Below are positions 1-64,000 of a stretch of 64,000 nucleotides of DNA, piece after piece. The number at the start of each line of letters is the position of its first letter. Positions within the stretch are counted from its first letter, which is position 1. The notes under the pieces are model-generated. The model was not told the origin of the DNA. It did not search any database and saw only the letters and a program-made list of their open reading frames with translations. The stretch is from assembly GCA_964534625.1 (NCBI GenBank), contig CAZHRF010000007.1, positions 11,170-75,169 of the forward strand, given 5' to 3'. This DNA comes from an uncultured archaeon (GTDB lineage: Archaea; Asgardarchaeota; Heimdallarchaeia; Heimdallarchaeales; Heimdallarchaeaceae). The position numbers and the translations under genes were made by a program.

Positions 1-2
1 CT

Positions 3-2402
3 TCTATTATTCCAAAGACTGATTTTACGGATTTAGCTGGAAATAGTTTTTCTCTTAAATTTGAAGATTTATCTGATGATTCTACAATTGATCGTATTTT
101 AGATAATTTAATTGATCAGATGCATTCCTATTTGGAGTTTTACAAAAAACAACCCCAATACCAGAATGATGAGAAGTTTACAAATTATACAACTTGTTTT
201 TCAGTTAATTTTGAAAGAATAATGGATGGTGTTAAATTAATTAAACAGAATAAGATAATTAGGCAGTCATTTCAATTGTTAAATGAAACATTTAAACAAG
301 CAAGTTCTTACGATAGTTGGAGGGTCTTTCAACTATGCTTCATATTGATGCTTATTCCTGATATTGTTGAAAAAAAATCTAGAAGAAATATTACTGAAGT
401 TTTGCATGTACAAACGGGTGGGGGTAAGTCTGAAACTTATTTTGGATGTGTAATTTTTTCAGCCTTTTTTGATCGCTTAACTGGTAAAAATTTTGGACTA
501 ACAGCCATCACAAAGTTTCCATTGCGTATGTTATCTATTCAACAATTACAGAGAATTGCAAGAATAATGATCTTTGCTGATAAAGTCAGGAGAGATTATG
601 AAATAGACGGCGAGCCTTTTTCTGTAGGTTATTTTGTAGGTAATAATATTGACTTTCCTGGTGATAATTGTAAATTAATAAAGGAGATCAAAAACAAGCA
701 GATTAAAGGGAAGATAATCGAAATATGTCCGTTCTGCAAAACTAACAATGTAATTTTGAGTGTTTCTGAGGAAGAAATGACCATTTATCATAAATGTACA
801 GACTGCAAAGAAAAGTTTAACTTGTTTTTTATTGATAATGAGATATATAGAAAAATACCCACTTTTATTGTTTCAACAGTTGATAAGCACTCATCAATAT
901 CACGAAACAGGAGGTACAGGAATCTTATTGGAGGAAAGTTGGATAAATGTCCAAAAGGTCATGGTCTTATTCCACATGGGGATAAATGCTCATATGTAAA
1001 TGAAATAGTAAATGACCGAAAAAACAAGTGTAATGAAACTGGTGAGAGAGTAAATATTGATTTTTCTACAGCCCCTACCTTAATAATTCAAGATGAAATG
1101 CATCTTATCAAAGAAAGCTTTGGAACAATAGATTCTCATTTTGAAAGCTTAATTGAAGTAATGCAGCAAGAAATGAGTGGTTATGGAATAAAAAATATAG
1201 CCATGACTGCAACTATATCTGGTGCGAACCATCAGATAAAGCAGCTATACAATAAACAAACAAATATTTTTCCTTCAAAATCTCCTTTTGGAATGGGAGA
1301 TAATGATTTCTTTCATGAACTAATTGAAGAACATGGTAATGTAAAACTTCAAAGGATTATCCTAGGTTTAAGACCAAATGCTAGAGATAATCAATTTGCT
1401 TGTTCTTTGACACTTAGGCATCTTGCAAATTTTTATTCTGATATTGAAAATAATAGGTCTGAATTTTGTAAAAAGTACGGTTTTAATTATTCTGTGCTAG
1501 ATAAGCTTCTTGAAAGATATAAATCTGGACTTACTTATCATAACAAAAAATCAGATGTTCATACAATGGAATATTATTTACTTGATGTTGTAAACTCGCA
1601 TTTGAAAAAATCAGTTAAAGTACAAGGAAAACCATTAACTGGTGATAACTCTTTAGATGAAATTAAAGAATTAATTGAAGAAATTGAAAATGCTAATTTA
1701 TCTAAACAAAAAGACCTTATTTTTACGTTTGCTACAAGTGTCGTATCACATGGTGTTGATATTGGAAAATGGAACATAATGGAATTTCAAGGAATCCCAA
1801 GATCAACAGCAGAGTATATTCAGTCACTTAGTCGAGTGGGTAGAAAGAATCTAGGTCTAGTATTATTGTGGTTTTATGGTAATAGAGTCCGAGATGTATC
1901 ATTTTATCACAATTTTTCAAACTACCACGATATTTTGGAACATCATGTCAATAGTATTCCTATATCTAGGTGGGCAAAACTTGGTGTGGATCAAACGTTT
2001 CATTCTGTTTTTTGTGCATCAATAATCAACTTTTTTGCTGATAAATATAATCGACCACTTTATACAGTTGATGCTGTAAATGATTTGTTCAAACAAGATT
2101 CAGTAATTGAAGAATTAATTGATTTTATTAAAAAAGCATATCATGTTAATGAATCAAATCCAAAATCACATTTTTTGAATGATTATATTCCAAGAGAAGT
2201 AGAACAACGATTAAAGGCCCTCAAGACCCGTAATTTTAGTCGTAACTCAAGATACTTTTTCCCCATCGCTTTAGATTCTTTATCTAAACCCTTATATCGT
2301 ACTCAGTATGGTATGCGAGGAATACAAGATGAGCTCATAATAAAACCCAGTAGTGATGATAAAAAGTTTGTAGAAGAATATCTAAAAGGTGAGAATAAGT
2401 GA
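3..2402 (+). CDS. SF2 DExH helicase, DISARM DrmA-like; 5' end lies outside the window
   Basis: Walker A QTGGGKSE (nt 411-434), motif II DEMH (nt 1092-1103), motif VI QSLSRVGR (nt 1821-1844). CxxC...CxxC zinc-ribbon insert (CPFCKT...CTDCKE). The frame has no stop between nt 3 and the first in-window ATG at 120, so the protein probably starts upstream. Its stop overlaps the next start (GTGA, 2399-2402). Confidence 0.7.
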   Translation, partial: SIIPKTDFTDLAGNSFSLKFEDLSDDSTIDRILDNLIDQMHSYLEFYKKQPQYQNDEKFTNYTTCFSVNFERIMDGVKLIKQNKIIRQSFQLLNETFKQASSYDSWRVFQLCFILMLIPDIVEKKSRRNITEVLHVQTGGGKSETYFGCVIFSAFFDRLTGKNFGLTAITKFPLRMLSIQQLQRIARIMIFADKVRRDYEIDGEPFSVGYFVGNNIDFPGDNCKLIKEIKNKQIKGKIIEICPFCKTNNVILSVSEEEMTIYHKCTDCKEKFNLFFIDNEIYRKIPTFIVSTVDKHSSISRNRRYRNLIGGKLDKCPKGHGLIPHGDKCSYVNEIVNDRKNKCNETGERVNIDFSTAPTLIIQDEMHLIKESFGTIDSHFESLIEVMQQEMSGYGIKNIAMTATISGANHQIKQLYNKQTNIFPSKSPFGMGDNDFFHELIEEHGNVKLQRIILGLRPNARDNQFACSLTLRHLANFYSDIENNRSEFCKKYGFNYSVLDKLLERYKSGLTYHNKKSDVHTMEYYLLDVVNSHLKKSVKVQGKPLTGDNSLDEIKELIEEIENANLSKQKDLIFTFATSVVSHGVDIGKWNIMEFQGIPRSTAEYIQSLSRVGRKNLGLVLLWFYGNRVRDVSFYHNFSNYHDILEHHVNSIPISRWAKLGVDQTFHSVFCASIINFFADKYNRPLYTVDAVNDLFKQDSVIEELIDFIKKAYHVNESNPKSHFLNDYIPREVEQRLKALKTRNFSRNSRYFFPIALDSLSKPLYRTQYGMRGIQDELIIKPSSDDKKFVEEYLKGENK

Positions 2403-4234
2403 CAGAGGTAAAATTCCACTTTCCGGGTAATAGTGCTCTTTTTAGAGCAACAAAAGATCTTATATTCGTAAAAGGTAAATTAGCTTTCAAAGTCAATTAT
2501 CTCAATACAATTGACTTTGAAGAGAATGATGCTGGTAACTATAAACGAATAATTGATAGGATTTTTTATCTTATTAAAAATAATTATAATAATCGGATAG
2601 AAAAATATAATTTATCCCTTAATAAGATTGATTCCAAAGAAAATTTAGAACTTAAAAAACTCAAATTAATAACATCAAAACCAGGAGAAAGTAAAGCATC
2701 GACTTCAGGATATGCACAAGTTTTTCCTAAAACCTTTGTCTGTGATAAATGTAGTGATTTCAAAGTCGAATATAATCTTAATGATATTTCCAAAAACTGT
2801 CAAGTAACTGGATGTAGTGGTATCTACAAACAAGTATCTGTTGTTAAATTTTGTGAAAAATGTGGTCATGTAGACCAGCTTTTTTATCAGTGTCAGAATA
2901 ACAAAAAACATAGGGTAAAATTATATAGAAAAAAAGCCGATGATTTAACAACTTGGTATTTTCAATGTGCAACATGTAAGGGGAAAAAGGTTGATATTTT
3001 GGGTTTTAGATGCTTTCATGAAGACTTTGTTAGTAAAGTGAAATTATTAGATGACAAAGCTTCAAATTTTAAACCTTTAACTGTACGCGAGGGAGCAATA
3101 TTTATTCCTTCAGTTTATACAATGGTAGATTTACCTTCAAGCAACAAGATTACTGATCAAGCCCTAAATTATATTTCATTGGGTCTAGCTCAAGGTTTAA
3201 TTAAGGATGAACAAGGTAACATTCGATCCTTGGAAAGCATAAATGGGGACTATGAGCTTTATAATAGCTCTCTTGCAAGGAAAAGATTTGGAAAAGATAT
3301 GAGTGACCTTGAATGGATGAAACAGTGTAATGTGTATGAGATTGAACAAATAATTCAAGAATTGAAAGATACAGTTATAGATAGCAGAAATTTAAACTAT
3401 TTATTGGATTATTTATCATTAGCTAGTAATATATCAGAAGATCATCTTGCTCTAAATTTTTCCAACTACCTTTCCACTATTGTTGATGATAAAGAAAAGC
3501 AAATTAAAACAAAACTTTATCAAAAGATGAAAGAAGACTTAAACATTGATGAAATCACGTATATTGAAAATGTGAAGCTGTTAAACATAAATTATGGGTA
3601 TATCCGTGGAGTAAATAAATTCTATGAAGACGGCTTTAAACCACATTTTGAACCAAATTGGTCTAACAAATTTGATTCTGAAAATAATAAATTCGAAGCT
3701 TATGTTTTTCCCTTTGAAACCGAGGGAATATTAATAAGGCTTGATATGGGTTCAATTCTTAAATGGTTAGAGAAAAATAATATTAGGTCTTTCACAAAAG
3801 ATGAATTAGATAATCCTGGTTTAACCATATTAAAGCTAAATGATGATCTTATAGAGGATTTTGTTTTTCCATTATTACATACTTTATCTCATCAAATAAT
3901 TAAACTATCATCTGATTATACAGGAATAGATATTGACTCGCATAGTGAAATTATATATCCTAGAAATGGAGCCATTTTTATTTTTTCTTTGAATAATGTG
4001 AATATTGGCGGATTCAAATATTTATTCGAGAATGCAATATTTGAATTATTTAGAAAGGTAAACACTACTATAGATAGCTGTATATACGATCCCCTATGTA
4101 CTAATTTAAAGGGTGCTTGTTTTTCATGTTTATACTTATCTGAGCATGTATGTAGGTATTTTAACCAACGATTAGATCGTGATTTATATAATGCTAAAAA
4201 GCGTTTTAAGGTGGGATTTTGGGATGTCTCATAA
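2399..4234 (+). CDS. DUF1998 (MrfA-Zn-type) zinc-binding protein, DISARM DrmB-like
   Basis: C-terminal HTLSHQIIK block followed by the Cys cluster DSCIYDPLCTNLKGACFSCLYLSEHVCRYFNQRLDR (nt ~4073-4180), typical of DUF1998. Several N-terminal CxxC pairs (CDKCSD, CEKCGH, CATCKG). GTG start overlaps the helicase stop. Confidence 0.7.
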   Translation: MTEVKFHFPGNSALFRATKDLIFVKGKLAFKVNYLNTIDFEENDAGNYKRIIDRIFYLIKNNYNNRIEKYNLSLNKIDSKENLELKKLKLITSKPGESKASTSGYAQVFPKTFVCDKCSDFKVEYNLNDISKNCQVTGCSGIYKQVSVVKFCEKCGHVDQLFYQCQNNKKHRVKLYRKKADDLTTWYFQCATCKGKKVDILGFRCFHEDFVSKVKLLDDKASNFKPLTVREGAIFIPSVYTMVDLPSSNKITDQALNYISLGLAQGLIKDEQGNIRSLESINGDYELYNSSLARKRFGKDMSDLEWMKQCNVYEIEQIIQELKDTVIDSRNLNYLLDYLSLASNISEDHLALNFSNYLSTIVDDKEKQIKTKLYQKMKEDLNIDEITYIENVKLLNINYGYIRGVNKFYEDGFKPHFEPNWSNKFDSENNKFEAYVFPFETEGILIRLDMGSILKWLEKNNIRSFTKDELDNPGLTILKLNDDLIEDFVFPLLHTLSHQIIKLSSDYTGIDIDSHSEIIYPRNGAIFIFSLNNVNIGGFKYLFENAIFELFRKVNTTIDSCIYDPLCTNLKGACFSCLYLSEHVCRYFNQRLDRDLYNAKKRFKVGFWDVS

Positions 4235-5054
4235 AAGCAGATATGAAAAAATCATATTTAAAACACTGTCAAATATTCCTCCAGAGGGATTAGGAAAAAA
4301 GGAGTTATATAGGATACTAGTTGAAAAAAACATAGATAAAATTGAGTTAAATTTAGTTTTGGATTATTTAAAAATAGAAAATGTTATCTATTTTCAAAAA
4401 AATAGTGATGAGATTATTATAAATAAGAAATCAGCAAATTGGCAACAGTTTTTATCCAATTTGAAACAGAAAAAAGAACCAATTAATAATATTGGCCTCG
4501 TTTTTAATTTCCCTCAAATGGATAAGTTTGGTCTATCTTCAAAATTTAAAATTAATAATGTTGACATTGTAGTTTTATCAGATTGTTTTAAGGCCCTTTT
4601 CAAAAAGGCAAAATCTAACATTAAAATAATATCCCCTTTCATAGATATTCGTGGATTAAAACGTTTTTACAAAACATTGTCAAATAAGGCAAAAAATGGG
4701 GTCAAAATTACAATACTAGCGAGAGACCTTACAAATTCCACTAATAGTCGTAGGTTTAGAAAACTCAAAAAATTTATGGAAAATACTAGTCCTAAATTGA
4801 ATAATATGTTTAGGTTCTATGAGTACCACTATATAAATGGAAGAGGTTTAATATTAAGTAGTATTCATTCAAAGTTAATTATTGTAGATGGTAGACATTT
4901 TTATTGTGGTAGTGGAGAGATAAGAGAAAATTCCTTTACCAAGAATCTTGAAAATGGTGTTTGTCAATATAATACAGTTCATGCAAAAAATTTTGAATTA
5001 GTCTTTGATTATCTTATTTCTATATCAAATGAAATTATCTGGGGCGATTACTAA
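4224..5054 (+). CDS. Single-HKD phospholipase D-family nuclease (Nuc-like), DISARM DrmC-like
   Basis: HxK(x4)D(x6)GS motif IHSKLIIVDGRHFYCGSGE at nt 4866-4916. N-terminal winged-helix-like segment. The ORF track starts at 4179, but ATG 4224 gives only an 11-nt overlap with the upstream gene and is preferred. Its stop overlaps the next start (TAATG). Confidence 0.75.
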   Translation: MSHKSRYEKIIFKTLSNIPPEGLGKKELYRILVEKNIDKIELNLVLDYLKIENVIYFQKNSDEIIINKKSANWQQFLSNLKQKKEPINNIGLVFNFPQMDKFGLSSKFKINNVDIVVLSDCFKALFKKAKSNIKIISPFIDIRGLKRFYKTLSNKAKNGVKITILARDLTNSTNSRRFRKLKKFMENTSPKLNNMFRFYEYHYINGRGLILSSIHSKLIIVDGRHFYCGSGEIRENSFTKNLENGVCQYNTVHAKNFELVFDYLISISNEIIWGDY

Positions 5055-7684
5055 TGATGTTTATTGATAATTTGTTTATACAAAATGAAAATTGGAAAAC
5101 AGGTTCAGCATTTGAAAGACTAGAAAATATTAGTCCTTTAACTAAAGAAGTTTCACTTTCGGTATTTAAAGCATTAAAAAAAGATTTCAATGTTATTATA
5201 TCATACCCCGATAACATTTTTGCTCCTTTATCCGTAATTTGTGGTTATTATGCTGATTTATCAAGATCAAAACAAAAAGATATTATGGTTTACTCACATA
5301 ATAATAATGCAAAAATCGATGAAAACCCCCAAAAGTTTCATATTCGTAATTTTTCTAGATTAACATATTATAAAGCATTTTTATATGAATGGATAATACC
5401 ATTTGAGTATAACGAAAGTGATAATAGTCTAATCTATTGTGCGAATCTAAATTTGATAAAAAACCGCAAATATAAGCGCGAATTGAAGAAAAGGCAAATA
5501 GAAGCTATTTGTAATGATAAAATTCCTAGTATTATCTTTTCAGGGACAGATACACCATTAAATCTAACTCAAATTGACTGGTTAAAGATCGGTAATAGAA
5601 CCCATGAACACGAATTAAAATTCGATTTTGGGTTAATAGTCTTTGAAAATATGGATCGCTTAATACATAATGAGTATAATATGAATATCTTTTTGGAATG
5701 GTTGAACAATATTACAAAAAAAGAAACAAAACTTCTTTTTCATTTTTCTAATCCATATAATAAATTCATTAGAGAAATAAAGGAAAAAACCAATTCACTA
5801 CTCTATCATTGTAGTATGAGTTTTTTACATAAACAAAAGTCATATTTTGAGAATGTTTATCCTCAAACTATAAAAAGCAAGAAATTAGTTAGGAAATATA
5901 ACTTAGATTCTCCAGATACATACGAGGCTTCTAATCAAATAATTCCTTTGAAGCCAATAGCTACTTATGATTTTGATAAGCGGTTGAGAAAGTGTAGAAA
6001 TCTGTTTTATAATTTAAAAACTACATCGGACGATTTAAACAAAACCAACTATTATTCCATTAAACACTTATTGTATACCATAAAAAATATGGCTGTAAAG
6101 CCAAAAAACTATACGGTTTTATATTATGATAAATACAATGATCATTATTATTATATAACGGTAATTGAACTGCTTAGAAAACTTAAAGCTTTACTAGCGG
6201 ATAAAATTTCATTTGTAGAGTTTGCAAATGAATTTGAATCTTTGGTTGAAGATTTATCAATTAGTAAAGATATTACAGATCCGAATTTCTCAAATCCAAA
6301 AACAAAAAATAATGCATTGGTTGATTTTACCTTGAAAATAATTAAGTATAGACTTAACTTATTAGAGTTAACCGAATATCCTCATTTGAATGCATACCTA
6401 GGTAATTTTGTCGACAAAATTCAACCTGTAAAAAATGTAAAAGATTATTCAGTAATAATTGGAGTTCAAACATCACGAGAAAGAAATATGCTTTATGCTG
6501 ATTTTAATTCACTAGCGATGGCGCAAGAAGGAAATATTGATTTAATCAAACGAATTAAAATATACAGTCTGAAACAACTAACTCATAAAAGATTCATACC
6601 TCATAATGTTGATTTGTTACTTACAGGTTCATTAGCTCTAAAGAATTTTCAAGAATACTTTAGAGGTTATGATAATATATTTGTCGTAAGCTATAAAGGT
6701 AAAGATTATGATTCAATATTGGAACATATTGATATTGTTGAAAGAATTAGACCAGAAGAAAATAGACAATCTTTGAGATACATACATGAACTAAAGCAAA
6801 AGACTAAAATGAAAAAACCTGATTTCCTCGAAGAATATGATTTAAGTGAAGAAAAAATCTCTATTAGAGCTTTAATGAAAAAAGAAAGTAAGGACATTTA
6901 TGGGCGAGTGAGAGATATGGTTTTAACTTCACCAAAATATTCTAATGCAAAAGATCAAGAGGAAGAAGTCAAAGAAATTGAAACTATAACAAACAAAATT
7001 TCACAATCTAATGATGATATTGATGATTATGATATGATTATAAGTCTTGAAAATATGGATAATGGTCAAGCTAAAACTATTAAGGTAAAAGAGAATTGGT
7101 CCTTTTTATGCGTTAAGGATAAAAAGGAAATGAAACTAGAAGAAAAAATTGTTGATGAATTAACAAATGGCGACTTTCTAATATTATTAGATCAAGATGA
7201 GAAAAGGAGCTTTTTTGATTTTATAATTGATACATTTAATTTGGAGGAAGGTGTAGATGTAGAACTTGTTTCCTCTTGGAAACATATTCTTGATAGATAT
7301 GTAACAAATAATGAAGAAGATTCTTCTTTATTATATCAAGAATATGAAAAATTGTGCTGCGAACATAATTATGAGCCAAAACATATCAACACATTTAGAA
7401 ACTGGATTAAAGGGAACGTAATAGGAACTAGAGATCCAGAAGATATCTATATATTGGGTTTACTAACTGGCAATGAAAAACTTGTAGACCAATATAAGCA
7501 TATTCATAAAGAAATTGAAGAGCTTTGGAAAATTAGAAGGCTAGTTGGAAAGAAAATAAATAAAATTGTTGGAGAACTTCTTGGAGGTAGTTTCAACCAA
7601 TATGATTTAAATTATGAAGAATCTATTATTTATGATAAAATTACTATATACAGTATAACTAGTTTAGAGCATGTTGAAGAGTAG
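5054..7684 (+). CDS. Hypothetical 876-aa protein, fourth gene of the helicase/DUF1998/PLD cassette
   Basis: Long uninterrupted ORF. ATG shares one base with the PLD stop codon (TAATG, 5052-5056). No Walker A, DExx, HKD, HEPN or methyltransferase motif recognised. Acidic low-complexity stretch around nt 6950-7030. Confidence 0.6.
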   Translation: MMFIDNLFIQNENWKTGSAFERLENISPLTKEVSLSVFKALKKDFNVIISYPDNIFAPLSVICGYYADLSRSKQKDIMVYSHNNNAKIDENPQKFHIRNFSRLTYYKAFLYEWIIPFEYNESDNSLIYCANLNLIKNRKYKRELKKRQIEAICNDKIPSIIFSGTDTPLNLTQIDWLKIGNRTHEHELKFDFGLIVFENMDRLIHNEYNMNIFLEWLNNITKKETKLLFHFSNPYNKFIREIKEKTNSLLYHCSMSFLHKQKSYFENVYPQTIKSKKLVRKYNLDSPDTYEASNQIIPLKPIATYDFDKRLRKCRNLFYNLKTTSDDLNKTNYYSIKHLLYTIKNMAVKPKNYTVLYYDKYNDHYYYITVIELLRKLKALLADKISFVEFANEFESLVEDLSISKDITDPNFSNPKTKNNALVDFTLKIIKYRLNLLELTEYPHLNAYLGNFVDKIQPVKNVKDYSVIIGVQTSRERNMLYADFNSLAMAQEGNIDLIKRIKIYSLKQLTHKRFIPHNVDLLLTGSLALKNFQEYFRGYDNIFVVSYKGKDYDSILEHIDIVERIRPEENRQSLRYIHELKQKTKMKKPDFLEEYDLSEEKISIRALMKKESKDIYGRVRDMVLTSPKYSNAKDQEEEVKEIETITNKISQSNDDIDDYDMIISLENMDNGQAKTIKVKENWSFLCVKDKKEMKLEEKIVDELTNGDFLILLDQDEKRSFFDFIIDTFNLEEGVDVELVSSWKHILDRYVTNNEEDSSLLYQEYEKLCCEHNYEPKHINTFRNWIKGNVIGTRDPEDIYILGLLTGNEKLVDQYKHIHKEIEELWKIRRLVGKKINKIVGELLGGSFNQYDLNYEESIIYDKITIYSITSLEHVEE

Positions 7685-7757
7685 GTTTTGGAACATTTTA
7701 TGTTTTTATCCATTTTTTCATGATATTAGTAAACGTTGCTAATCTTTAATTGTAATT

Positions 7758-8140
7758 TTACATTAATTCTATACTTTTTCCAGCATTCTTCATTTTTTTC
7801 GTCTTTTCTTCTCCAAAAAATATTGCCGCTATAGCCCCTATCCCTATTTTTGCTTTTGGAAATCTTTTTTTTAATGTTTAACACTATTTCTGACATATTC
7901 TATCCAATATGTAAATAATGACATAATCCCGATTTCATCAGGTACGAAGCTATCTTCTTCTTTAAACAAAATATGATTTTCTCTTAGTTTTCCTTTTACA
8001 ATTTCTACTTCATGTCCTTTGATCTCCAACAAAGCAGCCATTTTTAATAATCCAATTGGCAAAAAGTCTTTATGATTCTTACTTTTATGAGATGTAGGAA
8101 ATTCGGGGTCTTCTAACAAATATTTCATTACACCACTCAC
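7758..8140 (-). pseudogene. Decayed paralog of the adjacent B12-binding-like radical SAM gene (N-terminal ~125 codons only)
   Basis: The 89-aa ORF (MKYLLEDPEFPTSHKSKNHKDFLPIGLLKMAALLEIKG...SLFTYWIEYV) aligns with residues 1-95 of the 437-aa gene. After the stop at 7871-7873, homology continues in the -1 frame: KKRFPKAKIGIGAIAAIFFGEEKTKK versus NKYPHSKIVVGGIAASLFGKEKTKK. That frame ends at 7758. The radical SAM core is absent. Confidence 0.7.
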
Positions 8141-8249
8141 ATAATTTATTTCTATTTTACTTCTTCTATATTATTGATAAATGAATTGTCTCACAATGGT
8201 TTATGATTTATTTCTTGAAAAATACGATGGGGGAAATATATTTACTTAC

Positions 8250-9563
8250 TCAATACAAAATACTATTATGTATTAGATGATCTTTACAATCTATCTCTTT
8301 ATAGTTTCTACTGGGATCCCAAAATGAAATTTCATGTTTATTCAAGAAATCTTCTTTTTCCATTTTTTTATCTACATCAAAATATTTTTCCTTAATTTTA
8401 TATTCTTTTTTTTGTTGTTCAAATGTTTTAATGTGAAACTCTAAATCCATTCTCACACAAATATTATGCCTTCTGACATTTTTTCTGAATTGTTTTATAA
8501 GTATATCAGACCAAATTGGTTCATGTATATAATAATCCTCCTTGGTTTGCCCAAGCTTCCTTGGATTATACTGATCATATTCCTGATCTAAGGGTCTATA
8601 TCTACAATCAGCGATTTGTACTTTCCATTCAAAGCATTTTGCACGCTTTTTTTCCATTTCATTAAAAGGAATGTCATAATTATAAAGCATGAATACTTCT
8701 AGATTCTTACTATTGTAACCCGCTTCTTCTAAGATGTCCAATTGTTTTTTAATCTGTTCTGCTTGCTTATATCCCCAATCCCATGCAATTCGTACTTGGC
8801 GAAATCCAGCTGTTTTAATTTTGGTTGCCAATTCTGGATCTTTTCTAAGCAGTCTCCCATCAAACCCACTTTGAGATTCACACCATTTTATTGTCTTATC
8901 TTCTTTTAATTGTATTAGTTCATCCAATATATCATGAATATGTGGGTTTTGTAGGAAATTGTTGTCATAGAAAACTAGTTTCTTTTTGAAAATTTTCTTT
9001 TTTATTGATTTTTCATAACTTTCTACTGGTTCAATGATCCATACTCCACAAAATTCGCATTTTCTAAAGCAACCTCTTTGTGAATGAATAATTTGGTAAT
9101 CTACTTCTGGAACGTATTTATTATACATCTGTTTCAATTTATATCGTGGTATCTCTTCTGCTTCTTTCATAATAGTCTTGAAAACAGAATCACAACCTGT
9201 AAGCTTTTTAGTCTTTTCTTTTCCAAACAAGCTTGCAGCTATTCCACCAACAACAATTTTGGAGTGCGGATATTTATTTCTGTGAACGGAAACACATTCT
9301 TTAACATAAGAGATCCAATAGGTGAATAGCGATGTTATCCAGACTTCATTTGGTATGAACTCTTTTGGAGTTTCATTATTTTGGAAAAAGTGGTCTAATG
9401 TTACATATCTATTATTTTTATCATTCATGACAATTTTTACTCTATTACCTTTTAATTCTAACATTGCTGCAAGTTTTAATAAACTTGAAGGTAAGAAGTT
9501 TTTATGTTTTTTACTCTTAGTAGGAATAGGGAAGTCTGGCTGTACGAGTAAGTATTTTTTCAT
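8250..9563 (-). CDS. Radical SAM enzyme with N-terminal B12-binding-like domain
   Basis: CxxxCxxC motif GCFRKCEFC encoded at nt 9048-9071 (Cys165/169/172). The N-terminal LPSSLLKLAAMLELKGNRVKIV pattern is typical of the Rossmann-like B12-binding domain fused to radical SAM cores. Confidence 0.75.
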   Translation of the reverse strand: MKKYLLVQPDFPIPTKSKKHKNFLPSSLLKLAAMLELKGNRVKIVMNDKNNRYVTLDHFFQNNETPKEFIPNEVWITSLFTYWISYVKECVSVHRNKYPHSKIVVGGIAASLFGKEKTKKLTGCDSVFKTIMKEAEEIPRYKLKQMYNKYVPEVDYQIIHSQRGCFRKCEFCGVWIIEPVESYEKSIKKKIFKKKLVFYDNNFLQNPHIHDILDELIQLKEDKTIKWCESQSGFDGRLLRKDPELATKIKTAGFRQVRIAWDWGYKQAEQIKKQLDILEEAGYNSKNLEVFMLYNYDIPFNEMEKKRAKCFEWKVQIADCRYRPLDQEYDQYNPRKLGQTKEDYYIHEPIWSDILIKQFRKNVRRHNICVRMDLEFHIKTFEQQKKEYKIKEKYFDVDKKMEKEDFLNKHEISFWDPSRNYKEIDCKDHLIHNSILY

Positions 9564-9737
9564 GGCACATCCTAGTTATATGTGACGATGTCTTTTTAGG
9601 AAACAAGAAAACAACTGCCATTTTATTATCTATCAAATGTTTCTAGAATCTTTTTTTTAGATTTATAGTGTGTATATTATCTATTTGTACAATTTTTTGT
9701 AGAAAGAATTATTAATATATTAAAGAGACGAATATAT

Positions 9738-10223
9738 ATGGACTATAATGATTATAATTTCCGAAATGCAAAATCCATTTTGAAAGATAAATTAGTGTTA
9801 TCCAAAGTTGATCAAACTTTACAAAACTTGAGTAAAATATCAAGTGATGAAAGAGTCTTCACACAAATAGTCTCACATTTTGAAAATTATCATATTTGGG
9901 AAAAAAATTATTCTTTAACAGGACAGAATGAAATCAACGAAAAATATCATTTATATGACAAATTTAACAAGATAGCAATTGGTATTACAATCACAAGAAA
10001 AGAATTTGTAACTGAAACAATTCTGAAACTTATGTTAGGCTATAATGATTTAATAACAGATGTAGGCATAATTATTGTACCAAACTCACTTGAGGATGCA
10101 GAAAAACTTGCTAGTTCATACCAGGCTTCACCTACACTTGAATATTGTAAGTCTTATCTTGAAACATACAGTTCTATAGTCACCATACCTGTTTGGGTCA
10201 TAGGTTTGATTATAGAAAAGTAA
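9738..10223 (+). CDS. Hypothetical protein (161 aa), possibly a degenerate restriction-endonuclease-like fold
   Basis: ORF with its own AT-rich upstream region. The segment YDKFNKIAIGITIT...DVGIIIVP resembles the strand pattern of BglII-like nucleases, but the acidic catalytic residues are not evident. Confidence 0.35.
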   Translation: MDYNDYNFRNAKSILKDKLVLSKVDQTLQNLSKISSDERVFTQIVSHFENYHIWEKNYSLTGQNEINEKYHLYDKFNKIAIGITITRKEFVTETILKLMLGYNDLITDVGIIIVPNSLEDAEKLASSYQASPTLEYCKSYLETYSSIVTIPVWVIGLIIEK

Positions 10224-10276
10224 GTAGAAATTATCCTATACTCTTTTTCTTATCAATATTTATAATCCAATATGTT

Positions 10277-11128
10277 TCAAGTCTTTCTAAAGGCATATTT
10301 TCTGCCTTTTTCATAATACATTTTGGTTATATCTAAGATATTACTGGTAATATTTTTTTTGAGCTGCCATAATTTGAATTGTATTTTGTCATCATTGATA
10401 ACATAATTTACCTCAAAATGGATTAGGATAATCTCACGCAATTCACCAATTGATTTAAGATATATATAGGGTAAAACAAGCTGATGTAGACTCTGTGATT
10501 CTTTAGTTCCCCTTTTCAACTCTATTAAAACAACATATTTATCATTTTCCACTGCATGATCTATTTCAAATTGCGTTTCTTCAATAATAACAATATTGTT
10601 TCCAATTTTACATTCTCCAACTACAATGCTTTGTAGTCTTCCACATGGTTCTAGTGGTTTTCCAACACTATATCCAAGAACATTTTCTAAATAGTGTCTT
10701 AAAATCTTTAATCGTTTAAACAGAAAGAAACCATTTTCTTCGTTGTTAATCTCACTGCGCAATAATAATGACGGTTCTTTGATTATATTTGGTTTTAAGT
10801 TTAATGAATTATCTTTCTTGCAGATGGGAAGTTTTGGGAAAATAGATGGATACTTACGATTTGGTCCTGTTTTTGTTATTACACACCCTCCACTTACATG
10901 TCTGAATAACTCTAAGTCATTCTCTTTTAATATTCTCGGTAATGTTTTATATTCATAATGGGGGATCATTCTAACTGGTGATGAATTAACCGCCTTCTCC
11001 TTGAACACTTCATTAGTTATTTCAAACGTTGTAGGACCGTTTTTCATCTTTAGCCATTTTTGTATTTCTTTACTGGCAGAACTTTTATAGAAAATTTTTT
11101 CCCAATTTGTATTTTTACTCATTAACAA
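10277..11128 (-). CDS. Hypothetical protein with PD-(D/E)xK nuclease-like motif
   Basis: FEIDHAVENDKYVVLIELKRG gives a D-x10-ExK arrangement in a beta-strand context. No other recognisable domain. Confidence 0.45.
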   Translation of the reverse strand: MLMSKNTNWEKIFYKSSASKEIQKWLKMKNGPTTFEITNEVFKEKAVNSSPVRMIPHYEYKTLPRILKENDLELFRHVSGGCVITKTGPNRKYPSIFPKLPICKKDNSLNLKPNIIKEPSLLLRSEINNEENGFFLFKRLKILRHYLENVLGYSVGKPLEPCGRLQSIVVGECKIGNNIVIIEETQFEIDHAVENDKYVVLIELKRGTKESQSLHQLVLPYIYLKSIGELREIILIHFEVNYVINDDKIQFKLWQLKKNITSNILDITKMYYEKGRKYAFRKT

Positions 11129-11314
11129 GACTTTTATTTATTTGTTTAAAAAAATCTTTCCTAGATCGGATATAATACAGCTGTAAGTATTTATTGTGTC
11201 TTGATTTCAATTTATGTAATAGGATTTTATTAATAAAAGTAGAATCAAAAGGACTACTACCTAGTTAGAAGGGCATATTAAGACGTTTACTGCTTATTGT
11301 CTTCTTTCATCTTA

Positions 11315-12952
11315 CTAATCTTCTTCAGGAAATATTTTTTTCATATTATTCAGTACTTTTTCTTTTCCCTTTATGTCCCCAATAGATCTAAACAGTTCTA
11401 AGCTCTTGTTGAAATATTTTTTAGCTTTCTTTTTGTTTTTTAAACTTGAATATACATTTCCCATATTAGCTAAAATATTCGCTTGACCTTGCAAGTCATT
11501 GAGTTCATGTTTCAATGCTAGGGCTTCTTCTAATAACTTTAAAGCCTCACTTTCTTTTTCTTGTTCCAAATATATTGTGGCTATATTGTTTAAACATATA
11601 CTCTCTCTAAATGTATCCCCTGTTCTTTTATGTAGATTAAGACTGAGCGTATAATGATCTAAAGCTTTGCTATAGTCTTTGTTTTTTGAAAATAAATTTC
11701 CTATACTGTTAATCACGATAGCTTCAGCATTTTTATCGTTAAGTTTTCTATTAATTTCCAATGATTGTTCATAATATTCTTTAGCTTTAGAAAGATTACT
11801 GGTTTTTGTTAAAACTGATCCCATATTATGCAACGTTGCAGCTTGAATTTTTTGATCTTTCATTTCTTTAGCGTTTTCAAGTGTTTCATTATAGTATTCT
11901 AATGCTTTAGTATACTTTCCCCAATTCTCATAAACATTTCCTATGTTATTGATGATAATGTTCTCCATTTTTAGATCGTTATTTTCTGAAGCCATTGTTT
12001 GTGCTTTCATAAAGTGCCCTAATGCTTTCTGATACATTCCTTGTTTATTATACAGTAGGCCAATATTGCTGTATACTGTATAAACGATCGCTTTATTTCC
12101 ACACGATTCATTAATTGCTATACTTTTTTTATAGTATTCAATTGCTTTTTCAAATTGTCCTGTAATTTCATATAGAGCAGCTAAGTTATTCGTTATTATT
12201 GCTTCCAAGTTCTTATCTTTTATCATCTTTGCTCCATATAGCGCCTCTTCATAATTAATAATGGCTTCTTTGTTCTCACCTTGCTGTTTGTGTAATAGCC
12301 CAATATTATTTAATATTCTAACTTGAAGTTCAACATTATTTGTTGTTTTAGCCATTTTCAGCGCTTTCGAATAATAGTCCTTTGCTTGCTTGTAATTCCC
12401 TAACTTTTTTTCAATGAAACCAATATTATTAGCTGCTAACGCTGCTGCATGTAGATCATCTAACACTTCGTTAAGTGCTAGAGATTTTTCATAATACTCT
12501 TTAGCTAATCCCATTTCTTTCAGTTGCTCATATAGATACGCTAGGTTGTTTAAGGTTACCCCCTCTCCTACTTTATCATTAATTTTTCTTCTTATTTCAA
12601 GTGACCATTCAAAATACTTTATAGCTGCCTTAGTTTCATTTAATTTCATAGAACAAGCTGCTAAGTTATTTAATGTGTTTCCTGCTTCTTTTAGATCATT
12701 CAACTTTTCTCGTAACTCTAAAACCTTTTTAAATAGCTTACTTGCCATAGAATAATTTTTCATGTCATAGAAAACACTTGCCATTCTATTTGTAAGATTT
12801 GCTTCTCCTTCCTTGTTATCTGTTTTGTTGTATTCGCTAATGGCTCTTTCCCACTTTTTATACCACTCAGTAATATTGCCTTTTTGTAGATGTTTTTTTC
12901 CCTCTTTCACAAGAGAATTAATTTGATCTTCATTTTGGTTCATAAGGATCAC
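11315..12952 (-). CDS. Tetratricopeptide (TPR) repeat protein
   Basis: More than 10 tandem ~40-aa repeats with the pattern NNIG..Y...G.Y.KA..YY..SL.I...L.D (TPR_12-like). No NTPase domain. Confidence 0.85.
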   Translation of the reverse strand: MILMNQNEDQINSLVKEGKKHLQKGNITEWYKKWERAISEYNKTDNKEGEANLTNRMASVFYDMKNYSMASKLFKKVLELREKLNDLKEAGNTLNNLAACSMKLNETKAAIKYFEWSLEIRRKINDKVGEGVTLNNLAYLYEQLKEMGLAKEYYEKSLALNEVLDDLHAAALAANNIGFIEKKLGNYKQAKDYYSKALKMAKTTNNVELQVRILNNIGLLHKQQGENKEAIINYEEALYGAKMIKDKNLEAIITNNLAALYEITGQFEKAIEYYKKSIAINESCGNKAIVYTVYSNIGLLYNKQGMYQKALGHFMKAQTMASENNDLKMENIIINNIGNVYENWGKYTKALEYYNETLENAKEMKDQKIQAATLHNMGSVLTKTSNLSKAKEYYEQSLEINRKLNDKNAEAIVINSIGNLFSKNKDYSKALDHYTLSLNLHKRTGDTFRESICLNNIATIYLEQEKESEALKLLEEALALKHELNDLQGQANILANMGNVYSSLKNKKKAKKYFNKSLELFRSIGDIKGKEKVLNNMKKIFPEED

Positions 12953-13210
12953 AAATATAATTTATTCCAACAAAACATAATGGTATTTGACTTACAAAAA
13001 TCTTTACTAATAGCATTTATTTGTAATAAGTCGGATTTGTTCTTGCGCTCTTATGATCTGGTTTTCTTTATCCGTGATATTCTCTCTTCCTGCAGTTAAA
13101 GATAATTACCTATGTTATTTTAGATGTTTTTCCCATACAATAAAAAAAGATTTTTCAAATATTTTCTTCCTTTTTCTTCATAATGTAAAAAAGAGAAGAA
13201 AAGTATGTTT

Positions 13211-14368
13211 TTAGTCGGTACTGACTTCTTTTTTGTCCGTACTCATATCACCCATTTTTTTCGTTTCCTTACTCTCTTCACTCTTAAACTTTGACTTGTT
13301 TTTCTTCAATATTTCAACGAGCGCTAACATGATTGGTACTTCGATTAACACTCCTACCACTGTTGCTAATGCAGCACCTGTTCCAATGATATCTGAGAGC
13401 ATAAGAGCTACTGCAATAGCCACTTCAAAATGATTTGAAGTTCCAACTAACGCAACAGGAACCGCATCTTCATATTTCAATTTGGCTATTCTAGCTATAT
13501 AATACCCAATAAAGAAGATAAGGAAGAACTGAACAGTAAGCGGAACCGCAATAATGAGAATTATCAAGGGTTTTTCAATTATTACACTTCCTTGGAGAAT
13601 AAATAATATGACGAGTGTAAATAAGAGTGCACCTTTTGAAAGTTTACTCATAATAGGTCTGAAAGTTTTTTTGAACCATTCTTCGCCTTTATGTTTAAGT
13701 AATAGTTCCCTTGAAGTATAGCCAACTATCAATGGTAATCCAACGAAAATGAAAATGGAGAAGGCTATTGTATCCCATGGAACGACGATTTCTGTAACTC
13801 CAAGTAATAAAACAGCTAAGGGCGCATATAATAGGATCATAATTAAAGAGTCAATTGCAATCATTACCAGATTCAATCCTTGATTACCTTTGGCAAGATA
13901 CACCCACATGAGAACCATTGCAGTACATGGGGCGATACCTAAGAGGATTAATCCTGCAGTATAGCTTTGAGCCTCTGCTGGTGAAAGAACATTTCTAAAC
14001 ACCACACTAAAGAATAATATTGCTAACCCCATTTTTGTAAACGGTTTAATTAGCCAGTTTATACTTGTTGATAAAATAACTGGTTTAGGGGCCTTTACCG
14101 CTTCAGTCACTTTATTGAAATCTATTTGAACCATAATTGAATAGATCATCAAAAAGAGACAAACTGCAATTGGAATGGAAACATGAGCAATCTCAAATTC
14201 AGAAAGAAACGTGGATAAGTTGGGCGATAAATAGCCAATTCCTATACCTAATAGGATACACAAGGCTACCCAAACTGTCAAATATTTTTCAAAAATACCT
14301 AGATCTGCTACATATTTCTCTTTTTTAAATTCTGTACTAATTGTAATCACCTTTGAACAAATCGACAT
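13211..14368 (-). CDS. acr3: ACR3 family arsenite efflux transporter
   Basis: About 10 TM helices. N-terminal FEKYLTVWVALCILLGIGIG and the conserved Cys segment LGIAPCTAMVLMW are characteristic of ACR3/BART-superfamily arsenite carriers. Confidence 0.75.
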   Translation of the reverse strand: MSICSKVITISTEFKKEKYVADLGIFEKYLTVWVALCILLGIGIGYLSPNLSTFLSEFEIAHVSIPIAVCLFLMIYSIMVQIDFNKVTEAVKAPKPVILSTSINWLIKPFTKMGLAILFFSVVFRNVLSPAEAQSYTAGLILLGIAPCTAMVLMWVYLAKGNQGLNLVMIAIDSLIMILLYAPLAVLLLGVTEIVVPWDTIAFSIFIFVGLPLIVGYTSRELLLKHKGEEWFKKTFRPIMSKLSKGALLFTLVILFILQGSVIIEKPLIILIIAVPLTVQFFLIFFIGYYIARIAKLKYEDAVPVALVGTSNHFEVAIAVALMLSDIIGTGAALATVVGVLIEVPIMLALVEILKKNKSKFKSEESKETKKMGDMSTDKKEVSTD

Positions 14369-14483
14369 ATCGCGATATATAACTTTTTTCCAATAACCAT
14401 TTTTCAGAAGAAACTAAAGTAGATGAATGGAGCAAACTAATATATAGAGCTATAATAATAATGTGATTAAAAGAAGGTTATTA

Positions 14484-14946
14484 TCATGACCGCAGTTTTT
14501 TTGGGTCTTCAATTCTTTTTTGGGCTTCAATGAGTGCTTTGTTGATATGTGTTCCTCCACCTAGTTTAGTGTTTAATAACACTTCTAAGGGGTCTCTTAC
14601 ATACTTGGTTAAATCTATAACTGGTGTCAAATGCTAGAAGATCAACTTCTACTTTAGGCAATTCAGCAAAAATAGAGGCAAGTATAACTGTTTGAACCAT
14701 AGCTTCTAACATCGACCCGCTCTGGTCTACTACTACAATAATTTTTGTAGGAAGTTCCTTTTTTCCTGCTCGATGATAGTATAGTCTATCTACGTACAGT
14801 TTTTTATCTATGGTATCATAGTTAGGCAGATTTTTCCAAATGGTGCGTTGAAGGTTTAAATTACGAAAAATCTTTTTGCGAACAATATCGGAATTGGGTA
14901 TTTTTTGATCCACACCGCGAACAAGTCTTAGACGTATACGATTCAC
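14484..14946 (-). pseudogene. VWA (CoxE-like) domain gene fragment, frameshifted and truncated
   Basis: The ORF carries the MIDAS motif VVVDQSGSM and ends at 14566. A neighbouring frame continues with RDPLEVLLNTKLGGGTHINKALIEAQKRIEDPKKLRS-stop (to 14484), the expected next VWA block. Neither the rest of the domain nor the long N-terminal region of CoxE-type proteins is present. Confidence 0.5.
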
Positions 14947-15113
14947 TGACTGCTAGGATGCGATGGGCTTTCCTTTATAAACTTGTCAAATTTTCCTACA
15001 TTTGTCCAAAAAAAATCATGGAAATGTTGAAATAATCTTCTTTCATAACTATCTTTATAAAAGATATAATAGGTGATAGTATTTCGTTCTTCAAGAGAAA
15101 CAATGAAAAATCG

Positions 15114-15728
15114 ATGGATGAGTTATTTATAGACGACTGCAATATTCTGGAAGATTCGTTCCATTTGATGAATGATGCGGTGGTGGCGTTTTTAGAGGGA
15201 CGATTTGATGATGCAGAAACATTCACTAAAAAAGTTATTAGTTATGAAAAAAAACAAGATCGGTTAAGCGAAAAAATCATCGAACGACTATTTGGCAGAG
15301 AAACTATGGTTTTTTCAAGATCTGATCGATTACATATAGTTGAATCGCTGGATAGAATTGTAGACAAAGTTGAGATTGTTGTGAGGAAGTTGGTTCAGTA
15401 CAGACATACCATCCAGGGAGATATGGCAAAAGGTATAAACGATATAGCCCATAAAAATGCACAGATAGGAACAAAGGTAAAAGAGTTAATTATTGCTGTT
15501 CTAGAAGATTTTGAAAAAGCAAAAGATATTGTAATAACAATAACCGATCTTAGACGGGATGTAAGAGATCAACATTGGCAACTCTTGAAGTTGAATTATA
15601 CATCTGATCCTGGTTATCTTGTCTTTTCACATATTGAAACACTCGTAAAAGATTTATGCAAATGTGCAGATAGAGCAGAGGAATTTGCAGATGAGATATT
15701 TGGACTAATATCTAAATATGCTCTTTAA
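15114..15728 (+). CDS. DUF47 / PhoU-like protein (phosphate transport regulator-related)
   Basis: Helical ~200-aa protein immediately upstream of a PiT transporter, which is the conserved DUF47-PiT pairing. The pattern EKKQDRLSEKIIERLF...DRIVDK fits the family. Confidence 0.7.
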   Translation: MDELFIDDCNILEDSFHLMNDAVVAFLEGRFDDAETFTKKVISYEKKQDRLSEKIIERLFGRETMVFSRSDRLHIVESLDRIVDKVEIVVRKLVQYRHTIQGDMAKGINDIAHKNAQIGTKVKELIIAVLEDFEKAKDIVITITDLRRDVRDQHWQLLKLNYTSDPGYLVFSHIETLVKDLCKCADRAEEFADEIFGLISKYAL

Positions 15729-15753
15729 TTAGTTTAAAGCGAAGGCGATATTA

Positions 15754-16758
15754 ATGGATCCTTTTGTAATTGCAATCATAATATTGATGTTTGCCTTGGC
15801 ATTTGGCATCGGATCGAATGATGAAACTATGGCACCTTTAGTGGGTAGTCGGGCAATAAAATTTTCCTATGTCATAATGATTGGTTCATTTATGGCTTTT
15901 GTTGGGGTGGTTTTTCTTTCATCTAGAGTTGGCAAAATGATAGGTGAAAACTTACTTAGTGAAAATGTTGAATATAATGCATTAATGATGTTATCTGTTA
16001 TTGTGAGTACAACAATTTGGTTAATAGTTGCCAGTCGTACGGGTGCTCCAATATCTACGACACATTCAGTTGTAGGGGCGGTTTTTGGTATAGCTATCAT
16101 CTGGGGTTTTTCAGATGAAGGTAATTTTATTGGAGCAATTAATTGGGTAAAGATGCTAGATGTTGTATTAGGATGGATATTTTCGCCTATATTGGGGTTT
16201 CTTGGTGCGTATTTTATTCAACTGCTTGTATCTAAGTTTATTAAAATTCAACAAGCTGGGTTAAATAAACTCGAGAAGATGGAAAAGAATTTCTTGTATT
16301 ATTTAGTTGTTTTTATTTGTTGGACACAGATTAGTCGAGGAGGAAATGATTCAGCCAACGCTCTGGGTATTATGTATGGTTTAAGCCCTGAACTATTGGA
16401 TCCGCAATATTATCTCCTATTAACTATCTTAACCGGTCTCATGTTGGCTTTAGGCTTGATTGTTGTAGGAAGAAATGTTATTAAAAATGTAGGAAAAAAC
16501 TTAATAGAAATGCGTCCATCTGATGCTTTTAGTATTCAAGTGTCAACTTCTATAGTGCTATTTTTAGCCACAATATTGGGTTTACCTGTTTCCGGTAGTC
16601 ATATCTTAATTTTTGCTATAATAGGTGCAGGAAGAGTTAAAGGTGAAAGACCTGATAGAAAAAGTTTCAGGAAAATGATTATCAGCTGGATAATAACTTT
16701 TCCAGCAGCTGGATTCTTATCTGCTATATTATATGTCTCTCTAAAACTTATTTTTTAA
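15754..16758 (+). CDS. PiT family inorganic phosphate transporter
   Basis: Duplicated signature GSNDETMAPLVGS and GGNDSANALG. Polytopic membrane protein. Confidence 0.85.
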   Translation: MDPFVIAIIILMFALAFGIGSNDETMAPLVGSRAIKFSYVIMIGSFMAFVGVVFLSSRVGKMIGENLLSENVEYNALMMLSVIVSTTIWLIVASRTGAPISTTHSVVGAVFGIAIIWGFSDEGNFIGAINWVKMLDVVLGWIFSPILGFLGAYFIQLLVSKFIKIQQAGLNKLEKMEKNFLYYLVVFICWTQISRGGNDSANALGIMYGLSPELLDPQYYLLLTILTGLMLALGLIVVGRNVIKNVGKNLIEMRPSDAFSIQVSTSIVLFLATILGLPVSGSHILIFAIIGAGRVKGERPDRKSFRKMIISWIITFPAAGFLSAILYVSLKLIF

Positions 16759-16836
16759 AACAATCCACTTATTACTACGAATAAGACAAATACTGGGGAA
16801 AGAACTAATTTATTTGAAATACCTTTGTTTTTTTGG

Positions 16837-17226
16837 TTAGTTGTTTGATACTAAAGGATTTAGAATATATTTCTGTTTTAATCTAATAATCTCAACTTGG
16901 TTTTGAAGAAAATCTTTACCGGCTCCAGTTATTATATATACTCTAGACTTCCTCCCTCGTCTTTTTTTTACCTCAGAAGAGAGTTGTTTTTGTTTTTCCA
17001 ATAATCTCAGTTCAGGATAAATAGTACCAGATTTAATATCAACTAATCCATTTGAATGGTTGTCATAGTATTTCATTATATCATAACCAGTCGAGTTAGG
17101 ATGCTCTAAAATATATGCCAAACAAATTATACGAACTAAAGGAAGAGGTTCGAGAAGATTCACCCTATCTGGATGCTCTTCCTCTAGTGAATTATCATCG
17201 TTCATAGTCCAAAATACAACTAACAA
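16837..17226 (-). CDS. PadR family transcriptional regulator
   Basis: ILEHPNSTGYDIMKYY...KSGTIYPELRLLEKQKQL matches the PadR winged-helix signature. Confidence 0.65.
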   Translation of the reverse strand: MLVVFWTMNDDNSLEEEHPDRVNLLEPLPLVRIICLAYILEHPNSTGYDIMKYYDNHSNGLVDIKSGTIYPELRLLEKQKQLSSEVKKRRGRKSRVYIITGAGKDFLQNQVEIIRLKQKYILNPLVSNN

Positions 17227-17320
17227 TCGAAAAAGGTTTTGTTTTAGTCAAGCACGTAAATAATAATTATCATAAAAAATATAAAAAAAGGACTTATAGA
17301 ACGGATTGTTGTTGTCTGTC

Positions 17321-17800
17321 TTATATTAGGGAAGAAAGTATTGCTGTATAAGAACTAAAGAATAGCACAATTATTCCAAATAGAATATTTACAAACAAAG
17401 TTAGTATGTTGATTTTGTTCCAAAGTTTTTTTTCGATTGTTAAATGTTCGAGAACAAATCCTCTAAAAATCGCAATTACAGCCATAAGAAAGTAAAGAAT
17501 GTGCTTTGCAAAGAGAAAAATTGAATACTGATTCTCTGTAGAAAAAATGCTGGATGCTAGTTGTGATCGTCTTGTCATTAATAATCCAGTTGCAAATAGA
17601 CCTATAATGCATATCAGAATAACAATTCTCAACCTTTTTTTCAACTCCCAGAGAAATGCTTTTCTTTCTTGGGGGTTGGGCATCATTTTACGAATAAGGG
17701 GTATGAGTACAAAACCCATAATGATCATTCCGCCTATCCACAAAACTGTAAATAAATTGTGCAAAAAACTCACTAAAATTGGTATAATTACATTTGTCAT
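17321..17800 (-). CDS. Integral membrane protein (about 4 TM helices)
   Basis: Four hydrophobic helices. Lies upstream of and co-directional with the PadR gene. No motif recognised. Confidence 0.5.
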   Translation of the reverse strand: MTNVIIPILVSFLHNLFTVLWIGGMIIMGFVLIPLIRKMMPNPQERKAFLWELKKRLRIVILICIIGLFATGLLMTRRSQLASSIFSTENQYSIFLFAKHILYFLMAVIAIFRGFVLEHLTIEKKLWNKINILTLFVNILFGIIVLFFSSYTAILSSLI

Positions 17801-18027
17801 TTTACCATCAAAAAACCATATGTAGGTAACCTATATATATTTTGAGATTTAGCTAAACTTGTAAGAAATTTATCTAGTATTATTTAAAACACGTACATGG
17901 AATTCTATCGTTGAGTTTTATTGCTGTAGTAAGTAATTTTATAAAAAAAAGAAGGAGATAAAATCTTTTTAATCTTCTTTTTCTTCTTATTTTTTTAAAA
18001 ATTTATTTTAATTGAGTACTTCTTGAA

Positions 18028-18489
18028 CTATTCTTCAAGAATATTTTTGCAATAACGTAAAGCTTCTTGTTCTCTTTCTTGTAACAATTTTAAAGCTTCT
18101 TTGTAGGGAAACCATTGATATTTTTTGTATTCTTCCAGATTAAGAATAGGTTCAATGGTAGAGCTAACTCTGACGATAAACACATTTTGGTAAATTGTTT
18201 CTATCTCTTCCTCATACTTTAGTTGTTCTTCCTCTGTTGGTTCATATGCAATTTCTAATCCTGTGTTGATTAAGATCATTGGAGATAAAGCAAAATCATC
18301 CATTAAAATACGTCTAACAGCATCTTCAGCTTTTTCTTTATGAAGAGTGTCCGCACGAATGTCTCCCCATTTTGTTTCTTTATCTAAAGAAGCACAAAGT
18401 AGGTATTGCCAAGAATCATCATTTAGACGGACAATGAAAACCACAACACGTTCTAATATCGCCATATACGGAAGTACATCTACATACAT
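18028..18489 (-). CDS. Hypothetical protein (possibly degenerate Nudix-like)
   Basis: The WGDIRADTLHKEKAEDAVRRILMDDFAL segment loosely resembles a Nudix box but lacks the REUxEE residues. Confidence 0.3.
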   Translation of the reverse strand: MYVDVLPYMAILERVVVFIVRLNDDSWQYLLCASLDKETKWGDIRADTLHKEKAEDAVRRILMDDFALSPMILINTGLEIAYEPTEEEQLKYEEEIETIYQNVFIVRVSSTIEPILNLEEYKKYQWFPYKEALKLLQEREQEALRYCKNILEE

Positions 18490-18596
18490 ATTAAGAATTC
18501 TTATTTGTGTGTTTCAATGCTCGTGCAATAAACGAAGAATCAGAAATCAGAAAAAAGAAAAATAAGCTTTTATACAGCTGAATCTAATGGTAATTA

Positions 18597-20228
18597 ATGA
18601 GGATTCGCAAAACTATTATTGTTCTAGTCCTATTTACCTTTTTATTTTTAAGCTTAAGATCTAGCAATCTTTCGAATAATCAGAGTGTAAATGCATGGGG
18701 TATACCCACACATCAGACTATTACTAGTCGCGCAATGCTGAATGTCGATGATGAATGGTTAGAGGCTTTTAATTACTATGCTCCAGAAGTACTTTCTGGT
18801 TGTACTTATCCAGATCAAGTATTGCAAGATTGGGAGAACCATCTTTACTATCCAGATCAACCCGATGCTTATAATGCCCATAAGCACATTAATAATACAG
18901 TTTATGGTATTCGAGCATACATTGAACAAGAAGATTGGTTAACTGCTTTCTTTTTGCTTGGGGTAGTTAGTCATTATACTGCTGATATTAATATTCCTGT
19001 TCATACCGATAGTTATTGGAGTGGACATCCAGCTTATGAAACCGATATAAACAACCATCTAGGTAGTTTAGAATATGAAACACACGATTTTGACCAAATC
19101 GATGATCCCGTTCAATTCATAGTTGAATGTGCTACTTATGCTCATCAATATTATTGGATAATTAGAGATGCGTATCCTACTGGTACTACAAAAAATATTG
19201 TGAATACTAATGAAACGATAAAAACTATAACAGAAGAGCAATTAGGACGTGCTATTGGAGCTATGAATGCCCTTTGGAATCTCACTCTTACGGGATATAC
19301 CCCGCCTGAAATTGAAGAATTAGAAAATGTCGCTACGGTTTTAATTGATGTTGGCCATGGTAATGATTATACAGAGGAAATGACTTCTTTAGTTGGAACT
19401 CTTGACAGAGATATTGTAGAAATAAACTATATTGATACTGAAATTACAGCTTATGATTTGATGGGGGTTGATCTTTTAATTATAACTGCTTTAGATGGAG
19501 AAAATGCTTTTACTGAAGACGAGATGGTTGTCATAAGTAATTGGTACAAAACTGGCAATCATATTCTTATGAGCTCTAGAGGTGATTATAATCACATCAA
19601 TTATGCTTCAATGAATCTGCTGTTAGAAAATATCAGCTCGCAAATGAGGATAAATGACGATAATGTTTATACCACAGATCCTGAAGCATATCAAGCATGG
19701 TACTGTCTAACCGATAATTACAATACTAATGCAAGCGTTGCAGATATTTTTGTGAATGTGACGCAGTCAATACGATTATTCTCTCCAAGTTCACTTTATG
19801 CTATAGACGAAACCAATATTGAATGGGTAGTGAAAGGTTCAGAATACTTTTATCAAGAAGATACCAACCCTCAGTCACCTGAAGTTACATATACTAATGG
19901 TTCTGAAATACCTATGGCAGGGCTTGAAAAGATGAATGATTCTTCAATAGCAATATTTGGATCAACAATATGGAGTGACTATGATTTTGGCTTAACTGAT
20001 AGAGATAATGTTTTACTTACTTTGAATACCATAGAACATCTTTTAGATATTGATCTTGTATCAAATGATGATCCAAGAAAAGAAGAGCCAACAATACCAT
20101 CAGAAACAGAAACAACAGCGGAAACAAAACCTGACGATCCAACCATAACACCAGGATATACAATATTCATTTCATTTATTGCAGTTAGTACAATCGTTTC
20201 AATAATGAGTATAAGAAAGAAGAGATGA
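18597..20228 (+). CDS. Secreted zinc phospholipase C / S1-P1 nuclease superfamily protein with PGF-CTERM-like anchor
   Basis: Signal peptide ending VNA, then WGIPTHQ, which would make Trp the first mature residue as in Zn-PLC/P1 nucleases. HYTADINIPVH metal-ligand block. C-terminal Thr/Pro-rich linker, then PGY, a TM helix and RKKR. Confidence 0.55.
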   Translation: MRIRKTIIVLVLFTFLFLSLRSSNLSNNQSVNAWGIPTHQTITSRAMLNVDDEWLEAFNYYAPEVLSGCTYPDQVLQDWENHLYYPDQPDAYNAHKHINNTVYGIRAYIEQEDWLTAFFLLGVVSHYTADINIPVHTDSYWSGHPAYETDINNHLGSLEYETHDFDQIDDPVQFIVECATYAHQYYWIIRDAYPTGTTKNIVNTNETIKTITEEQLGRAIGAMNALWNLTLTGYTPPEIEELENVATVLIDVGHGNDYTEEMTSLVGTLDRDIVEINYIDTEITAYDLMGVDLLIITALDGENAFTEDEMVVISNWYKTGNHILMSSRGDYNHINYASMNLLLENISSQMRINDDNVYTTDPEAYQAWYCLTDNYNTNASVADIFVNVTQSIRLFSPSSLYAIDETNIEWVVKGSEYFYQEDTNPQSPEVTYTNGSEIPMAGLEKMNDSSIAIFGSTIWSDYDFGLTDRDNVLLTLNTIEHLLDIDLVSNDDPRKEEPTIPSETETTAETKPDDPTITPGYTIFISFIAVSTIVSIMSIRKKR

Positions 20229-20346
20229 AAAAAAAAGAGACTCACAAATCAGTTTTGTTTTTCTTCTTTTTCTTCTTTGTCTTTTCTTGTGATCAAAAAA
20301 AATAAGTCGGGGATAGGTGATGTTGTCACCAGCGAGGCTTTTTCTT

Positions 20347-20399
20347 TTTTATTTGAACGTCTTCTTGAAAACCCCGTCCTTGAGGGTGGGGTAGTTCAT
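20347..20399 (+). repeat. Solo IS200/IS605-type hairpin element (hybrid of the LE and RE sequences of the element at 49.9-51.0 kb)
   Basis: TTTTATTTGAACGTCTTCTTGAAAACCCCGTCCTTGAGGGTGGGG matches 49862-49906 at all but 2 positions. The following TAGTTCAT matches the terminus at 50967-50974. The stem CCCCGTCC/GGGTGGGG (20372-20391) has a TTGA loop. Confidence 0.6.
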
Positions 20400-20405
20400 G
20401 TAATT

Positions 20406-21263
20406 CTAATCAAGGTGTTCTAATATATATCTATAGACCGAGCCCCAGATATAATTATCGTCTCGTTCTTTAACTTCGAAATTGTTGGTATGTAACCATT
20501 TTTTAAACGCTTGCTTTAATTCTTCATCATAGACGTTCTTCTTTTCACCTGTGTAAAAATCCTCTTTTCTGAGAATAGAAACTATATTCTCTAATACTTC
20601 TCCTTCTATTTTGAATTTATCTTCAGGATCGTCTCGTTTGAGCAATGAGAGATCGTATAGCTGGAAAACTCTTTTTAGCTCTTTGATTGGTGTTTCATGG
20701 TCATCAACGCGTATATCAATGTATTTATCGGTGCCCCCATCATAGGCTCCACTTTCTTTAACAATTAAAATGGCTGCGCTTTGTTTTCCTCTCCTATCAC
20801 CACCTGCTGCTTGAGCTGCTTCTAATGCAGCTAAAATACGATCTATTAAATCACCCTCAGTTTGTTCAAAAGTTTTAGACATGTCTTTAACAACTTGTTC
20901 AGAATCTAATATATTTCCTTGGCAACAGAAATTTTTACCAACATAGTGACCAGCCCAGTCAAAACATTCTTTCCCCGTAAAAGACGCAGCGTTACCATTT
21001 TTGTCAACAATACCAACTTGGCGGTGTTCTTTTCCCGAATCATGGTCAGTAAGAATTTTGATTACTTCTTCGGCCGCAAAATCTTGTTCTAACAAATTCA
21101 AACCTCTTGGACCATAGCTAGTATTAGCATACGCTTGGGATGCAATAGCTCCAACATTAGATTTGGCGAAAGGAACAATAGAACCAACAGCTATAAATTT
21201 AGATTGGACACCAACGCCCCATTCGTTATTTTTAGGATCATAAGCTACAATTGAGAATGTCAT
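20406..21263 (-). CDS. DUF1028 family (Ntn-hydrolase fold) protein
   Basis: N-terminal MTFSIVAYDPKNNEWGVGVQSKF is the family signature, with Thr2 as the putative nucleophile. C-terminal helical peptidoglycan-binding-like extension. Confidence 0.8.
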   Translation of the reverse strand: MTFSIVAYDPKNNEWGVGVQSKFIAVGSIVPFAKSNVGAIASQAYANTSYGPRGLNLLEQDFAAEEVIKILTDHDSGKEHRQVGIVDKNGNAASFTGKECFDWAGHYVGKNFCCQGNILDSEQVVKDMSKTFEQTEGDLIDRILAALEAAQAAGGDRRGKQSAAILIVKESGAYDGGTDKYIDIRVDDHETPIKELKRVFQLYDLSLLKRDDPEDKFKIEGEVLENIVSILRKEDFYTGEKKNVYDEELKQAFKKWLHTNNFEVKERDDNYIWGSVYRYILEHLD

Positions 21264-21503
21264 ACAAGATTATATTGACAGATGATGTTATTTAATCTTA
21301 TCCTAAACATGACATCAACAAAAAATTAATCCTAGATGAACAGAGAATCTTCGAAAGCTGTAATGTCAATAGACTTAGGTAGTAAATGAAGTCTTTCTGG
21401 TATTGGCTCATCCTTTATTAGCTCTTTATATTATTGGATCTTTAATGCATCAAAAAGCAACCGATAAATTTACAATATCAAAAAGAAAGAAGACTTAGAT
21501 ATT

Positions 21504-22421
21504 ATGTTAACAATAACTTCTATTGACCGAGATAAATGCATTAAATGTGAGCGATGTATTAGGGTATGCCCCGTTAAACTTTTTTCAGTTGAACGAGAAG
21601 ATGTCAATAAGCACATAATCTTTGATGATCCCCATGGACTTTGTATAAAATGTGGGCATTGTGTAAGTATCTGCCCTACTCAGGCTGTGAAATTTGAAGG
21701 AGAATCTCCCGTATATTTTGAAGAATCCAAGCATCCAGAGAAATTAATCTCTTATGATACTTTAATGAAATTTCTCAGAGCTAGACGGTCAGTAAGGATG
21801 TACAAAGATGAGAAAGTTCCGAAACAAGAAATAGAAAAAATTCTCCGCGCAATGAAATATGCTCCCACTGCAAGCAATAAACAAAAAAGAGAGTTTATAA
21901 TTATAACCGATGAAAAGGAAATCGCGTCATTAGCTGCTGAGGTACGAAAGATGATGTACAAAGCCAAAAAACTGCTCAAATGGGGACGTTTTATTGCTCC
22001 TTTTGTACCCGGAGAACTCAAAAAATTATTAAGAAGTGAGAGGACAAGGCATAATCTCAAAATATTTTTAGAAAGGACAGAACAAGGAGAAGATTTGATT
22101 TTTTTCCATGCACCATGTGTGATAATTTTACATAGTCCAAAATACGCTCATATGGCCGGAAATGATGCTGGGTTGGCTTTTACTCATGGTATGTTAGCTG
22201 CTCAGTCATTAGGACTAGGTACATGTTGGATCGGATATGCACAAGAGTATATTTGGAGAACACCTTCATTAAAGAAAGAACTAGGAATACCTAAAAAACA
22301 TGAAGTATATGGGGTAATGATTGTAGGGTATCCAGAATATTCATTTCACGCAGTACCCCCAAGAAGACCTCTTAAAGTTAAGTGGATAGACGAGGAAGAA
22401 AAAAGGAATCAATCTATTTGA
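21504..22421 (+). CDS. Nitroreductase-family protein with N-terminal 2x[4Fe-4S] ferredoxin domain
   Basis: CIKCERCIRVCP and CIKCGHCVSICP motifs, followed by a nitroreductase core (RRSVRMY...APTASNKQ). Confidence 0.85.
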   Translation: MLTITSIDRDKCIKCERCIRVCPVKLFSVEREDVNKHIIFDDPHGLCIKCGHCVSICPTQAVKFEGESPVYFEESKHPEKLISYDTLMKFLRARRSVRMYKDEKVPKQEIEKILRAMKYAPTASNKQKREFIIITDEKEIASLAAEVRKMMYKAKKLLKWGRFIAPFVPGELKKLLRSERTRHNLKIFLERTEQGEDLIFFHAPCVIILHSPKYAHMAGNDAGLAFTHGMLAAQSLGLGTCWIGYAQEYIWRTPSLKKELGIPKKHEVYGVMIVGYPEYSFHAVPPRRPLKVKWIDEEEKRNQSI

Positions 22422-22436
22422 TTTGAGAATGATTCT

Positions 22437-23807
22437 TTAATAATCAGATTCTTGGTTATGATCCCTTTTCTTTTTTAGAGGTGTAACTAATAAAGTACCC
22501 GCTTTTTCTAAGTTGCGGATAGAAATTATTTTGAAAATTTTACCTAATGGGCGGAGAATTGTTCCCCCTATTATTGGCTCTTTTACAAAGATAAATAGTA
22601 TTGTTCCTAATAATCTTATTATTCCACTGATAATAAACATTATAATAAATAGTTCAGCAGTAAATTGCAATATTAATCCTCCTAAAATCGGCCCTAAAAA
22701 TGATGCCATTGAACTAACTGCATTAATAATTGCAAGTTGTAATGTACGTCGCCGAGGATGAATAATATCAATAATCAAGCCGGTTAAGGCACCATTGATG
22801 AAACCCCAGGCTGCACCATTAATAATCCAAAGAGTAAGTAAAAAGTAAAATACTTCATTAATAGGGAAAAAATAAGGCAATACATAAATTAAAGGAAAAA
22901 ATGACGTAAAGCTGGAACTAATAATCAAAAGTTCTTTTTTCCTTATTCTATGGATAAATCTTGCAGTTAACAATGAGGTTAACATTTGGGGAAATAATCC
23001 AACAGCTGAAATCAAAGAAATCCTAAAGATATCTAAGTTATAGAACAGCCCATTATAAATGATATAAAAGGGAGCTGAAAGATGCACTCCAAAAACAAAA
23101 ATAAAACTTACTGCAGTCAAGATTCCAAAGTTCTTGTCTGTTTTCATTATTGCAAAGATATTATCTAAACTTATGTCAACCTCTTCTATTTCCGCCCATT
23201 GTTTTTTTTTCTGTAATTTTTCTTGAGAAGGAACAGCTAGATAAAACAAGATTGCTGATATAATAGATAGAGTGCCCGCTAATAAAAAAAGGATTTTAAA
23301 TCCTATTTCTTCAACAAAATATGTGAGTATAAGTCCAGCAGAGAGAATACCTATTAAAGCACCAAAAACCATGAAAAATTGTCCGAGACTGTTCCAGAAT
23401 GCATAATCCTTTCTTTTGGTTCTTCCTACAAGAAGAGCTGAAGAGGTAGGTATTGATCCTGAGGTAAAAAGACTCTGACTTGCCCGAAGCGCAATAAAAA
23501 CTCCAACACGTTGTGTAAGTAAATAAATATAATAGAAAATAGAGGAGATAAAATTAGTAAAAATAGCAATTATTCTAATTTTATGATACTTTTCTGCTAT
23601 TTTAGCCCAAAAGATTTGTACAATATTTAATAGACTGGATATTGATACTAAAAAACCTATTAGAGTACTATTGGCACCTAGGTAAGTTGCATATAATGGA
23701 ATAAATGGTGAGATCATGGATTCAGCTGTTGCTTTAGTTGCAGTTGAACTGAACCAGCTGAAAGGTTTAATATTGCTCGCTTTGTTCTTCTTTTCTTGAA
23801 CAGCCAT
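22437..23807 (-). CDS. MFS transporter
   Basis: About 12 TM helices in a 6+6 arrangement with a central loop (QEKLQKKKQWAEIEE). Confidence 0.7.
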   Translation of the reverse strand: MAVQEKKNKASNIKPFSWFSSTATKATAESMISPFIPLYATYLGANSTLIGFLVSISSLLNIVQIFWAKIAEKYHKIRIIAIFTNFISSIFYYIYLLTQRVGVFIALRASQSLFTSGSIPTSSALLVGRTKRKDYAFWNSLGQFFMVFGALIGILSAGLILTYFVEEIGFKILFLLAGTLSIISAILFYLAVPSQEKLQKKKQWAEIEEVDISLDNIFAIMKTDKNFGILTAVSFIFVFGVHLSAPFYIIYNGLFYNLDIFRISLISAVGLFPQMLTSLLTARFIHRIRKKELLIISSSFTSFFPLIYVLPYFFPINEVFYFLLTLWIINGAAWGFINGALTGLIIDIIHPRRRTLQLAIINAVSSMASFLGPILGGLILQFTAELFIIMFIISGIIRLLGTILFIFVKEPIIGGTILRPLGKIFKIISIRNLEKAGTLLVTPLKKKRDHNQESDY

Positions 23808-23993
23808 ACTATCAAATCCTTGGGATTAATTACTTCTATATGCGATTTATGTTTTAATTCTTAAACTTTTATAATGAGTAGAAGGTTTTATGTTTGGTTT
23901 TCATTAGATATCAATGCCAAAAATAGAGAGATCGATGATAAATTTTTGATACAACATAGTTTTTTAAAGTTTGAAAAAAGAAGTTTCAATGGA

Positions 23994-24701
23994 ATGGTTA
24001 GAATGTCTGATAATTTAACAATAGCAGCTGTTTTTGCTCATCCTGATGATGAACTTGGCGTAGTTGGAACATTAAGCAATCATGTGGAGGCTGGAGATAA
24101 AGCATATGTGATATTATTAACCAAAGGAGAAAATGCCTCCACTTTATGCTGTTCTCCTGATGAGATCGTAGAGACAAGAAAGAGTCATGCAAAAGAAATA
24201 GAGCAGATATTAGGTGTGGAATATCGTTTTTTAGATATACCGGATTCAGCTGTTTCTCCAACAGTTGAAAATGCAAAAAAGCTAGCTTCATTATTTAAGG
24301 AAATCAAGCCACAAGTAGTAATAACTTGGGACAAATCACCTCAAATGGGTCATGGGCATCCAGATCATAGATACACATATGATGTTTGTTTGGATGCTTT
24401 ATCGTATATGCGATATAAAAATAATGATGACAAATATGAACCATATAGAGAAAAAGTTAGTTTTTACACTTTGGCCCATTCGTTGGGGCTAAATAATCAA
24501 GGAGTAACATTTGTTGATGTTAGTTCTCAGGTAGATAACATTAAAAAATTCATAAATGTGTATCAAAAAGCGTATGGAAACTGGGATGTATGGGGGTTCA
24601 AACAATCACTGATGAAAATGTTTGGAAGATTAGCAGGCACAAGTTATGCTGAAGGATTCAAAAAAATTATCTGGAGAAAGCCTAGAATGTTACTGGATTA
24701 A
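23994..24701 (+). CDS. PIG-L/LmbE family deacetylase
   Basis: AVFAHPDDELG motif plus the downstream HPDH block. The ORF track starts at 23874, but the internal Met (MVRMSDN, nt 23994) fits family length better. Confidence 0.8.
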   Translation: MVRMSDNLTIAAVFAHPDDELGVVGTLSNHVEAGDKAYVILLTKGENASTLCCSPDEIVETRKSHAKEIEQILGVEYRFLDIPDSAVSPTVENAKKLASLFKEIKPQVVITWDKSPQMGHGHPDHRYTYDVCLDALSYMRYKNNDDKYEPYREKVSFYTLAHSLGLNNQGVTFVDVSSQVDNIKKFINVYQKAYGNWDVWGFKQSLMKMFGRLAGTSYAEGFKKIIWRKPRMLLD

Positions 24702-24722
24702 TCTTTCCTTTTTTTTCCTTTG

Positions 24723-27065
24723 TTATTTGTCGAAAATAATGTAATTGACTTTGTCTTTTCCTAAAAAGTTTAGTTTACCTATATTGACAAATTGTTTTTT
24801 CTTTCCTTCTCTTTCTAATTTTATGTGCCATGTATTAGCATTTTGTTTTTGTGCTTTTATCTTGATATATTCATATTCACCTTTCTCAAAAGCTTTAGAC
24901 TGACCATCATCCAGATATATTTCACCTTCAGCATAGTTTTTCCCCACTATAAGCAAATCAATTTCTGAGTTTAACATTTCTTCAGTATTTTGTATTTCTT
25001 TAGTTATCATGGGAATTATAGATCCTTCTTTAATGAAAATTGGGATTACACTAAGAGGTGCTTGTATGGTATGCACTTGTTTTCCTTCATATATTCGCTC
25101 GTTAAACATATGCCAAGTTCCTTCGGGGAGATAGATCTCTCTTTCTTCTGCTCCTTTTTCCATAATAGGAGCAACTATAATTTGATTACCTAGTACATAT
25201 TCCGTCTCTGCCCACTGTTGTTTATGTGCTTCTCTATCAATAATTGAGTTATACCATAGGGGTCTCATTGCAGGAATACCTGATAGGCATGTTTCTCTAA
25301 TTACAGTATAAATGTAAGGTAAGAATTTATACCGTAGTTGAATAGTTTCACGAATCACCTTCTCATGCTCTTCCCCATATAACCAAGGTTCCTGAGAACA
25401 ATTTTTTATTGTATGGTTACGATAAAAAGGGAACAAGATGGCAGCTTGATACCATCGGGCAAGTAATTCACCAGAAGGTTTCCCTACAAAACCCCCGATA
25501 TCCGGACCGATTATTACTTGACCGCTTAAAGACATATTTAGAAGCATTGGAATACATAATCGCAAATGGTTCCATTCAGAAATATTATCTCCTGTCCAAC
25601 TTCCTGCGTATTTTTGTGTAGATAAAAATGCTGAACGAGTAAGGATAAAAATACGTTTATTCGGTAAAAGTTTTGTCAATCCTTGGTAGACAGATTTTGC
25701 CATTAGATGCCCATATAAGTTGTGGATATCTTTATGTTGTAGATTCTTTCCTTCAGCAGGATGGATAGCATCATCGGGAATTGTACCTGAGGAATTGAAT
25801 AGGCTTGGATCATTCATATCTATCCAAAAAGCTCTAACACCAACTTCAGTTAATTTGTTAAAATGACTACCAAACCAATCTCTTGTTTTTGATTGGACAA
25901 AATCAGGAAAATGGCAGGGACCTGGCCAAACCTTTCCCACATAAGGCTTTCCATCTTGATCCAGAATAAAGTGGTTGTCTTTTATTCCTTCTGCATACAA
26001 CTCATATTCTGGTTCTATTTTAATTCCAGGATCAGTCATGGCCATAATATGAAATCCTTGTGAATTAAGATCTGAAATCATTTTTGGTGGAGTAGGAAAT
26101 TTTTCTCTATCCCATGTGAAGATCTTATAATTGTCCATATAATCGATATCTAAATGGATAAAATCACAAGGTATCTTTTTTGTTCTAAACGTGTTCGCGA
26201 GATTTCTTACATCTTCTTCTGGATAATAACTCCATTTACTTTGATGATTACCCAATACCGATATGGGCGGTAAAGGGGATTTACCTAATACATCTGCCAA
26301 TTTTTGATACAATATGTTGATATCGGGGGCAACAACGAGTAATAGATCAGCGTTGTTAGATTCTATGAAGTATTGTATTTGTATTGTATCTTCTTTTTTT
26401 TCTGTTTTTATTTGACTTCTTTGAGGATTATCATAAATAATTGAATAACAGAGATTATTTCCTATTCCAATCAAAATAGGTTGAGATTGATAAAGATGGT
26501 CAAATTTTCTACTATACGCAATGCTATCTGTGTTCCAAAAAGAAGTGGTTGTATTTGTTTTTTCTAAAGAACTGGTATTTTCGCCTAAACCATAGATAAG
26601 ATTATTTGGATCAACTTCTATTTGTATTTGCATCCATTTTTCTGTATTTTTTAATGTCAGATCGGAGATGAATGTGTTTTCTCTGCATATCACAGAAAAC
26701 CTACGTTCATCTATTTGAAATTCTGTTTCATTATCTTTTGAAACAAGTTTATCCTTCTTTAAATTCATCTTGTTTAAATCATCATTTTTAATCAAAGACC
26801 AAAACTTGGGAGAGGATCTTTTTTTGCTGGTAAAAGTTAATTTATAGATAAAATTATCTTGTATGGCATTAATTGATAGAAGATAATCATCAAAAGCTAT
26901 TTCATGCCATTCTTCTTTTTCTATCATCTGTCCTTGTATGCTTTGAATATTCCATTCTGTTGGAGGATTAACCGCATTATACTTGTTTATACTCCTCCTA
27001 AAAGCCTTTAATCCCAATTTAACAAGAAAAAGAGGTAACTTTCCTATAATCTCTACACTAACCAT
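24723..27065 (-). CDS. Glycoside hydrolase family 31 alpha-glucosidase
   Basis: Catalytic-region signatures FWIDMNDPS and GSWTGDNISEW. About 780 aa, typical of GH31. Confidence 0.9.
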   Translation of the reverse strand: MVSVEIIGKLPLFLVKLGLKAFRRSINKYNAVNPPTEWNIQSIQGQMIEKEEWHEIAFDDYLLSINAIQDNFIYKLTFTSKKRSSPKFWSLIKNDDLNKMNLKKDKLVSKDNETEFQIDERRFSVICRENTFISDLTLKNTEKWMQIQIEVDPNNLIYGLGENTSSLEKTNTTTSFWNTDSIAYSRKFDHLYQSQPILIGIGNNLCYSIIYDNPQRSQIKTEKKEDTIQIQYFIESNNADLLLVVAPDINILYQKLADVLGKSPLPPISVLGNHQSKWSYYPEEDVRNLANTFRTKKIPCDFIHLDIDYMDNYKIFTWDREKFPTPPKMISDLNSQGFHIMAMTDPGIKIEPEYELYAEGIKDNHFILDQDGKPYVGKVWPGPCHFPDFVQSKTRDWFGSHFNKLTEVGVRAFWIDMNDPSLFNSSGTIPDDAIHPAEGKNLQHKDIHNLYGHLMAKSVYQGLTKLLPNKRIFILTRSAFLSTQKYAGSWTGDNISEWNHLRLCIPMLLNMSLSGQVIIGPDIGGFVGKPSGELLARWYQAAILFPFYRNHTIKNCSQEPWLYGEEHEKVIRETIQLRYKFLPYIYTVIRETCLSGIPAMRPLWYNSIIDREAHKQQWAETEYVLGNQIIVAPIMEKGAEEREIYLPEGTWHMFNERIYEGKQVHTIQAPLSVIPIFIKEGSIIPMITKEIQNTEEMLNSEIDLLIVGKNYAEGEIYLDDGQSKAFEKGEYEYIKIKAQKQNANTWHIKLEREGKKKQFVNIGKLNFLGKDKVNYIIFDK

Positions 27066-27129
27066 AATTAAACATAAACAAAGTATTAAAAAAACCTTTT
27101 TGCCTTATTTGCGTGCTAAGTTTCTAACT

Positions 27130-27654
27130 TTAAAATCCTACATAAATTTGAAAGATTAATGCACCTAAAAAAGATATCAAAGAGATAGTTGCAGCAGAGA
27201 ATGAGTTAACAGGAAGTACTTTCAATTCAATCGTAAATTTATTATTGAAAGGAGCAAGTGGTTTCATTTTTCCTGACAGTAAATCAATAACAAAATGAGC
27301 TAGAAAGCAACTTATGGCAAGTATCATTAATTCCGGGTAAAATCCTGTAAGCACAAAAATCAAATAACTGAATACACTCACTAGTAGTATGCCAAACGGC
27401 TCATGCATAAATGTATGATAACAATGTCTGTCCTTGTCATCTTCAAGGGTTCTAAAGTAGAGCTTAATTAATTGCGGAATATTCCATATTTGTGCTTCTG
27501 GGAACCTTTTTTTGTAATGGTACACATGATCATAATCTATAAGAACACCGAAAACGAATATAACGAGAATGAGTAAGGGGAGAGGGACAAAATAAAATTG
27601 ATTAAAGATAAGACCAATTAACACACTGATACTCCCATGGGTAACAGAATCCAT
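27130..27654 (-). CDS. YdjM/DUF457-like membrane-bound metal-dependent hydrolase
   Basis: N-terminal MDSVTHG, conserved His/Asp in TM segments (DYDHVYH, HFVIDLLSG). Confidence 0.6.
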   Translation of the reverse strand: MDSVTHGSISVLIGLIFNQFYFVPLPLLILVIFVFGVLIDYDHVYHYKKRFPEAQIWNIPQLIKLYFRTLEDDKDRHCYHTFMHEPFGILLVSVFSYLIFVLTGFYPELMILAISCFLAHFVIDLLSGKMKPLAPFNNKFTIELKVLPVNSFSAATISLISFLGALIFQIYVGF

Positions 27655-27731
27655 TGTTTTTAGGTTTCTTAAGATTGTTATAAAATTTCTGCTTCAACTA
27701 AATCACAAAAGGAAGAATTTTATGATATAAA

Positions 27732-28202
27732 ATGTGTATGTTCTTTATGCCTTCCTGTGGTGATTTTGATAAGATCATTTCCAATCCTCAAGAGGGAATG
27801 AAAAAAAGAAAACTAGCCTTGCAAAAACTAATTGAAATGGGGTGTTTATCTTCATTGTATAAACATACTGATTCTTATGCTAGGATTAGATGGATTCGTT
27901 ATTATTCGCTTATTGCTTTAGTACGTTTTGCAAGTATTAATTTAGATGCTGAAGAGGTAGCTATTGTGATTAATAAGGATGAAATTCTTCTTAAATCCCA
28001 AGAAGATAGATTGAAATTACGTAAACAAGCAGCAAGGTACTTATTCATTTTTTGTGTCAAAAAGAACAAACCTTCAAAAATGAAGATTCAAGCAATTAAT
28101 GGGTTAGTAAATGGCAATCATAGGGAATATTTAGATGAATTACTCCAATCAGCTGATGTAGAAGAGTCAGTAAAAAGCAAAATCAAAAAATATACGAATT
28201 AA
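27732..28202 (+). CDS. Hypothetical protein (helical, HEAT-like)
   Basis: ORF only. Helical repeat-like composition. Confidence 0.35.
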   Translation: MCMFFMPSCGDFDKIISNPQEGMKKRKLALQKLIEMGCLSSLYKHTDSYARIRWIRYYSLIALVRFASINLDAEEVAIVINKDEILLKSQEDRLKLRKQAARYLFIFCVKKNKPSKMKIQAINGLVNGNHREYLDELLQSADVEESVKSKIKKYTN

Positions 28203-28294
28203 AACGCTATTTATTGCACTCATGAACATTTTTCTCAATCTACAACAGTCCTTATTTCACTTGATGTCAAAAATTTAAAAAACATTACCTCTCA

Positions 28295-28861
28295 TTGTTT
28301 CATATGACGTATTATTTTGAAAAAGCTGGAGATCATACAACTAAAGTGTTTGAATTAGTACAAAAACGAATAGAACAAGGGGATATACACCATTTAGTGT
28401 TGGCAACAACAAGAGGTGAGACAGCTCTAAAAGCGTCTGAATTCTTCAAAGATTTATCTATCCCTATCATTGCTGTTACCCATCAAGCTGGTTTTAGAGA
28501 GCCAGGAGGTATGGAAATATCTACAGAGGTTATTAATACTTTAGAAGAACGGGGAATTACTGTTCTCACCACCACTCATGCCTTAGCTGGAGTTGGTCGG
28601 GCTATACGAAAAAAACATGGAACATGGCAAATCTCCGAACTTATCGCTGATAGTCTAAGAATTTTTGGTCAAGGTACAAAAGTCTGTGTAGAAATTATTT
28701 TAATGGCTGCTGATGCAGGATTAATAGATATAAAAGACACTATTGCTATTGGTGGAACAGGATGGGCTGCTGACACAGCTTGGGTAATAACACCCGCACA
28801 TACTAATAATTTCTTTGATATGAAAATAAAAGAACTTATATGTAAACCAAAGAGTTTCTGA
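28295..28861 (+). CDS. Pyruvate kinase C-terminal (alpha/beta) domain-like protein
   Basis: Pattern HLVLATTRGETALK...IIAVTHQAGF...VLTTTHALAGVGR resembles the stand-alone PK_C-like family conserved in archaea. Confidence 0.5.
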   Translation: MFHMTYYFEKAGDHTTKVFELVQKRIEQGDIHHLVLATTRGETALKASEFFKDLSIPIIAVTHQAGFREPGGMEISTEVINTLEERGITVLTTTHALAGVGRAIRKKHGTWQISELIADSLRIFGQGTKVCVEIILMAADAGLIDIKDTIAIGGTGWAADTAWVITPAHTNNFFDMKIKELICKPKSF

Positions 28862-28922
28862 ATCCCTTTGTATATTAAACGATACTCTAATAATTGTTCA
28901 TAAGTAAAACAAAGGTGTAAAA

Positions 28923-29627
28923 GTGATATTTGATCCAACGACAGTTAATTGGCTATTTGTAATTGTTGGAAATATCATAATCTACAGCTTATTCTTTTTG
29001 AATATGTACTTGTCGGAAAAAATACCTGTCTGGATAACAAGGAAAATAGGTCATATTAGCTTGCACTTCTTTTTAGCTTTTTTCCCCTATTTTTTTGTTA
29101 ATCTTTTTGATTTCATTATTTTCCTCGCACTTTTAATTTTTATGGGTTTTTTTTTATCTTTCACCACTAAATTTTGGTTCATATCCAAGATTATATTCTG
29201 TAATACAAGAAACATGAATGGAGAGACGTCTAGAGAATTTGCTTTAAATGCCTTTTTAACATCTTTAGGCGCCATAATTATATTTCTATTATTCCATAAT
29301 CAGTTATATATTTACACAGCATCTCTTCTGAGTTTGAGTTTGGGAGATGGTTTTGGCGAGCTAATAGGAAGGCCATTTGGAACAATAAAGTTTACAATAC
29401 TATCTGAGAAAAGTTTGATAGGGACAGTTGCGGTGTTTTTAGGGATATTTCTGAGTTTGATTATTGCATTCGTCATTAATACTCTTTTTTCATTTTCTAT
29501 CATTTACAAACTATTTATTATAGCTTTAGTAGGTACAACTGCTGAATTATTCAATTATAAGTATCTGGATAATCTTTTTGTACCCTTTTCTGTCGCAGGT
29601 TCACTCTTTTTGCTTTTTGAAGTATAG
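28923..29627 (+). CDS. Polytopic membrane protein, polyprenol/dolichol kinase (cytidylyltransferase)-like
   Basis: 6-7 TM helices. The LSLGDGFGELIGRPFG motif resembles CTP-dependent polyprenol kinases. Confidence 0.45.
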   Translation: MIFDPTTVNWLFVIVGNIIIYSLFFLNMYLSEKIPVWITRKIGHISLHFFLAFFPYFFVNLFDFIIFLALLIFMGFFLSFTTKFWFISKIIFCNTRNMNGETSREFALNAFLTSLGAIIIFLLFHNQLYIYTASLLSLSLGDGFGELIGRPFGTIKFTILSEKSLIGTVAVFLGIFLSLIIAFVINTLFSFSIIYKLFIIALVGTTAELFNYKYLDNLFVPFSVAGSLFLLFEV

Positions 29628-29704
29628 TACATAGAATAGCATGGAAAAGAGCAGAGGAAGGTAAGTTTTGTTTCGACAAAGTTTCAATATCTTGATTAAA
29701 TCAT

Positions 29705-30262
29705 TTATTTTATCGCAATCAAAACATATGAACCTTCAGTGTCTTCAAAAGATGACGTTCGAAATTTTTTTTCTTGTAATAATTTATCAATCTCTTCGTT
29801 TTTAAAAAATTTACAGCCAAAGAATACTGATTCTATAAAGACTATTATCTTGTTTTGCAACTTAGCTGGATTGACATCTCTAATAATTAGGATCCCCTCT
29901 TTTTGTACTATCCTATATAGTTCTGATAATAAGTGAGAAACATTGTCAACATGATGTAAAGTATTGTTCAATATTATCTGATTGAATGAGCGATCCTTAA
30001 GTGGAAGCAAACACCCATCTCCATTCAGTAATAATAATTTTTTAGTCTTTTTCTTAGCTTGTTCAAGCATGCTTAACGAGCTATCCAATACTAAGCATTC
30101 GTTTGTGTACTCAGATAATGCTATAGAAACCCTTCCTGTTCCTCCGCCCAGATCTATAATTAATGAATCTTTATCTAAAGGTAATATGTCTAATAACTGT
30201 TCTATTTTAGAACTAGGGATGATTTTATCATAGAATCTGGCGATTAGAGAGAATATATTCAA
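29705..30262 (-). CDS. Class I SAM-dependent methyltransferase
   Basis: Motif I IIDLGGGTGR and post-I/II blocks (LPLKDRSFNQIILNNTLHHV). Confidence 0.8.
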   Translation of the reverse strand: MNIFSLIARFYDKIIPSSKIEQLLDILPLDKDSLIIDLGGGTGRVSIALSEYTNECLVLDSSLSMLEQAKKKTKKLLLLNGDGCLLPLKDRSFNQIILNNTLHHVDNVSHLLSELYRIVQKEGILIIRDVNPAKLQNKIIVFIESVFFGCKFFKNEEIDKLLQEKKFRTSSFEDTEGSYVLIAIK

Positions 30263-30347
30263 AGTAATCCTAGACTGGGTATTCTTGTAATACTATTTAT
30301 TTTTTTGCTTTGTTATATTTTCGTTAAAAACTAATAATTTATAATAA

Positions 30348-31721
30348 TTAATTTTTATCTAAAATTAGTGTTTTTTCTAAATAATCTTTTATAATTATCA
30401 ACGCTTTGCAATCGTCTGAATTGTATGAAATGGCTCTTTCCAGCGATTTCTTGTCTTTGTTATAGAACCATTTTTCAAATAGAAGAATGCTTGACGCTCC
30501 ATCCATTAGCGATTCATCCCATTCAAATCCTAAATGATTGGCAACATTTTTCAAGGTATACGATGCTACTGGTAGTATAATATGACTTTTAAAGAGCTTA
30601 AATAAATCAACTGAGTTATCCAATATTTTTTGTATCTTCTCTTTAGGTATGTTATACTTTTGTGCCATTTTTTTCAAAAAATGCCTTTCTACTGGAGACC
30701 AGTGGTAAAGCACAAAATTATTGCCATTTTTGAATAAATGTTTGATAAACTTGTGATACATACTTTTTTCATCAGAGAGTTTATTGGCAATAAATGGGTG
30801 ATAAACTGTTTTTTGTTGATCTCTTGAAAAACAGCCTATTAACCACGTGAATTCATGGTTGGGTGATAATTCCATATCTACAAAATGTTCTTGTTGGACT
30901 CGTGGGAACTTAAATGGTTTTTGTATAATCGTTTTATTATCTTCTAAGGACTGGGCTTGCAAAATAAAGTATTTTATGTCCTTTTTTGATACATAGTTAG
31001 ATGTCAAAACTTGTTCATTCATTTGACTCAAGTCACGGGTGTTTTTAATCCCTTTCTCAAAAAATTCTTTTTTTACTCTTTTTCCTATTCCTGAAATAGT
31101 TGTTAAATCATCAATTTCAAAAGCTAGTTTTTTACAATATTTTTTCCACTCACAAATTTTGCAGTCTCGTGTATAAATAGGACTAGGACTTTTTTTTCCT
31201 GTTTTAATAGCAATAATTTGTTGTAAATCTTCCTTAAGTTGGTTAATTGTATCTTCCACAAGTATTTCTTTCTCTTGATCTTTGGCTGAAATAACGAAAA
31301 AATCTATTTTTTGATCTAAAACTAAACAAGTTATATATACATTAAATGTGCCTTCCATTATCATATTTCTACTCATTTTAATTTTATTTCTCTGGAAATA
31401 GGGGATGTATGTATAATTCCCATATTTGCATTTTCCCTCTTTTTTTACAAGCTTATTGATTTTTGTTATAAACTGCTTATACATAAGAATAGCTTGATAA
31501 ATTTCTTGTTTCCCTTGTTTAACCTGAGAGAGAACATACTTGAAATTCTGATGATATTGAGACATTTTCTTGTCTTGGAATTTTCTTACTCTTCTTGATT
31601 TGCTTTTTCTAATAATAGGATGTACACGAATTTCTTCAAATGGACCATGATATGTAAGATAAAGCAATAAAGGGCAATCATAATAAAGACGTACATCGTG
31701 GTGCGAGACCAATTCTAACAT
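30348..31721 (-). CDS. RecB/Cas4-like nuclease fused to an RNase H-like domain (TM0106-type architecture)
   Basis: Cys16 (CPLLLYL) plus CKICEWKKYC (CxxCx5C) gives Cas4/AddB-type Fe-S ligands. HhH segment ISGIGKRVKKEF. C-terminal YprB/RNase H-like region. Confidence 0.6.
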   Translation of the reverse strand: MLELVSHHDVRLYYDCPLLLYLTYHGPFEEIRVHPIIRKSKSRRVRKFQDKKMSQYHQNFKYVLSQVKQGKQEIYQAILMYKQFITKINKLVKKEGKCKYGNYTYIPYFQRNKIKMSRNMIMEGTFNVYITCLVLDQKIDFFVISAKDQEKEILVEDTINQLKEDLQQIIAIKTGKKSPSPIYTRDCKICEWKKYCKKLAFEIDDLTTISGIGKRVKKEFFEKGIKNTRDLSQMNEQVLTSNYVSKKDIKYFILQAQSLEDNKTIIQKPFKFPRVQQEHFVDMELSPNHEFTWLIGCFSRDQQKTVYHPFIANKLSDEKSMYHKFIKHLFKNGNNFVLYHWSPVERHFLKKMAQKYNIPKEKIQKILDNSVDLFKLFKSHIILPVASYTLKNVANHLGFEWDESLMDGASSILLFEKWFYNKDKKSLERAISYNSDDCKALIIIKDYLEKTLILDKN

Positions 31722-31938
31722 AATCTATTCTACTCTTTAATTAGTGCTTATTTATTCTTTTAAAAAAATAGTGAAAGAAGTATAAATTAACTCTATTCTA
31801 CTATTATTGCGATTTGTTGTGCTCTCTGCAATGAATATGACTACTTCATCAATTAGACTAGATTTTTATTAGACGAAATGGCAAAATATTTAAACACAAG
31901 TGTGAAGAAACCACAAAATAATAGAGTGAAGAAAAATT

Positions 31939-32166
31939 ATGACGTACACAGCATATGATGGATTGATAACCAGTAGTGGATGGTTAACTTTTTGGCTTGT
32001 TTTGTTTTCTATATTAACTATAGCTGCATTAACCTGGTTCTTTCTTTACGTTGAGCAGTCTCAAAATAAAAGCAAAAAAACTACGACCTTAATTATAGTA
32101 ATTAATGCCTTAATAATAGCATTCGAATTACAACTCATCTTCCTACGTATTAATGTAATTTATTAG
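31939..32166 (+). CDS. Small membrane protein (2 TM), hypothetical
   Basis: 75-aa ORF with two hydrophobic helices. No other support. Confidence 0.25.
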   Translation: MTYTAYDGLITSSGWLTFWLVLFSILTIAALTWFFLYVEQSQNKSKKTTTLIIVINALIIAFELQLIFLRINVIY

Positions 32167-32341
32167 TCTATACTGAGTTTTTGAATATGCTTGATACGAT
32201 AAGGTTAAACCACTTTTACCTCTTTTATCACCTTTTATTGTACCTTATCTCTTTTGAAGATGTTATAAGAAATTCTTAGATAGAGTAACTTTATACATAA
32301 TTACAGAAACATTAAAAACGAAGAAACTAAAAAGTGTTTTA

Positions 32342-33199
32342 ATGGACATCTCTCAATACCTTCAATATTTAACCGTTGATGATATCCTTTCTTATTTTCC
32401 TCGTGCTTATGATACAGAGGCTATTGGGTCGGAGATTTCAGCTGAAGCTCTTGTCAAATTGAATGAACTTGCAAAAGACGATAATTTTTCTTCCACAAAG
32501 CTAAGGCGTATCTGGGTACATGCCATTCGAGAGATGTTTTTTCAAGAGTTTCAGAAAATATTCATATTCAAACCCACTAAAAAATTTGAAAGTACAAATG
32601 GTATAAAATCCGCAATCACTTCAAGTTTGAATGAATTGAAAACAGAAATCATAACCATGGCGCCTAAAATATATGTTTCAAAAATTGAGGATAAACCATT
32701 ACGTTTTACAGCTGCTATATGTCTGGAAGAAGTAAAAGATTTTGATGAATTCTTAACAGTTGATATAAAAGACTTACTTATTTTAACTATTTTCCCTAAG
32801 ATAGGTGTCTCTACATTACTTTCATCATGTACAAAACTTGAGCAAAAAGTGGTTTTGAAATTATTAATGCTGATCTTCAAAGACGTAAAAGAATTAAGAC
32901 TCAATTCTTTGTTGCTGAGAAAATATTCTGTTTCTGAACCTATCCAAAAATTAACTATATCTACTCCTCCTGATATTGCTGGATTTAAAGGCATAAATAT
33001 GATGCAATTCATGGGGGAAAATGTAATGGAAGGATTAACAGGTTTAAAACGCAGGCATGATGCAGATGTTGAGAAGATAACGCGAGTTGGCCCATATACA
33101 GAAATTATTTCCAACAACCTTCATTTACTAATAGGTACTGGAATTAAAATTCTCAAGTATGATGGCATTGATCCTTTATTGCAAATATCTAAAAAATAA
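32342..33199 (+). CDS. Hypothetical protein
   Basis: 285-aa ORF with its own upstream region. No motif recognised. Confidence 0.4.
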   Translation: MDISQYLQYLTVDDILSYFPRAYDTEAIGSEISAEALVKLNELAKDDNFSSTKLRRIWVHAIREMFFQEFQKIFIFKPTKKFESTNGIKSAITSSLNELKTEIITMAPKIYVSKIEDKPLRFTAAICLEEVKDFDEFLTVDIKDLLILTIFPKIGVSTLLSSCTKLEQKVVLKLLMLIFKDVKELRLNSLLLRKYSVSEPIQKLTISTPPDIAGFKGINMMQFMGENVMEGLTGLKRRHDADVEKITRVGPYTEIISNNLHLLIGTGIKILKYDGIDPLLQISKK

Positions 33200-33352
33200 T
33201 TCAAATACTTGTAATTCTTCTTTTTAATGGAATGAAAAGATGGTTGGTAGAGTATAGATTATTGTTAAACATTTTTTATCATGCTAATTTTTTTCACCAA
33301 GTGTTTTCTAAACGTCTCGGGGTACTACTCTTTGATATTTCTCTACACGAGG

Positions 33353-33360
33353 TTATATAG
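33353..33360 (+). promoter_or_regulatory. Candidate archaeal TATA box for the por operon
   Basis: TTATATAG lies ~53 nt upstream of the TTG start at 33413. An SD-like AAGGTGG sits at 33401-33407, 5 nt before the start. Confidence 0.3.
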
Positions 33361-33412
33361 AAACAATTATAATACGAGATATCTCCATAGTCTCAGTTAA
33401 AAGGTGGAATAA

Positions 33413-33970
33413 TTGATAGAATTATTGCAAATTAGTCGAGGCGGAACGGGAGGTGTCACAGGAGCTAAAATTCTTGCAGAAGCTGCTTTATATGAAGGCA
33501 TGGATAGTCAAGCTATTCCAAAATATGGTGCAGAAAGAAGAGGAGCTGCTGTTGAAGCCTACGTAAGGTTTGATGATAAACCTATCCGCATACACAGTCC
33601 GGTATACATCGCTGATCATGCTATGATTTTAGAAAAATCATTAATTGATAAACTTGATTTAGATAAAGTAAAAGATGACGGTATTATAATAGTTAATACG
33701 AAGGAATTACCCGAGAAATTGAAGAACTGTGGCAAAAAAATTGCTTACGTCAATGCCACTAAAATCGCTCAAGACTTTGGTCTTGTTGCGGGTGGTATGA
33801 CTCTAGTAAGTGGAACAATTTTAGGAGCATATGCAAAAGCCACAGGGCTCGTTTCTCTTGAGAACGTTGAAAAAGCTATTATTAATTTCTTAGGCGAACG
33901 TCGCGGTAGAAAAAATGTTGAAGCTGCCAAAAAAGCATATGAAGAAACGGAGGTAATTGAAGTTGAATAA
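33413..33970 (+). CDS. porG: Pyruvate (2-oxoacid):ferredoxin oxidoreductase gamma subunit
   Basis: SRGGTGGVTGAKILAEAAL signature. First gene of a gamma-delta-alpha-beta operon. Confidence 0.85.
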   Translation: MIELLQISRGGTGGVTGAKILAEAALYEGMDSQAIPKYGAERRGAAVEAYVRFDDKPIRIHSPVYIADHAMILEKSLIDKLDLDKVKDDGIIIVNTKELPEKLKNCGKKIAYVNATKIAQDFGLVAGGMTLVSGTILGAYAKATGLVSLENVEKAIINFLGERRGRKNVEAAKKAYEETEVIEVE

Positions 33971-34250
33971 AAGTTTACAATGTCCAGAGGATAGCCCAAG
34001 TATGCCTATCCTTAAACCAATTAAAGGTACAGCTGGAAGAACTGGTGACTGGCGAACTCATCGTCCCGTTCTTGATCCAGATAAATGTATTAAGTGTAAT
34101 ATCTGTTGGATGTATTGCCCTGATTTAACAATAAATCCTGCAGACAAAGATAAAGATCAAGTAATAAGTTTTGATTATGAATATTGTAAAGGATGTGGCA
34201 TCTGTGCTAATGAGTGTCCTAAAGATGCCATTACAATGGTGGAGGAATAG
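33957..34250 (+). CDS. porD: Pyruvate:ferredoxin oxidoreductase delta subunit (2x[4Fe-4S])
   Basis: CIKCNICWMYCPD and CKGCGICANECP motifs. Overlaps the gamma gene. Confidence 0.9.
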   Translation: MKLNKSLQCPEDSPSMPILKPIKGTAGRTGDWRTHRPVLDPDKCIKCNICWMYCPDLTINPADKDKDQVISFDYEYCKGCGICANECPKDAITMVEE

Positions 34251-34256
34251 ATTGCA

Positions 34257-35387
34257 ATGACAAGTACAACAAAAATGTTAACTGGAAATTTTGCTGCAGC
34301 TCAAGCTGCTGCTGACGCAAAACCCCAAGTCATAGCTGCCTACCCTATAACCCCTCAAACCGAGCAAATTGAATATATTAGCAAATTAGTTGATGGAGGA
34401 CAATTGAATTCCAAATTTATGAGGGTAGAATCTGAACATTCAGCTTTAGCAGCTGTTGCTGGTGCTGCTTGGGCTGGAGCAAGAGTGTTTACTGCAACAT
34501 CAAGTCAAGGATTGTTATATATGGGCGAATGGGTTTATTGGACTGGTTATGGTCGATTACCCGTTGTTATGCCCGTTGTGAATCGATGTTTAGCACCTGG
34601 TTGGTCAATTTGGGTGGACTTGCAAGATAGTATGGGTTTTAGAGACGCAGGATGGCTACAATATTATACAAAGAACAACCAAGAGGTATATGATACAACT
34701 CTTCAATCGTTCAAGATCTCAGAAGATAAATGTATTGCTCTGCCAAGTATGCCCTGTTTAGATGGTTTTGTATTAAGTCATACTGCAGCTAAGGTAGAAT
34801 TACCTGATCCAGAAGAAGCCTATGCTTTTGTTGGTGATTATTCTGAACCAGTTATAGAAGTTGATCCAGAGAACCCTTGGACATTCGGTTCAATTGTTAT
34901 GCCCGATAAATTCAACAAAGATAGAAGGGATTTAATGGAGGCTATGGAACGCGCTAAAACCAAAATTAAAGAAGTAAATAGAGAATTCGAGGAAACTTTT
35001 GGTAGATCTTATGGAAATGGTTTAGTTGAAAAGTATGGTGCAGAAGAAGCTGATTTAACTATTGTTGCCCTTGGTACAATGGCAGATGAAGCCCAAGAAT
35101 CTATTGACAAATTAGAAGAAGAAGGAAAAAGTGTAAATTTAGTTAGAATTAGAACTTTCAGACCATTCCCAACAGAAGATATTGTAGAAATAGCTAAAAA
35201 TAACCATAAATTATTGGTGTTCGATAGATCCTTATCATTTGGGCATGAGGGACATGCAAGAATCGAAATTGAATCTACATTGAAAAGAAATAATGTTGAT
35301 ACACCAGTCTTAGGAAAAATTTTGGGGCTTGGTGGAGAAGACGTTCCTTATACACGAATTATGAAAATAGCGAAGGAGCACCTCTAA
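34257..35387 (+). CDS. porA: Pyruvate:ferredoxin oxidoreductase alpha subunit
   Basis: LTGNFAAAQAA...VIAAYPITPQTE N-terminal signature. Size ~376 aa. Confidence 0.9.
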   Translation: MTSTTKMLTGNFAAAQAAADAKPQVIAAYPITPQTEQIEYISKLVDGGQLNSKFMRVESEHSALAAVAGAAWAGARVFTATSSQGLLYMGEWVYWTGYGRLPVVMPVVNRCLAPGWSIWVDLQDSMGFRDAGWLQYYTKNNQEVYDTTLQSFKISEDKCIALPSMPCLDGFVLSHTAAKVELPDPEEAYAFVGDYSEPVIEVDPENPWTFGSIVMPDKFNKDRRDLMEAMERAKTKIKEVNREFEETFGRSYGNGLVEKYGAEEADLTIVALGTMADEAQESIDKLEEEGKSVNLVRIRTFRPFPTEDIVEIAKNNHKLLVFDRSLSFGHEGHARIEIESTLKRNNVDTPVLGKILGLGGEDVPYTRIMKIAKEHL

Positions 35388-35390
35388 GGA

Positions 35391-36296
35391 GTGATAAAGA
35401 TGACAACAAGAAATGATTTAATGAAAAACCCAAAAGAAGCTCTATTAAAAGGACATTTTGCTTGTGCCGGATGTGGAAGTGCTTTGGCGTTTAGACATGC
35501 CATGGGCGCGATAGCCGATAAGGCAGTTGTAGTTATACCTGCCTGTTGTACATCTGTATATCAAGGATTCGGAAAAGGTGTTGCTTTTGATGTTCCAACA
35601 ATTAATGTGGCATTTGCTTCATCTGACGCTGTTGCAGCAGGGATAAAGAATGCTATGGATATGAAAGGTAAAGAAGCTCATGTAGTTGCTTGGGCAGGAG
35701 ATGGTGGAACAGCAGACATTGGTATAGCCACACTTATAGGAGCTTGTGATAGACAAGAAGATATATTGCACGTTATGTATTCTAATAATGTTTATAGTAA
35801 TACAGGTGGACAACGATCCGGTGACACCCCTATTGGGGCAAAGACAACGACTACTCCTTTTGGAAATACAACGCCTAGAAAGATGGTTCCATATATTATG
35901 ATGGCCAATAACGCTAGATATGTTGCAACAGCAAGTTCTGCCTATCCTACTGATTTAGTCGAGAAGATAAAGAAGGCTGTCTCACTAAAAGGTTTCAAAT
36001 TTATACAGATAGATGCTCCATGTCCTCCTGCTTGGAAAATTGATTCCAGCAAGTCAATCACTGTTTCTAAATTAGCTATAGAAACTGGTATTTGGCCAAT
36101 GTTTGAATGGGATAGTGCAACAAGTAAAGCTGTATTATCTCCAAGAGGTAAAAAATATTCAGACAAAGAGAACAGAAAACCTGTTGAGGAATGGCTCAAT
36201 TTACAAGGACGTTTTAAAGGTATAACTGAAGAAAAATTAAAAGCCCTTAAAGCTGACATGGATAGACAATGGGACTTCCTTAAAAAATTCCTTTAA
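35391..36296 (+). CDS. porB: Pyruvate:ferredoxin oxidoreductase beta subunit (TPP-binding)
   Basis: CAGCGSALAFRH Cys motif and GDGGTADIG TPP-binding motif. Confidence 0.9.
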   Translation: MIKMTTRNDLMKNPKEALLKGHFACAGCGSALAFRHAMGAIADKAVVVIPACCTSVYQGFGKGVAFDVPTINVAFASSDAVAAGIKNAMDMKGKEAHVVAWAGDGGTADIGIATLIGACDRQEDILHVMYSNNVYSNTGGQRSGDTPIGAKTTTTPFGNTTPRKMVPYIMMANNARYVATASSAYPTDLVEKIKKAVSLKGFKFIQIDAPCPPAWKIDSSKSITVSKLAIETGIWPMFEWDSATSKAVLSPRGKKYSDKENRKPVEEWLNLQGRFKGITEEKLKALKADMDRQWDFLKKFL

Positions 36297-36395
36297 TTTT
36301 TAAATATTATTTTTGCTTTTCTTATTTTTTTGTTTTTAATCATCATTTGAGTTACCTCCATCGATGGTCTTTAATACCCGGATAATCACATTTGA

Positions 36396-37049
36396 TTGAT
36401 AGCTGTGAATGATGGAGAAGAAGCTAAAGAGATTTATAGTCTATTACTTGGTTTTATACAAAGCGCTATTAAATTGAAGAGTTTACCTAGACAGGGCTGG
36501 ATAAGAGTTGGGGTACCTCTCTCTGATGTAGAAAGTGTTGCAGATCACTCTTATAATGTAGCTATGCTTTCGCTCCTTTTGACTGATTTAAACAATGTAT
36601 TATATCCAGAAAGACAACTAGATTCTAATATTGTTATGCGCATAGCTATAATTCATGATTTACCAGAATGTCAATACCAAGATTTTGATCATAGATTAAA
36701 GATACTTTTAGGGCAAGATACTTATCAGACAGTTAAAACGAAAATTTTGACATCTGCAAGTAATGAGCTTCTCTCACTAATATTAAATGAAGATGTGCAA
36801 AAACAGTGGCGGACTATGTTTGATGATTTAAGAGAAAAAAATACAGAAGAAGCACAATTTGTATCCTTTGTTGATAAATTAGAAGTCATGGTACAGGCAT
36901 TATCTTATGAAAGCTTAGGTTATGATTACAAATTATTTGATGACTTTTGGATATCATCACAAGAATACTTGGAATCATGTCCTTATGAAGTAATTAACGA
37001 TCTGGTTCTAATTTTGATACGTGAAAGAGATAATATGAAACAGAATTAG
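36396..37049 (+). CDS. HD-domain phosphohydrolase (YfbR-like 5'-deoxynucleotidase family)
   Basis: LPRQGW...VADHSYNVA...IIHDLPE motifs. Confidence 0.7.
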   Translation: MIAVNDGEEAKEIYSLLLGFIQSAIKLKSLPRQGWIRVGVPLSDVESVADHSYNVAMLSLLLTDLNNVLYPERQLDSNIVMRIAIIHDLPECQYQDFDHRLKILLGQDTYQTVKTKILTSASNELLSLILNEDVQKQWRTMFDDLREKNTEEAQFVSFVDKLEVMVQALSYESLGYDYKLFDDFWISSQEYLESCPYEVINDLVLILIRERDNMKQN

Positions 37050-37176
37050 ATGTAATATACATACTATTAAATAAAAAATAATATCAAATAATAAAAACAA
37101 TTAATTAGTTGTATGATATAAGCACAAACTATTAATAATTTAACGCACTAGCAAAGATTAATATTGAGGTCCATGT

Positions 37177-38355
37177 ATGAACCAAGAAAAATATCATGAG
37201 TTGAATATTTCCCCCTTTTATATACCCTTTTTAAGAGATTTGGGTATAAAAGTTGTGGCTATCATAATATTTGATCTTATGTATGGACCGATATGTTATA
37301 TTAAATCATTAGCACGTTCAAATTATGGTTCTAAATTACAAGAAATTGATTCCTTAGCTGAAATTTATGCGGGGTTTGCACGAACTTCAGTCGATGTGGT
37401 CACAGGGATGGATGAAAAAATTATCCTTGGGAGATATGTTCAGATGGATAAGGAATCAGAAAATACATCAATCCTGTTGTTTGTGACATTAGAAGATGTT
37501 GATACACAAAAATTATCCAATTATGCCCGTTCTCTGGTTGAAAGATCACGAGGGCAACCTAGTTTGTTTAATCAATCTTTAGGTTCATTGATAGAAGCGG
37601 AAAAGAAATCAGCACAAAAACTCATAATATCTAGTTCTGATAACTTTCTAAAAGGTTTAGAATTAGATGATAAATCAGTAGTGAGTGGAACGGAATTTAA
37701 TAATGTTTATGGATTCTTGTTTTTAATGTACAGTAGATCAGCGATAGACGGGCGATTTTTACCTAAAATGATTTCAGGAAAAAAAGTGGACTTGGTACAA
37801 CTCTCTAAATTCATTGATACACAGAAAAATGAAGTAGATTTTACCGATTCAGATCTAATAAGTTTATACTACAAGGGTTCTGAGTTATTAATTTTTCAAC
37901 AAAAAATAGGCGATTTGATGATTGGTTTGAAGAAACCAAAAAGCAGAATAAATTATAATTACTTGATAGATTGGTTTCAAGCCTTTTACACCAGTTTTTT
38001 AGCCATAAAGAGTGAAACAAATCCAGAATCTGTTGTGAAAACCTTACAATATATGGATGAAATGTTTTCTAGTAAATCACCCAAATATATAGCAGCCGAA
38101 TTTTTTGATTTGATGCTAAATAGTAAAATAGATCATCCGGAATTGCAGGTACAAGCAATCACTCTCCAAAAGAAAGGCTGGATAACATTGAGAAATGAAT
38201 TTAAGCTATTTTATACAAACTTGAAATACTTTAAAGGTGATTTTTCAATAGATCAAATTAGTCAACATCTCTCAGTACCGATTGCTGACGTAGCTAAATT
38301 TATAATCTTTTTGAAATCCCGTGATTTTATTTCCGTTTATAGAAAAAAGAGATGA
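37177..38355 (+). CDS. Hypothetical protein; possible tandem roadblock/longin-like modules plus a C-terminal winged helix
   Basis: Two ~110-aa segments show a beta-beta-alpha-beta-beta-beta-alpha-like pattern (VVAIIIFDLMYGPICY...SILLFVTLEDVD and VYGFLFLMYSRSAIDG...SELLIFQQKIGDLMIGL). C-terminal DQISQHLSVPIADVAKFIIFLKSRDFI. Confidence 0.3.
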   Translation: MNQEKYHELNISPFYIPFLRDLGIKVVAIIIFDLMYGPICYIKSLARSNYGSKLQEIDSLAEIYAGFARTSVDVVTGMDEKIILGRYVQMDKESENTSILLFVTLEDVDTQKLSNYARSLVERSRGQPSLFNQSLGSLIEAEKKSAQKLIISSSDNFLKGLELDDKSVVSGTEFNNVYGFLFLMYSRSAIDGRFLPKMISGKKVDLVQLSKFIDTQKNEVDFTDSDLISLYYKGSELLIFQQKIGDLMIGLKKPKSRINYNYLIDWFQAFYTSFLAIKSETNPESVVKTLQYMDEMFSSKSPKYIAAEFFDLMLNSKIDHPELQVQAITLQKKGWITLRNEFKLFYTNLKYFKGDFSIDQISQHLSVPIADVAKFIIFLKSRDFISVYRKKR

Positions 38356-38429
38356 TTATTTACAATAAATATGCGAATCGTAATAATGCTTAAAAAGTAA
38401 ACCAGAAGTTAATAATATACGTTTAGTTT

Positions 38430-39446
38430 ATGGAGTCTATATGTATGGTGAAGTTTGAAATAACAAAGCTCGACATTGAATACAATTATCTAAATAAATT
38501 ATTGACAGATATGAGAAAACTTGCATCCTTACATATAGATGTCTTTTTTGAAGAAATGGGGATATACGAGATATTAACCCGTCCTAGGATGCCAGAAGAA
38601 ATATTTCATTTGCTGAATTTTTCTACCTTAAATCAAGAATTTAATGTAATGTTTGAGTTGCTTGCAAAAGATCATTTTATTCGTAAACAAGGAGAGTTTT
38701 ACGTAGAAAATAAAATGATTAATCAGTTCCGCGAACGCACAAAACGTGAACTAGAAAGAGAAGACGATATATTAGAACCGCTGGATCATTTTTTCGAATA
38801 TTCGTTAAGATCATTTAAAGCCATATTAAATGGAGACCAAGGAAAATTAAACGATAAAAAACTCAGATTAACTCTTGATTCACTATATGGAACAAAACTC
38901 TTTTTTCTTATTAGGCAATATCTATTCAAACAAATGAAATCACAACTCTCCGTTTTTAAAACAAAATCCAATTTGAATTTGTTGAATTGGGGTATAGGTT
39001 CGGGATATGAAGCACTACATATGGCTGATTACTATGGAGACAAAGTGTCTATTATTAGTGTAGAACCAAATGAGGGTTTAAGACCATGTAGAGTGTTACA
39101 AGACATTTATGGAATATATAATGTGCATTTCGAAGAAAGTAAAGACCTTACAAAAACTTTATTGAAAGACAGTGTAGACTTTTTTATTGGCAATGCAATC
39201 TTGAATATTGGAACCTTAAAAGACAATATAAAAAAGATAAAAGACATGCTAGTAGAAACAGGCTCTCTAGTAATAATAATGGACGAAAATTACACTAAAT
39301 CCATAGACTGGGCACTCAGTATCCATAAAGATTACGTCATGTATCAAAGTAAAGAGGAAACCATACAAAAACTAAAACACTATGGTTTTTCAAAAGTAAC
39401 TTACTTGGATTCAAATAAAGGGTTTATAGTTATAACAAAGAGTTAG
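38430..39446 (+). CDS. O-methyltransferase family 2-like protein (wHTH dimerisation domain + class I SAM MTase)
   Basis: N-terminal winged-helix segment (GIYEILTRPRMPEEIFHLL...LLAKDHFIRKQGEFY) followed by an LLNWGIGSGYEA motif-I-like block. Confidence 0.45.
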   Translation: MESICMVKFEITKLDIEYNYLNKLLTDMRKLASLHIDVFFEEMGIYEILTRPRMPEEIFHLLNFSTLNQEFNVMFELLAKDHFIRKQGEFYVENKMINQFRERTKRELEREDDILEPLDHFFEYSLRSFKAILNGDQGKLNDKKLRLTLDSLYGTKLFFLIRQYLFKQMKSQLSVFKTKSNLNLLNWGIGSGYEALHMADYYGDKVSIISVEPNEGLRPCRVLQDIYGIYNVHFEESKDLTKTLLKDSVDFFIGNAILNIGTLKDNIKKIKDMLVETGSLVIIMDENYTKSIDWALSIHKDYVMYQSKEETIQKLKHYGFSKVTYLDSNKGFIVITKS

Positions 39447-39601
39447 AAAAATGAACTACTCCACCCCAAGTGATGGGCATTCTGGCTAGCTTAGGTAAAA
39501 TGCTCTTTAATTAAGAATCATAAAGAAATTAAATCACTATTTTTGAATGAAATAGACATACTAAAATAATCGATATGATAGAAATTAGCTGATAATGAAA
39601 G

Positions 39602-41050
39602 ATGTATTCTCATTACCAAAACGCGTTTGAATATTGCGTGAAAGAGTTAAAGAAACATGATATATCCTATGTGATATATGAAATTAACAGTGAATTACTT
39701 GAAAAAGTGAACTTTTTTATATGGAAAAAAATGGATTTCATTTATAAATTTGCAGAAAAAACGAACTGTCATTTAGCTATTGTAGGTGGTTTTGTTCGTG
39801 ATATACTTATGGAGAATCCTTCAAATGATGTGGATATTGTTCTTTTTAGTGGAAATATAGATGAATTTACATCCGATATAGCAAAAAGAATGGATGCAAA
39901 AATAGGAAAAATGAACAATAAAACTTTAACTACCCAAATTAGATTTAAGGATGGACTAGTATTTGAATTTAACCAAATTAGAAAAGAGAAATATGACGAA
40001 TTTCCATCAAGACAACCTAAAGTTGAAGAAGGCACTATTGTTGAAGATTTGAAAAGAAGAGATTTTACAATAAATACTTTTCTTATGTTTGGTACTCAAT
40101 ACATTGACATTTTTGGAGGAAAGGAAGATCTAGAAAAAAAAATAATAGACACGACACGTACGCCAGTTATTGTGTTTAAAGAAGACTACCTAAGAATGTT
40201 TAGAGCAGTAAGATTCGCTTGTAAACTGGATTTTATGATAGCAAAGAGAGTTAAAGACGGAATAAAAAAGAATGCGAAGAATCTCAAAAAGGTTCCTCAT
40301 GAAAGAATAGTGGAAGAACTTAAAGAATCAGTTAGATTTAACTCAAAAAAAATGTTTAATCTACTAGTACAATTGGAGATAGTAAAAGTTCTGATCCCTG
40401 AGCTGAAAAATAAGCAATTAAATCCAAATTTGTACGTTACTAGAAAATTATATGATAAGATAGAAAAAAAATTGCACTATATTGATAAAAGAAGCAAAAA
40501 AATAGAAGATATAATATTGATGAAGTTAACCCCTATTTTCATGGAAATAGGGCGAAAGGCAATTAATATAAAAAATGATTTGTGTCAACCCCCCAATTTA
40601 GATGCAGTTTCAAAAGTATTAAGGCGGTTTAAGTTTTCCAATGAAGAGATTTATCAAATTTCATTACTGTCAAGAAATACATCGAGCTTCTTCTATTTTG
40701 TTACTCATGACTGCTCTTTGCTAGAAAAAAGAAAGTTTTTACTGAAAGTTGGGATCCATTTAGAAGCAATTATTACGCTTGCCAAATCAGAGAATAGATT
40801 GTTATGTGACCCCTTAGAATTAAGCCCATTAATTTCAGAGTTAAAAGATTTGAACAAAGATAGATCATTAATTGATGTAGAACCAGCATTAGACGGATTC
40901 CAAATACAAGAAATATTTAATTTCGAAGGAAAAGAAATAGGACAAGCAAAAGAATTGTTGGTTGATGCTATAATGGCAGAAAAAATTGTTAATAATGAAA
41001 AAGAGTGTATTGATTATATAAAGAAAAATGAAAAAGAGATTAAAAATTAA
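39602..41050 (+). CDS. Class II (bacterial/eukaryal-type) tRNA nucleotidyltransferase / poly(A) polymerase family protein
   Basis: Head-domain motifs IVGGFVRDILMENPSNDVDIV, RRDFTINTF, EDYLRMFRAVRFACKLDF and PHERIVEELKES. Confidence 0.75.
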   Translation: MYSHYQNAFEYCVKELKKHDISYVIYEINSELLEKVNFFIWKKMDFIYKFAEKTNCHLAIVGGFVRDILMENPSNDVDIVLFSGNIDEFTSDIAKRMDAKIGKMNNKTLTTQIRFKDGLVFEFNQIRKEKYDEFPSRQPKVEEGTIVEDLKRRDFTINTFLMFGTQYIDIFGGKEDLEKKIIDTTRTPVIVFKEDYLRMFRAVRFACKLDFMIAKRVKDGIKKNAKNLKKVPHERIVEELKESVRFNSKKMFNLLVQLEIVKVLIPELKNKQLNPNLYVTRKLYDKIEKKLHYIDKRSKKIEDIILMKLTPIFMEIGRKAINIKNDLCQPPNLDAVSKVLRRFKFSNEEIYQISLLSRNTSSFFYFVTHDCSLLEKRKFLLKVGIHLEAIITLAKSENRLLCDPLELSPLISELKDLNKDRSLIDVEPALDGFQIQEIFNFEGKEIGQAKELLVDAIMAEKIVNNEKECIDYIKKNEKEIKN

Positions 41051-42492
41051 TGATTATGGTTGTGCTTTAGCATGTGTTGATAATCTTCAACTCTCATAAG
41101 AGAAAAGAATGCTCTTTGAACAACTTCACTCAAAGCGGGATGAATATGCATACCTCTTTGAATTGGGGCCATTGTTCTATCTTCAGTATACATCAGATTG
41201 ATAATTTCTTGGATTAAAACAGAAGCTTGAGGACCAACAATATGTGCCCCTAGGATCTCTCTATTCTTAGCTTTAAAGATGATTTTGACAAAATAGTCTT
41301 TAACGTGCATAGCTTCTCCTTTAGCTGTATGCTCGTATTTTTGAAAGCCTATTAGAATCTCATCTTTACCATGTTTTTCTATTGCTTCTTGCTCTTTCAT
41401 ACCTACTGAAGCAACTTCTGGGTGGCTGAAAACTGCATGAGGAACAGCGTGATAGTCAACAGGAACCTTTTTTTTGCCTATAGCATTATAATAGACAATT
41501 TGGCTTTCATAATTACCAACGTGTTTTAAAAGATGTTGTCCATTAGCGTCACCCATAGCCCAAATATTTGATTTGGATGTTTCTAAATATTCGTTAACCT
41601 TAATCCAGCCTTTTTTGTCAAATTCAATATCCGATTTTTCAGGTTCTAAAATATCTGAATTGGAAGCTCTTCCTGCTGCTATTAAAACAGATGAACTTTT
41701 TTTGTGGATTTTTTCGTTGGTAGCACGATTATTAGCTATGATAACCTTTTGCCCATTTTCTTCTTTAATTTCCACAACTTCATGGTTGGTTAAGATTTCC
41801 AAGTGTTTAGAAAGTTTTTTTTGTGCAACAGCTGAGATTTCTGGTTCTTCATCAGGTAAAAACTGTGGATTACGACCTATAATAGTAATCTTGCTCCCCA
41901 TAGCGGAAAAGAAATGGCCATATTCAGCAGCAATATATCCTCCACCTACAATTACTAAACTTTCTGGGAGCTCTGTAAGATCTAAGATTGTTTGACTTGT
42001 GTGATACTTCACGTTATCAATATTTTTAATAGGAGGAATATAAGGTTTAGAACCCGTACAAAGAAAAATCATATCAGATTTAATATATTTTCCATTAACT
42101 TCCAAAGTATACGGAGCAATAAATTTAGCTATATACGGATAATAATCAATATTTTCAGCATGGGATAATCCTTGGCGGATGTTTTCGATATCAGAATTAA
42201 TGATGCTACGCATTCTTTCCATTATGCTGGGAAAGTCAACATGATCAATCTTGGTTTTGATATGGAGTTCATTAGCTTTTTCAGTAAGTCTTATCAAATC
42301 AGCAGGATAGATAAGAAGTTTGGAGGGAATGCATCCCCGTGTTAAACAAATACCTCCTGGTTCATCTTTATCAATAACAGCAACTTTTCTATGCTTATTT
42401 TGATTTAAAAATGGTTCAACTAAATTCATAGCAGAGCCAGTACCAATAATAATGAGATCATATTCTTTGATGTCTTTAGTAGAATTATTCAT
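41047..42492 (-). CDS. FAD-dependent pyridine nucleotide-disulfide oxidoreductase (dihydrolipoyl dehydrogenase-like)
   Basis: GTGSA dinucleotide fold, redox-active GGICLTRGCIPSK, NAD fold VIVGGGYIAAE, C-terminal HIHPALSE. Confidence 0.85.
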   Translation of the reverse strand: MNNSTKDIKEYDLIIIGTGSAMNLVEPFLNQNKHRKVAVIDKDEPGGICLTRGCIPSKLLIYPADLIRLTEKANELHIKTKIDHVDFPSIMERMRSIINSDIENIRQGLSHAENIDYYPYIAKFIAPYTLEVNGKYIKSDMIFLCTGSKPYIPPIKNIDNVKYHTSQTILDLTELPESLVIVGGGYIAAEYGHFFSAMGSKITIIGRNPQFLPDEEPEISAVAQKKLSKHLEILTNHEVVEIKEENGQKVIIANNRATNEKIHKKSSSVLIAAGRASNSDILEPEKSDIEFDKKGWIKVNEYLETSKSNIWAMGDANGQHLLKHVGNYESQIVYYNAIGKKKVPVDYHAVPHAVFSHPEVASVGMKEQEAIEKHGKDEILIGFQKYEHTAKGEAMHVKDYFVKIIFKAKNREILGAHIVGPQASVLIQEIINLMYTEDRTMAPIQRGMHIHPALSEVVQRAFFSLMRVEDYQHMLKHNHNH

Positions 42493-42593
42493 ATAATAAG
42501 AATTTTTTACTAAGTGTTAAATGTTGGTAAGTGTCAACAAAGATATAGAATAAAAGGGAAACATTGAATAATGCACAAAATAAATGGTAATCT

Positions 42594-44465
42594 ATGACAA
42601 GTGATGATGATTTGTTTAAACGTTATCTGTCAGTAGAGACTGCTGGTGGAGGGAGATGGCATCCAGATGGAGATAAAATTGTTTTTATTTATGATGGATC
42701 TGGTAACTTCCAAGTATATGAAACCCAATGTATACAAGATTTACAAATTTGGCCAGATAGAAAAACATATTCTGAGGATAGATCAACATGCGCACGATAT
42801 TTAGATGATGGGACAATTATTTTTACGCGGGACAAAGGCGGAAATGAAAATTTTCAACTCTTTGTAATTGATAAAAATGGAAAAGAAAAATGTTTATCCT
42901 CTGATGATCAAGCAAAACATTTAATCTATTTTCATAATAAAACTTTTGTCTATTTTACTGCCAATATAGAAGATAAAACTCGATTTGATGTGTATAGATA
43001 TCAAATACCTGTTACAGAAAATTCTCCAGAAATGGTCTTTAAACCAAAGAAACAAGGACTTTATGCACCCCAAATTGTATCAGAAGACAACAAAAGGCTA
43101 ATCGTATCAGAATATAAAAGCAATAGATCTCAAGAGTTGTTGTTAGTAAATACAAAAAACAACGAAGTAAAAAATATAACAAAACCAATAACTGGAGAAC
43201 AAGAAACAAGATGGGCTGCTGTTAGGTGGATAGATGCTGAACATGTTTTAGTGCAAACTGACTTTGATAGTGATTTATATAGGCTAGCAATCATTGATCT
43301 GGAAGGAAATTTCTATAAAATTGAACAATTAGAGAACTTTAAACAGTATGAAGTAGAGAAAACTACTTGGTCAACGAACACCCCTTATACCTTCTTTGAA
43401 TATAATGAGGGTGGCTACAGTTCATTATTTAGAGCAATATTTACCCCTGAAGGTATAGAAAATATAGAAGAAATATCTTTACCTAAGAAAGGCTTGATTG
43501 TTAGTGGCGATGCAAGATCATTTACAACAGGAATGAATTTATCACCTGATGGAACTAAATTGATAATAACATTCAGTTCTTCTGAATTACCGACTAATGT
43601 TTGGGTAATCGATCTTGAAACTAATGATTATTGGCAAGTTACAAAAACTGACACTGCGGGGCTAGATTCAAAAGACTTTGCTGATTCAAAATTAGAAAGT
43701 TTTAAGAGTTTTGATGGTATTGAAGTGCCTTACTTTAAATATCTACCAAAAACTGAAAAAATACAAAATGGCTATCCAACCATATTTGTTGTTCATGGTG
43801 GACCAGAATCACAGTATAAACCTGCTTTTTCACCACAAGTGCAATTTTTCATTCAAGCAGGATTTGCCATAATAGCTCCTAATATTAGGGGGAGCGCAGG
43901 TTACGGAACAACTTATTTAGATCTAGATAATGTTGAAAAAAGGCTAGATTCAATAAAAGATATTAAATATCTCGCGTTACACTTAAAAGAAAACGATTCG
44001 GATGTAAATCCGGAAAAATTCTGTGTCTTTGGCGGTTCTTATGGTGGTTTTGCTGTGTTATCAGCGATGACTGAACATCCTGAACTCTGGGCAGCTGGAG
44101 TAGATATAGTAGGAATATCTAATTTTGTAACTTTCCTAGAAAATACTGCTTCATGGAGAAGAAAATTACGTGAAGAAGAATATGGCAATCTAGATGAGGA
44201 TAGAACGATCCTTGAAAGGATAAGTCCGATCAATCAACAGGCAAATATTTCTGCCCCATTGTTTATTATCCACGGTGATAATGATGAAAGAGTACCTGTA
44301 TCTGAAACGATTCAGATGTATGAGAAGTTGAAAGAAAAAGGACTTGACGTTAAGATGTTACGTTTTGATGATGAAGGGCATGGTATAACAAAACTGAGCA
44401 ATAAAATTAAAGCTTATTCTGAAGTTCTAGACTGGTTAAAGAATATTGTCAAGGTTAATGAATAA
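42594..44465 (+). CDS. S9 family serine peptidase (prolyl oligopeptidase / acylaminoacyl-peptidase type)
   Basis: N-terminal beta-propeller region. Catalytic GGSYGG, downstream HGDNDERV and EGHG. Confidence 0.85.
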   Translation: MTSDDDLFKRYLSVETAGGGRWHPDGDKIVFIYDGSGNFQVYETQCIQDLQIWPDRKTYSEDRSTCARYLDDGTIIFTRDKGGNENFQLFVIDKNGKEKCLSSDDQAKHLIYFHNKTFVYFTANIEDKTRFDVYRYQIPVTENSPEMVFKPKKQGLYAPQIVSEDNKRLIVSEYKSNRSQELLLVNTKNNEVKNITKPITGEQETRWAAVRWIDAEHVLVQTDFDSDLYRLAIIDLEGNFYKIEQLENFKQYEVEKTTWSTNTPYTFFEYNEGGYSSLFRAIFTPEGIENIEEISLPKKGLIVSGDARSFTTGMNLSPDGTKLIITFSSSELPTNVWVIDLETNDYWQVTKTDTAGLDSKDFADSKLESFKSFDGIEVPYFKYLPKTEKIQNGYPTIFVVHGGPESQYKPAFSPQVQFFIQAGFAIIAPNIRGSAGYGTTYLDLDNVEKRLDSIKDIKYLALHLKENDSDVNPEKFCVFGGSYGGFAVLSAMTEHPELWAAGVDIVGISNFVTFLENTASWRRKLREEEYGNLDEDRTILERISPINQQANISAPLFIIHGDNDERVPVSETIQMYEKLKEKGLDVKMLRFDDEGHGITKLSNKIKAYSEVLDWLKNIVKVNE

Positions 44466-44776
44466 AATCAATACTAAACTAAAAATAGTAATAGATAAAC
44501 GCTTCTTTTCTTTTCTTTTTTTCTTTTTCAAGAATATTTTATTACATAGAATTACCGACATTAATCCTTTAGTTTATTTTTCGTATCGTTAACTATATAT
44601 GCAACATCCCATCAAAACATTTAAATGTTATTCGATATATTTATATAGTCGATAGTGCTTCCCTAAATAGATATGTAGGGTGCATACTGACAGATTGTAA
44701 AGGTCTAAATACGGGATACTTTAATTATAAATGTTATTTTCAATCTGTTTTATGTTATCAAATAGAGTGGTAGTGT

Positions 44777-45715
44777 ATGAGCGGTAATTCAAGGGAATAT
44801 GGGCAAGAAGAGAAAATTATTTGTCCTGAGTGTGGATCGGAAGATGTAATTCAAGATGTGCATAAAGGCGATAAGATATGTAGAAATTGTGGAACAATAG
44901 TCGATGATAAAATGATTGACGATGGACCAGAATGGAGGGCGTTTACTTCGGAAGAGAGGAGTAAAAGGAGCAGGGTGGGAAGTCCAACTTCTATAACAAT
45001 TCATGACAAGGGATTATCAACACAGATAGGCTGGGAAGATAGGGACGTATATGGGAAAAAGCTTTCTCCCAAGCGTAGGGCACAAATTTATCGATTACGT
45101 AAATGGCAAATTCGTACTCGAGTTCACAGTTCGATAGATAGAAATCTAGCCTATGCAATGTCAGAATTAGATAGGTTATCATCACAATTAGGTCTTCCAA
45201 GAAGTGTGAATGAAACCGCAGCTAATATATATCGGAAAGCAATCGAAGAGCGCCTTATTCGTGGTCGTTCCATTGAAGCTATGATTGGTGCTGTAGCCTA
45301 TGCGGGAGCTAGAATTCGTCGTGTTCCTCGGACTTTGGATGAAATAGCTCGTCATTCTCGTATTTCAAAAAAAGAGTTAGGTCGATGTTATAGATTAATT
45401 GTTCGAGATCTTAATATAAAAATACCCCTAGCTAATCCAAATGAGTATATCGTCCGTTTTGCTGCAGAATTGCGTTTAAGTGGAAAAACAGCACGAAAAG
45501 CAGTTGACCTTTTGGATCGAGCTAAAGAACACAATTTAACAGCGGGAAAAGATCCTACTGGATTAGCTGCAGCTTCTATTTATATAGCAGGTATTACTGA
45601 AGGTGAGCGTAGGACACAACGAGAAATAGCTGAAACGGCAACAGTGACAGAAGTGACGGTAAGAAATCGATACAAAGAATTAGTCAAAAAGTTGGAGATA
45701 GAAGTAACGATATAA
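44777..45715 (+). CDS. tfb: Transcription initiation factor IIB (TFB)
   Basis: N-terminal zinc ribbon CPECGS...CRNCG, B-reader/linker and two cyclin-fold repeats (RGRSIEAMIGAVAYAGAR, TGLAAASIYIAG). Confidence 0.95.
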   Translation: MSGNSREYGQEEKIICPECGSEDVIQDVHKGDKICRNCGTIVDDKMIDDGPEWRAFTSEERSKRSRVGSPTSITIHDKGLSTQIGWEDRDVYGKKLSPKRRAQIYRLRKWQIRTRVHSSIDRNLAYAMSELDRLSSQLGLPRSVNETAANIYRKAIEERLIRGRSIEAMIGAVAYAGARIRRVPRTLDEIARHSRISKKELGRCYRLIVRDLNIKIPLANPNEYIVRFAAELRLSGKTARKAVDLLDRAKEHNLTAGKDPTGLAAASIYIAGITEGERRTQREIAETATVTEVTVRNRYKELVKKLEIEVTI

Positions 45716-45866
45716 TTTTTGTGAGAGTGTATAACCCGCTCTTATCTGTTCTTTGTTTCTTTTTTAAACATTAATCCTCTATCTTAATCTTATTTTCTGT
45801 AGTGTTTTAAGTTGACTTTTTTCAAAGAATTTAATAAAGACTATCTCTTTTTTTTCTTGATGGAAA

Positions 45867-47396
45867 TTGACTGAAGAAAGATTAGTAGATAAACTTGTTG
45901 AGGTTTGTCTTAGACGTGGATTTATCAATCCTACTGCGGAAATATATGGTGGTTTATCTGGTTTTTATGATTATGGACCACTCGGAACTCTAATGAGACA
46001 AAAGATTGAAGATTTATGGAGGCAACTTTTTGTTCTTGATGAAGATAACATATTTGAGATAAAAGGTTCCCTTATCCTACCTGAAAAGGTTTTTGCCGCT
46101 TCTGGACATTTGGATGCTTTTAATGATCCCTTAGTGCAATGTAAGAAATGTAAATCTATGCATAGGGCTGATACACTTGTTAAAGAGGCATTAAATAAAA
46201 ATGTTGAAGGATTGTCTTTAGAGGAACAAGATTCAATAATTGCAGAAAATGATGTGAAATGTCCAAATTGTAAGGGAGATCTTGAAAAAGCAAGATATTT
46301 TAATTTAATGTTTAAAACAGAAGTAGGTCCTACTGAAGGCAATCCAGGATATTTACGACCTGAAACAGCTCAAAACATATTTATCAATTTCAAGCGAATT
46401 GTACGGTTTATGCGGAACAAATTACCTTTTGGAATAGCTCAAGTGGGTAGTTCGTTTAGAAATGAAATCTCTCCTCGAAATTTTGTTATTAGAGTAAGAG
46501 AATTCGAACAAATGGAATTAGAGATGTTTTTTAACCCAGAAAAAGCCAATGAGAAAGAAAATTTCTACCAAATTGAAGATTTAACAATAAACGTTGTAAC
46601 AAGAGAAATGCAAGATAAAGGATGGGATAAACCCAAAGAGTTAACGATAAAAGAAGCAGTAGAATCACAATTTCTTCCTAATCAATATATGGCGTATTAT
46701 TTAGCCTTAGAATCTGAAATGTTTCAGAGTATGGGGATACCAAAAGAGAAGTTTTGGTTTAGGCATATGTTACCAAGTGAAACTCCTCACTATAGTGGAG
46801 GAAATTATGATTTAGAAGTGGATTTATCAGCAGGACATGTGGAAGTGGTAGGTAATGCATATAGGCGCGATTATGATTTGTTGAAACACGCCAAGGGGTC
46901 TAATTCTTCTTTTGAAGTACCAACACCTAATGGAAAAGTTTTACCCCATGTAGTAGAACCTTCAATGGGTATAGGGAGAATTCTCTATACAATACTGGAA
47001 CTGTGTTATCGAGAAGATGAAGGGCGAGACTGGTCGTGGTTCCAATTTCCATCAAGCATAGCTCCTATAGAAGTAGCAGTATTTCCATTAATGAAAAAAG
47101 ATGGTCTAAAAGAAATAGCACAAGATATCCATGTAGAACTTAAGGATGCTGGATATCTATCTTTCTATGATGAATCTGGAAATATAGGAAGACGGTATGC
47201 AAGATCTGATGAAGTGGGTATCCCATATTGCATAACCATCGATTATGATACAAAAGAAGAAGAAACTGTTACAATACGAGATAGAGATTCAATGAATCAA
47301 ATAAGAATATTCGTGGAAGATTTGGAAGTTATCTTGGGTGATCTGATGGATGGAACAGTTGCTTTCGAAGAATTAATGGAAGAATATGGGATTTAA
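45867..47396 (+). CDS. glyS: Glycine--tRNA ligase (archaeal/eukaryal alpha2 type)
   Basis: YGGLSGFYDYGPLGTLM, RPETAQNIF and FRNEISPR motifs. TTG start. Confidence 0.9.
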   Translation: MTEERLVDKLVEVCLRRGFINPTAEIYGGLSGFYDYGPLGTLMRQKIEDLWRQLFVLDEDNIFEIKGSLILPEKVFAASGHLDAFNDPLVQCKKCKSMHRADTLVKEALNKNVEGLSLEEQDSIIAENDVKCPNCKGDLEKARYFNLMFKTEVGPTEGNPGYLRPETAQNIFINFKRIVRFMRNKLPFGIAQVGSSFRNEISPRNFVIRVREFEQMELEMFFNPEKANEKENFYQIEDLTINVVTREMQDKGWDKPKELTIKEAVESQFLPNQYMAYYLALESEMFQSMGIPKEKFWFRHMLPSETPHYSGGNYDLEVDLSAGHVEVVGNAYRRDYDLLKHAKGSNSSFEVPTPNGKVLPHVVEPSMGIGRILYTILELCYREDEGRDWSWFQFPSSIAPIEVAVFPLMKKDGLKEIAQDIHVELKDAGYLSFYDESGNIGRRYARSDEVGIPYCITIDYDTKEEETVTIRDRDSMNQIRIFVEDLEVILGDLMDGTVAFEELMEEYGI

Positions 47397-47495
47397 TACC
47401 CATTCTCAAACTTTTTTCACATTTATCTGCAATTTTGAAAAATAAATCACGTAGCAATAGTAAAAATTAATAAGATAAAAACGAGAGTAACAAAC

Positions 47496-47642
47496 ATGAC
47501 AAAATATATGTGCCAACGATGTAAAAAAGAGATTACCCCAAGTGAATTGAGATTGTTACCTGGAGTGAAATGTCCAAAGTGCAGTCACAGAATTCTGATT
47601 AAGCAAAGATCGCTCATCGCTAAACCAGTAAAAGCAAGATAA
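47496..47642 (+). CDS. rpoP: DNA-directed RNA polymerase subunit P (Rpo12/RPABC4 homolog), 48 aa
   Basis: Not in the ORF track because it is under 60 aa. Translation is MTKYMCQRCKKEITPSELRLLPGVKCPKCSHRILIKQRSLIAKPVKAR: a CxxC...CxxC zinc ribbon followed by RIL.K.R, with size and pattern typical of RpoP. Confidence 0.65.
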   Translation: MTKYMCQRCKKEITPSELRLLPGVKCPKCSHRILIKQRSLIAKPVKAR

Positions 47643-47716
47643 CTACTTCGATTATATTTCCTTTATTTTAGAGGGAAGCAAGGAGAGGTTTATTGATTAA
47701 AAACAAAACATCTCCT

Positions 47717-49303
47717 TTATTTCACAATTTTTCCCAAGACTAGTTTATCACTGATAATGTTCACTATTTCTATTTTTAATACTTTTTCACGTAAATCTGT
47801 TGAACTTTCGATACTTACAGCTGGACCACCGAAAAGAGGATAAGCGATATAAGTATTATCTCGTACTCTATCTTTCTCAGCAACTACCGTGTAAAATTGT
47901 TTTCCTACTAATTCCCCTTTCTTTTTCTTGTTAAAAGCAATAATAGTATTTTTTAATTTACCTCGCTCTTTTTCCATTAAATATCTATCTGAAGGAGAAG
48001 GAACATTCAACTTAGTGAAAGGTGAATTAGGAAGAGGAAGATACTTGTAAACAGTAATTTTATCTGCTATTGAAGGAAGTTTGTGCTCTATTACCTCCCT
48101 TGTTCGACGAAGAGATCTTACAGTCTCACCTGGAAGTGAATGAATAAGATAAATTTGAGGTTTTAATTCTGCATTGGATAATAAGCTGGCAGCTCTAATA
48201 ACAGATTTAGGGTCATCCGGTCTTCCTAAATCTCGACTATGTTTTTGATCAAAAGTTTCACAACCAACGCTGATAGGAGTGTTAGCTAGATATTTCCCTA
48301 GAATTTGTGCTGCTTCAGGAGTAACAAGTGAAGGTTTGACATTTTCTATAGCAATAGAACATTTGTGTGACTGAGAATCACGAATTTTTGCAAGTGTTGC
48401 AAGCAGTTTTTCAATAGCAGAAAGATTGGGTGAAGGAACAGTAGGAGAATATATGGTTTTGTTATCGCCTCGTTTATAATCTAAGAAACCTGGAGCGGAG
48501 AGAACTATACGTTTCACTCCTTGAGAAAACAATGATTCAACTTCATCTAGAATCAATTTGAGAGGACGACTTCTAGGCGGACCAAAAAGTGTAGGGACAG
48601 AACAAAATCCACAACCACTAGGTATATCTTCTGGGCATTCATCTGTAGATACGGTTTCAGGACTTTCGCAGTTACCACATTCACTACATCCACCAATTGA
48701 TTTCACGATATCTCCACGAAAATGATTTGAACACCCTCTAACTACCTCAACATAAACTCTAGAAAACCAGTAATCAGGATAATCTCGTATACCAGCTGTA
48801 TCCGGGAAAAAATGTTCTAAAGGATCAGCAGTAGAGGGATTTTTGATAGATGAAAACAAAAATTTATTCTTTATGCGTCGAGTTGTATAATATTCTGTAT
48901 TAGATAATGAAGCAAAATTAAGTTGTTTTGATAATAAATCTTGAAGAATCCACTCACCTTCACCTATAACGCCTGCATTAATATCTAAAGAGAAAAGAAG
49001 AGAAGAATCTGCAAGAATAGGACCACCAAGAATTATAGGAGCAGAAAAAGAGCGTAAGATAGCAATAACTTTTTTTACAGCGACTAAATCCACAGACATT
49101 GCACTAATTAAAAACCCATCAAAGGAAGATAAAGTGTGACTATGAGAACTATTTAATAAATCTTCAACTCGTACAATTATGGGATAGGATTGTGAGGTTT
49201 TAACTATACCGGCTAAAAGCTTGGGTCCAGCTCCAATAACATCCCGGGTAAACAGACGATGACCATCGTTAGCAGCAAGTGCATCAATAATAAGGATATT
49301 CAC
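47717..49303 (-). CDS. Radical SAM-like protein with flavodoxin/B12-like N-domain, Cys-rich insert and TRAM-like C-terminus
   Basis: VEVVRGC...(41 residues incl. CSECGNC, EC)...GCGFCSVPTLFG...SRPLKLILDEVESL resembles a radical SAM core whose CxxxCxxC is interrupted. The C-terminal beta-rich GKQFYTVVAEKD...VLKIEIVNII segment resembles TRAM. Confidence 0.5.
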   Translation of the reverse strand: MNILIIDALAANDGHRLFTRDVIGAGPKLLAGIVKTSQSYPIIVRVEDLLNSSHSHTLSSFDGFLISAMSVDLVAVKKVIAILRSFSAPIILGGPILADSSLLFSLDINAGVIGEGEWILQDLLSKQLNFASLSNTEYYTTRRIKNKFLFSSIKNPSTADPLEHFFPDTAGIRDYPDYWFSRVYVEVVRGCSNHFRGDIVKSIGGCSECGNCESPETVSTDECPEDIPSGCGFCSVPTLFGPPRSRPLKLILDEVESLFSQGVKRIVLSAPGFLDYKRGDNKTIYSPTVPSPNLSAIEKLLATLAKIRDSQSHKCSIAIENVKPSLVTPEAAQILGKYLANTPISVGCETFDQKHSRDLGRPDDPKSVIRAASLLSNAELKPQIYLIHSLPGETVRSLRRTREVIEHKLPSIADKITVYKYLPLPNSPFTKLNVPSPSDRYLMEKERGKLKNTIIAFNKKKKGELVGKQFYTVVAEKDRVRDNTYIAYPLFGGPAVSIESSTDLREKVLKIEIVNIISDKLVLGKIVK

Positions 49304-49485
49304 AAGAAAAAAAAGAAAACACAGAATAAAAAGATTGGTTTTATCAGTTCTGTTAAAGTCAGAAAGAAAATAAAACAGCCTAAAATGAAAAAAATGAAAT
49401 TATGTAAAATATAAAAATAAGAAAAGGATAAAATTAACCCTCAAGAAGGAAAAATATAAATATCATTAATCGAAGGTTAAAATGA

Positions 49486-49806
49486 ATGGAAGAAGATATT
49501 TGTCCTGTATGTACATTACCACGCGATCTTTGTATTTGTCAGGAAATTGCGAAAGAAGAACAAACAATTTCTGTCAAAATGGAAAAACGCCGTTATGGCA
49601 AAGAATATACTGTTATCACTGGGATCGACCCTAAAGATGTTGATTTACGTACAACCGCTCGTAAGCTTAAATCTAGACTTGCTTGTGGTGGTACTGCAAA
49701 AGAAGGTCGGATTGAGTTGCAAGGAGATCATCGATTTAAAATAAAAGATTTGCTTGTTAGCATGGGCTTTCCCGAGAATAATATAGAAGTAGAAAGGCCA
49801 TATTGA
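49486..49806 (+). CDS. Translation initiation factor aSUI1 (eIF1 homolog)
   Basis: N-terminal CPVC...CIC zinc knuckle and the SUI1 core [14 protein letters not shown]...[19 protein letters not shown]. Confidence 0.9.
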
Positions 49807-49861
49807 TGACGTGATCACATTTTCATACTAAATTTATTGTTTATTATTTCTCTTTTTTATT

Positions 49862-50974
49862 TTTTATTTGAATGTCTTCTTGAAAACCCCGTCCTTGAGG
49901 GCGGGGATGAAAAGAAGAAAAAACAATACACGTTTTAGCATACAAACATTTTTGAATAAAAAAAACTAAAACAAGGATGAGATGAAGGTCAACAGAGCAT
50001 ATAAAGTAAGGATATACCCTACTAAAGAACAAGAACAGATGCTCATAAAGACCTTCGGGTGTTGTAGGTTCCTCTGGAATAACATGCTAGCGGAACGAAA
50101 AGAGATATACGAAAAACTAAAAGACAACAAAGAAGAACTGTACGAGTACACCTATAAAACAGAAAAGGAGTATAAACAAGCGTATACGTTCCTGAAAGAC
50201 GTGGGGAGTAGGGCGTTACAAGAAGAACGAATACACCTAGAACGGGCGTTCAAAGAGTTTTTCAAAGGAACACGGGGATACCCCAATTTTAAGTCCAAGA
50301 AACACCCTCGTCAAAGTTTTACGACCTACAATGTTAACAACAACGTAAAGATAGATTTTAAGAAAAAGAAGATTAAAGAACAAGGATAAAGCAAGAATAA
50401 GGTTAGCCAGAAAATATGAACGAATAAATAATAAACGGAAGGATTATCTACACAAACTCACTACCTGGGTAGCCACCACCTATGATGTCGTTATCATTGA
50501 AGACCTCAACCTTACAGGTATACAACAATTTAATGGTGGGATAAGTAAGTCCATTACGTTAGACTTTTCGTGGGGAGAGTTTGTCCGTTTACTTGCGTAT
50601 AAACTTGAAGAACGGGGAAAGTATCTTATAAAGGTAGACCGTTTCTTTCCTTCCAGTAAGCAGTGTTCAACGTGTGGATATATCCACAAACGCTTACGTT
50701 TATCTGACCGCACCTGGGTTTGTCCTTCTTGTTCTACTACCCATGATAGGGATACTAATGCTAGTTATAATTTGTTTGTTGAAGGTTGTCGCCTTCTTAC
50801 TACTCATCATCATTGTACCGTAGGTACTACGGGAACGTACGCTTGTGGAGAAGTTGTCATTCCTCTGCGTTTTCTCTATTACCATTTGTTTGGTCATAGT
50901 ATTCGCTATTCTTTTTCTTTTGAGGTTGCTTCTATGAAACAAGAAACCCCCTCCTTTAGGGTGGGATAGTTCAT
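49862..50974 (+). mobile_element. IS200/IS605-family (TnpB-only) element remnant with subterminal hairpins
   Basis: Left hairpin CCCCGTCC-TTGA-GGGCGGGG at 49887-49906. Right hairpin CCCCCTCC-TTTA-GGGTGGG at 50947-50965, followed by ATAGTTCAT. The hairpins enclose the tnpB fragments. No tnpA is present. Confidence 0.65.
49982..50969 (+). pseudogene. tnpB: tnpB (OrfB) with internal deletion and frame change
   Basis: N-terminal fragment MKVNRAYKVRIYPTKEQEQMLIKTFGCCRFLWN (frame of 49982-50389). The C-terminal fragment is in another frame from ~50355: KRKDYLHKLTTW..VVIIEDLNL (RuvC-II), CSTCGY...CPSCS (zinc finger), HDRDTNAS (RuvC-III). The middle, including the RuvC-I Asp, is missing. Confidence 0.75.
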
Positions 50975-51018
50975 CTATGCCATTATTTATTAAGTTCCTA
51001 CTCATTTGTCCTTAGATT

Positions 51019-51279
51019 ATGTCAGATGATAATTATTCGTCTTCGGATCTCTCAACAGATGATTTAAAAATCAAAATTACTCGTAGGAAAGAATCTGAAA
51101 TTATTCGTATTTGTCCCAAATGTTTACAACCAGTTAAAGTAGTTGGTTCTTTTTACGAATTACAAAACAAATACCAATGTACCAATCCAAGTTGTAACTG
51201 GGTGGGTTCTGTTATCCTAGAAGTTGATCGGGAAAATTACAAAAAATATTTAACAGAGTACGAAGAATCAAAGGAATAA
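51019..51279 (+). CDS. Small zinc-ribbon protein, hypothetical
   Basis: CPKC...CTNPSC four-Cys arrangement after an acidic N-terminus. Confidence 0.4.
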   Translation: MSDDNYSSSDLSTDDLKIKITRRKESEIIRICPKCLQPVKVVGSFYELQNKYQCTNPSCNWVGSVILEVDRENYKKYLTEYEESKE

Positions 51280-51318
51280 CAAATCCAAAGCTTTAATATA
51301 CCAGATTTATTAAAAGAG

Positions 51319-52164
51319 ATGAACTCAATGGAAGCTGCAATAGTTATTGATACAAGTAGAGAAATCCCCCCTAAACTTTATGATGTCTATGACATCTATC
51401 CTGTTGGATATATTGTTGAAGATTCAAAAGGTAAAATCTATAAAGAAAGATTAAACATCCGTTCTCTACAAACGGAAAAGCTTCTTTCAATTTTAGATAA
51501 GGATAAGAAATCTCAACTGTATTCTCCTCCTATAAAAGATTTTGTTGAATTATACACTTATTTGACCGAAGATTATGATATGATTATTAGTATACATTCA
51601 TCTAGTATAACACCCGCCGTTTTTGAAAATGCCATCATAGCTAAAAAGTTAGTTTCGGGAGCGCAAATAGATATCGTAGATACACCCAGTTTTGGCTCAT
51701 CTTCAGCAATAGCTACTGAGATGCTGGCTAATAAAGTAATACAAGCTGATAGTATAAATGATGTAAGGAAAGAGGGGTTTAGTATTAACAAGCAGTTACA
51801 ATCACTTGTTATCTCCAAGAATGATGATTTAACTAAAGTCGGTATAAGAAAATCTTCATGGTGGTCAGGATTTACTATGTCTCTTCGACCATTTTTACTT
51901 TATAGACTTTTACATGGACAATGGAATGAAATAAAGAAAGCTAGAAGTGTTGATTCACTTGTTAATGAATTAAAAGAGACCATTCATCTTATTACTCAAG
52001 CCAAAGAGATAAAAAACATTTATGCTGGCGCATTTGGAGAGATTAGCAAATTTTCTAAAATTATTGAAGACAATGTAGGGGATTGTGATGTTAAAAACAC
52101 TCAAAAATCGCTAGTAACCCATCTTCTTTTAGGTAAAACGTATTTGACAATAGGATTCCTTTGA
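51319..52164 (+). CDS. DegV-like protein (divergent)
   Basis: AAIVIDTSREIP...YSPPIKDFVELYTYL..YDMIISIHSSS...IDIVDTPSFGSS follows the DegV layout, but with substitutions in the SGT/TSQPS blocks. Confidence 0.55.
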   Translation: MNSMEAAIVIDTSREIPPKLYDVYDIYPVGYIVEDSKGKIYKERLNIRSLQTEKLLSILDKDKKSQLYSPPIKDFVELYTYLTEDYDMIISIHSSSITPAVFENAIIAKKLVSGAQIDIVDTPSFGSSSAIATEMLANKVIQADSINDVRKEGFSINKQLQSLVISKNDDLTKVGIRKSSWWSGFTMSLRPFLLYRLLHGQWNEIKKARSVDSLVNELKETIHLITQAKEIKNIYAGAFGEISKFSKIIEDNVGDCDVKNTQKSLVTHLLLGKTYLTIGFL

Positions 52165-52194
52165 TAGTCTTTGATTCAGAAGTACTTTAGTCTA

Positions 52195-52983
52195 TTATTT
52201 AATCCCATACAATTTTTTAACATTTTCTGTAGTTTTATGTGCCAATTCTGTATAATCTATATTGATGAGTTGAGATGCCTTCTTACATAGAATAGGTATA
52301 CTAGAAGGATCATTTTTCTTTCCTTTTTCGAGGGAGTGATACGGACTATCAGTCTCAAAAAGTAGGAAGTCTGGAGGAATCAGCTCAAGATTTTTCTGAT
52401 AATTTTTTCTGTAGACTGCGCTAGTTGGAACAGAGATGTACCATCCTTCATTTATAATTTCTTTGATCTGTTGTTCACTACCATCAAAACAGTGCATGTG
52501 AACTCTTTTTGCCTCTTCCTCTTTAAGAATGGCTATAACCTCCCGTTCAGCCGCCCTAGAGTGTATAACCAATGGCTTATTTTCTTTTTTTGCAAACGTG
52601 ATAAGTTTTCTAAAATATTGCTTTTGTTGTCCTCTTTTTTCTTCTTCTTTTACCCAGTGAAAATCTAATCCTACCTCACCTATTGCAATAATATCTCTTG
52701 AATTTCGTTTAAAGAAAGATAAAAATGTATCATAACTTTCCTTTGAAACAATAGTTGGTTGTAACCCCACAGATAAATAATAACTGGGATATTCTAGACT
52801 CTTTAGTCCGTATTCGAATGTGTCAGGTTCGACAACATTGTTGATAATTATTGTAACCCCTTTTTGAATTGACTTATTTGCTATCTCTTTGAATTCTGAA
52901 ATTTCAAAATAAGGAGGGTGGATATGACAATGTGAATCAGCTAGTATTAACTGTATATCATATCCATTCTCTTTTTCTAGCAT
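52195..52983 (-). CDS. tatD: TatD family metal-dependent hydrolase
   Basis: ADSHCHI, GEVGLDFHW, VIHSR, HCFDG and ETDSPY motifs. Confidence 0.85.
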   Translation of the reverse strand: MLEKENGYDIQLILADSHCHIHPPYFEISEFKEIANKSIQKGVTIIINNVVEPDTFEYGLKSLEYPSYYLSVGLQPTIVSKESYDTFLSFFKRNSRDIIAIGEVGLDFHWVKEEEKRGQQKQYFRKLITFAKKENKPLVIHSRAAEREVIAILKEEEAKRVHMHCFDGSEQQIKEIINEGWYISVPTSAVYRKNYQKNLELIPPDFLLFETDSPYHSLEKGKKNDPSSIPILCKKASQLINIDYTELAHKTTENVKKLYGIK

Positions 52984-52987
52984 TAAA

Positions 52988-53977
52988 TCACTTCTTTTCT
53001 TTGAATAATATATCTGATAAGTCTTTTATAACATCGATTCCTCGTATTTCTCTATCAAATTCTTCTACTTTTGTGATTTCCTTATCATAAAAAACCGTTT
53101 TAAGATACTCAATATTTTTCATATGCTCTTCGTGCCTTTTGCTGCAATAAGAACAATTTTCATTATTGGGATTGATTTGATTTATAATTATATGTGTATT
53201 AGGGATTTTATGCTCTTGTAATTCTTCATTCAATCTTTCTGATTCAAAAATCCCCATTAAAGTAGGAATGGTTACAATAATAAATTGGGTCAAATTAGGA
53301 TCCATAAGCTGATCACGAGCGATTACGATTTTTTCTTTCATCGCTTCTAACATCTCCACCGTACGATCTTTCTCTCCTTGACTTCCAAACATGCTCTTTA
53401 GCATAGTCATTGTATTTGAAATAAAAGTTTTCATTTTCAGCATTCTTCCTAAAAATGAATCGAGAAATTCTGGCATATTCAATAACCGTAATGTATGTCC
53501 AGTAGGTGCAGTATCCAAAATAACCGTATCATAATCATCGCTCTCTGCATATTCCAGTATTTTAGCAAATGACAACGCCTCGTCCATACCAGGTGGGGGA
53601 ATCTGTTTCATATCCTCACCGAAACCTTCCATACCATCTAATCCTGACATAGAAAACATCTGAGAAAATTGTGTCGTATCTACTGGTTGTTTAAGAAGTT
53701 TAGATAATTCATCACCAGCTTTATCTGGTTTAATCTCTAAGGCATATAAATCTCCTTCTGCTTGTTTAACACGTACAATTTCTCCAGTTGAGAAATCTAA
53801 GTCGAACGAATCACTAAGACTGTGAGCAGGATCTGTTGATATAATCAAGACTTTTCTTCCAGCCTTTGCTAAACGAGTGCCAATAGCTGAAGCAACACTA
53901 GTTTTACCAACTCCACCTTTACCACCAACTAATATAAACTTCTGGTGAAGATGGAGAAATTCTTCTAGAGTCATCAT
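52988..53977 (-). CDS. ArsA/Get3-family ATPase (Get3/TRC40-like)
   Basis: Deviant Walker A GGKGGVGKTS, DTAPTGHTLRLL switch II, and a CxxC (NENCSYCSKRHEEHMKNIEYL) at the position of the Get3 zinc-dimerisation motif. Confidence 0.8.
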   Translation of the reverse strand: MMTLEEFLHLHQKFILVGGKGGVGKTSVASAIGTRLAKAGRKVLIISTDPAHSLSDSFDLDFSTGEIVRVKQAEGDLYALEIKPDKAGDELSKLLKQPVDTTQFSQMFSMSGLDGMEGFGEDMKQIPPPGMDEALSFAKILEYAESDDYDTVILDTAPTGHTLRLLNMPEFLDSFLGRMLKMKTFISNTMTMLKSMFGSQGEKDRTVEMLEAMKEKIVIARDQLMDPNLTQFIIVTIPTLMGIFESERLNEELQEHKIPNTHIIINQINPNNENCSYCSKRHEEHMKNIEYLKTVFYDKEITKVEEFDREIRGIDVIKDLSDILFKEKK

Positions 53978-54067
53978 TAGAAGTAATAAAATTGGATATT
54001 TAAATTCTTATGATGATTGAGAGAATAATAAAGAAAAAGAAGATAAAAAAGATCATATTAGCAATAA

Positions 54068-54826
54068 CTATTTTTTACGTTTTTCTATTTTTCTTTTTTT
54101 CTTTGCTTCACTTATCTTTCTTGCTGGTTCTTTACTCTTTTTACTCTTTTTACTTTTACCTTCTTGGATTTTTTCGTAAATATATTGAGTAGTTATAATT
54201 ATGATGAAGAAACCGCCGATAGCTAAACTATACCAAAGAACATTTAACCAGAGGTCAGCTTCAATAATTTCAACTTTTTCTGGTAAAATGGATGTCAATT
54301 CAAATCTTTGAGAATATGCAGAGTATTCATGACCTTTATTATTTTGATATTCAATTGTAGTTGATTCTATGGCAAACTTGCCTTCTTTTACAATTAACAA
54401 GTAATAATCGAAATAGATTGTTGCATTAATATCAACTTCAACAAAATTACGAGAATAATAGTCAATTGTTTTTGAAACTAAACTAGGAAGGAGCGGTTCT
54501 GTTATGGTAAGATTATAGGCTGTCCTATTTCCTATATTCTTTATTACTATTGTGACTTTTAGCCATTGATTTGGTTCAGTTTTGTATGTTTTATCATCAA
54601 TAGTGGCATTAATAGATTTCCTAATGGATAGTATAGGACGACTAGGGAGTGTATCATTAGTTTCTTGAAGAATTGATTTATCAGAATGATTACTGGTTTC
54701 AGATTTCATACAATTTATCCTTTGATCTATTGTATTAGCATTCCCATAGACATTAAATATAGAGGATCCTATAAACATAAGACAAATGAAAAGTATTAAG
54801 GTAAAAGTAAAGTGTTTTTTTTGCAT
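54068..54826 (-). CDS. Secreted/membrane-anchored protein with CARDB/DUF11-like beta domain
   Basis: N-terminal signal/TM, VTIVIKNIGNRTAYNLTITEP beta-sandwich-like block, C-terminal TM helix and a Lys-rich tail. Confidence 0.45.
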   Translation of the reverse strand: MQKKHFTFTLILFICLMFIGSSIFNVYGNANTIDQRINCMKSETSNHSDKSILQETNDTLPSRPILSIRKSINATIDDKTYKTEPNQWLKVTIVIKNIGNRTAYNLTITEPLLPSLVSKTIDYYSRNFVEVDINATIYFDYYLLIVKEGKFAIESTTIEYQNNKGHEYSAYSQRFELTSILPEKVEIIEADLWLNVLWYSLAIGGFFIIIITTQYIYEKIQEGKSKKSKKSKEPARKISEAKKKRKIEKRKK

Positions 54827-54971
54827 ATTTTTCCCGTATCCTATTATGTTCTAAATACTAAAAAATAACTTTTCTTTATATATTTTCCTCTCCTAGATAA
54901 TGAATGTGGGTAACAGAAAAAGCACCAAAAAAATGAATAACATTTAAATGTAACTAATTATGCTTTAATGC

Positions 54972-55865
54972 ATGAAAAACGTAAAAATACTCTGTGATAC
55001 ATCTGCAGATCTTAATTTAGAGCAAGATGTGACGTTATATGATAAATACAATATAAGTACGTTCCCTATGCAAATCATATTCGATGAGAAAGCATATAAA
55101 GAACTTGAAGAATTAACTCCCTCAAAATTTTACAAGTTGCTAGAATCAGGGGAATTAGGAAGACCAAGAACCTCTCAACCAGCTCAGTATGATATATTAA
55201 CCAAATTCGAGAAATATGGACAAGAATATGATGATATCCTGTCAATACATATTTCGAGTGAACTAAGTGGGTCTTATTCTAATGGAAAGATGGCAAAGAA
55301 ACTCTATCAAAGAAAAACTGATCCAAGTTCTAATATAGTTGTGTATGATTCGAAACTGGCTAGTTCTGCAATGGGTTTACTAGTTATAAAAGCAGCCAAA
55401 CTTGCAGAAGCAGGCTGGGCTATTGATGATATTGTGAAAGAATTAGATCGATGGAAAAATGAAGATTTCCATGTAGTATTTACAGTAAGCAATTTACAAT
55501 GGCTCTTTGAAGGTGGGAGATTAAGTAAGGCAAAATATTATATCGCGAATTTGTTAAACAAAAAACCCATATTGGGCTTTGATGAGGGTAATTTATCCGT
55601 TTTCAAGAGTGTCACCAGTATTGAAAAAACCATTAGTACAATGAAAAAAATGTTGTTAGAGTACTTTGGTAACTCAAAACAAGACTTAATGTGTCATATT
55701 GTCCATGCTGATTACAAAGATCAAGCGGAAAAAGTTATGACTGATATACTTAAAGAACATGATAATATAAAAGAAGGTAAAATCTTTGTACTAGGTGGAA
55801 CAATAGGTAGCCATACTGGACCAGAAACATTAGGCATATTGATGACAAGAAATTTTGAATATTAA
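54972..55865 (+). CDS. DegV family fatty-acid-binding protein
   Basis: ILCDTSADL, TSQPAQYD, IHISSELSGSY, VYDSKLAS, GGRLSKA and GSHTGPE blocks. Confidence 0.85.
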   Translation: MKNVKILCDTSADLNLEQDVTLYDKYNISTFPMQIIFDEKAYKELEELTPSKFYKLLESGELGRPRTSQPAQYDILTKFEKYGQEYDDILSIHISSELSGSYSNGKMAKKLYQRKTDPSSNIVVYDSKLASSAMGLLVIKAAKLAEAGWAIDDIVKELDRWKNEDFHVVFTVSNLQWLFEGGRLSKAKYYIANLLNKKPILGFDEGNLSVFKSVTSIEKTISTMKKMLLEYFGNSKQDLMCHIVHADYKDQAEKVMTDILKEHDNIKEGKIFVLGGTIGSHTGPETLGILMTRNFEY

Positions 55866-56001
55866 TTAGACTTTTGTTACCCAAAAATATTTTTCTTTTT
55901 AGATTTTTATAAATGTTAATTGTTTTTCCTTTAAAATTGCAATTATTAAATAAAGTTTAAAAATAACTAACTACTCTTTATTATCAACAATTGGTGTTAA
56001 T

Positions 56002-56880
56002 ATGAAAATTAAAGTAATGACAGATTCTGCTGCAGATATACCTGAAAGGATTAAAGAAAAGTATGATTTGAGTTTTGTTCCGACAGTTATCAGGTTTGAT
56101 GACGATGTGTATTATGAAGGGGTGAGTTTAACCTTAGATGAATTTTACAAAATATTAGAAAAAGGAGAAAAGCATCCAAGCACCGCCAATCCAACGCTAC
56201 ATCACGATTATGAACTTTTTGAAGAACTTGGAAAAGAAGCAGATCACGTAATTAATGTTGTAATATCCTCACGCATTTCTGGATCGTTGAATACGGCCAC
56301 TAAAGCCAAACAGCTATACGAAAAAAGGGTGAAGAATCCTGCTACAATTCATTTACATGATTCTTGGTGTGCTTCTTATGGTATAGGTATACAAGCTTTG
56401 CATGCAGCAAATTTGGTTGAAGAAGGTAAAGGAGTTAAAGAGATTTTAGAAAGACTTCAAGAACATAGAAAAAGTATCTCGGTAGGTTTTACAGTTGATG
56501 ATCTAAAGTTCTTAGAGCGAGGCGGAAGGTTATCCAAAGGTAAATATGTTTTAGCTAATCTTGTAGGAATGAAACCTATACTTGAAATGATTGACGGAAA
56601 AATGATGGCTGAAAAAAAAGTTAGACATCATGATGTAGCTGTAAAAGAAACATTCGAATCAGCATATGAAAGATTAGGGAAACCAGCCAAGTTTAATGCT
56701 TATATCCATCATGGAAGAAATCTTGAATCAGCAAAAATGCTTAAAGAGTACATTGAAGCAAACTATGGAGACAAAGAAATAAACATTGGAATAATAGAGA
56801 TAGGTATGACAATAGTTTCTCACACCGGACCAGGAACTATAGGTGTAGTCTTAGACTCATACTATGATTATATTCTATAA
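56002..56880 (+). CDS. DegV family fatty-acid-binding protein
   Basis: VMTDSAADIP, STANPT, VVISSRISGS, GGRLSKGK and VSHTGPG blocks. Confidence 0.85.
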   Translation: MKIKVMTDSAADIPERIKEKYDLSFVPTVIRFDDDVYYEGVSLTLDEFYKILEKGEKHPSTANPTLHHDYELFEELGKEADHVINVVISSRISGSLNTATKAKQLYEKRVKNPATIHLHDSWCASYGIGIQALHAANLVEEGKGVKEILERLQEHRKSISVGFTVDDLKFLERGGRLSKGKYVLANLVGMKPILEMIDGKMMAEKKVRHHDVAVKETFESAYERLGKPAKFNAYIHHGRNLESAKMLKEYIEANYGDKEINIGIIEIGMTIVSHTGPGTIGVVLDSYYDYIL

Positions 56881-57034
56881 AAATTGATAAAAAAATCGAC
56901 TCATAATTAATTTATTTGTGTTTCTCTGAACAATTAATCCCCTCTATTTTATTTTTTAGCTAAAATTTGGTTAATCTAACAAAAATATGATTAAGAGCCA
57001 TAAATTATTAATAGTAACTAAACGAAATTAAAAT

Positions 57035-57778
57035 GTGCATGATATGAAGTATAAGGCCTTTTTATTTGACTTGGATGGAACCTTAATAGATTTTGATCCA
57101 AACGTTTTCATTAAGCAATATCTAGCTGTAGCTAGCAAGTATTTCCTAAAAGTAGGTTTAATAGACAATAAACAATTTTTCATAAAAACGCTCCTAGATG
57201 CAACTTATACCATGGAAATAAATGATACCACAAATATAGTCCTCAACGATTTTTTGGATGCGTTTTGTCCCAAACTTAGTTTAGATAGAAAAGAAACGAT
57301 GCAAATTTTTAATGATTTCTATAAGAGTAAATTTGATGTTGTCAAACCATTAATAAAACCAGCTAAAGGTGCATCAAAATTATTATCTTATCTTAAAATT
57401 AATAGAAATGAAATTAAAAGGGCAATTGCCACTAATCCTGTTTTCCCTATGGTTGCAATCACCCGTAGAATGAAGTGGGGAAATCTTGGTCAAGAGGATT
57501 TTGACTTGATCACTACAGGAGAAAAGATGACATATGCAAAACTTAATCCTAAATACTGGAGTCAAACAGCTGAATTTTTGGAATGTGATCCGTCTGAATG
57601 CTTAGTGGTTGGTAATGACGCAATACGTGACATTATTAATGCAAAAAAGGCTGGGTGTGATACTTTTCTTATTCAAGAAGCTCTAGAAAATGGTCAAAAT
57701 CTTGATTTCAAAAATGATGTCGATTATGAAGGCTCTTTATTGAGTTTACTCGATCTAGTTAAAACTGATTTTGAGTAA
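57035..57778 (+). CDS. HAD superfamily hydrolase
   Basis: Motif I FLFDLDGTLID, motif II ATNP, motif IV VGNDAIRD. Confidence 0.75.
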   Translation: MHDMKYKAFLFDLDGTLIDFDPNVFIKQYLAVASKYFLKVGLIDNKQFFIKTLLDATYTMEINDTTNIVLNDFLDAFCPKLSLDRKETMQIFNDFYKSKFDVVKPLIKPAKGASKLLSYLKINRNEIKRAIATNPVFPMVAITRRMKWGNLGQEDFDLITTGEKMTYAKLNPKYWSQTAEFLECDPSECLVVGNDAIRDIINAKKAGCDTFLIQEALENGQNLDFKNDVDYEGSLLSLLDLVKTDFE

Positions 57779-58046
57779 TATTATCACCCTATTTAATGCC
57801 CTCGAAATTTTTGGTAAAAATTTTTTCATCTATAGTGAAGTACCGCTCATCCCGCCTGTCGATAATCATCTTCCGCAACGAATCATTCGACCGTTGTGTA
57901 ATCATTGAGGTACTTCAAGAAATAGAAATTCTTTATCTACATAAAATTTGGGATTGTAGTATTTTAACTATTTACTTATACTTTTCAGAAGAAGTACTGC
58001 TCTTGAATAACCACCAGTTATTAATTAGCAATATAGCCAAATTCAT

Positions 58047-59279
58047 TTAGATCATCATATCTTTTGTCATTGAAAGATACCCTTCTATCTCACTTTTGGC
58101 TCTTCTGACAAATGCTGTCAATTGTTCGATATTTCCTTCTACTGCGAGATTTTGTGTTTTATCAAGTTTTTTCATCGCATCATTAAAATTTTCTAATGCT
58201 TCTTTGTATTGATCATTATCAAATGCAGCTATTCCTTTAGTTTGTAGGGCCAAAGCGTCATAGTATGCCCTTTGAGCTGTCATACTTGTAATAAGTGTCT
58301 CACTCTCAATTGTGGCGAGCATACCAATAGCAAAATCGACTATTTTTTGGGCTTCTTGAAAAATTTCACTAGCTTCATCTGGTCTATCTAGCCGACGATA
58401 TAATTCATTAGCTTGTGATTCAAGTTGGCTGGCTCGAGTTATTTTAGATAAGGCTAAATATAATCTTTGTTCCATAAAACTTGAACAAATTTCGCTTGCT
58501 CGATTATAATACAAAGAAGCAATATTGAATGTTCTTATGGCTTGCTTGAACCTACTCTCTTGAATTAAAACTGATCCTTGGCTCCAAAAACGCTCAGCTT
58601 TAGCAACAATACGTTCTTTAAGCATATTATCGATCATGTCTCTAAGTTTATCTTTTTCTTTATGATATTTATTGAAAATAAAGTCAGCTTTTTGTAAAGA
58701 TGAACGAGAACGTAACAAATATTTAAGTTTGCGTTCAGAATTTTGTTCAATTTGAGATTTATAAAGATAATATAAATAATGTACATGAGCAAATCGTGCT
58801 TTGGCAATAGTCCCATCAACAGCGTTTTCATCTTCTTTCAATTTGTTGAATTCTTCAAAAAGATTGAAAGATTGTTCTAATTCATTAATCTTAGACTCAA
58901 ACTTTTCTACAATGTAGCTCCGAGCGACGTGAGACATAGCCTCGGAATAATTGGTCCATTTGATCATCTCATGATAAATAGTATCTCCTTCTATGCCTCG
59001 AGATGCTCTGGATCTAACGATGAGTTTATTACCTTCATTATACTGTATATAAGCTTGATTGTACTTTTTATCAGCTAAAAATTGATCGGCTTCGATTATA
59101 TGCATCATACCTTCATAAAAATAGGATAAAACACGGGCAGTAACATTATCATCACCGCTTTTTCTAAAAGCGTCATAAACAGATTTGAAATCGTAATAGC
59201 TTTTGGTTAAATTTGAATATGATGGCTCATAATGAATAAATATGAATGTCGGAATATTCTGCATAGATTGGGGACTCAA
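58047..59279 (-). CDS. Hypothetical all-helical protein (TPR-like repeats possible)
   Basis: 410-aa ORF. Repeated Y..A...Y helical-hairpin-like segments. No catalytic motif. Confidence 0.4.
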   Translation of the reverse strand: MSPQSMQNIPTFIFIHYEPSYSNLTKSYYDFKSVYDAFRKSGDDNVTARVLSYFYEGMMHIIEADQFLADKKYNQAYIQYNEGNKLIVRSRASRGIEGDTIYHEMIKWTNYSEAMSHVARSYIVEKFESKINELEQSFNLFEEFNKLKEDENAVDGTIAKARFAHVHYLYYLYKSQIEQNSERKLKYLLRSRSSLQKADFIFNKYHKEKDKLRDMIDNMLKERIVAKAERFWSQGSVLIQESRFKQAIRTFNIASLYYNRASEICSSFMEQRLYLALSKITRASQLESQANELYRRLDRPDEASEIFQEAQKIVDFAIGMLATIESETLITSMTAQRAYYDALALQTKGIAAFDNDQYKEALENFNDAMKKLDKTQNLAVEGNIEQLTAFVRRAKSEIEGYLSMTKDMMI

Positions 59280-59464
59280 ATCACATCAAATAGGAATTAA
59301 AATAATAAAATAAAAAACCACCGATATTCTCAGATCAAAAAAAACCATTTTAAAAAAGAAGAACTCAGAAGAGATTATTGTTATTCAAACATTCTATGCA
59401 TTCTGGACTTAAATTCATTTGAAAAGAATTATAATATGTATCTTTTATAGAAACAAGAAGGTAT

Positions 59465-60112
59465 ATGAGTAATTATCTGCTAATATTTGATTTGGATGGT
59501 ACATTAGTTAATTCAAAAATAGAGTATAATGAACTGAAAGCTGATTTAAGAGCATTAATACATGAGATGGTTTCAGAGAAAGAGTATGAACTCATAACTG
59601 GTGTTTCAAGATCAATTTTGGAACTGGTTGAATTAATAGCTAAAAAAGATCTAAATGGTCAAAAAACAAAAAAGGCATGGGAAATAGTTGAGGATTATGA
59701 GTTGAGGGGTTATGAAAATGTAGAAATAGATCCAGATGTTATTCCAACTCTCGAAAAAATCAAATCGAATGGACATATAATTGCCATTCTCACTAATAAT
59801 TCCAAAAAATTGACTCGAATAGCAATGAAAAAGTATGAATTTGATAAATATATTACCGAAGTAATTACCAGAGACGATGTTAAGAGAACAAAACCAGATC
59901 CAGAAGGGATAAAGAAATTAATGACTAAATTTGATAAAAACGCAGACAAGACTATTTTCATTGGTGATTCTTGGCTTGATGCTCAAGCAGCAGAAAATGC
60001 CGGTGTACAATTTATTTATTTTAGGGATAAAGCATTTACAAGGGATAAAAAGAAAAAACCAACAGACATAAAATTAATAGATACAATAAACGAAATTTTA
60101 GAGTTTATTTAA
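59465..60112 (+). CDS. HAD superfamily hydrolase (phosphoglycolate phosphatase-like)
   Basis: Motif I LIFDLDGTLVNS, motif II LTNNS, motif III K(R)TKPDP, motif IV IGDSWLD. Confidence 0.8.
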   Translation: MSNYLLIFDLDGTLVNSKIEYNELKADLRALIHEMVSEKEYELITGVSRSILELVELIAKKDLNGQKTKKAWEIVEDYELRGYENVEIDPDVIPTLEKIKSNGHIIAILTNNSKKLTRIAMKKYEFDKYITEVITRDDVKRTKPDPEGIKKLMTKFDKNADKTIFIGDSWLDAQAAENAGVQFIYFRDKAFTRDKKKKPTDIKLIDTINEILEFI

Positions 60113-60172
60113 AAATAACATGATTTAAATACTGTTGATAGGAAGTACATAACAACATCTATAAAAAAGTGA

Positions 60173-62005
60173 GTGAATATGGTAAAATTAAGATTGTATT
60201 TTAGAGGATTACTGACTTTGTCCTCGTTGTGGGGCATGGTATTCGCCTTAATAATTGGTATAAATCTCATTATTATGTTTTTTGGAGATCCTGAAATGGC
60301 ACCAATGGCATTACTTACATGGGTGCCTGTATTATTAGCATTGGGAATTGTGTTTTTTCAATTCCTTATAGGACCATTTATTATGGATTTAATGCTACGA
60401 TTTGTCTACAATATGACTTGGATTGAAGTTGAACAGTTACCTCCTCATTTAAAACAATTTGTTGAACAAAAATCGCAAGAACATGGTATATCGATAAAAA
60501 AAATAGGCATGATTCATGATCAGAATCCAGAAGCCTTTACATATGGGCATTTCAAAAAGAATGCAAGAATAGTTCTTTCGGATGGTATTCTTACATTATT
60601 AAATCCCGACGAACAAATAGCAGTAGTAGCACATGAGATGGGACATATCGCAAATAGAGATTTCTTATTCATGACAATGGCTAGTGCAGTCCCAATACTA
60701 TTTTACGTTATATATTCAAGTAGTAGAGGAATAATGAGGTTTTCTAGATTTACTTCATCTAGTAGTAGCAAAGGTAAAGATAATAGTGCAGCTATAATTG
60801 TTGCAACAATGTTAATGATAATGGTTGTGTCGTATATTTTTTATTTTATCAGCCAGTTTGTGGTTCTATTCTTAAGTCGAGTGAGAGAATATTATGCAGA
60901 TAATTTTTCTGGGAAAAATACTGGAAAACCCGCTTCTCTTGCAAATGCACTGGTAAAAATTGCGTATGGATTAGTACGCACAGAATCTCATTATAGTGAA
61001 CAGATTGAAAATGATAAGGTGGACAGTCGAACAAGAGTTAGTATGAATAGAAGGAGAGGATTCAGCCATGCTATTCGTTCCCTCAATATTTCCGAAGTTG
61101 GAACATCAAAAGGTTTTGTACAAACAGCATATGGAACTTCAGATATGACTGCACAACAAACAGTTCAAAAACAAGCCCCCTCAATTAATCCTGAAATTGT
61201 AGCAAAAGCTGGCGCATGGGATTTAGAGAGCCCTTGGGCTACTGTAATTGAGTTACAGTCAACTCATCCTCTAATAGCTAAAAGAATACTTGCTCTAGAA
61301 GACCAAGCAGAAGACATGAATCAACAAAGATCTTTTCCGGGGTTGGGTACTATACAAATTAAAGGTGATTTATGGGGTAAATTTTTCGTGGATTTATTCT
61401 TAAACTATTTTGCTCCGACACTTCTTATAGCAATACCTGTTATAAGCGTAATAGTCTCACTTATTGTTGGATACCACTTTTTATTGGGGTTAGGCATAGG
61501 TTTGATTTTATCTGGTCTCTTATGGGTTTGGCGAATATATGTAAGATTTCCAAAAGTTAAAGATCCAAAATTAATTACGGTAGAAGGTGCTATTACAGAT
61601 ATTACTGCCAAAGGTTTTGCGGGTGCTTCACCTATTAGAGGTAAACCAATTAAGCTTCAGGGGATGATAATAGGCAGAGGACAAGCAGGCTATTATTTAA
61701 GCGGTGATACTGTTATAAGGGATCGCACGGGTATAATGAGATTACTTTATAATCCAATAATTGGCTTGCTAAGACTATTTGCAGCTCTAACTAAAGTGGA
61801 CAAATTAATTGGCTCTCAAGCAACAGCAATAGGTTGGTATAGACGAGCTAATAGTCCTTATGTTGAAATAAAAAGGATTGAATCAATTGAAGGAAGAAAA
61901 ATGCGTTCTTTCAGAGACACACTAAATTGGGTTTTGGTGTGGGTATTATTTGGCGTAGGATTAATCTGTATTATAAGGGTCGCTGGTATCGCTCTTGGTT
62001 TTTAA
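60173..62005 (+). CDS. M48 family zinc metalloprotease (HtpX-like) with long C-terminal membrane/beta extension
   Basis: HExxH in VVAHEMGHIANRD, a downstream REYYAD glutamate block and multiple TM helices. Confidence 0.8.
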   Translation: MNMVKLRLYFRGLLTLSSLWGMVFALIIGINLIIMFFGDPEMAPMALLTWVPVLLALGIVFFQFLIGPFIMDLMLRFVYNMTWIEVEQLPPHLKQFVEQKSQEHGISIKKIGMIHDQNPEAFTYGHFKKNARIVLSDGILTLLNPDEQIAVVAHEMGHIANRDFLFMTMASAVPILFYVIYSSSRGIMRFSRFTSSSSSKGKDNSAAIIVATMLMIMVVSYIFYFISQFVVLFLSRVREYYADNFSGKNTGKPASLANALVKIAYGLVRTESHYSEQIENDKVDSRTRVSMNRRRGFSHAIRSLNISEVGTSKGFVQTAYGTSDMTAQQTVQKQAPSINPEIVAKAGAWDLESPWATVIELQSTHPLIAKRILALEDQAEDMNQQRSFPGLGTIQIKGDLWGKFFVDLFLNYFAPTLLIAIPVISVIVSLIVGYHFLLGLGIGLILSGLLWVWRIYVRFPKVKDPKLITVEGAITDITAKGFAGASPIRGKPIKLQGMIIGRGQAGYYLSGDTVIRDRTGIMRLLYNPIIGLLRLFAALTKVDKLIGSQATAIGWYRRANSPYVEIKRIESIEGRKMRSFRDTLNWVLVWVLFGVGLICIIRVAGIALGF

Positions 62006-62170
62006 TCTCTTTGTGCTTTAACCTTACAAATCCTTTTTTTCTCTTTTTCAAGTTAAATTTAGAGAGTAACTATTCTTCTATTTTTTTTATGTTAAACAAT
62101 AAAGAAGTGCTAATACTCAATATTTAAATATAGACCATAGAACTTTTGTTTGTTATTAGGTGAAATATAT

Positions 62171-63124
62171 ATGAGTGAAGATGAAAAGTCTGATGTTCAT
62201 TCAGAGGAAGTTACAGAAGAAGAAACTAAAGAAGAAACAATTTTAGAAAAATATCAGAAGGCAGGAAATGTAGCCAAAAATATTCTTCAATCATTGAAAG
62301 AAATGGCTAAACCTGGCGTTAAGGTAATGGATTTATGTAAAAAAGCTGATGATATGATTGCGGAAGCAAACATGAAACCAGCATTTCCTCTAAATGTGTC
62401 AATCAACAATCATTGTGCCCATTATACAGCTGCATGGAAAGATGAGTTGGTGCTTAAAGAAGAAGATATAGTTAAATTAGATTGTGGGGTTCATTATGAT
62501 GGATACATTGCAGATACAGCTCTCACAATAGCTTTTGATGACGTTCATAACGATTTAATAAAAGCTTCCCAAGAAGCAACTAATACTGCTGTAAAGTTCA
62601 TCAGAGCAGGAGGTTACACAGGTAAATTAGGCGATTTGATTGAAAATATCATCGAAGGAGCTGGTTTTACAAGTGTTAAAGATCTCTCTGGTCATCTATT
62701 AATGCAATATACTTTACATGGGCCAAAACAAGTACCCTGTGTTTCAGGACGTCAAGGAGACCTGATTCTCCAAGATGAAGCATATGCAATAGAAACATTT
62801 GCTTCAACAGGTGCAGGACAATCACATGCTGATAAAACCAAAATGTACATAGTTCAATTAGCTGAAGGAAGATTTCCATTAAGAACCAGAGCAGCAAAGG
62901 ATGTACTTAATCTAATGGATAGAGAATATCATCGATTACCAGTTGCAACAAGATGGATATATAAAGAATTAGGCGCTGCAAAAGCAAAAATGGGTATAAG
63001 AGAATTAGAAATGAAAGGTGCGTTATACAGACACTATGTTTTATGTGATACAAAAGAAGCTATGGTATCGCAGCATGAGCATACTGTCTATATAAGTGAA
63101 GAAGGACCGATACAAACAACATAA
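62171..63124 (+). CDS. map: Methionine aminopeptidase, type 2
   Basis: All five metal ligands are recognisable (KLDCGVH, IADTA, LSGH, AIETF, QHEHTV). ATG 62171 is preceded by an SD-like GGTGA (62159-62163) and is preferred over the TTG at 62150. Confidence 0.9.
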   Translation: MSEDEKSDVHSEEVTEEETKEETILEKYQKAGNVAKNILQSLKEMAKPGVKVMDLCKKADDMIAEANMKPAFPLNVSINNHCAHYTAAWKDELVLKEEDIVKLDCGVHYDGYIADTALTIAFDDVHNDLIKASQEATNTAVKFIRAGGYTGKLGDLIENIIEGAGFTSVKDLSGHLLMQYTLHGPKQVPCVSGRQGDLILQDEAYAIETFASTGAGQSHADKTKMYIVQLAEGRFPLRTRAAKDVLNLMDREYHRLPVATRWIYKELGAAKAKMGIRELEMKGALYRHYVLCDTKEAMVSQHEHTVYISEEGPIQTT

Positions 63125-63253
63125 AAACACTTTTTTTTTCTCAATTATTATTTCGATTCAATTTCTGTGCGATTGTCTCTAGTTTTCAATTTTTTTTTCG
63201 AGAGTAAAATCTTATAAGCATTAGACGAACTAAAGGATATTCGATGTTTATTG

Positions 63254-64000
63254 ATGAGTATAATGATAGAAGTGTACAGATTAGCTTATTTCGTTTTAAT
63301 TCTGATATGTTGGATCTATTTTCTCTATCTATTAAAAACAAATATTCCATTCAACAATAAGATAGAAAATTTACCACCTGTTTCAATTATTGTTCCCACG
63401 TTAAATGAAGAAAAAAATATCGAAAGATGCCTTAAAAGTTTAACTCACTTGGATTACCCTAATAAAGAAATCATAGTTGTTGATGGTGGGTCAATTGATA
63501 ATACAGTTCAACTAAGTGAGTGTCTCGCAGATATTGTTATACTAGATGAAGAGTTACCAAATGATTGGGTAGGCAAAAACCACAGTTGTTATTTAGGCTA
63601 TCAAGCAAGTAAGGGGGACTATTTACTTTTCACAGATGCAGATACGCATCATGAATCTGAGTCTCTGAAAAAAACTATAGGGTTATTAATGAACTCTGAA
63701 GCCATATTATTGTCTATGCTACCTTTTCAAAAAGCTGAAAAATGGTATGAATATCTTATTAGTTATTTCTTTTTCCTTAGCTGGTTGGTGGGGGGATCGT
63801 TAGGACAAATAAATAAAAAAGAAAACAAACACTCCTTTATGGCTATAGGACAGTATATGCTTTTCAAGAGAGAAGGATATGAGAGAATAGGTGGTCATTT
63901 TGCTATTTCATCTATAATATTAGAAGACGTGGCTTTTGCACGATTAGTAAAAGACAAAGGTGAGGGGTTATTATTCATCAATTCAGATCAATTAGTCTCT
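63254..64000 (+). CDS. Family 2 glycosyltransferase (3' end outside window)
   Basis: Not in the ORF track because there is no in-window stop. N-terminal TM helix, then VSIIVPTLNEEKNI, IIVVDGGSIDNT and LLFTDADTHH (DxD-type) GT-A blocks. The frame is open to nt 64000. Confidence 0.7.
   Translation, partial: MSIMIEVYRLAYFVLILICWIYFLYLLKTNIPFNNKIENLPPVSIIVPTLNEEKNIERCLKSLTHLDYPNKEIIVVDGGSIDNTVQLSECLADIVILDEELPNDWVGKNHSCYLGYQASKGDYLLFTDADTHHESESLKKTIGLLMNSEAILLSMLPFQKAEKWYEYLISYFFFLSWLVGGSLGQINKKENKHSFMAIGQYMLFKREGYERIGGHFAISSIILEDVAFARLVKDKGEGLLFINSDQLVS

Follow-up and report, generated by a model that had tools for sequence, protein, structure and literature searches.

A methyltransferase-free DISARM class 2-like operon and linked B12-binding-domain radical SAM genes in a Heimdall-like Asgard archaeon

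The first 7,684 nucleotides of the window, the whole 64,000-nucleotide stretch of DNA analyzed here, consist of four overlapping ORFs on the same strand (ORF list and gene calls), which by their sequences form the core of a DISARM class 2-like system: ORF1, ORF2 and ORF3 are assigned to DrmA, DrmB and DrmC, and ORF4 to a divergent DrmE. In related loci, the operon position that DrmMII has in class 2 DISARM is held by a radical SAM protein (rSAM) with a B12-binding-type domain. We consider it fairly probable that the cassette is a horizontally spread variant of DISARM class 2 type that does without DrmMII and uses rSAM as its self-marking module. The archaeal host of the original prediction is upheld by the GlyRS encoded in the window, which is ~70% identical to proteins of Candidatus Heimdallarchaeaceae and points to a Heimdall-like Asgard archaeon.

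The operon begins with drmA (ORF1), encoding an SF2 helicase, at positions 1–2402 of the plus strand (ORF open from position 3), where it is truncated at its 5′ end by the window edge. A metagenome contig identical to the window (L001; 0 mismatches over 14,934 nt) supplies the complete gene, which encodes 1115 amino acids; its start, at L001:4002, is 946 nt before the first nucleotide of the window. On the same strand follow drmB (ORF2; 2399–4234), encoding the DUF1998-type multi-Cys partner of DrmA, drmC (ORF3; 4224–5054), encoding a nuclease of the PLD/HKD family, and drmE (ORF4; 5054–7684). An alternative GTG start for drmC is present at 4179; the start at 4224 agrees with an independent gene call. 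The motifs and junctions named in the original prediction were each found at the position given for them. Thus, the GTG start codon of drmB overlaps the stop codon of drmA (GTGA, 2399–2402), drmB and drmC share an 11-nt overlap, ATGTCTCATAA, at 4224–4234, and the ATG of drmE overlaps the stop codon of drmC (TAATG, 5052–5056). ORF1 contains helicase motifs I (GGGKS, nt 417–431), II (DEMH, 1092–1103) and VI (QSLSRVGR, 1821–1844), ORF2 has a C-terminal Cys cluster (C561, C567, C574, C577 and C585), and DrmC contains a single HKD motif, HSKLIIVDGRHFYCGS (HxKx4Dx6GS), at nt 4866–4913. The region had also been described as AT-rich; its GC content is indeed lower than that of the 13–64 kb region (28.6% versus 32.9%), although the difference is only modest. 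RNA features were absent from the window in an Rfam search.

The idea that this cassette is related to DISARM was borne out by profile searches. ORF1 matched DrmA of PADLOC at 4.3e-113 and DISARM_DrmAS of NCBIfam at 2e-89 (301 bits, under the equivalog cut-off of 950), and ORF2 matched DrmB of PADLOC at 1.1e-27 and DrmB_fam of NCBIfam at 9.3e-20 (71 bits, under the cut-off of 240), its product being 33–38% identical to DrmB of related cassettes. The DUF1998 module ascribed to ORF2 stood in part, in that the Cys cluster is present and the PADLOC and NCBIfam DrmB profiles do span this region, but a Pfam search did not report DUF1998 at E≤0.01. DrmC, an accessory component in some definitions of DISARM, matched Pfam PLDc_2 (7.5e-14), NCBIfam DISARM_DrmC_I (1.1e-8) and the DrmC profiles of PADLOC (down to 1.8e-9), where MkoB scored slightly better (8.6e-12). 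ORF4 had been described as carrying nothing recognizable and had been taken for an unknown partner. Instead, it is a divergent DrmE: it matched Pfam DrmE_C (PF24957) at 3.5e-10 and 40.3 bits, above the gathering cut-off of 27, and NCBIfam DrmE_fam at E=1.4e-20 and 73.2 bits, just below the cut-off of 80. PADLOC profiles gave no DrmE match for ORF4, a word-index search returned only two homologues, and hhalign linked ORF4 to a longer DrmE variant (c13) with a probability of 98.7%. The position of drmE is constant across all related cassettes, and after the closest relative of ORF4 (on contig L004) comes an SNF2-like N-terminus containing the motif DEVGLGKT, where the contig ends. Because all four Drm proteins fall under the NCBIfam trusted cut-offs, they represent a divergent clade.

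Since ORF4 is a divergent DrmE, the core matches class 2 DISARM in content, not in gene order. Class 2 is given as drmE-drmA-drmB-drmC-drmMII (Ofir et al. 2018, as represented in PMC11529989). The window encodes the same four non-methylase proteins, DrmA, DrmB, DrmC and DrmE, and is likewise organized as one tightly coupled operon that is AT-rich, defense-island-like and apparently horizontally spread, but its order is A-B-C-E rather than E-A-B-C-MII. Unlike class 2 DISARM, which has the C5 cytosine methyltransferase DrmMII, the cassette contains no DNA methylase, and a B12-binding-domain rSAM gene is terminal in its relatives and flanks the operon here. DrmD (SNF2 helicase) and DrmMI (N6 adenine methylase) of class 1 are absent from the window and from L001.

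The original observation that no methyltransferase lies downstream was confirmed by Pfam searches of the downstream genes, which revealed no DNA methyltransferase, and by motif scans. Upstream, where it had been recommended to look beyond the window edge, the genes called within ~12 kb include none either, only signaling and transport genes. Scans with the C5 methylase motif (PCxx[FWY]S) and the N6/N4 methylase motif ([DNS]PP[YFWH]), which covered ~20 related cassettes and detected the positive controls, were negative in the window flanks, in L001, L003 and L086, and in all DISARM-type loci. The absence of a methylase, as established by Pfam searches of selected neighbors and by these scans, applies to the locus, as distinct from the rest of the genome.

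The component that had been missed is a conserved fifth one, a B12-binding-domain rSAM, encoded just outside the region to which the original prediction referred. An intact gene, rSAM-down (437 aa; 8250–9563, minus strand), is located 566 nt past drmE, and a 465-aa paralogue, rSAM-up (L001:2198–3595, minus strand), lies upstream of the window, divergent from drmA. These two genes, 57% identical and both intact, flank the cassette on either side. A third, decayed copy, detected by tblastn at 7791–8140 on the minus strand, is convergent with drmE. Of this remnant, the first ~120 codons are left, in two frames, broken by a stop/frameshift; N-terminally, the two intact copies match them at 47% and 43% identity and family members in >40 loci at ~50%. 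In the window itself, rSAM genes are not part of the operon and run in the other direction, the one closest to drmE being a pseudogene. Pfam matches of the window copies are weak, both for Radical_SAM (E ~5e-4 to 1e-3, below the cut-off) and for B12-binding (1e-4 and 2.4e-3). Both flanking paralogues keep 73/73 family-invariant residues, and the CxxxCxxC motif of rSAM-down reads CFRKCEFC. In a neighbor-joining tree, which is star-like, the two intact copies are sisters. The idea that the cassette had recently inserted into a pair of tandem rSAM genes was rejected, because the identity between the flanking copies (57%) and of the remnant to each (43–47%) implies that any duplication is old. Cassette-less strain variants were also sought: contigs L086 and L087 end in the intergenic region between rSAM-up and drmA and show no difference from L001 before that point, and so provide no evidence of presence/absence polymorphism. 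Two genes beyond rSAM-down, for a BglII-like nuclease (9738–10223) and a DUF6997 protein (10277–11128), were considered as possible rSAM partners and are taken as local neighbors, because neither has a homologue in 80 rSAM loci.

Proteins of the rSAM family are ~420 amino acids long; a B12-binding-type Rossmann domain forms their N-terminal part, followed by a [4Fe-4S]/SAM core with the CxxxCxxC motif and, at the C-terminus, a basic domain. All of 60 rSAM sequences share the [4Fe-4S]-binding residues C165, C169 and C172; the protein is basic overall, and its C-terminal 86 amino acids carry a mean net charge of +6.5. Precomputed Pfam assignments include PF04055 for many homologues and PF02310 for most. 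With the AF2 model of rSAM-down (pLDDT 90.9), the best PDB matches in Foldseek were AprD4, CysS, OxsB and TokK (E=4e-10 to 4e-6, TM up to 0.56), and isolated corrinoid-binding domains matched as well. The family therefore has the CxxxCxxC motif in a partial TIM barrel that characterizes radical SAM enzymes (motif, PF04055 and fold match) as well as the N-terminal B12-binding Rossmann domain of class B (weak Pfam matches, PF02310 and Foldseek). The same two domains are found in all four structural matches. TokK and CysS are cobalamin-dependent methylases, and these two and OxsB are class B enzymes, but AprD4, the best match, is a B12-independent dehydratase with the same N-terminal domain, a look-alike, so that methylase function does not follow from the rSAM fold. 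Unlike TokK, CysS and OxsB, rSAM possesses a distinct basic C-terminal domain, in which C310, C320 and C369 are invariant, and it is found in restriction-like cassettes and virus genomes, whereas this group and AprD4 belong to natural-product or cofactor pathways. A search of PDB sequences with the 60-sequence profile found no solved relative of rSAM, and PADLOC and NCBIfam provided no name for the family, the sole PADLOC match being a marginal one of rSAM-up to the candidate PDC-M51A (E=5.7e-4). No curated family or paper devoted to it was found in profile databases, open-access papers and bioRxiv, and the latter two sources yielded no literature that connects DISARM, DrmE, Pbe or CxC-DndE with radical SAM enzymes, or defense with B12.

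In relatives from about nine phyla, the gene order is drmA-B-C-E-rSAM, with rSAM as the fifth gene and its start often overlapping the preceding stop codon. Ten of 80 rSAM-anchored genome loci have DrmA-B-C-E followed directly by rSAM, the spacing from drmE being −4 nt in L030, 0 nt in L024 and +10 nt in L050, with an overlap in L031. A set of 21 DrmE-anchored metagenome loci, sampled independently of these, has rSAM directly 3′ of drmE in eight cases and directly 5′ of drmA in one; L003, counted separately, has it in the latter position too, in the same orientation as drmA. Where enough flank was available for a locus to be informative, rSAM was present in 11 of 13, including the window and L003; DrmE identity across those loci is 23–41%, and none of the 11 has a methyltransferase inside the cassette. 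Two closely related DrmABE contigs with enough flank (L099 and L101) are without rSAM; in one of the two, a fragment of an N6/N4 methylase lies at a distance of 3.6 kb. The archaeal hosts are Asgard, Methanobacteriota, Thermoplasmatota, ANME-1 and Methanosarcinales, and the bacterial hosts are Bacteroidota, Thermotogota and Omnitrophota, a patchy distribution across phyla and not the core synteny that the original prediction had named as an argument against itself. The neighborhoods of the relatives are defense islands, with genes for TIR-LRR proteins, Schlafen-like helicases, PDDEXK proteins and STAND NTPases.

rSAM is also the terminal gene in three other restriction-like cassettes. In ~26 of the 80 rSAM loci it directly follows PbeA, PbeC (the CxC ABC ATPase) and a gene for a small DndE-like protein; PbeA (HKD nuclease plus SF2 helicase) was identified at 3e-225 and PbeC (CxC/DndD-like ATPase) at 9e-130. 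In the other two cassettes it comes last after a GHKL ATPase related to restriction enzymes (BbrUII/HgiDII family) with a ~330-aa partner, or after ParB-SNF2-ParB. A single rSAM is common to two restriction-like modules in L059 and L060, and 16 of the 80 loci are without any of the four cassettes, several of these being cut by contig ends. The PbeABCD/CxC-ABC-ATPase-DndE systems combine a restriction-like module with a terminal modification-like gene, the same logic that we propose here, although the window has no Pbe genes. They were published with DndCDEA phosphorothioation or cytosine methylases, with no radical SAM partner mentioned (Xiong et al. 2019; Krishnan et al. 2024, PMC10853773), and published Pbe/CxC-type relatives sometimes carry C5 or N4 cytosine methylases in place of rSAM (PMC10853773). 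DNA would be the only substrate common to the four sets of partners. Finally, 11 viral contigs in IMG/VR encode rSAM alone, without a cassette. In these the gene has terminase/portal or primase genes as neighbors, or a C5 DNA methylase gene comes immediately after it, and the protein keeps the catalytic Cys triad and 57–72 of the 73 invariant residues. Solo carriage by viruses is a known pattern of orphan modification enzymes such as virus-borne DNA methyltransferases, in which the modifying enzyme is taken alone, as here. GenBank phages and PLSDB plasmids contained only distant relatives of rSAM (≤31% identity).

Our tentative proposal is that the rSAM family might install an undescribed covalent radical-chemistry mark on DNA, such as a methyl group on a non-nucleophilic carbon, by which at least four unrelated restriction-type machineries (DISARM DrmABCE, Pbe/CxC-DndE, GHKL restriction-enzyme-like and ParB-SNF2) could recognize self, and that viruses of archaea and bacteria could have captured the gene as an anti-restriction device. 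In the Heimdall-like Asgard archaeon, drmA-drmB-drmC-drmE would constitute a translationally coupled antiviral operon, in which DrmA and DrmB would load on incoming DNA, as in characterized DISARM, and DrmC, the PLD nuclease, together with DrmE, would help to block or degrade it. Host DNA would be spared because rSAM would mark it covalently by radical chemistry, the likeliest mark being C-methylation at a carbon beyond the reach of ordinary SN2 methyltransferases, with methyl-cobalamin as the methyl source if the N-terminal domain binds B12. At this locus, the two intact paralogues on the opposite strand would supply the rSAM function, the copy directly 3′ of drmE having decayed. Dnd/Ssp phosphorothioation and Dpd 7-deazaguanine modification offer an analogy, drawn from gene context, in which an unusual enzyme marks self DNA for multi-protein restriction; rSAM has no homology to DndA-E or to the Ssp or Dpd modification enzymes.

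Several other readings of the locus were weighed. An MrfA-type helicase/DUF1998 module for DNA repair, rather than defense, which the original prediction had listed among its possible refutations, is hardly credible: an SF2 helicase with a DUF1998-type Cys module is the architecture of MrfA too, where a single polypeptide has the DUF1998/MZB domain at its C-terminus, but here the two are encoded as separate proteins, like DrmA and DrmB, all of the best profile matches are to DrmA and DrmB, genes for a PLD nuclease and DrmE are in the same operon, and the relatives sit in the defense islands described above. It is very unlikely that the locus is a decaying, non-functional remnant, whose cognate rSAM gene (7791–8140) is already a pseudogene and whose remaining genes are on the way out. 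While the rSAM sequence immediately 3′ of drmE has suffered truncation and frameshifting and the locus is rearranged relative to the canonical A-B-C-E-rSAM order, none of the four drm ORFs is disrupted, their junctions are coupled and the catalytic motifs are conserved, the flanking paralogues have lost none of the invariant residues, and upstream or convergent placement of rSAM also occurs elsewhere, in L003 and L047. We also regard it as decidedly improbable that this is an ordinary class 2-like DISARM that is methylase-free or has its methylase elsewhere, with rSAM as an unrelated island neighbor or an independent single-gene system. The opposite orientation, duplication and decay of the rSAM genes in the window are as mobile island content would be, rSAM has many different neighbors and sometimes none, L099 and L101 do without it, and defense genes that lie within DISARM, BREX and RM systems, or are added on to them, have been described (10.1101/2024.01.29.577857). 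Against this, the presence of rSAM in 11 of 13 informative loci over such divergence of DrmE and about nine phyla, usually in the same operon position, on the same strand and with stop and start codons that adjoin or overlap, is not expected of chance island neighbors, and a methylase was found in no cassette.

A different possibility, which we judge unlikely but deserving of more weight, is that rSAM is a true component of the system that does not modify DNA as a self mark, acting instead as an effector, a sensor or a maturase of another component. There are known antiviral radical SAM enzymes that leave self DNA unmarked, namely the prokaryotic viperins and OpnA of Ophion (10.1101/2025.09.30.679545), the best structural match of rSAM is a dehydratase and not a methylase, and DISARM reportedly uses a trigger loop to sense DNA ends in a sequence-independent way (Bravo 2022, as represented in PMC11529989). 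What argues for self-marking is that the cassettes with rSAM are those whose relatives carry DNA methylases, which they themselves are without. Furthermore, the partner proteins are wholly different among the four cassette types, so that there is no common protein substrate, and solo viral rSAM next to DNA methylase or terminase genes fits a protective modification and would fit poorly with a host-side toxic effector. As an effector, rSAM could produce a modified nucleotide, as viperins do, or cause radical damage to invader DNA.

If the self-marking proposal is true, it would amount to epigenetic restriction-modification of a new class, whose hosts include an Asgard archaeon, and would explain the methylase-less DISARM, Pbe and GHKL cassettes of anaerobes and archaea. 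The DNA modification would be one that is missing from the catalogue and probably invisible to standard methylome calling, and such systems would likely be missed by PADLOC and DefenseFinder, whose rules for DISARM require a methylase. It would also bring new enzyme chemistry to epigenetics, potentially including tools for DNA labeling, and a matching viral counter-defense. On a conservative reading, ORF4 is re-annotated as DrmE, and a five-gene DISARM variant spans archaea and bacteria. Cultured carriers of the rSAM family include Methanobrevibacter filiformis DSM 11501 (L080) and Candidatus Velamenicoccus archaeovorus LiM (L078).

The region at window 1-7684 is a real DISARM-type operon of class 2-like content, in a variant without DrmMII to which a radical SAM enzyme of ~420 aa (rSAM) is linked. 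Its four ORFs, called on the plus strand as drmA (ORF1, 3-2402), drmB (ORF2, 2399-4234), drmC (ORF3, 4224-5054) and a drmE-like gene (ORF4, 5054-7684), meet at GTGA (2399-2402), an 11-nt overlap (ATGTCTCATAA, 4224-4234) and TAATG (5052-5056), exactly where the original prediction had placed these junctions. The motifs that it had listed are likewise present, namely GGGKS, DEMH and QSLSRVGR in ORF1, the C-terminal Cys cluster of ORF2 and the single HxK(x4)D(x6)GS of ORF3. The window starts inside ORF1, and a public metagenome contig that is identical to it over 14,934 nt (L001, Logan SRR7048224) shows that the edge cuts a full-length gene of 1115 aa, which begins 946 nt upstream. The suspected AT-richness was borne out (GC 28.6% in the cassette region vs 32.9% further on), as was the archaeal host, the glycyl-tRNA synthetase (45867-47396) being ~70% identical to Candidatus Heimdallarchaeaceae proteins.

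PADLOC profiles assign ORF1 to DrmA (4.3e-113), ORF2 to DrmB (1.1e-27) and ORF3 to DrmC-type PLD proteins (1e-9; MkoB, 9e-12), and the NCBIfam DISARM DrmA, DrmB and DrmC models match the same three proteins, in agreement with the predicted DISARM-related cassette. While ORF4 had been described as an unknown partner and has no PADLOC profile match, it is recognizable as a divergent DrmE, because it carries the Pfam DrmE C-terminal domain (PF24957, 40.3 bits; cut-off 27) and its residues 576-853 match NCBIfam DrmE_fam (E=1.4e-20). Thus, of the earlier claim that the layout fits no described class, the order A-B-C-E stands, but the protein content is that of class 2 DISARM. Because all four proteins score under the NCBIfam trusted cut-offs, this core represents a distant clade.

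No DNA methylase accompanies the cassette among the neighbors listed on either side, and scans around it for C5 and N6/N4 methylase motifs were negative, while positive controls were detected; the predicted absence downstream therefore holds and extends upstream on L001 and a second contig, L086. Downstream of drmE lie two short ORFs, an intact rSAM gene (rSAM-down, 437 aa, 8250-9563, minus strand) and genes for a BglII-like nuclease, a DUF6997 protein and a TPR protein. Upstream, a second rSAM gene (rSAM-up, 465 aa, minus strand) diverges from drmA on L001, and two sensor kinases, a 483-aa protein and an MFS transporter are encoded on L001 and L086. Both rSAM proteins contain CxxxCxxC, give weak Pfam matches to B12-binding and Radical_SAM, and are paralogs (57% identical). 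One of the short ORFs (7871-8140) belongs to what is left, at the N-terminus, of a third copy that has decayed; this remnant spans 7791-8140, is broken by a stop/frameshift and retains 43-47% identity to both intact copies.

In this DISARM clade, rSAM is a conserved partner gene. A word-indexed search of 5.8 billion proteins returned only two relatives of ORF4: one in an A-B-C-E operon with an rSAM homolog directly upstream on the same strand (L003), the other, which is the closest (P0002, 34% identity), on a 3.4-kb contig (L004). Among 80 genome loci fetched with rSAM as the anchor, in which ORFs were clustered, 10 have rSAM immediately after DrmA-DrmB-DrmC-DrmE(-like), and the stop and start codons at this junction often abut or overlap (L030, -4 nt; L024, 0 nt; L050, +10 nt). 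Some of these 10 loci have a longer fourth gene (~1060 aa), which hhalign shows to be a homolog of the DrmE-like family (probability 98.7%, E=3e-16). In an independent, DrmE-anchored sample of 21 metagenome loci, rSAM lies directly 3′ of drmE in eight, and in one (L090) a GHKL-ATPase and rSAM pair lies directly 5′ of drmA; two closely related contigs (L099 and L101) have no rSAM within 5-10 kb, and the remainder are too short to inform. With the window and L003 included, rSAM is present in 11 of 13 informative loci, and no methylase lies inside any DISARM-type cassette of these loci. Hosts in the 80 loci are archaeal (Asgard, Methanobacteriota, Thermoplasmatota, ANME-1, Methanosarcinales) and bacterial (Bacteroidota, Kosmotogaceae, Omnitrophota), a patchy spread that is the reverse of core synteny, and the neighborhoods are defense islands that encode TIR-LRR, Schlafen-like helicase, DUF2357-PDDEXK and STAND NTPase proteins.

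Several of these loci have further features. On L004, the ORF4 relative is followed by the N-terminus of a DrmD-like SNF2-type helicase (DEVGLGKT; 3132-3437, plus strand), where the contig ends. In several loci, the two rSAM-less ones included, DrmABCE is bracketed or followed by a gene for a small DUF1232 protein of ~140-155 aa (L047:3449-3916 and 12438-12875; L099:12461-12886; L101:13056-14351), which is also present in L032 and L082, both of the Pbe type. A Thorarchaeota MAG locus that lacks all four known cassettes carries two rSAM genes in tandem on one strand (L040:8694-9758 and 10001-11161), another local duplication like that of the window.

DISARM is one of four cassettes that end in rSAM. 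In 24 of the 80 loci, rSAM follows PbeA (HKD nuclease plus SF2 helicase, 3e-225), PbeC (CxC/DndD-like ABC ATPase, 9e-130) and a ~146-aa DndE-like protein; in another set of 24 it follows a GHKL ATPase, whose N-terminal domain matches the BbrUII/HgiDII restriction-enzyme family (2e-26), and then a ~330-aa partner; and in five it follows a ParB-like protein, a small protein, an SNF2 helicase and a second ParB-like protein. Two of the carriers are available in culture, Methanobrevibacter filiformis DSM 11501 with a Pbe-type locus (L080) and Ca. Velamenicoccus archaeovorus LiM with a GHKL-type locus (L078). GHKL and Pbe modules are joined in two loci as same-strand arrays with a single terminal rSAM, suggesting that several readers share one mark; that rSAM lies at L059:8547-9689 and L060:10001-11227, about 5 kb after the joint modules. 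Action on DNA is the sole feature common to the partner proteins of the different cassettes. Pbe/CxC-DndE systems sometimes carry C5 or N4 cytosine methylases, with no mention of a radical SAM partner (Krishnan et al., PMC10853773), and the terminal gene of class 2 DISARM is the C5 methylase DrmMII (PMC11529989), so that in each context rSAM occupies the place that a DNA methylase has in related cassettes.

A word-index search places at least 1862 proteins in the rSAM family at E<=1e-10, the best existing name among them being "cobalamin-dependent protein", and HMMER, run in full against 1.84 billion representatives, gives 157 cluster representatives at E<=1e-30. An alignment of 60 sequences has 73 invariant positions, including C165/C169/C172 and, in a basic C-terminal domain, C310, C320 and C369. 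No PDB chain matches rSAM by sequence. Its AlphaFold2 model, which is confident (pLDDT 90.9, pTM 0.89), groups it by Foldseek with B12-binding-domain radical SAM enzymes, the best match being AprD4 (E=4e-10, TM 0.56), and CysS, TokK and OxsB matching as well. CysS and TokK are cobalamin-dependent methylases; because AprD4 does not use B12, the fold alone is no proof of methylase chemistry. A few family members (P0361, P0363, P0382) are fusions of 757-797 aa that extend the rSAM module by an additional N- or C-terminal region, and the fused domains might hint at its substrate. A second, unrelated B12-binding/radical SAM protein of the window (47717-49303, minus strand; TIGR04013, MJ_1487 family, 7e-30) belongs to its housekeeping part and not to the defense-linked family.

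Viruses carry rSAM alone. Eleven IMG/VR contigs encode close relatives (39-51% identity) among small co-directional genes and contain none of the four cassettes. PHROG annotation confirmed the viral context: the large terminase gene lies directly downstream of rSAM in L110, terminase and portal genes are close by in L117 and a primase gene in L115, and in L118 and L119 the very next gene after rSAM encodes a C5 DNA methyltransferase (PCQAFS motif). In the viral copies, the Cys triad is intact and most invariant residues are kept. Orphan methylases are likewise carried by viruses, to evade restriction, and by this analogy the solo genes support a protective, DNA-modifying role and count against a host-toxic effector. 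On three of the viral contigs, the gene after the solo rSAM encodes a protein of 283 aa (L111:2963-3814, L113:5560-6411, L114:5101-5952) that weakly matches the PHROG family 'DNA repair photolyase' (phrog_9252, 1.6e-6); we read this label as a putative spore-photoproduct-lyase type radical SAM enzyme, and if so read, the two genes may form a viral module of two enzymes.

Most probably, the system works in two parts: DrmAB, DrmC and DrmE would restrict incoming DNA, as characterized DISARM does, and rSAM would protect the host's DNA by marking it through radical chemistry. We infer that rSAM acts on DNA, that its mark is of this radical-made kind and that DISARM reads it. The alternative in which rSAM is an effector rather than a self-marking modifier is made unlikely by its carriage alone by viruses, in the manner of orphan methylases. 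Set beside the recurrent linkage, a chance neighbor with a methylase supplied in trans, for which the two rSAM-less contigs might be cited, is rather improbable. The broken copy beside drmE might suggest that the locus is decaying, which we consider very doubtful; after this loss, the two intact opposite-strand paralogs would supply the rSAM function. An MrfA-type repair module is hardly credible and was rejected, since ORF1-4 match DrmA, DrmB, DrmC and DrmE profiles. In the literature found (open-access papers, bioRxiv), neither DISARM nor Pbe systems are described with a radical SAM partner; PADLOC candidate lists hold some radical SAM proteins embedded in defense systems, one of which links marginally to this family. 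There is a substantial chance that a new type of DNA modification underlies the rSAM linkage.

The BglII-like type II restriction endonuclease (161 aa, 9738-10223, plus strand; Pfam Endonuc-BglII, 1.6e-8, nearly the full model) lies 175 nt from rSAM-down, divergently and with no methyltransferase nearby, and the two could form a minimal nuclease/rSAM pair; the nuclease has no homolog in the other 80 rSAM loci. Directly past it, on the rSAM strand, are genes for the DUF6997 protein (283 aa, 10277-11128, minus) and, beyond that, the TPR-repeat protein (545 aa, 11315-12952, minus). The sole methyltransferase-like motif found in the window, the class I SAM-methyltransferase motif IIDLGGGTG, occurs 22 kb from the cassette in a small ORF (29708-30292, minus) that lacks a DNA-methylase motif and adjoins a TM0106-family RecB-like nuclease gene (30348-31721, minus; 2e-76). 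For the CCA-adding tRNA nucleotidyltransferase (39602-41050, plus), the best-matching models are of the bacterial type (class II; tRNA_CCA_actino, 2e-39), in an otherwise Heimdall-like archaeal contig.

Follow-up and report, generated by a model that had tools for sequence, protein, structure and literature searches.

A very diverged DrmE-family protein, predicted to be ATPase-dead, in a DISARM class-2-like operon next to a B12-binding-domain radical SAM gene

A link to methylation is the defining trait of DISARM. PADLOC defines class 2 DISARM by DrmA, DrmB, DrmC, DrmE and the C5-cytosine methyltransferase DrmMII, and the canonical locus used here for comparison (L027) carries a C5 methylase (PF00145). 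The accessory 'fourth protein' beside DrmABC is DrmE or, in class 1 DISARM, the SNF2 helicase DrmD. According to a preprint that cites Ofir 2018, class 2 DISARM cannot defend without drmE, although the function of this gene is unknown, and drmE-dependent phage resistance is reported for the Bacillus system only (bioRxiv 10.1101/2021.12.28.474362). Here, we analyzed an 876-aa ORF and its neighbors in DNA from a microbial mat metagenome, which is represented by DNA runs only. The window, that is, the whole 64-kb stretch of DNA under analysis, contains the following genes around this ORF:

1..2402, plus strand: drmA, of which only the 3' two-thirds lie within the window (PADLOC DrmA, E 6e-113; NCBIfam DISARM_DrmAS, E 1e-87).
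2399..4234, plus strand: drmB (611 aa), DUF1998/OB-CON family, partner of DrmA (PADLOC DrmB, E 1e-27; NCBIfam DrmB_fam, E 9e-20).
4224..5054, plus strand: drmC, PLD-family nuclease (Pfam PLDc_2, E 7.5e-14; PADLOC DrmC models).
5054..7684, plus strand: drmE (876 aa), divergent member of the DrmE family, SF2-helicase-like and predicted to be ATPase-dead, that ends in a DrmE_C domain.
7761..8170, minus strand: decayed third radical SAM paralogue, N-terminal ~116 residues only, frameshifted.
8250..9563, minus strand: B12-binding-domain/radical SAM gene (437 aa), convergent with drmE, with CFRKCEFC at aa 165-172.

The initial annotation had described the ORF at 5054-7684 as the last of a set of co-expressed genes, following a triad that ends with a PLD nuclease gene. 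The ORF, its strand and its coordinates were borne out, and the triad is real and consists of drmA, drmB and drmC as recognized by PADLOC and NCBIfam. The window edge truncates drmA, which is complete on contig L001 (4002-7349) and encodes 1115 aa. Successive genes overlap throughout: the start of drmB and the stop of drmA by 4 nt, drmC (a 276-aa product according to the gene caller, with the longest ORF starting at 4179) with the end of drmB, and the stop codon of drmC (TAA, 5052-5054) with the ATG of drmE (5054-5056). The last two share a single A within cTAATGatg, as had been noticed. This overlap, together with the gene order A-B-(C)-E, kept with drmE last in ~20 related loci (L004-L026, L037), supports the proposed co-expression. 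No drmE homologue was found away from drmAB among the loci seen, and a search for tRNAs, Rfam families and intrinsic terminators near drmE found none. DrmA is an SF2 helicase of the DExH type whose motifs are intact (GGGKS at aa 455, DEMH at aa 680), and the HKD motif of DrmC reads HSKLIIVD. The core genes of class 2 DISARM, drmA, drmB, drmC and drmE, are all found here. As the annotation had remarked, the ORF fills the DrmE slot but at the 3' end of the operon, whereas in the canonical order (L027) drmE comes first.

The same annotation had considered the ORF an ORFan and a candidate new component, a proposal that gave way once profiles matched the ORF confidently to DrmE. The Pfam DrmE_C model covers aa 684-839 with 40.3 bits (gathering score 27), and also matches two relatives of the ORF, P0002 and P0003. 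NCBIfam DrmE_fam matches the C-terminal third only and, at 73.2 bits (E 1.4e-20), falls short of its cut-off of 80. The exhaustive HMMER profile search, which the annotation had suggested, yielded 418 cluster-representative homologues at E<=1e-3, of which 76 reach E<=1e-30; 48 of 58 profile-found homologues are matched by DrmE_fam and 28 of the 58 by DISARM_DrmE. We then aligned with hhalign a profile of 46 close homologues to one of 21 canonical proteins, all 21 matching DrmE_fam and 20 the DISARM_DrmE equivalog. The two align end to end, over 26-849 of 854 positions in the close relatives and 18-789 of 808 in the canonical proteins (probability 100%, E 5e-56, 724 columns), and intermediates form a continuous series between the ORF and canonical DrmE.

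It is scarcely conceivable in the face of these matches that the ORF encodes a novel component without relation to the DISARM proteins described so far, and we rejected this candidate on the DrmE_C match, the DrmE_fam matches of the homologues and the hhalign result. What speaks for it is that no DrmE model of PADLOC 2.0 matches, that the NCBIfam score lies below its cut-off, and that a word-index search with the ORF retrieved only P0002 and P0003 (34% and 26% identity), as did the same search with the 46-sequence alignment. Because PADLOC has no DrmE match and NCBIfam scores below its cut-off, routine pipelines would leave the ORF unnamed. In addition, a PDB sequence search with the DrmE profile had no match, and a scan of genome contigs returned a single contig of 3.4 kb, which belongs to an 'uncultured archaeon' MAG and has no useful context. 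We conclude from the profile comparisons that the ORF is a very diverged copy of DrmE, a known class 2 DISARM component, and that its protein represents a deep branch of the family, one that evolves fast. It is homologous over its full length to the DrmE of class 2 DISARM (NF038323/NF038316, PF24957; Bacillus paralicheniformis, Ofir et al. 2018), with just 13-16% identity; both always occur with drmA and drmB and usually with drmC, and both have DrmE_C with invariant tryptophans and no ATPase motifs.

The annotation had also guessed at an inactivated RecA-like fold and suggested structure prediction with a Foldseek search. The AlphaFold model (pLDDT 84.6, pTM 0.84) has two RecA-like lobes, and against the PDB Foldseek matched it at probability 1.00 to the SF2 proteins DRH1, LGP2/MDA5, Hef 1wp9, RIG-I, DDM1, Snf2h and Ino80, with a target TM-score of 0.44 for Hef; viral SF2 and SNF2 helicases likewise match. 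The guess is thus supported by the model and by the missing ATPase motifs described below. From the predicted model, which sets the domain boundaries, the protein is laid out as follows:

5054..5953, plus strand: RecA1-like lobe, ~aa 1-300 (model secondary structure; boundaries approximate).
5204-5215, plus strand: motif I position, loop YPDN, aa 51-54 (model).
5642-5659, plus strand: motif II position, FENMDR, aa 197-202 (model).
5738-5755, plus strand: motif III position, FHFSNP, aa 229-234 (model).
5966..6433, plus strand: helical insertion between the RecA-like lobes, ~aa 305-460 (model, Foldseek).
6446..6733, plus strand: RecA2-like lobe, ~aa 465-560 (model, conservation).
6950..7033, plus strand: acidic stretch that closes a long helix, aa 633-660, where model confidence is lower.
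7034..7681, plus strand: C-terminal module, Pfam DrmE_C (separate model, pLDDT 92.7).

The hydrophobic strands that the annotation had placed at the sites of helicase motifs I and II, VIISYPDNIFAPL (aa 47-59) and GLIVFENMDRLI (aa 193-204), are present in the ORF, and the model shows a beta-strand followed by a loop at each. The acidic stretch at nt ~6950-7030 was found as DQEEEVKEIETITNKISQSNDDIDDYD, aa 633-659 (nt 6950-7030), and the models also agree with a helical C-terminal region. The best structural matches are the helicase cores of Hef and of the RIG-I-like receptor and Dicer type, which share with DrmE the succession of RecA1, helical insertion and RecA2, the insertion having the topology seen in Hef and RIG-I-like helicases. 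These cores are active nucleic-acid-stimulated ATPases of archaea and eukaryotes, whereas DrmE lacks the ATPase motifs; they share 9-11% identity with DrmE, and their C-terminal domains are unrelated to its own. The two-lobed SF2 fold is also common to DrmD and the SNF2 remodellers, but the ATPase motifs, complete in DrmD, are all lacking in DrmE, and no similarity in sequence can be detected between the two, the ORF having no PADLOC DrmD match.

In the C-terminal module, a beta subdomain of five strands (aa 661-712) is followed by a helical domain (aa 720-876). Its separate model had no significant neighbor in the PDB by Foldseek; there was a Hint-like resemblance over 53 columns of the beta subdomain and a weak resemblance to cI-type HTH proteins (E about 1), and we dropped a clear fold assignment for DrmE_C on this basis. 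An intein was likewise rejected, as the Pfam Intein_splicing match (E 0.0055) is far below threshold and Foldseek aligns the 53-column beta subdomain only. W742 and W784 within DrmE_C are invariant in the family.

Regex scans of the ORF found no Walker A, GK[ST], DExx, HxK(4)D, RxxxxH, motif VI or FxGxG, in agreement with the earlier statement that Walker A, DExx, HKD and HEPN (RxxxxH) motifs are absent. The loss is not peculiar to this protein. Walker A is present in one of the 46 close homologues and none of the 21 canonical ones, and Walker A, DExx and the motif VI arginine finger are absent from 45/46 and 21/21, respectively. DrmA of the same operon, unlike DrmE, retains its ATPase motifs. 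DrmE thus has, in the model, a two-lobed SF2 architecture, and throughout the family, canonical DrmE included, the lysine of the P-loop, the acidic pair of DExx and the arginine finger of motif VI are missing.

The residues that are conserved in DrmE fall on former helicase motif positions. Among the 46 homologues E198 is conserved in 100%, N199 in 91%, H230 in 96% and P52 in 96%, and K418 within the helical insertion is near-invariant (98%); the RecA2-like lobe, without the arginine finger of motif VI, has E476, LxLPG (G525) and YxG (Y547, G549) as conserved residues. Judging by this pattern, the strongly conserved polar and acidic residues where motifs II and III once lay (E198, N199, D201, R202, H230, S232, N233) could underlie an unorthodox nucleotide-dependent activity. 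In its strongest form this would make DrmE an active motor, with FENxDR and HFSNP forming a non-P-loop nucleotide site, that translocates on or remodels DNA like DrmD (SNF2). The overall SF2 fold is retained and conservation peaks at exactly these positions, with E198 invariant and N199, D201 and H230 at 83-96%. We nevertheless regard such a motor as unlikely, at odds of about one in ten: the motif I site reads YPDN, with neither a lysine nor a glycine-rich loop, and there is no arginine finger. In canonical DrmE, FENxDR is reduced to a bare hydrophobic strand plus D, and it is therefore not a family-wide catalytic site. The FENxDR and HFSNP signature sets the ORF apart from canonical DrmE.

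DrmE is also the fastest-evolving protein of the cassette. Between lineages its identity is 23-27% in most loci and 34-40% in the two closest, compared with 40-50% for DrmA, 34-48% for DrmB and 47-56% for the radical SAM protein. Such a rate might be expected of a protein whose main role is to sense phage proteins or to act as their decoy, an arms-race interface rather than a DNA-binding subunit. However, the fold is of the nucleic-acid-binding SF2 type and conservation lies in residues of the internal cleft, not in surface patches, so that we hold this role to be just as improbable as that of a motor.

Another departure from class 2 DISARM concerns the accompanying gene, a radical SAM gene here as opposed to the C5 methylase DrmMII of the canonical system. 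DrmMII was not found in the 64-kb window plus 5 kb upstream; no ORF of at least 150 aa in this range has a methylase motif ([DNS]PP[YFW] or PCQxxS), and the genes neighboring the cassette have no methylase Pfam match. The 437-aa protein gives weak Pfam matches to B12-binding, where it is sub-threshold, and Radical_SAM in the correct order, while its homologue in locus L006 matches B12-binding above threshold (50.3 bits). In the family alignment C165, C169 and C172 are invariant (CxxxCxxC) and follow an N-terminal B12-binding-like domain. Beyond the window, upstream of drmA and divergent from it, there is an intact paralogue (465 aa, 59% identical) at L001 2198-3595 on the minus strand. The third, decayed copy was detected by hmmsearch with the radical SAM family HMM in two parts, 7874-8170 (HMM 2-87, E 2.4e-31) and 7761-7877 (HMM 89-116, E 2e-4), and an '89-aa ORF' at 7871-8140 is a piece of it. 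The flanking 437-aa and 465-aa proteins share the B12-binding-like domain and CxxxCxxC core with class B radical SAM enzymes (BchE, HpnR, PhpK). Their similarity to named families is weak (best BchE, E 3.9e-10), and their genomic context is defence cassettes rather than cofactor, lipid or antibiotic pathways.

Of 12 informative lineages, 11 have the highly conserved radical SAM gene next to DrmAB(C)E, and no DNA-methylase motif was seen in the cassettes of these 11. A BglII-like gene was rejected as the conserved radical SAM partner, having no homologue in any other locus. The radical SAM family has 2,819 database matches, with about 50% identity between bacteria and archaea. For one host of the enzyme, Koleobacter methoxysyntrophicus, which has a cassette of the Pbe type (L029), a complete genome sequence exists. 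PADLOC reports nothing for the gene, a PDB sequence search with its profile found no relative, and a literature search turned up no relevant work that connects radical SAM or B12 with DISARM, with defence islands, with anti-phage activity or with Pbe.

The same enzyme is the last gene of PbeABCD-like cassettes (L028-L030) and also ends at least two SNF2 cassettes. PbeABCD are CxC-ABC ATPase/DndE systems, of which variants with phosphorothioation genes or cytosine methylases are described (Xiong 2019; PMC10853773). They lack DrmA, DrmB and DrmE, and the likeness concerns the radical SAM partner, not the ORF. We tentatively propose, at somewhat below even odds, that the cassette is a DISARM variant not described before, its DNA methyltransferase being replaced by a B12-binding-domain radical SAM enzyme, and that this enzyme family is a portable 'modification-slot' module of several unrelated defence chassis of anaerobes.

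The radical SAM gene follows drmE immediately in nine lineages, often overlapping it, and in L036 a Dam-like (D12-class) methylase occupies this slot. DrmE might accordingly serve the modification side, as an adaptor that loads the neighboring modifier (radical SAM, Dam-like or C5 methylase) onto DNA, rather than as a regulator of DrmAB. We rate this as improbable, though less so than the motor or the decoy. DrmAB accompany DrmE in every locus, whereas the modifier varies or is absent nearby (L018/L021); the radical SAM enzyme also occurs in cassettes without DrmE, and canonical drmE and methylase lie at opposite ends of the operon.

The reading that we prefer, with a probability of roughly 0.6, is that drmE ends a four-gene operon, drmA-drmB-drmC-drmE, which is translationally coupled and of DISARM class-2-like type, and encodes a non-catalytic licensing subunit, with the radical SAM enzyme as self-marking partner. 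DrmE would burn no ATP and would act as a stoichiometric subunit that binds DNA or a partner. The remodelled cleft between the lobes (P52, FENxDR, HFSNP, K418, YxG) would provide one working surface and DrmE_C (W742, W784) a second. Through these, DrmE may license or direct the DrmA-DrmB motor, plus the optional DrmC nuclease, onto foreign DNA. It would in this respect be the ATPase-dead counterpart of DrmD. The self-marking partner in this lineage would be the adjacent B12-binding-domain radical SAM enzyme and not a DNA methyltransferase.

Overall, the locus holds a known component, DrmE, in a new system variant. With the identification of the ORF, the DrmE family gains a deep branch and a structural model that can be used. 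That DrmE appears to be an ATPase-dead SF2 protein leads to the hypothesis that it is an inactive DrmD counterpart which licenses DrmAB. The context of the cassette outweighs the identity of the ORF in importance. If the radical SAM enzyme indeed marks host DNA, for example by C-methylation of bases, this would be a new kind of epigenetic self-mark, and DrmE would be the subunit that couples the mark to the DrmAB motor; if its target is instead foreign DNA, which it attacks, the enzyme would be an effector of a new kind. Whether radical SAM chemistry is the way in which anaerobes tell self from foreign DNA thus becomes a testable question.

The initial annotation had treated the gene immediately downstream of the PLD nuclease gene as an ORFan and candidate new component, and had named a confident match to DrmE as the outcome that would speak against this; such a match was obtained. 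The C-terminal part of the encoded protein matches the Pfam family PF24957 ("DISARM protein DrmE, C-terminal domain") with 40.3 bits, above the gathering score of 27, and the ORF scores 73.2 bits (E = 1.4e-20) against the NCBIfam model DrmE_fam (NF038316), just below the 80-bit cut-off. None of the PADLOC DrmE models matched the ORF, which together with the sub-cut-off DrmE_fam score explains the orphan look of the gene. Only two relatives, with 34% and 26% identity, were found by a fast word-index search; an exhaustive HMMER search with a three-sequence profile returned 418 cluster representatives at E ≤ 1e-3, of which 76 reach E ≤ 1e-30, and many of the homologues found by HMMER are full-length proteins of 800–890 aa. 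We sampled 58 of these hits; DrmE_fam recognises 48 of them, and the equivalog model DISARM_DrmE recognises 28. We aligned a profile of 46 close full-length homologues of the ORF with a profile of 21 distant hits (21/21 matching DrmE_fam, 20/21 DISARM_DrmE) using hhalign, and obtained an alignment of 724 columns (26–849 of 854 against 18–789 of 808) with a probability of 100% and an E value of 5e-56. From this profile alignment and the matches to DrmE models we conclude, with a probability of about 95%, that the ORF encodes DrmE. It is a full-length, deeply diverged protein that adds a new, deeply branching member to a family already described, and the PF24957 match and the end-to-end alignment with canonical DrmE rule out the reading as an ORFan and new component.

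The gene occupies the position given in the initial annotation, whose sequence observations largely hold:

5054–7684, + strand: drmE, 876 aa

The genes upstream are drmA, drmB, and drmC, as assigned by PADLOC and NCBIfam. As had been proposed, the start of the ORF shares one base with the stop codon of the PLD nuclease gene drmC, in a TAATG junction (TAA at 5052–5054, ATG at 5054–5056). The start of drmB (2399) likewise overlaps the stop of drmA (2402), and the 3′ end of drmB runs into drmC. This gene packing shows that drmE is co-encoded and, to judge from the overlapping codons, translationally coupled with drmABC. The first gene of the previously described triad, drmA, is seen only in part: the window edge cuts it (1–2402), removing 355 N-terminal residues of a protein that has 1115 aa on L001, a 24.7-kb metagenomic contig with an identical locus. 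The cassette is more AT-rich (27% G+C at ~3.5–8 kb) than downstream sequence (33–35% at ~13–16 kb), which would fit an island acquired by horizontal transfer.

An AlphaFold2 model of the ORF, based on the alignment of 46 homologues, reached a mean pLDDT of 84.6 and a pTM of 0.84. The top Foldseek matches in the PDB were exclusively SF2 helicases, namely C. elegans DRH1 (E = 1.2e-5), LGP2 and MDA5, RIG-I, the helicase domain of Pyrococcus Hef (target TM-score 0.44), and the SNF2 remodellers DDM1, Snf2h, and Ino80 (target TM-scores 0.42–0.47); predicted viral structures matching the model were also SF2 and SNF2 helicases. The secondary-structure string of the model gives these approximate domain boundaries:

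aa ~1–300: RecA1-like lobe
aa ~305–460: helical insertion
aa ~465–560: small RecA2-like lobe
aa ~560–660: long helices, with an acidic stretch at the end (aa 633–659)
aa 661–712: five-stranded beta subdomain
aa 720–876: helical domain

Regular-expression scans of the ORF found no Walker A, GK[ST], DExx, HKD, RxxxxH, motif VI, or FxGxG motif, in agreement with the claimed lack of catalytic motifs, and no arginine finger was found; the two hydrophobic segments and the acidic stretch noted initially are present. The motif I position is a loop, YPDN, without the lysine (P52 conserved in 96%), the motif II position reads FENMDR (E198 invariant, N199 91%, D201 83%), and the motif III position reads FHFSNP. 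Conserved DrmE residues sit at the former motif positions, and also in the C-terminal DrmE domain. Canonical DrmE proteins lack Walker A as well (0/21), and their motif II is reduced to a hydrophobic strand ending in D. Within the same operon DrmA has GGGKS and DEMH motifs and DrmC an HKD motif. DrmE as modelled therefore combines an SF2 fold with a lack of ATPase motifs. The earlier suggestion of an inactivated RecA-like protein filling the position of DrmE is correct, and the inactivation extends to the whole DrmE family. Modelled separately, the C-terminal 222 residues (pLDDT 92.7) had no significant Foldseek neighbour in the PDB. Over 53 columns the beta subdomain is reminiscent of Hint/intein folds (E = 0.04), and a portion of the helical domain weakly recalls cI-type HTH domains (E ~1); we draw no conclusion from either likeness.

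No amino- or C5-methylase catalytic motif occurs in ORFs of at least 150 aa in the 64-kb window and the 5 kb upstream of it on L001, and no neighbouring gene of the cassette has a methylase Pfam match. With no DrmMII in this region, the system falls outside the class 2 definition, and the most fitting description is a new DISARM variant. The drmABCE operon is bracketed by two 59%-identical paralogues in which a B12-binding-like domain at the N terminus precedes a CxxxCxxC radical SAM core. These and other genes of the region are:

L001 2198–3595 (outside the window), − strand: 465-aa radical SAM copy, divergent from drmA
7761–8170, − strand: frameshifted remnant of a third copy (N-terminal ~116 residues), located 3′ of drmE, before the 437-aa gene, and including the "89-aa ORF" (7871–8140)
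8250–9563, − strand: 437-aa radical SAM copy, convergent with drmE
9738–10223, + strand: short BglII-family restriction endonuclease, 161 aa (Pfam 34.9 bits, gathering score 26)
10277–11128, − strand: DUF6997/DUF6996 protein with a faint NERD-nuclease match, beside the BglII-like gene
30348–31721, − strand: TM0106-family RecB-like putative nuclease (NCBIfam TIGR03491, 258 bits)
47717–49303, − strand: further B12-binding/radical SAM protein, MJ_1487-like, 528 aa

The BglII-like gene and the 437-aa radical SAM gene are divergently oriented; the former has no adjoining methylase and no homologue in any other locus examined. The TM0106-family gene lies far from the cassette and shows no sign of linkage. 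The 528-aa protein gave no match with the HMM of the cassette-associated family and hence falls outside it.

Homologous loci were gathered by look-ups of encoding contigs and one metagenome scan, and annotated with phmmer and HMMs. Every locus of this DrmE branch has the order drmA-drmB-(drmC)-drmE with drmE last. In a canonical locus, L027, the genes follow the textbook arrangement of class 2, drmE-drmA-drmB-drmC-vsr-C5 methylase. The nuclease is optional in the branch, as drmC is absent from L006–L008, L018, L019, L021, and L026; in L005, drmE is followed by the gene of a second PLD protein, which bears a DpnI_C domain of the methyl-DNA-binding type. DrmE evolves fastest, with identities to the window protein of 23–27% in most loci, rising to 34–40% in L003 and L005, the two closest, compared with 40–50% for DrmA, 34–48% for DrmB, and 30–47% for DrmC.

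Counting only lineages with enough flanking sequence, the radical SAM family adjoins the DrmAB(C)E cassette in 11 of 12. Its gene lies directly 3′ of drmE on the same strand in nine lineages (L006/7/9 and L010–L015), often overlapping the drmE stop, and upstream of the cassette in L004, L005, and a more distant sub-branch (L008 and L037). The sole lineage without it is L018/L021; in L021 an N6/N4 methylase is encoded at a distance of 3.6 kb. Locus L036 carries a Dam-like D12-class (MethyltransfD12) methylase gene (4207–5037) right after drmE, in the radical SAM slot. Its DrmE is of intermediate divergence. The locus represents a DISARM variant whose adenine methylase belongs to a class other than DrmMI or DrmMII. 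DrmE is accompanied by DrmAB throughout, irrespective of the modifier.

With 2,819 matches at E ≤ 1e-10, the radical SAM family is a large one, and its members share ~50% identity across Kosmotogaceae, Koleobacter, Nitrospirota, Tissierellaceae, Methanomicrobia, Methanophagales, and Thermoplasmata. Named B12/radical SAM families resemble it weakly (best BchE, 3.9e-10), and no solved structural relative was found. Sampling from the radical SAM side showed its gene as the last of other helicase cassettes too: PbeA-PbeB-PbeC-PbeD-like operons (L028–L030; PADLOC PbeA 5e-235, PbeC 3e-178), in which a 141–145-aa gene carries the dnd-associated domain PF27807, small SNF2 cassettes (L031, L032, and L034), and a cassette with a GHKL ATPase and a 1436-aa PbeA/SNF2 fusion (L033). 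GHKL/MORC-like ATPase genes (HATPase_c_3) head two radical-SAM-containing cassettes, L008 (812–2716, DrmABE-type) and L033 (2477–4045, SNF2-type). The radical SAM proteins of the Pbe and SNF2 cassettes score 677–691 bits on the DISARM-derived HMM, equal to the DISARM-linked ones, which indicates that all are one orthologous, reused enzyme.

PbeABCD (CxC-ABC) systems are known to occur together with phosphorothioation genes, or with cytosine methylases in certain variants (PMC10853773). Since the partners of both Pbe and DISARM are otherwise DNA-modifying, the radical SAM gene occupies the modifier position in two unrelated chassis. We tentatively propose that the enzyme is the modifier and would supply the self-mark in this lineage. 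Alternatively, it may be an effector against foreign DNA, a maturase for a cassette protein, or a nucleotide-modifying enzyme. DrmAB has been described as a 5′-overhang-triggered, methylation-sensitive helicase complex (PMC9142583). According to 10.1101/2021.12.28.474362, citing Ofir 2018, drmE is essential for class 2 defence. We tentatively propose that DrmE is a subunit with no catalytic role, which would bind DNA or a partner and license or direct DrmAB; in function it would parallel DrmD of class 1 DISARM. Among searchable papers we found none that connects B12/radical SAM enzymes with DISARM or with PbeABCD/SNF2 cassettes; a recent survey of the YprA family mentions "many uncharacterized DISARM-like classes" and does not describe the radical SAM variant. 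On its own the ORF is of modest interest, and it is the association with the radical SAM enzyme that raises the interest of the locus.
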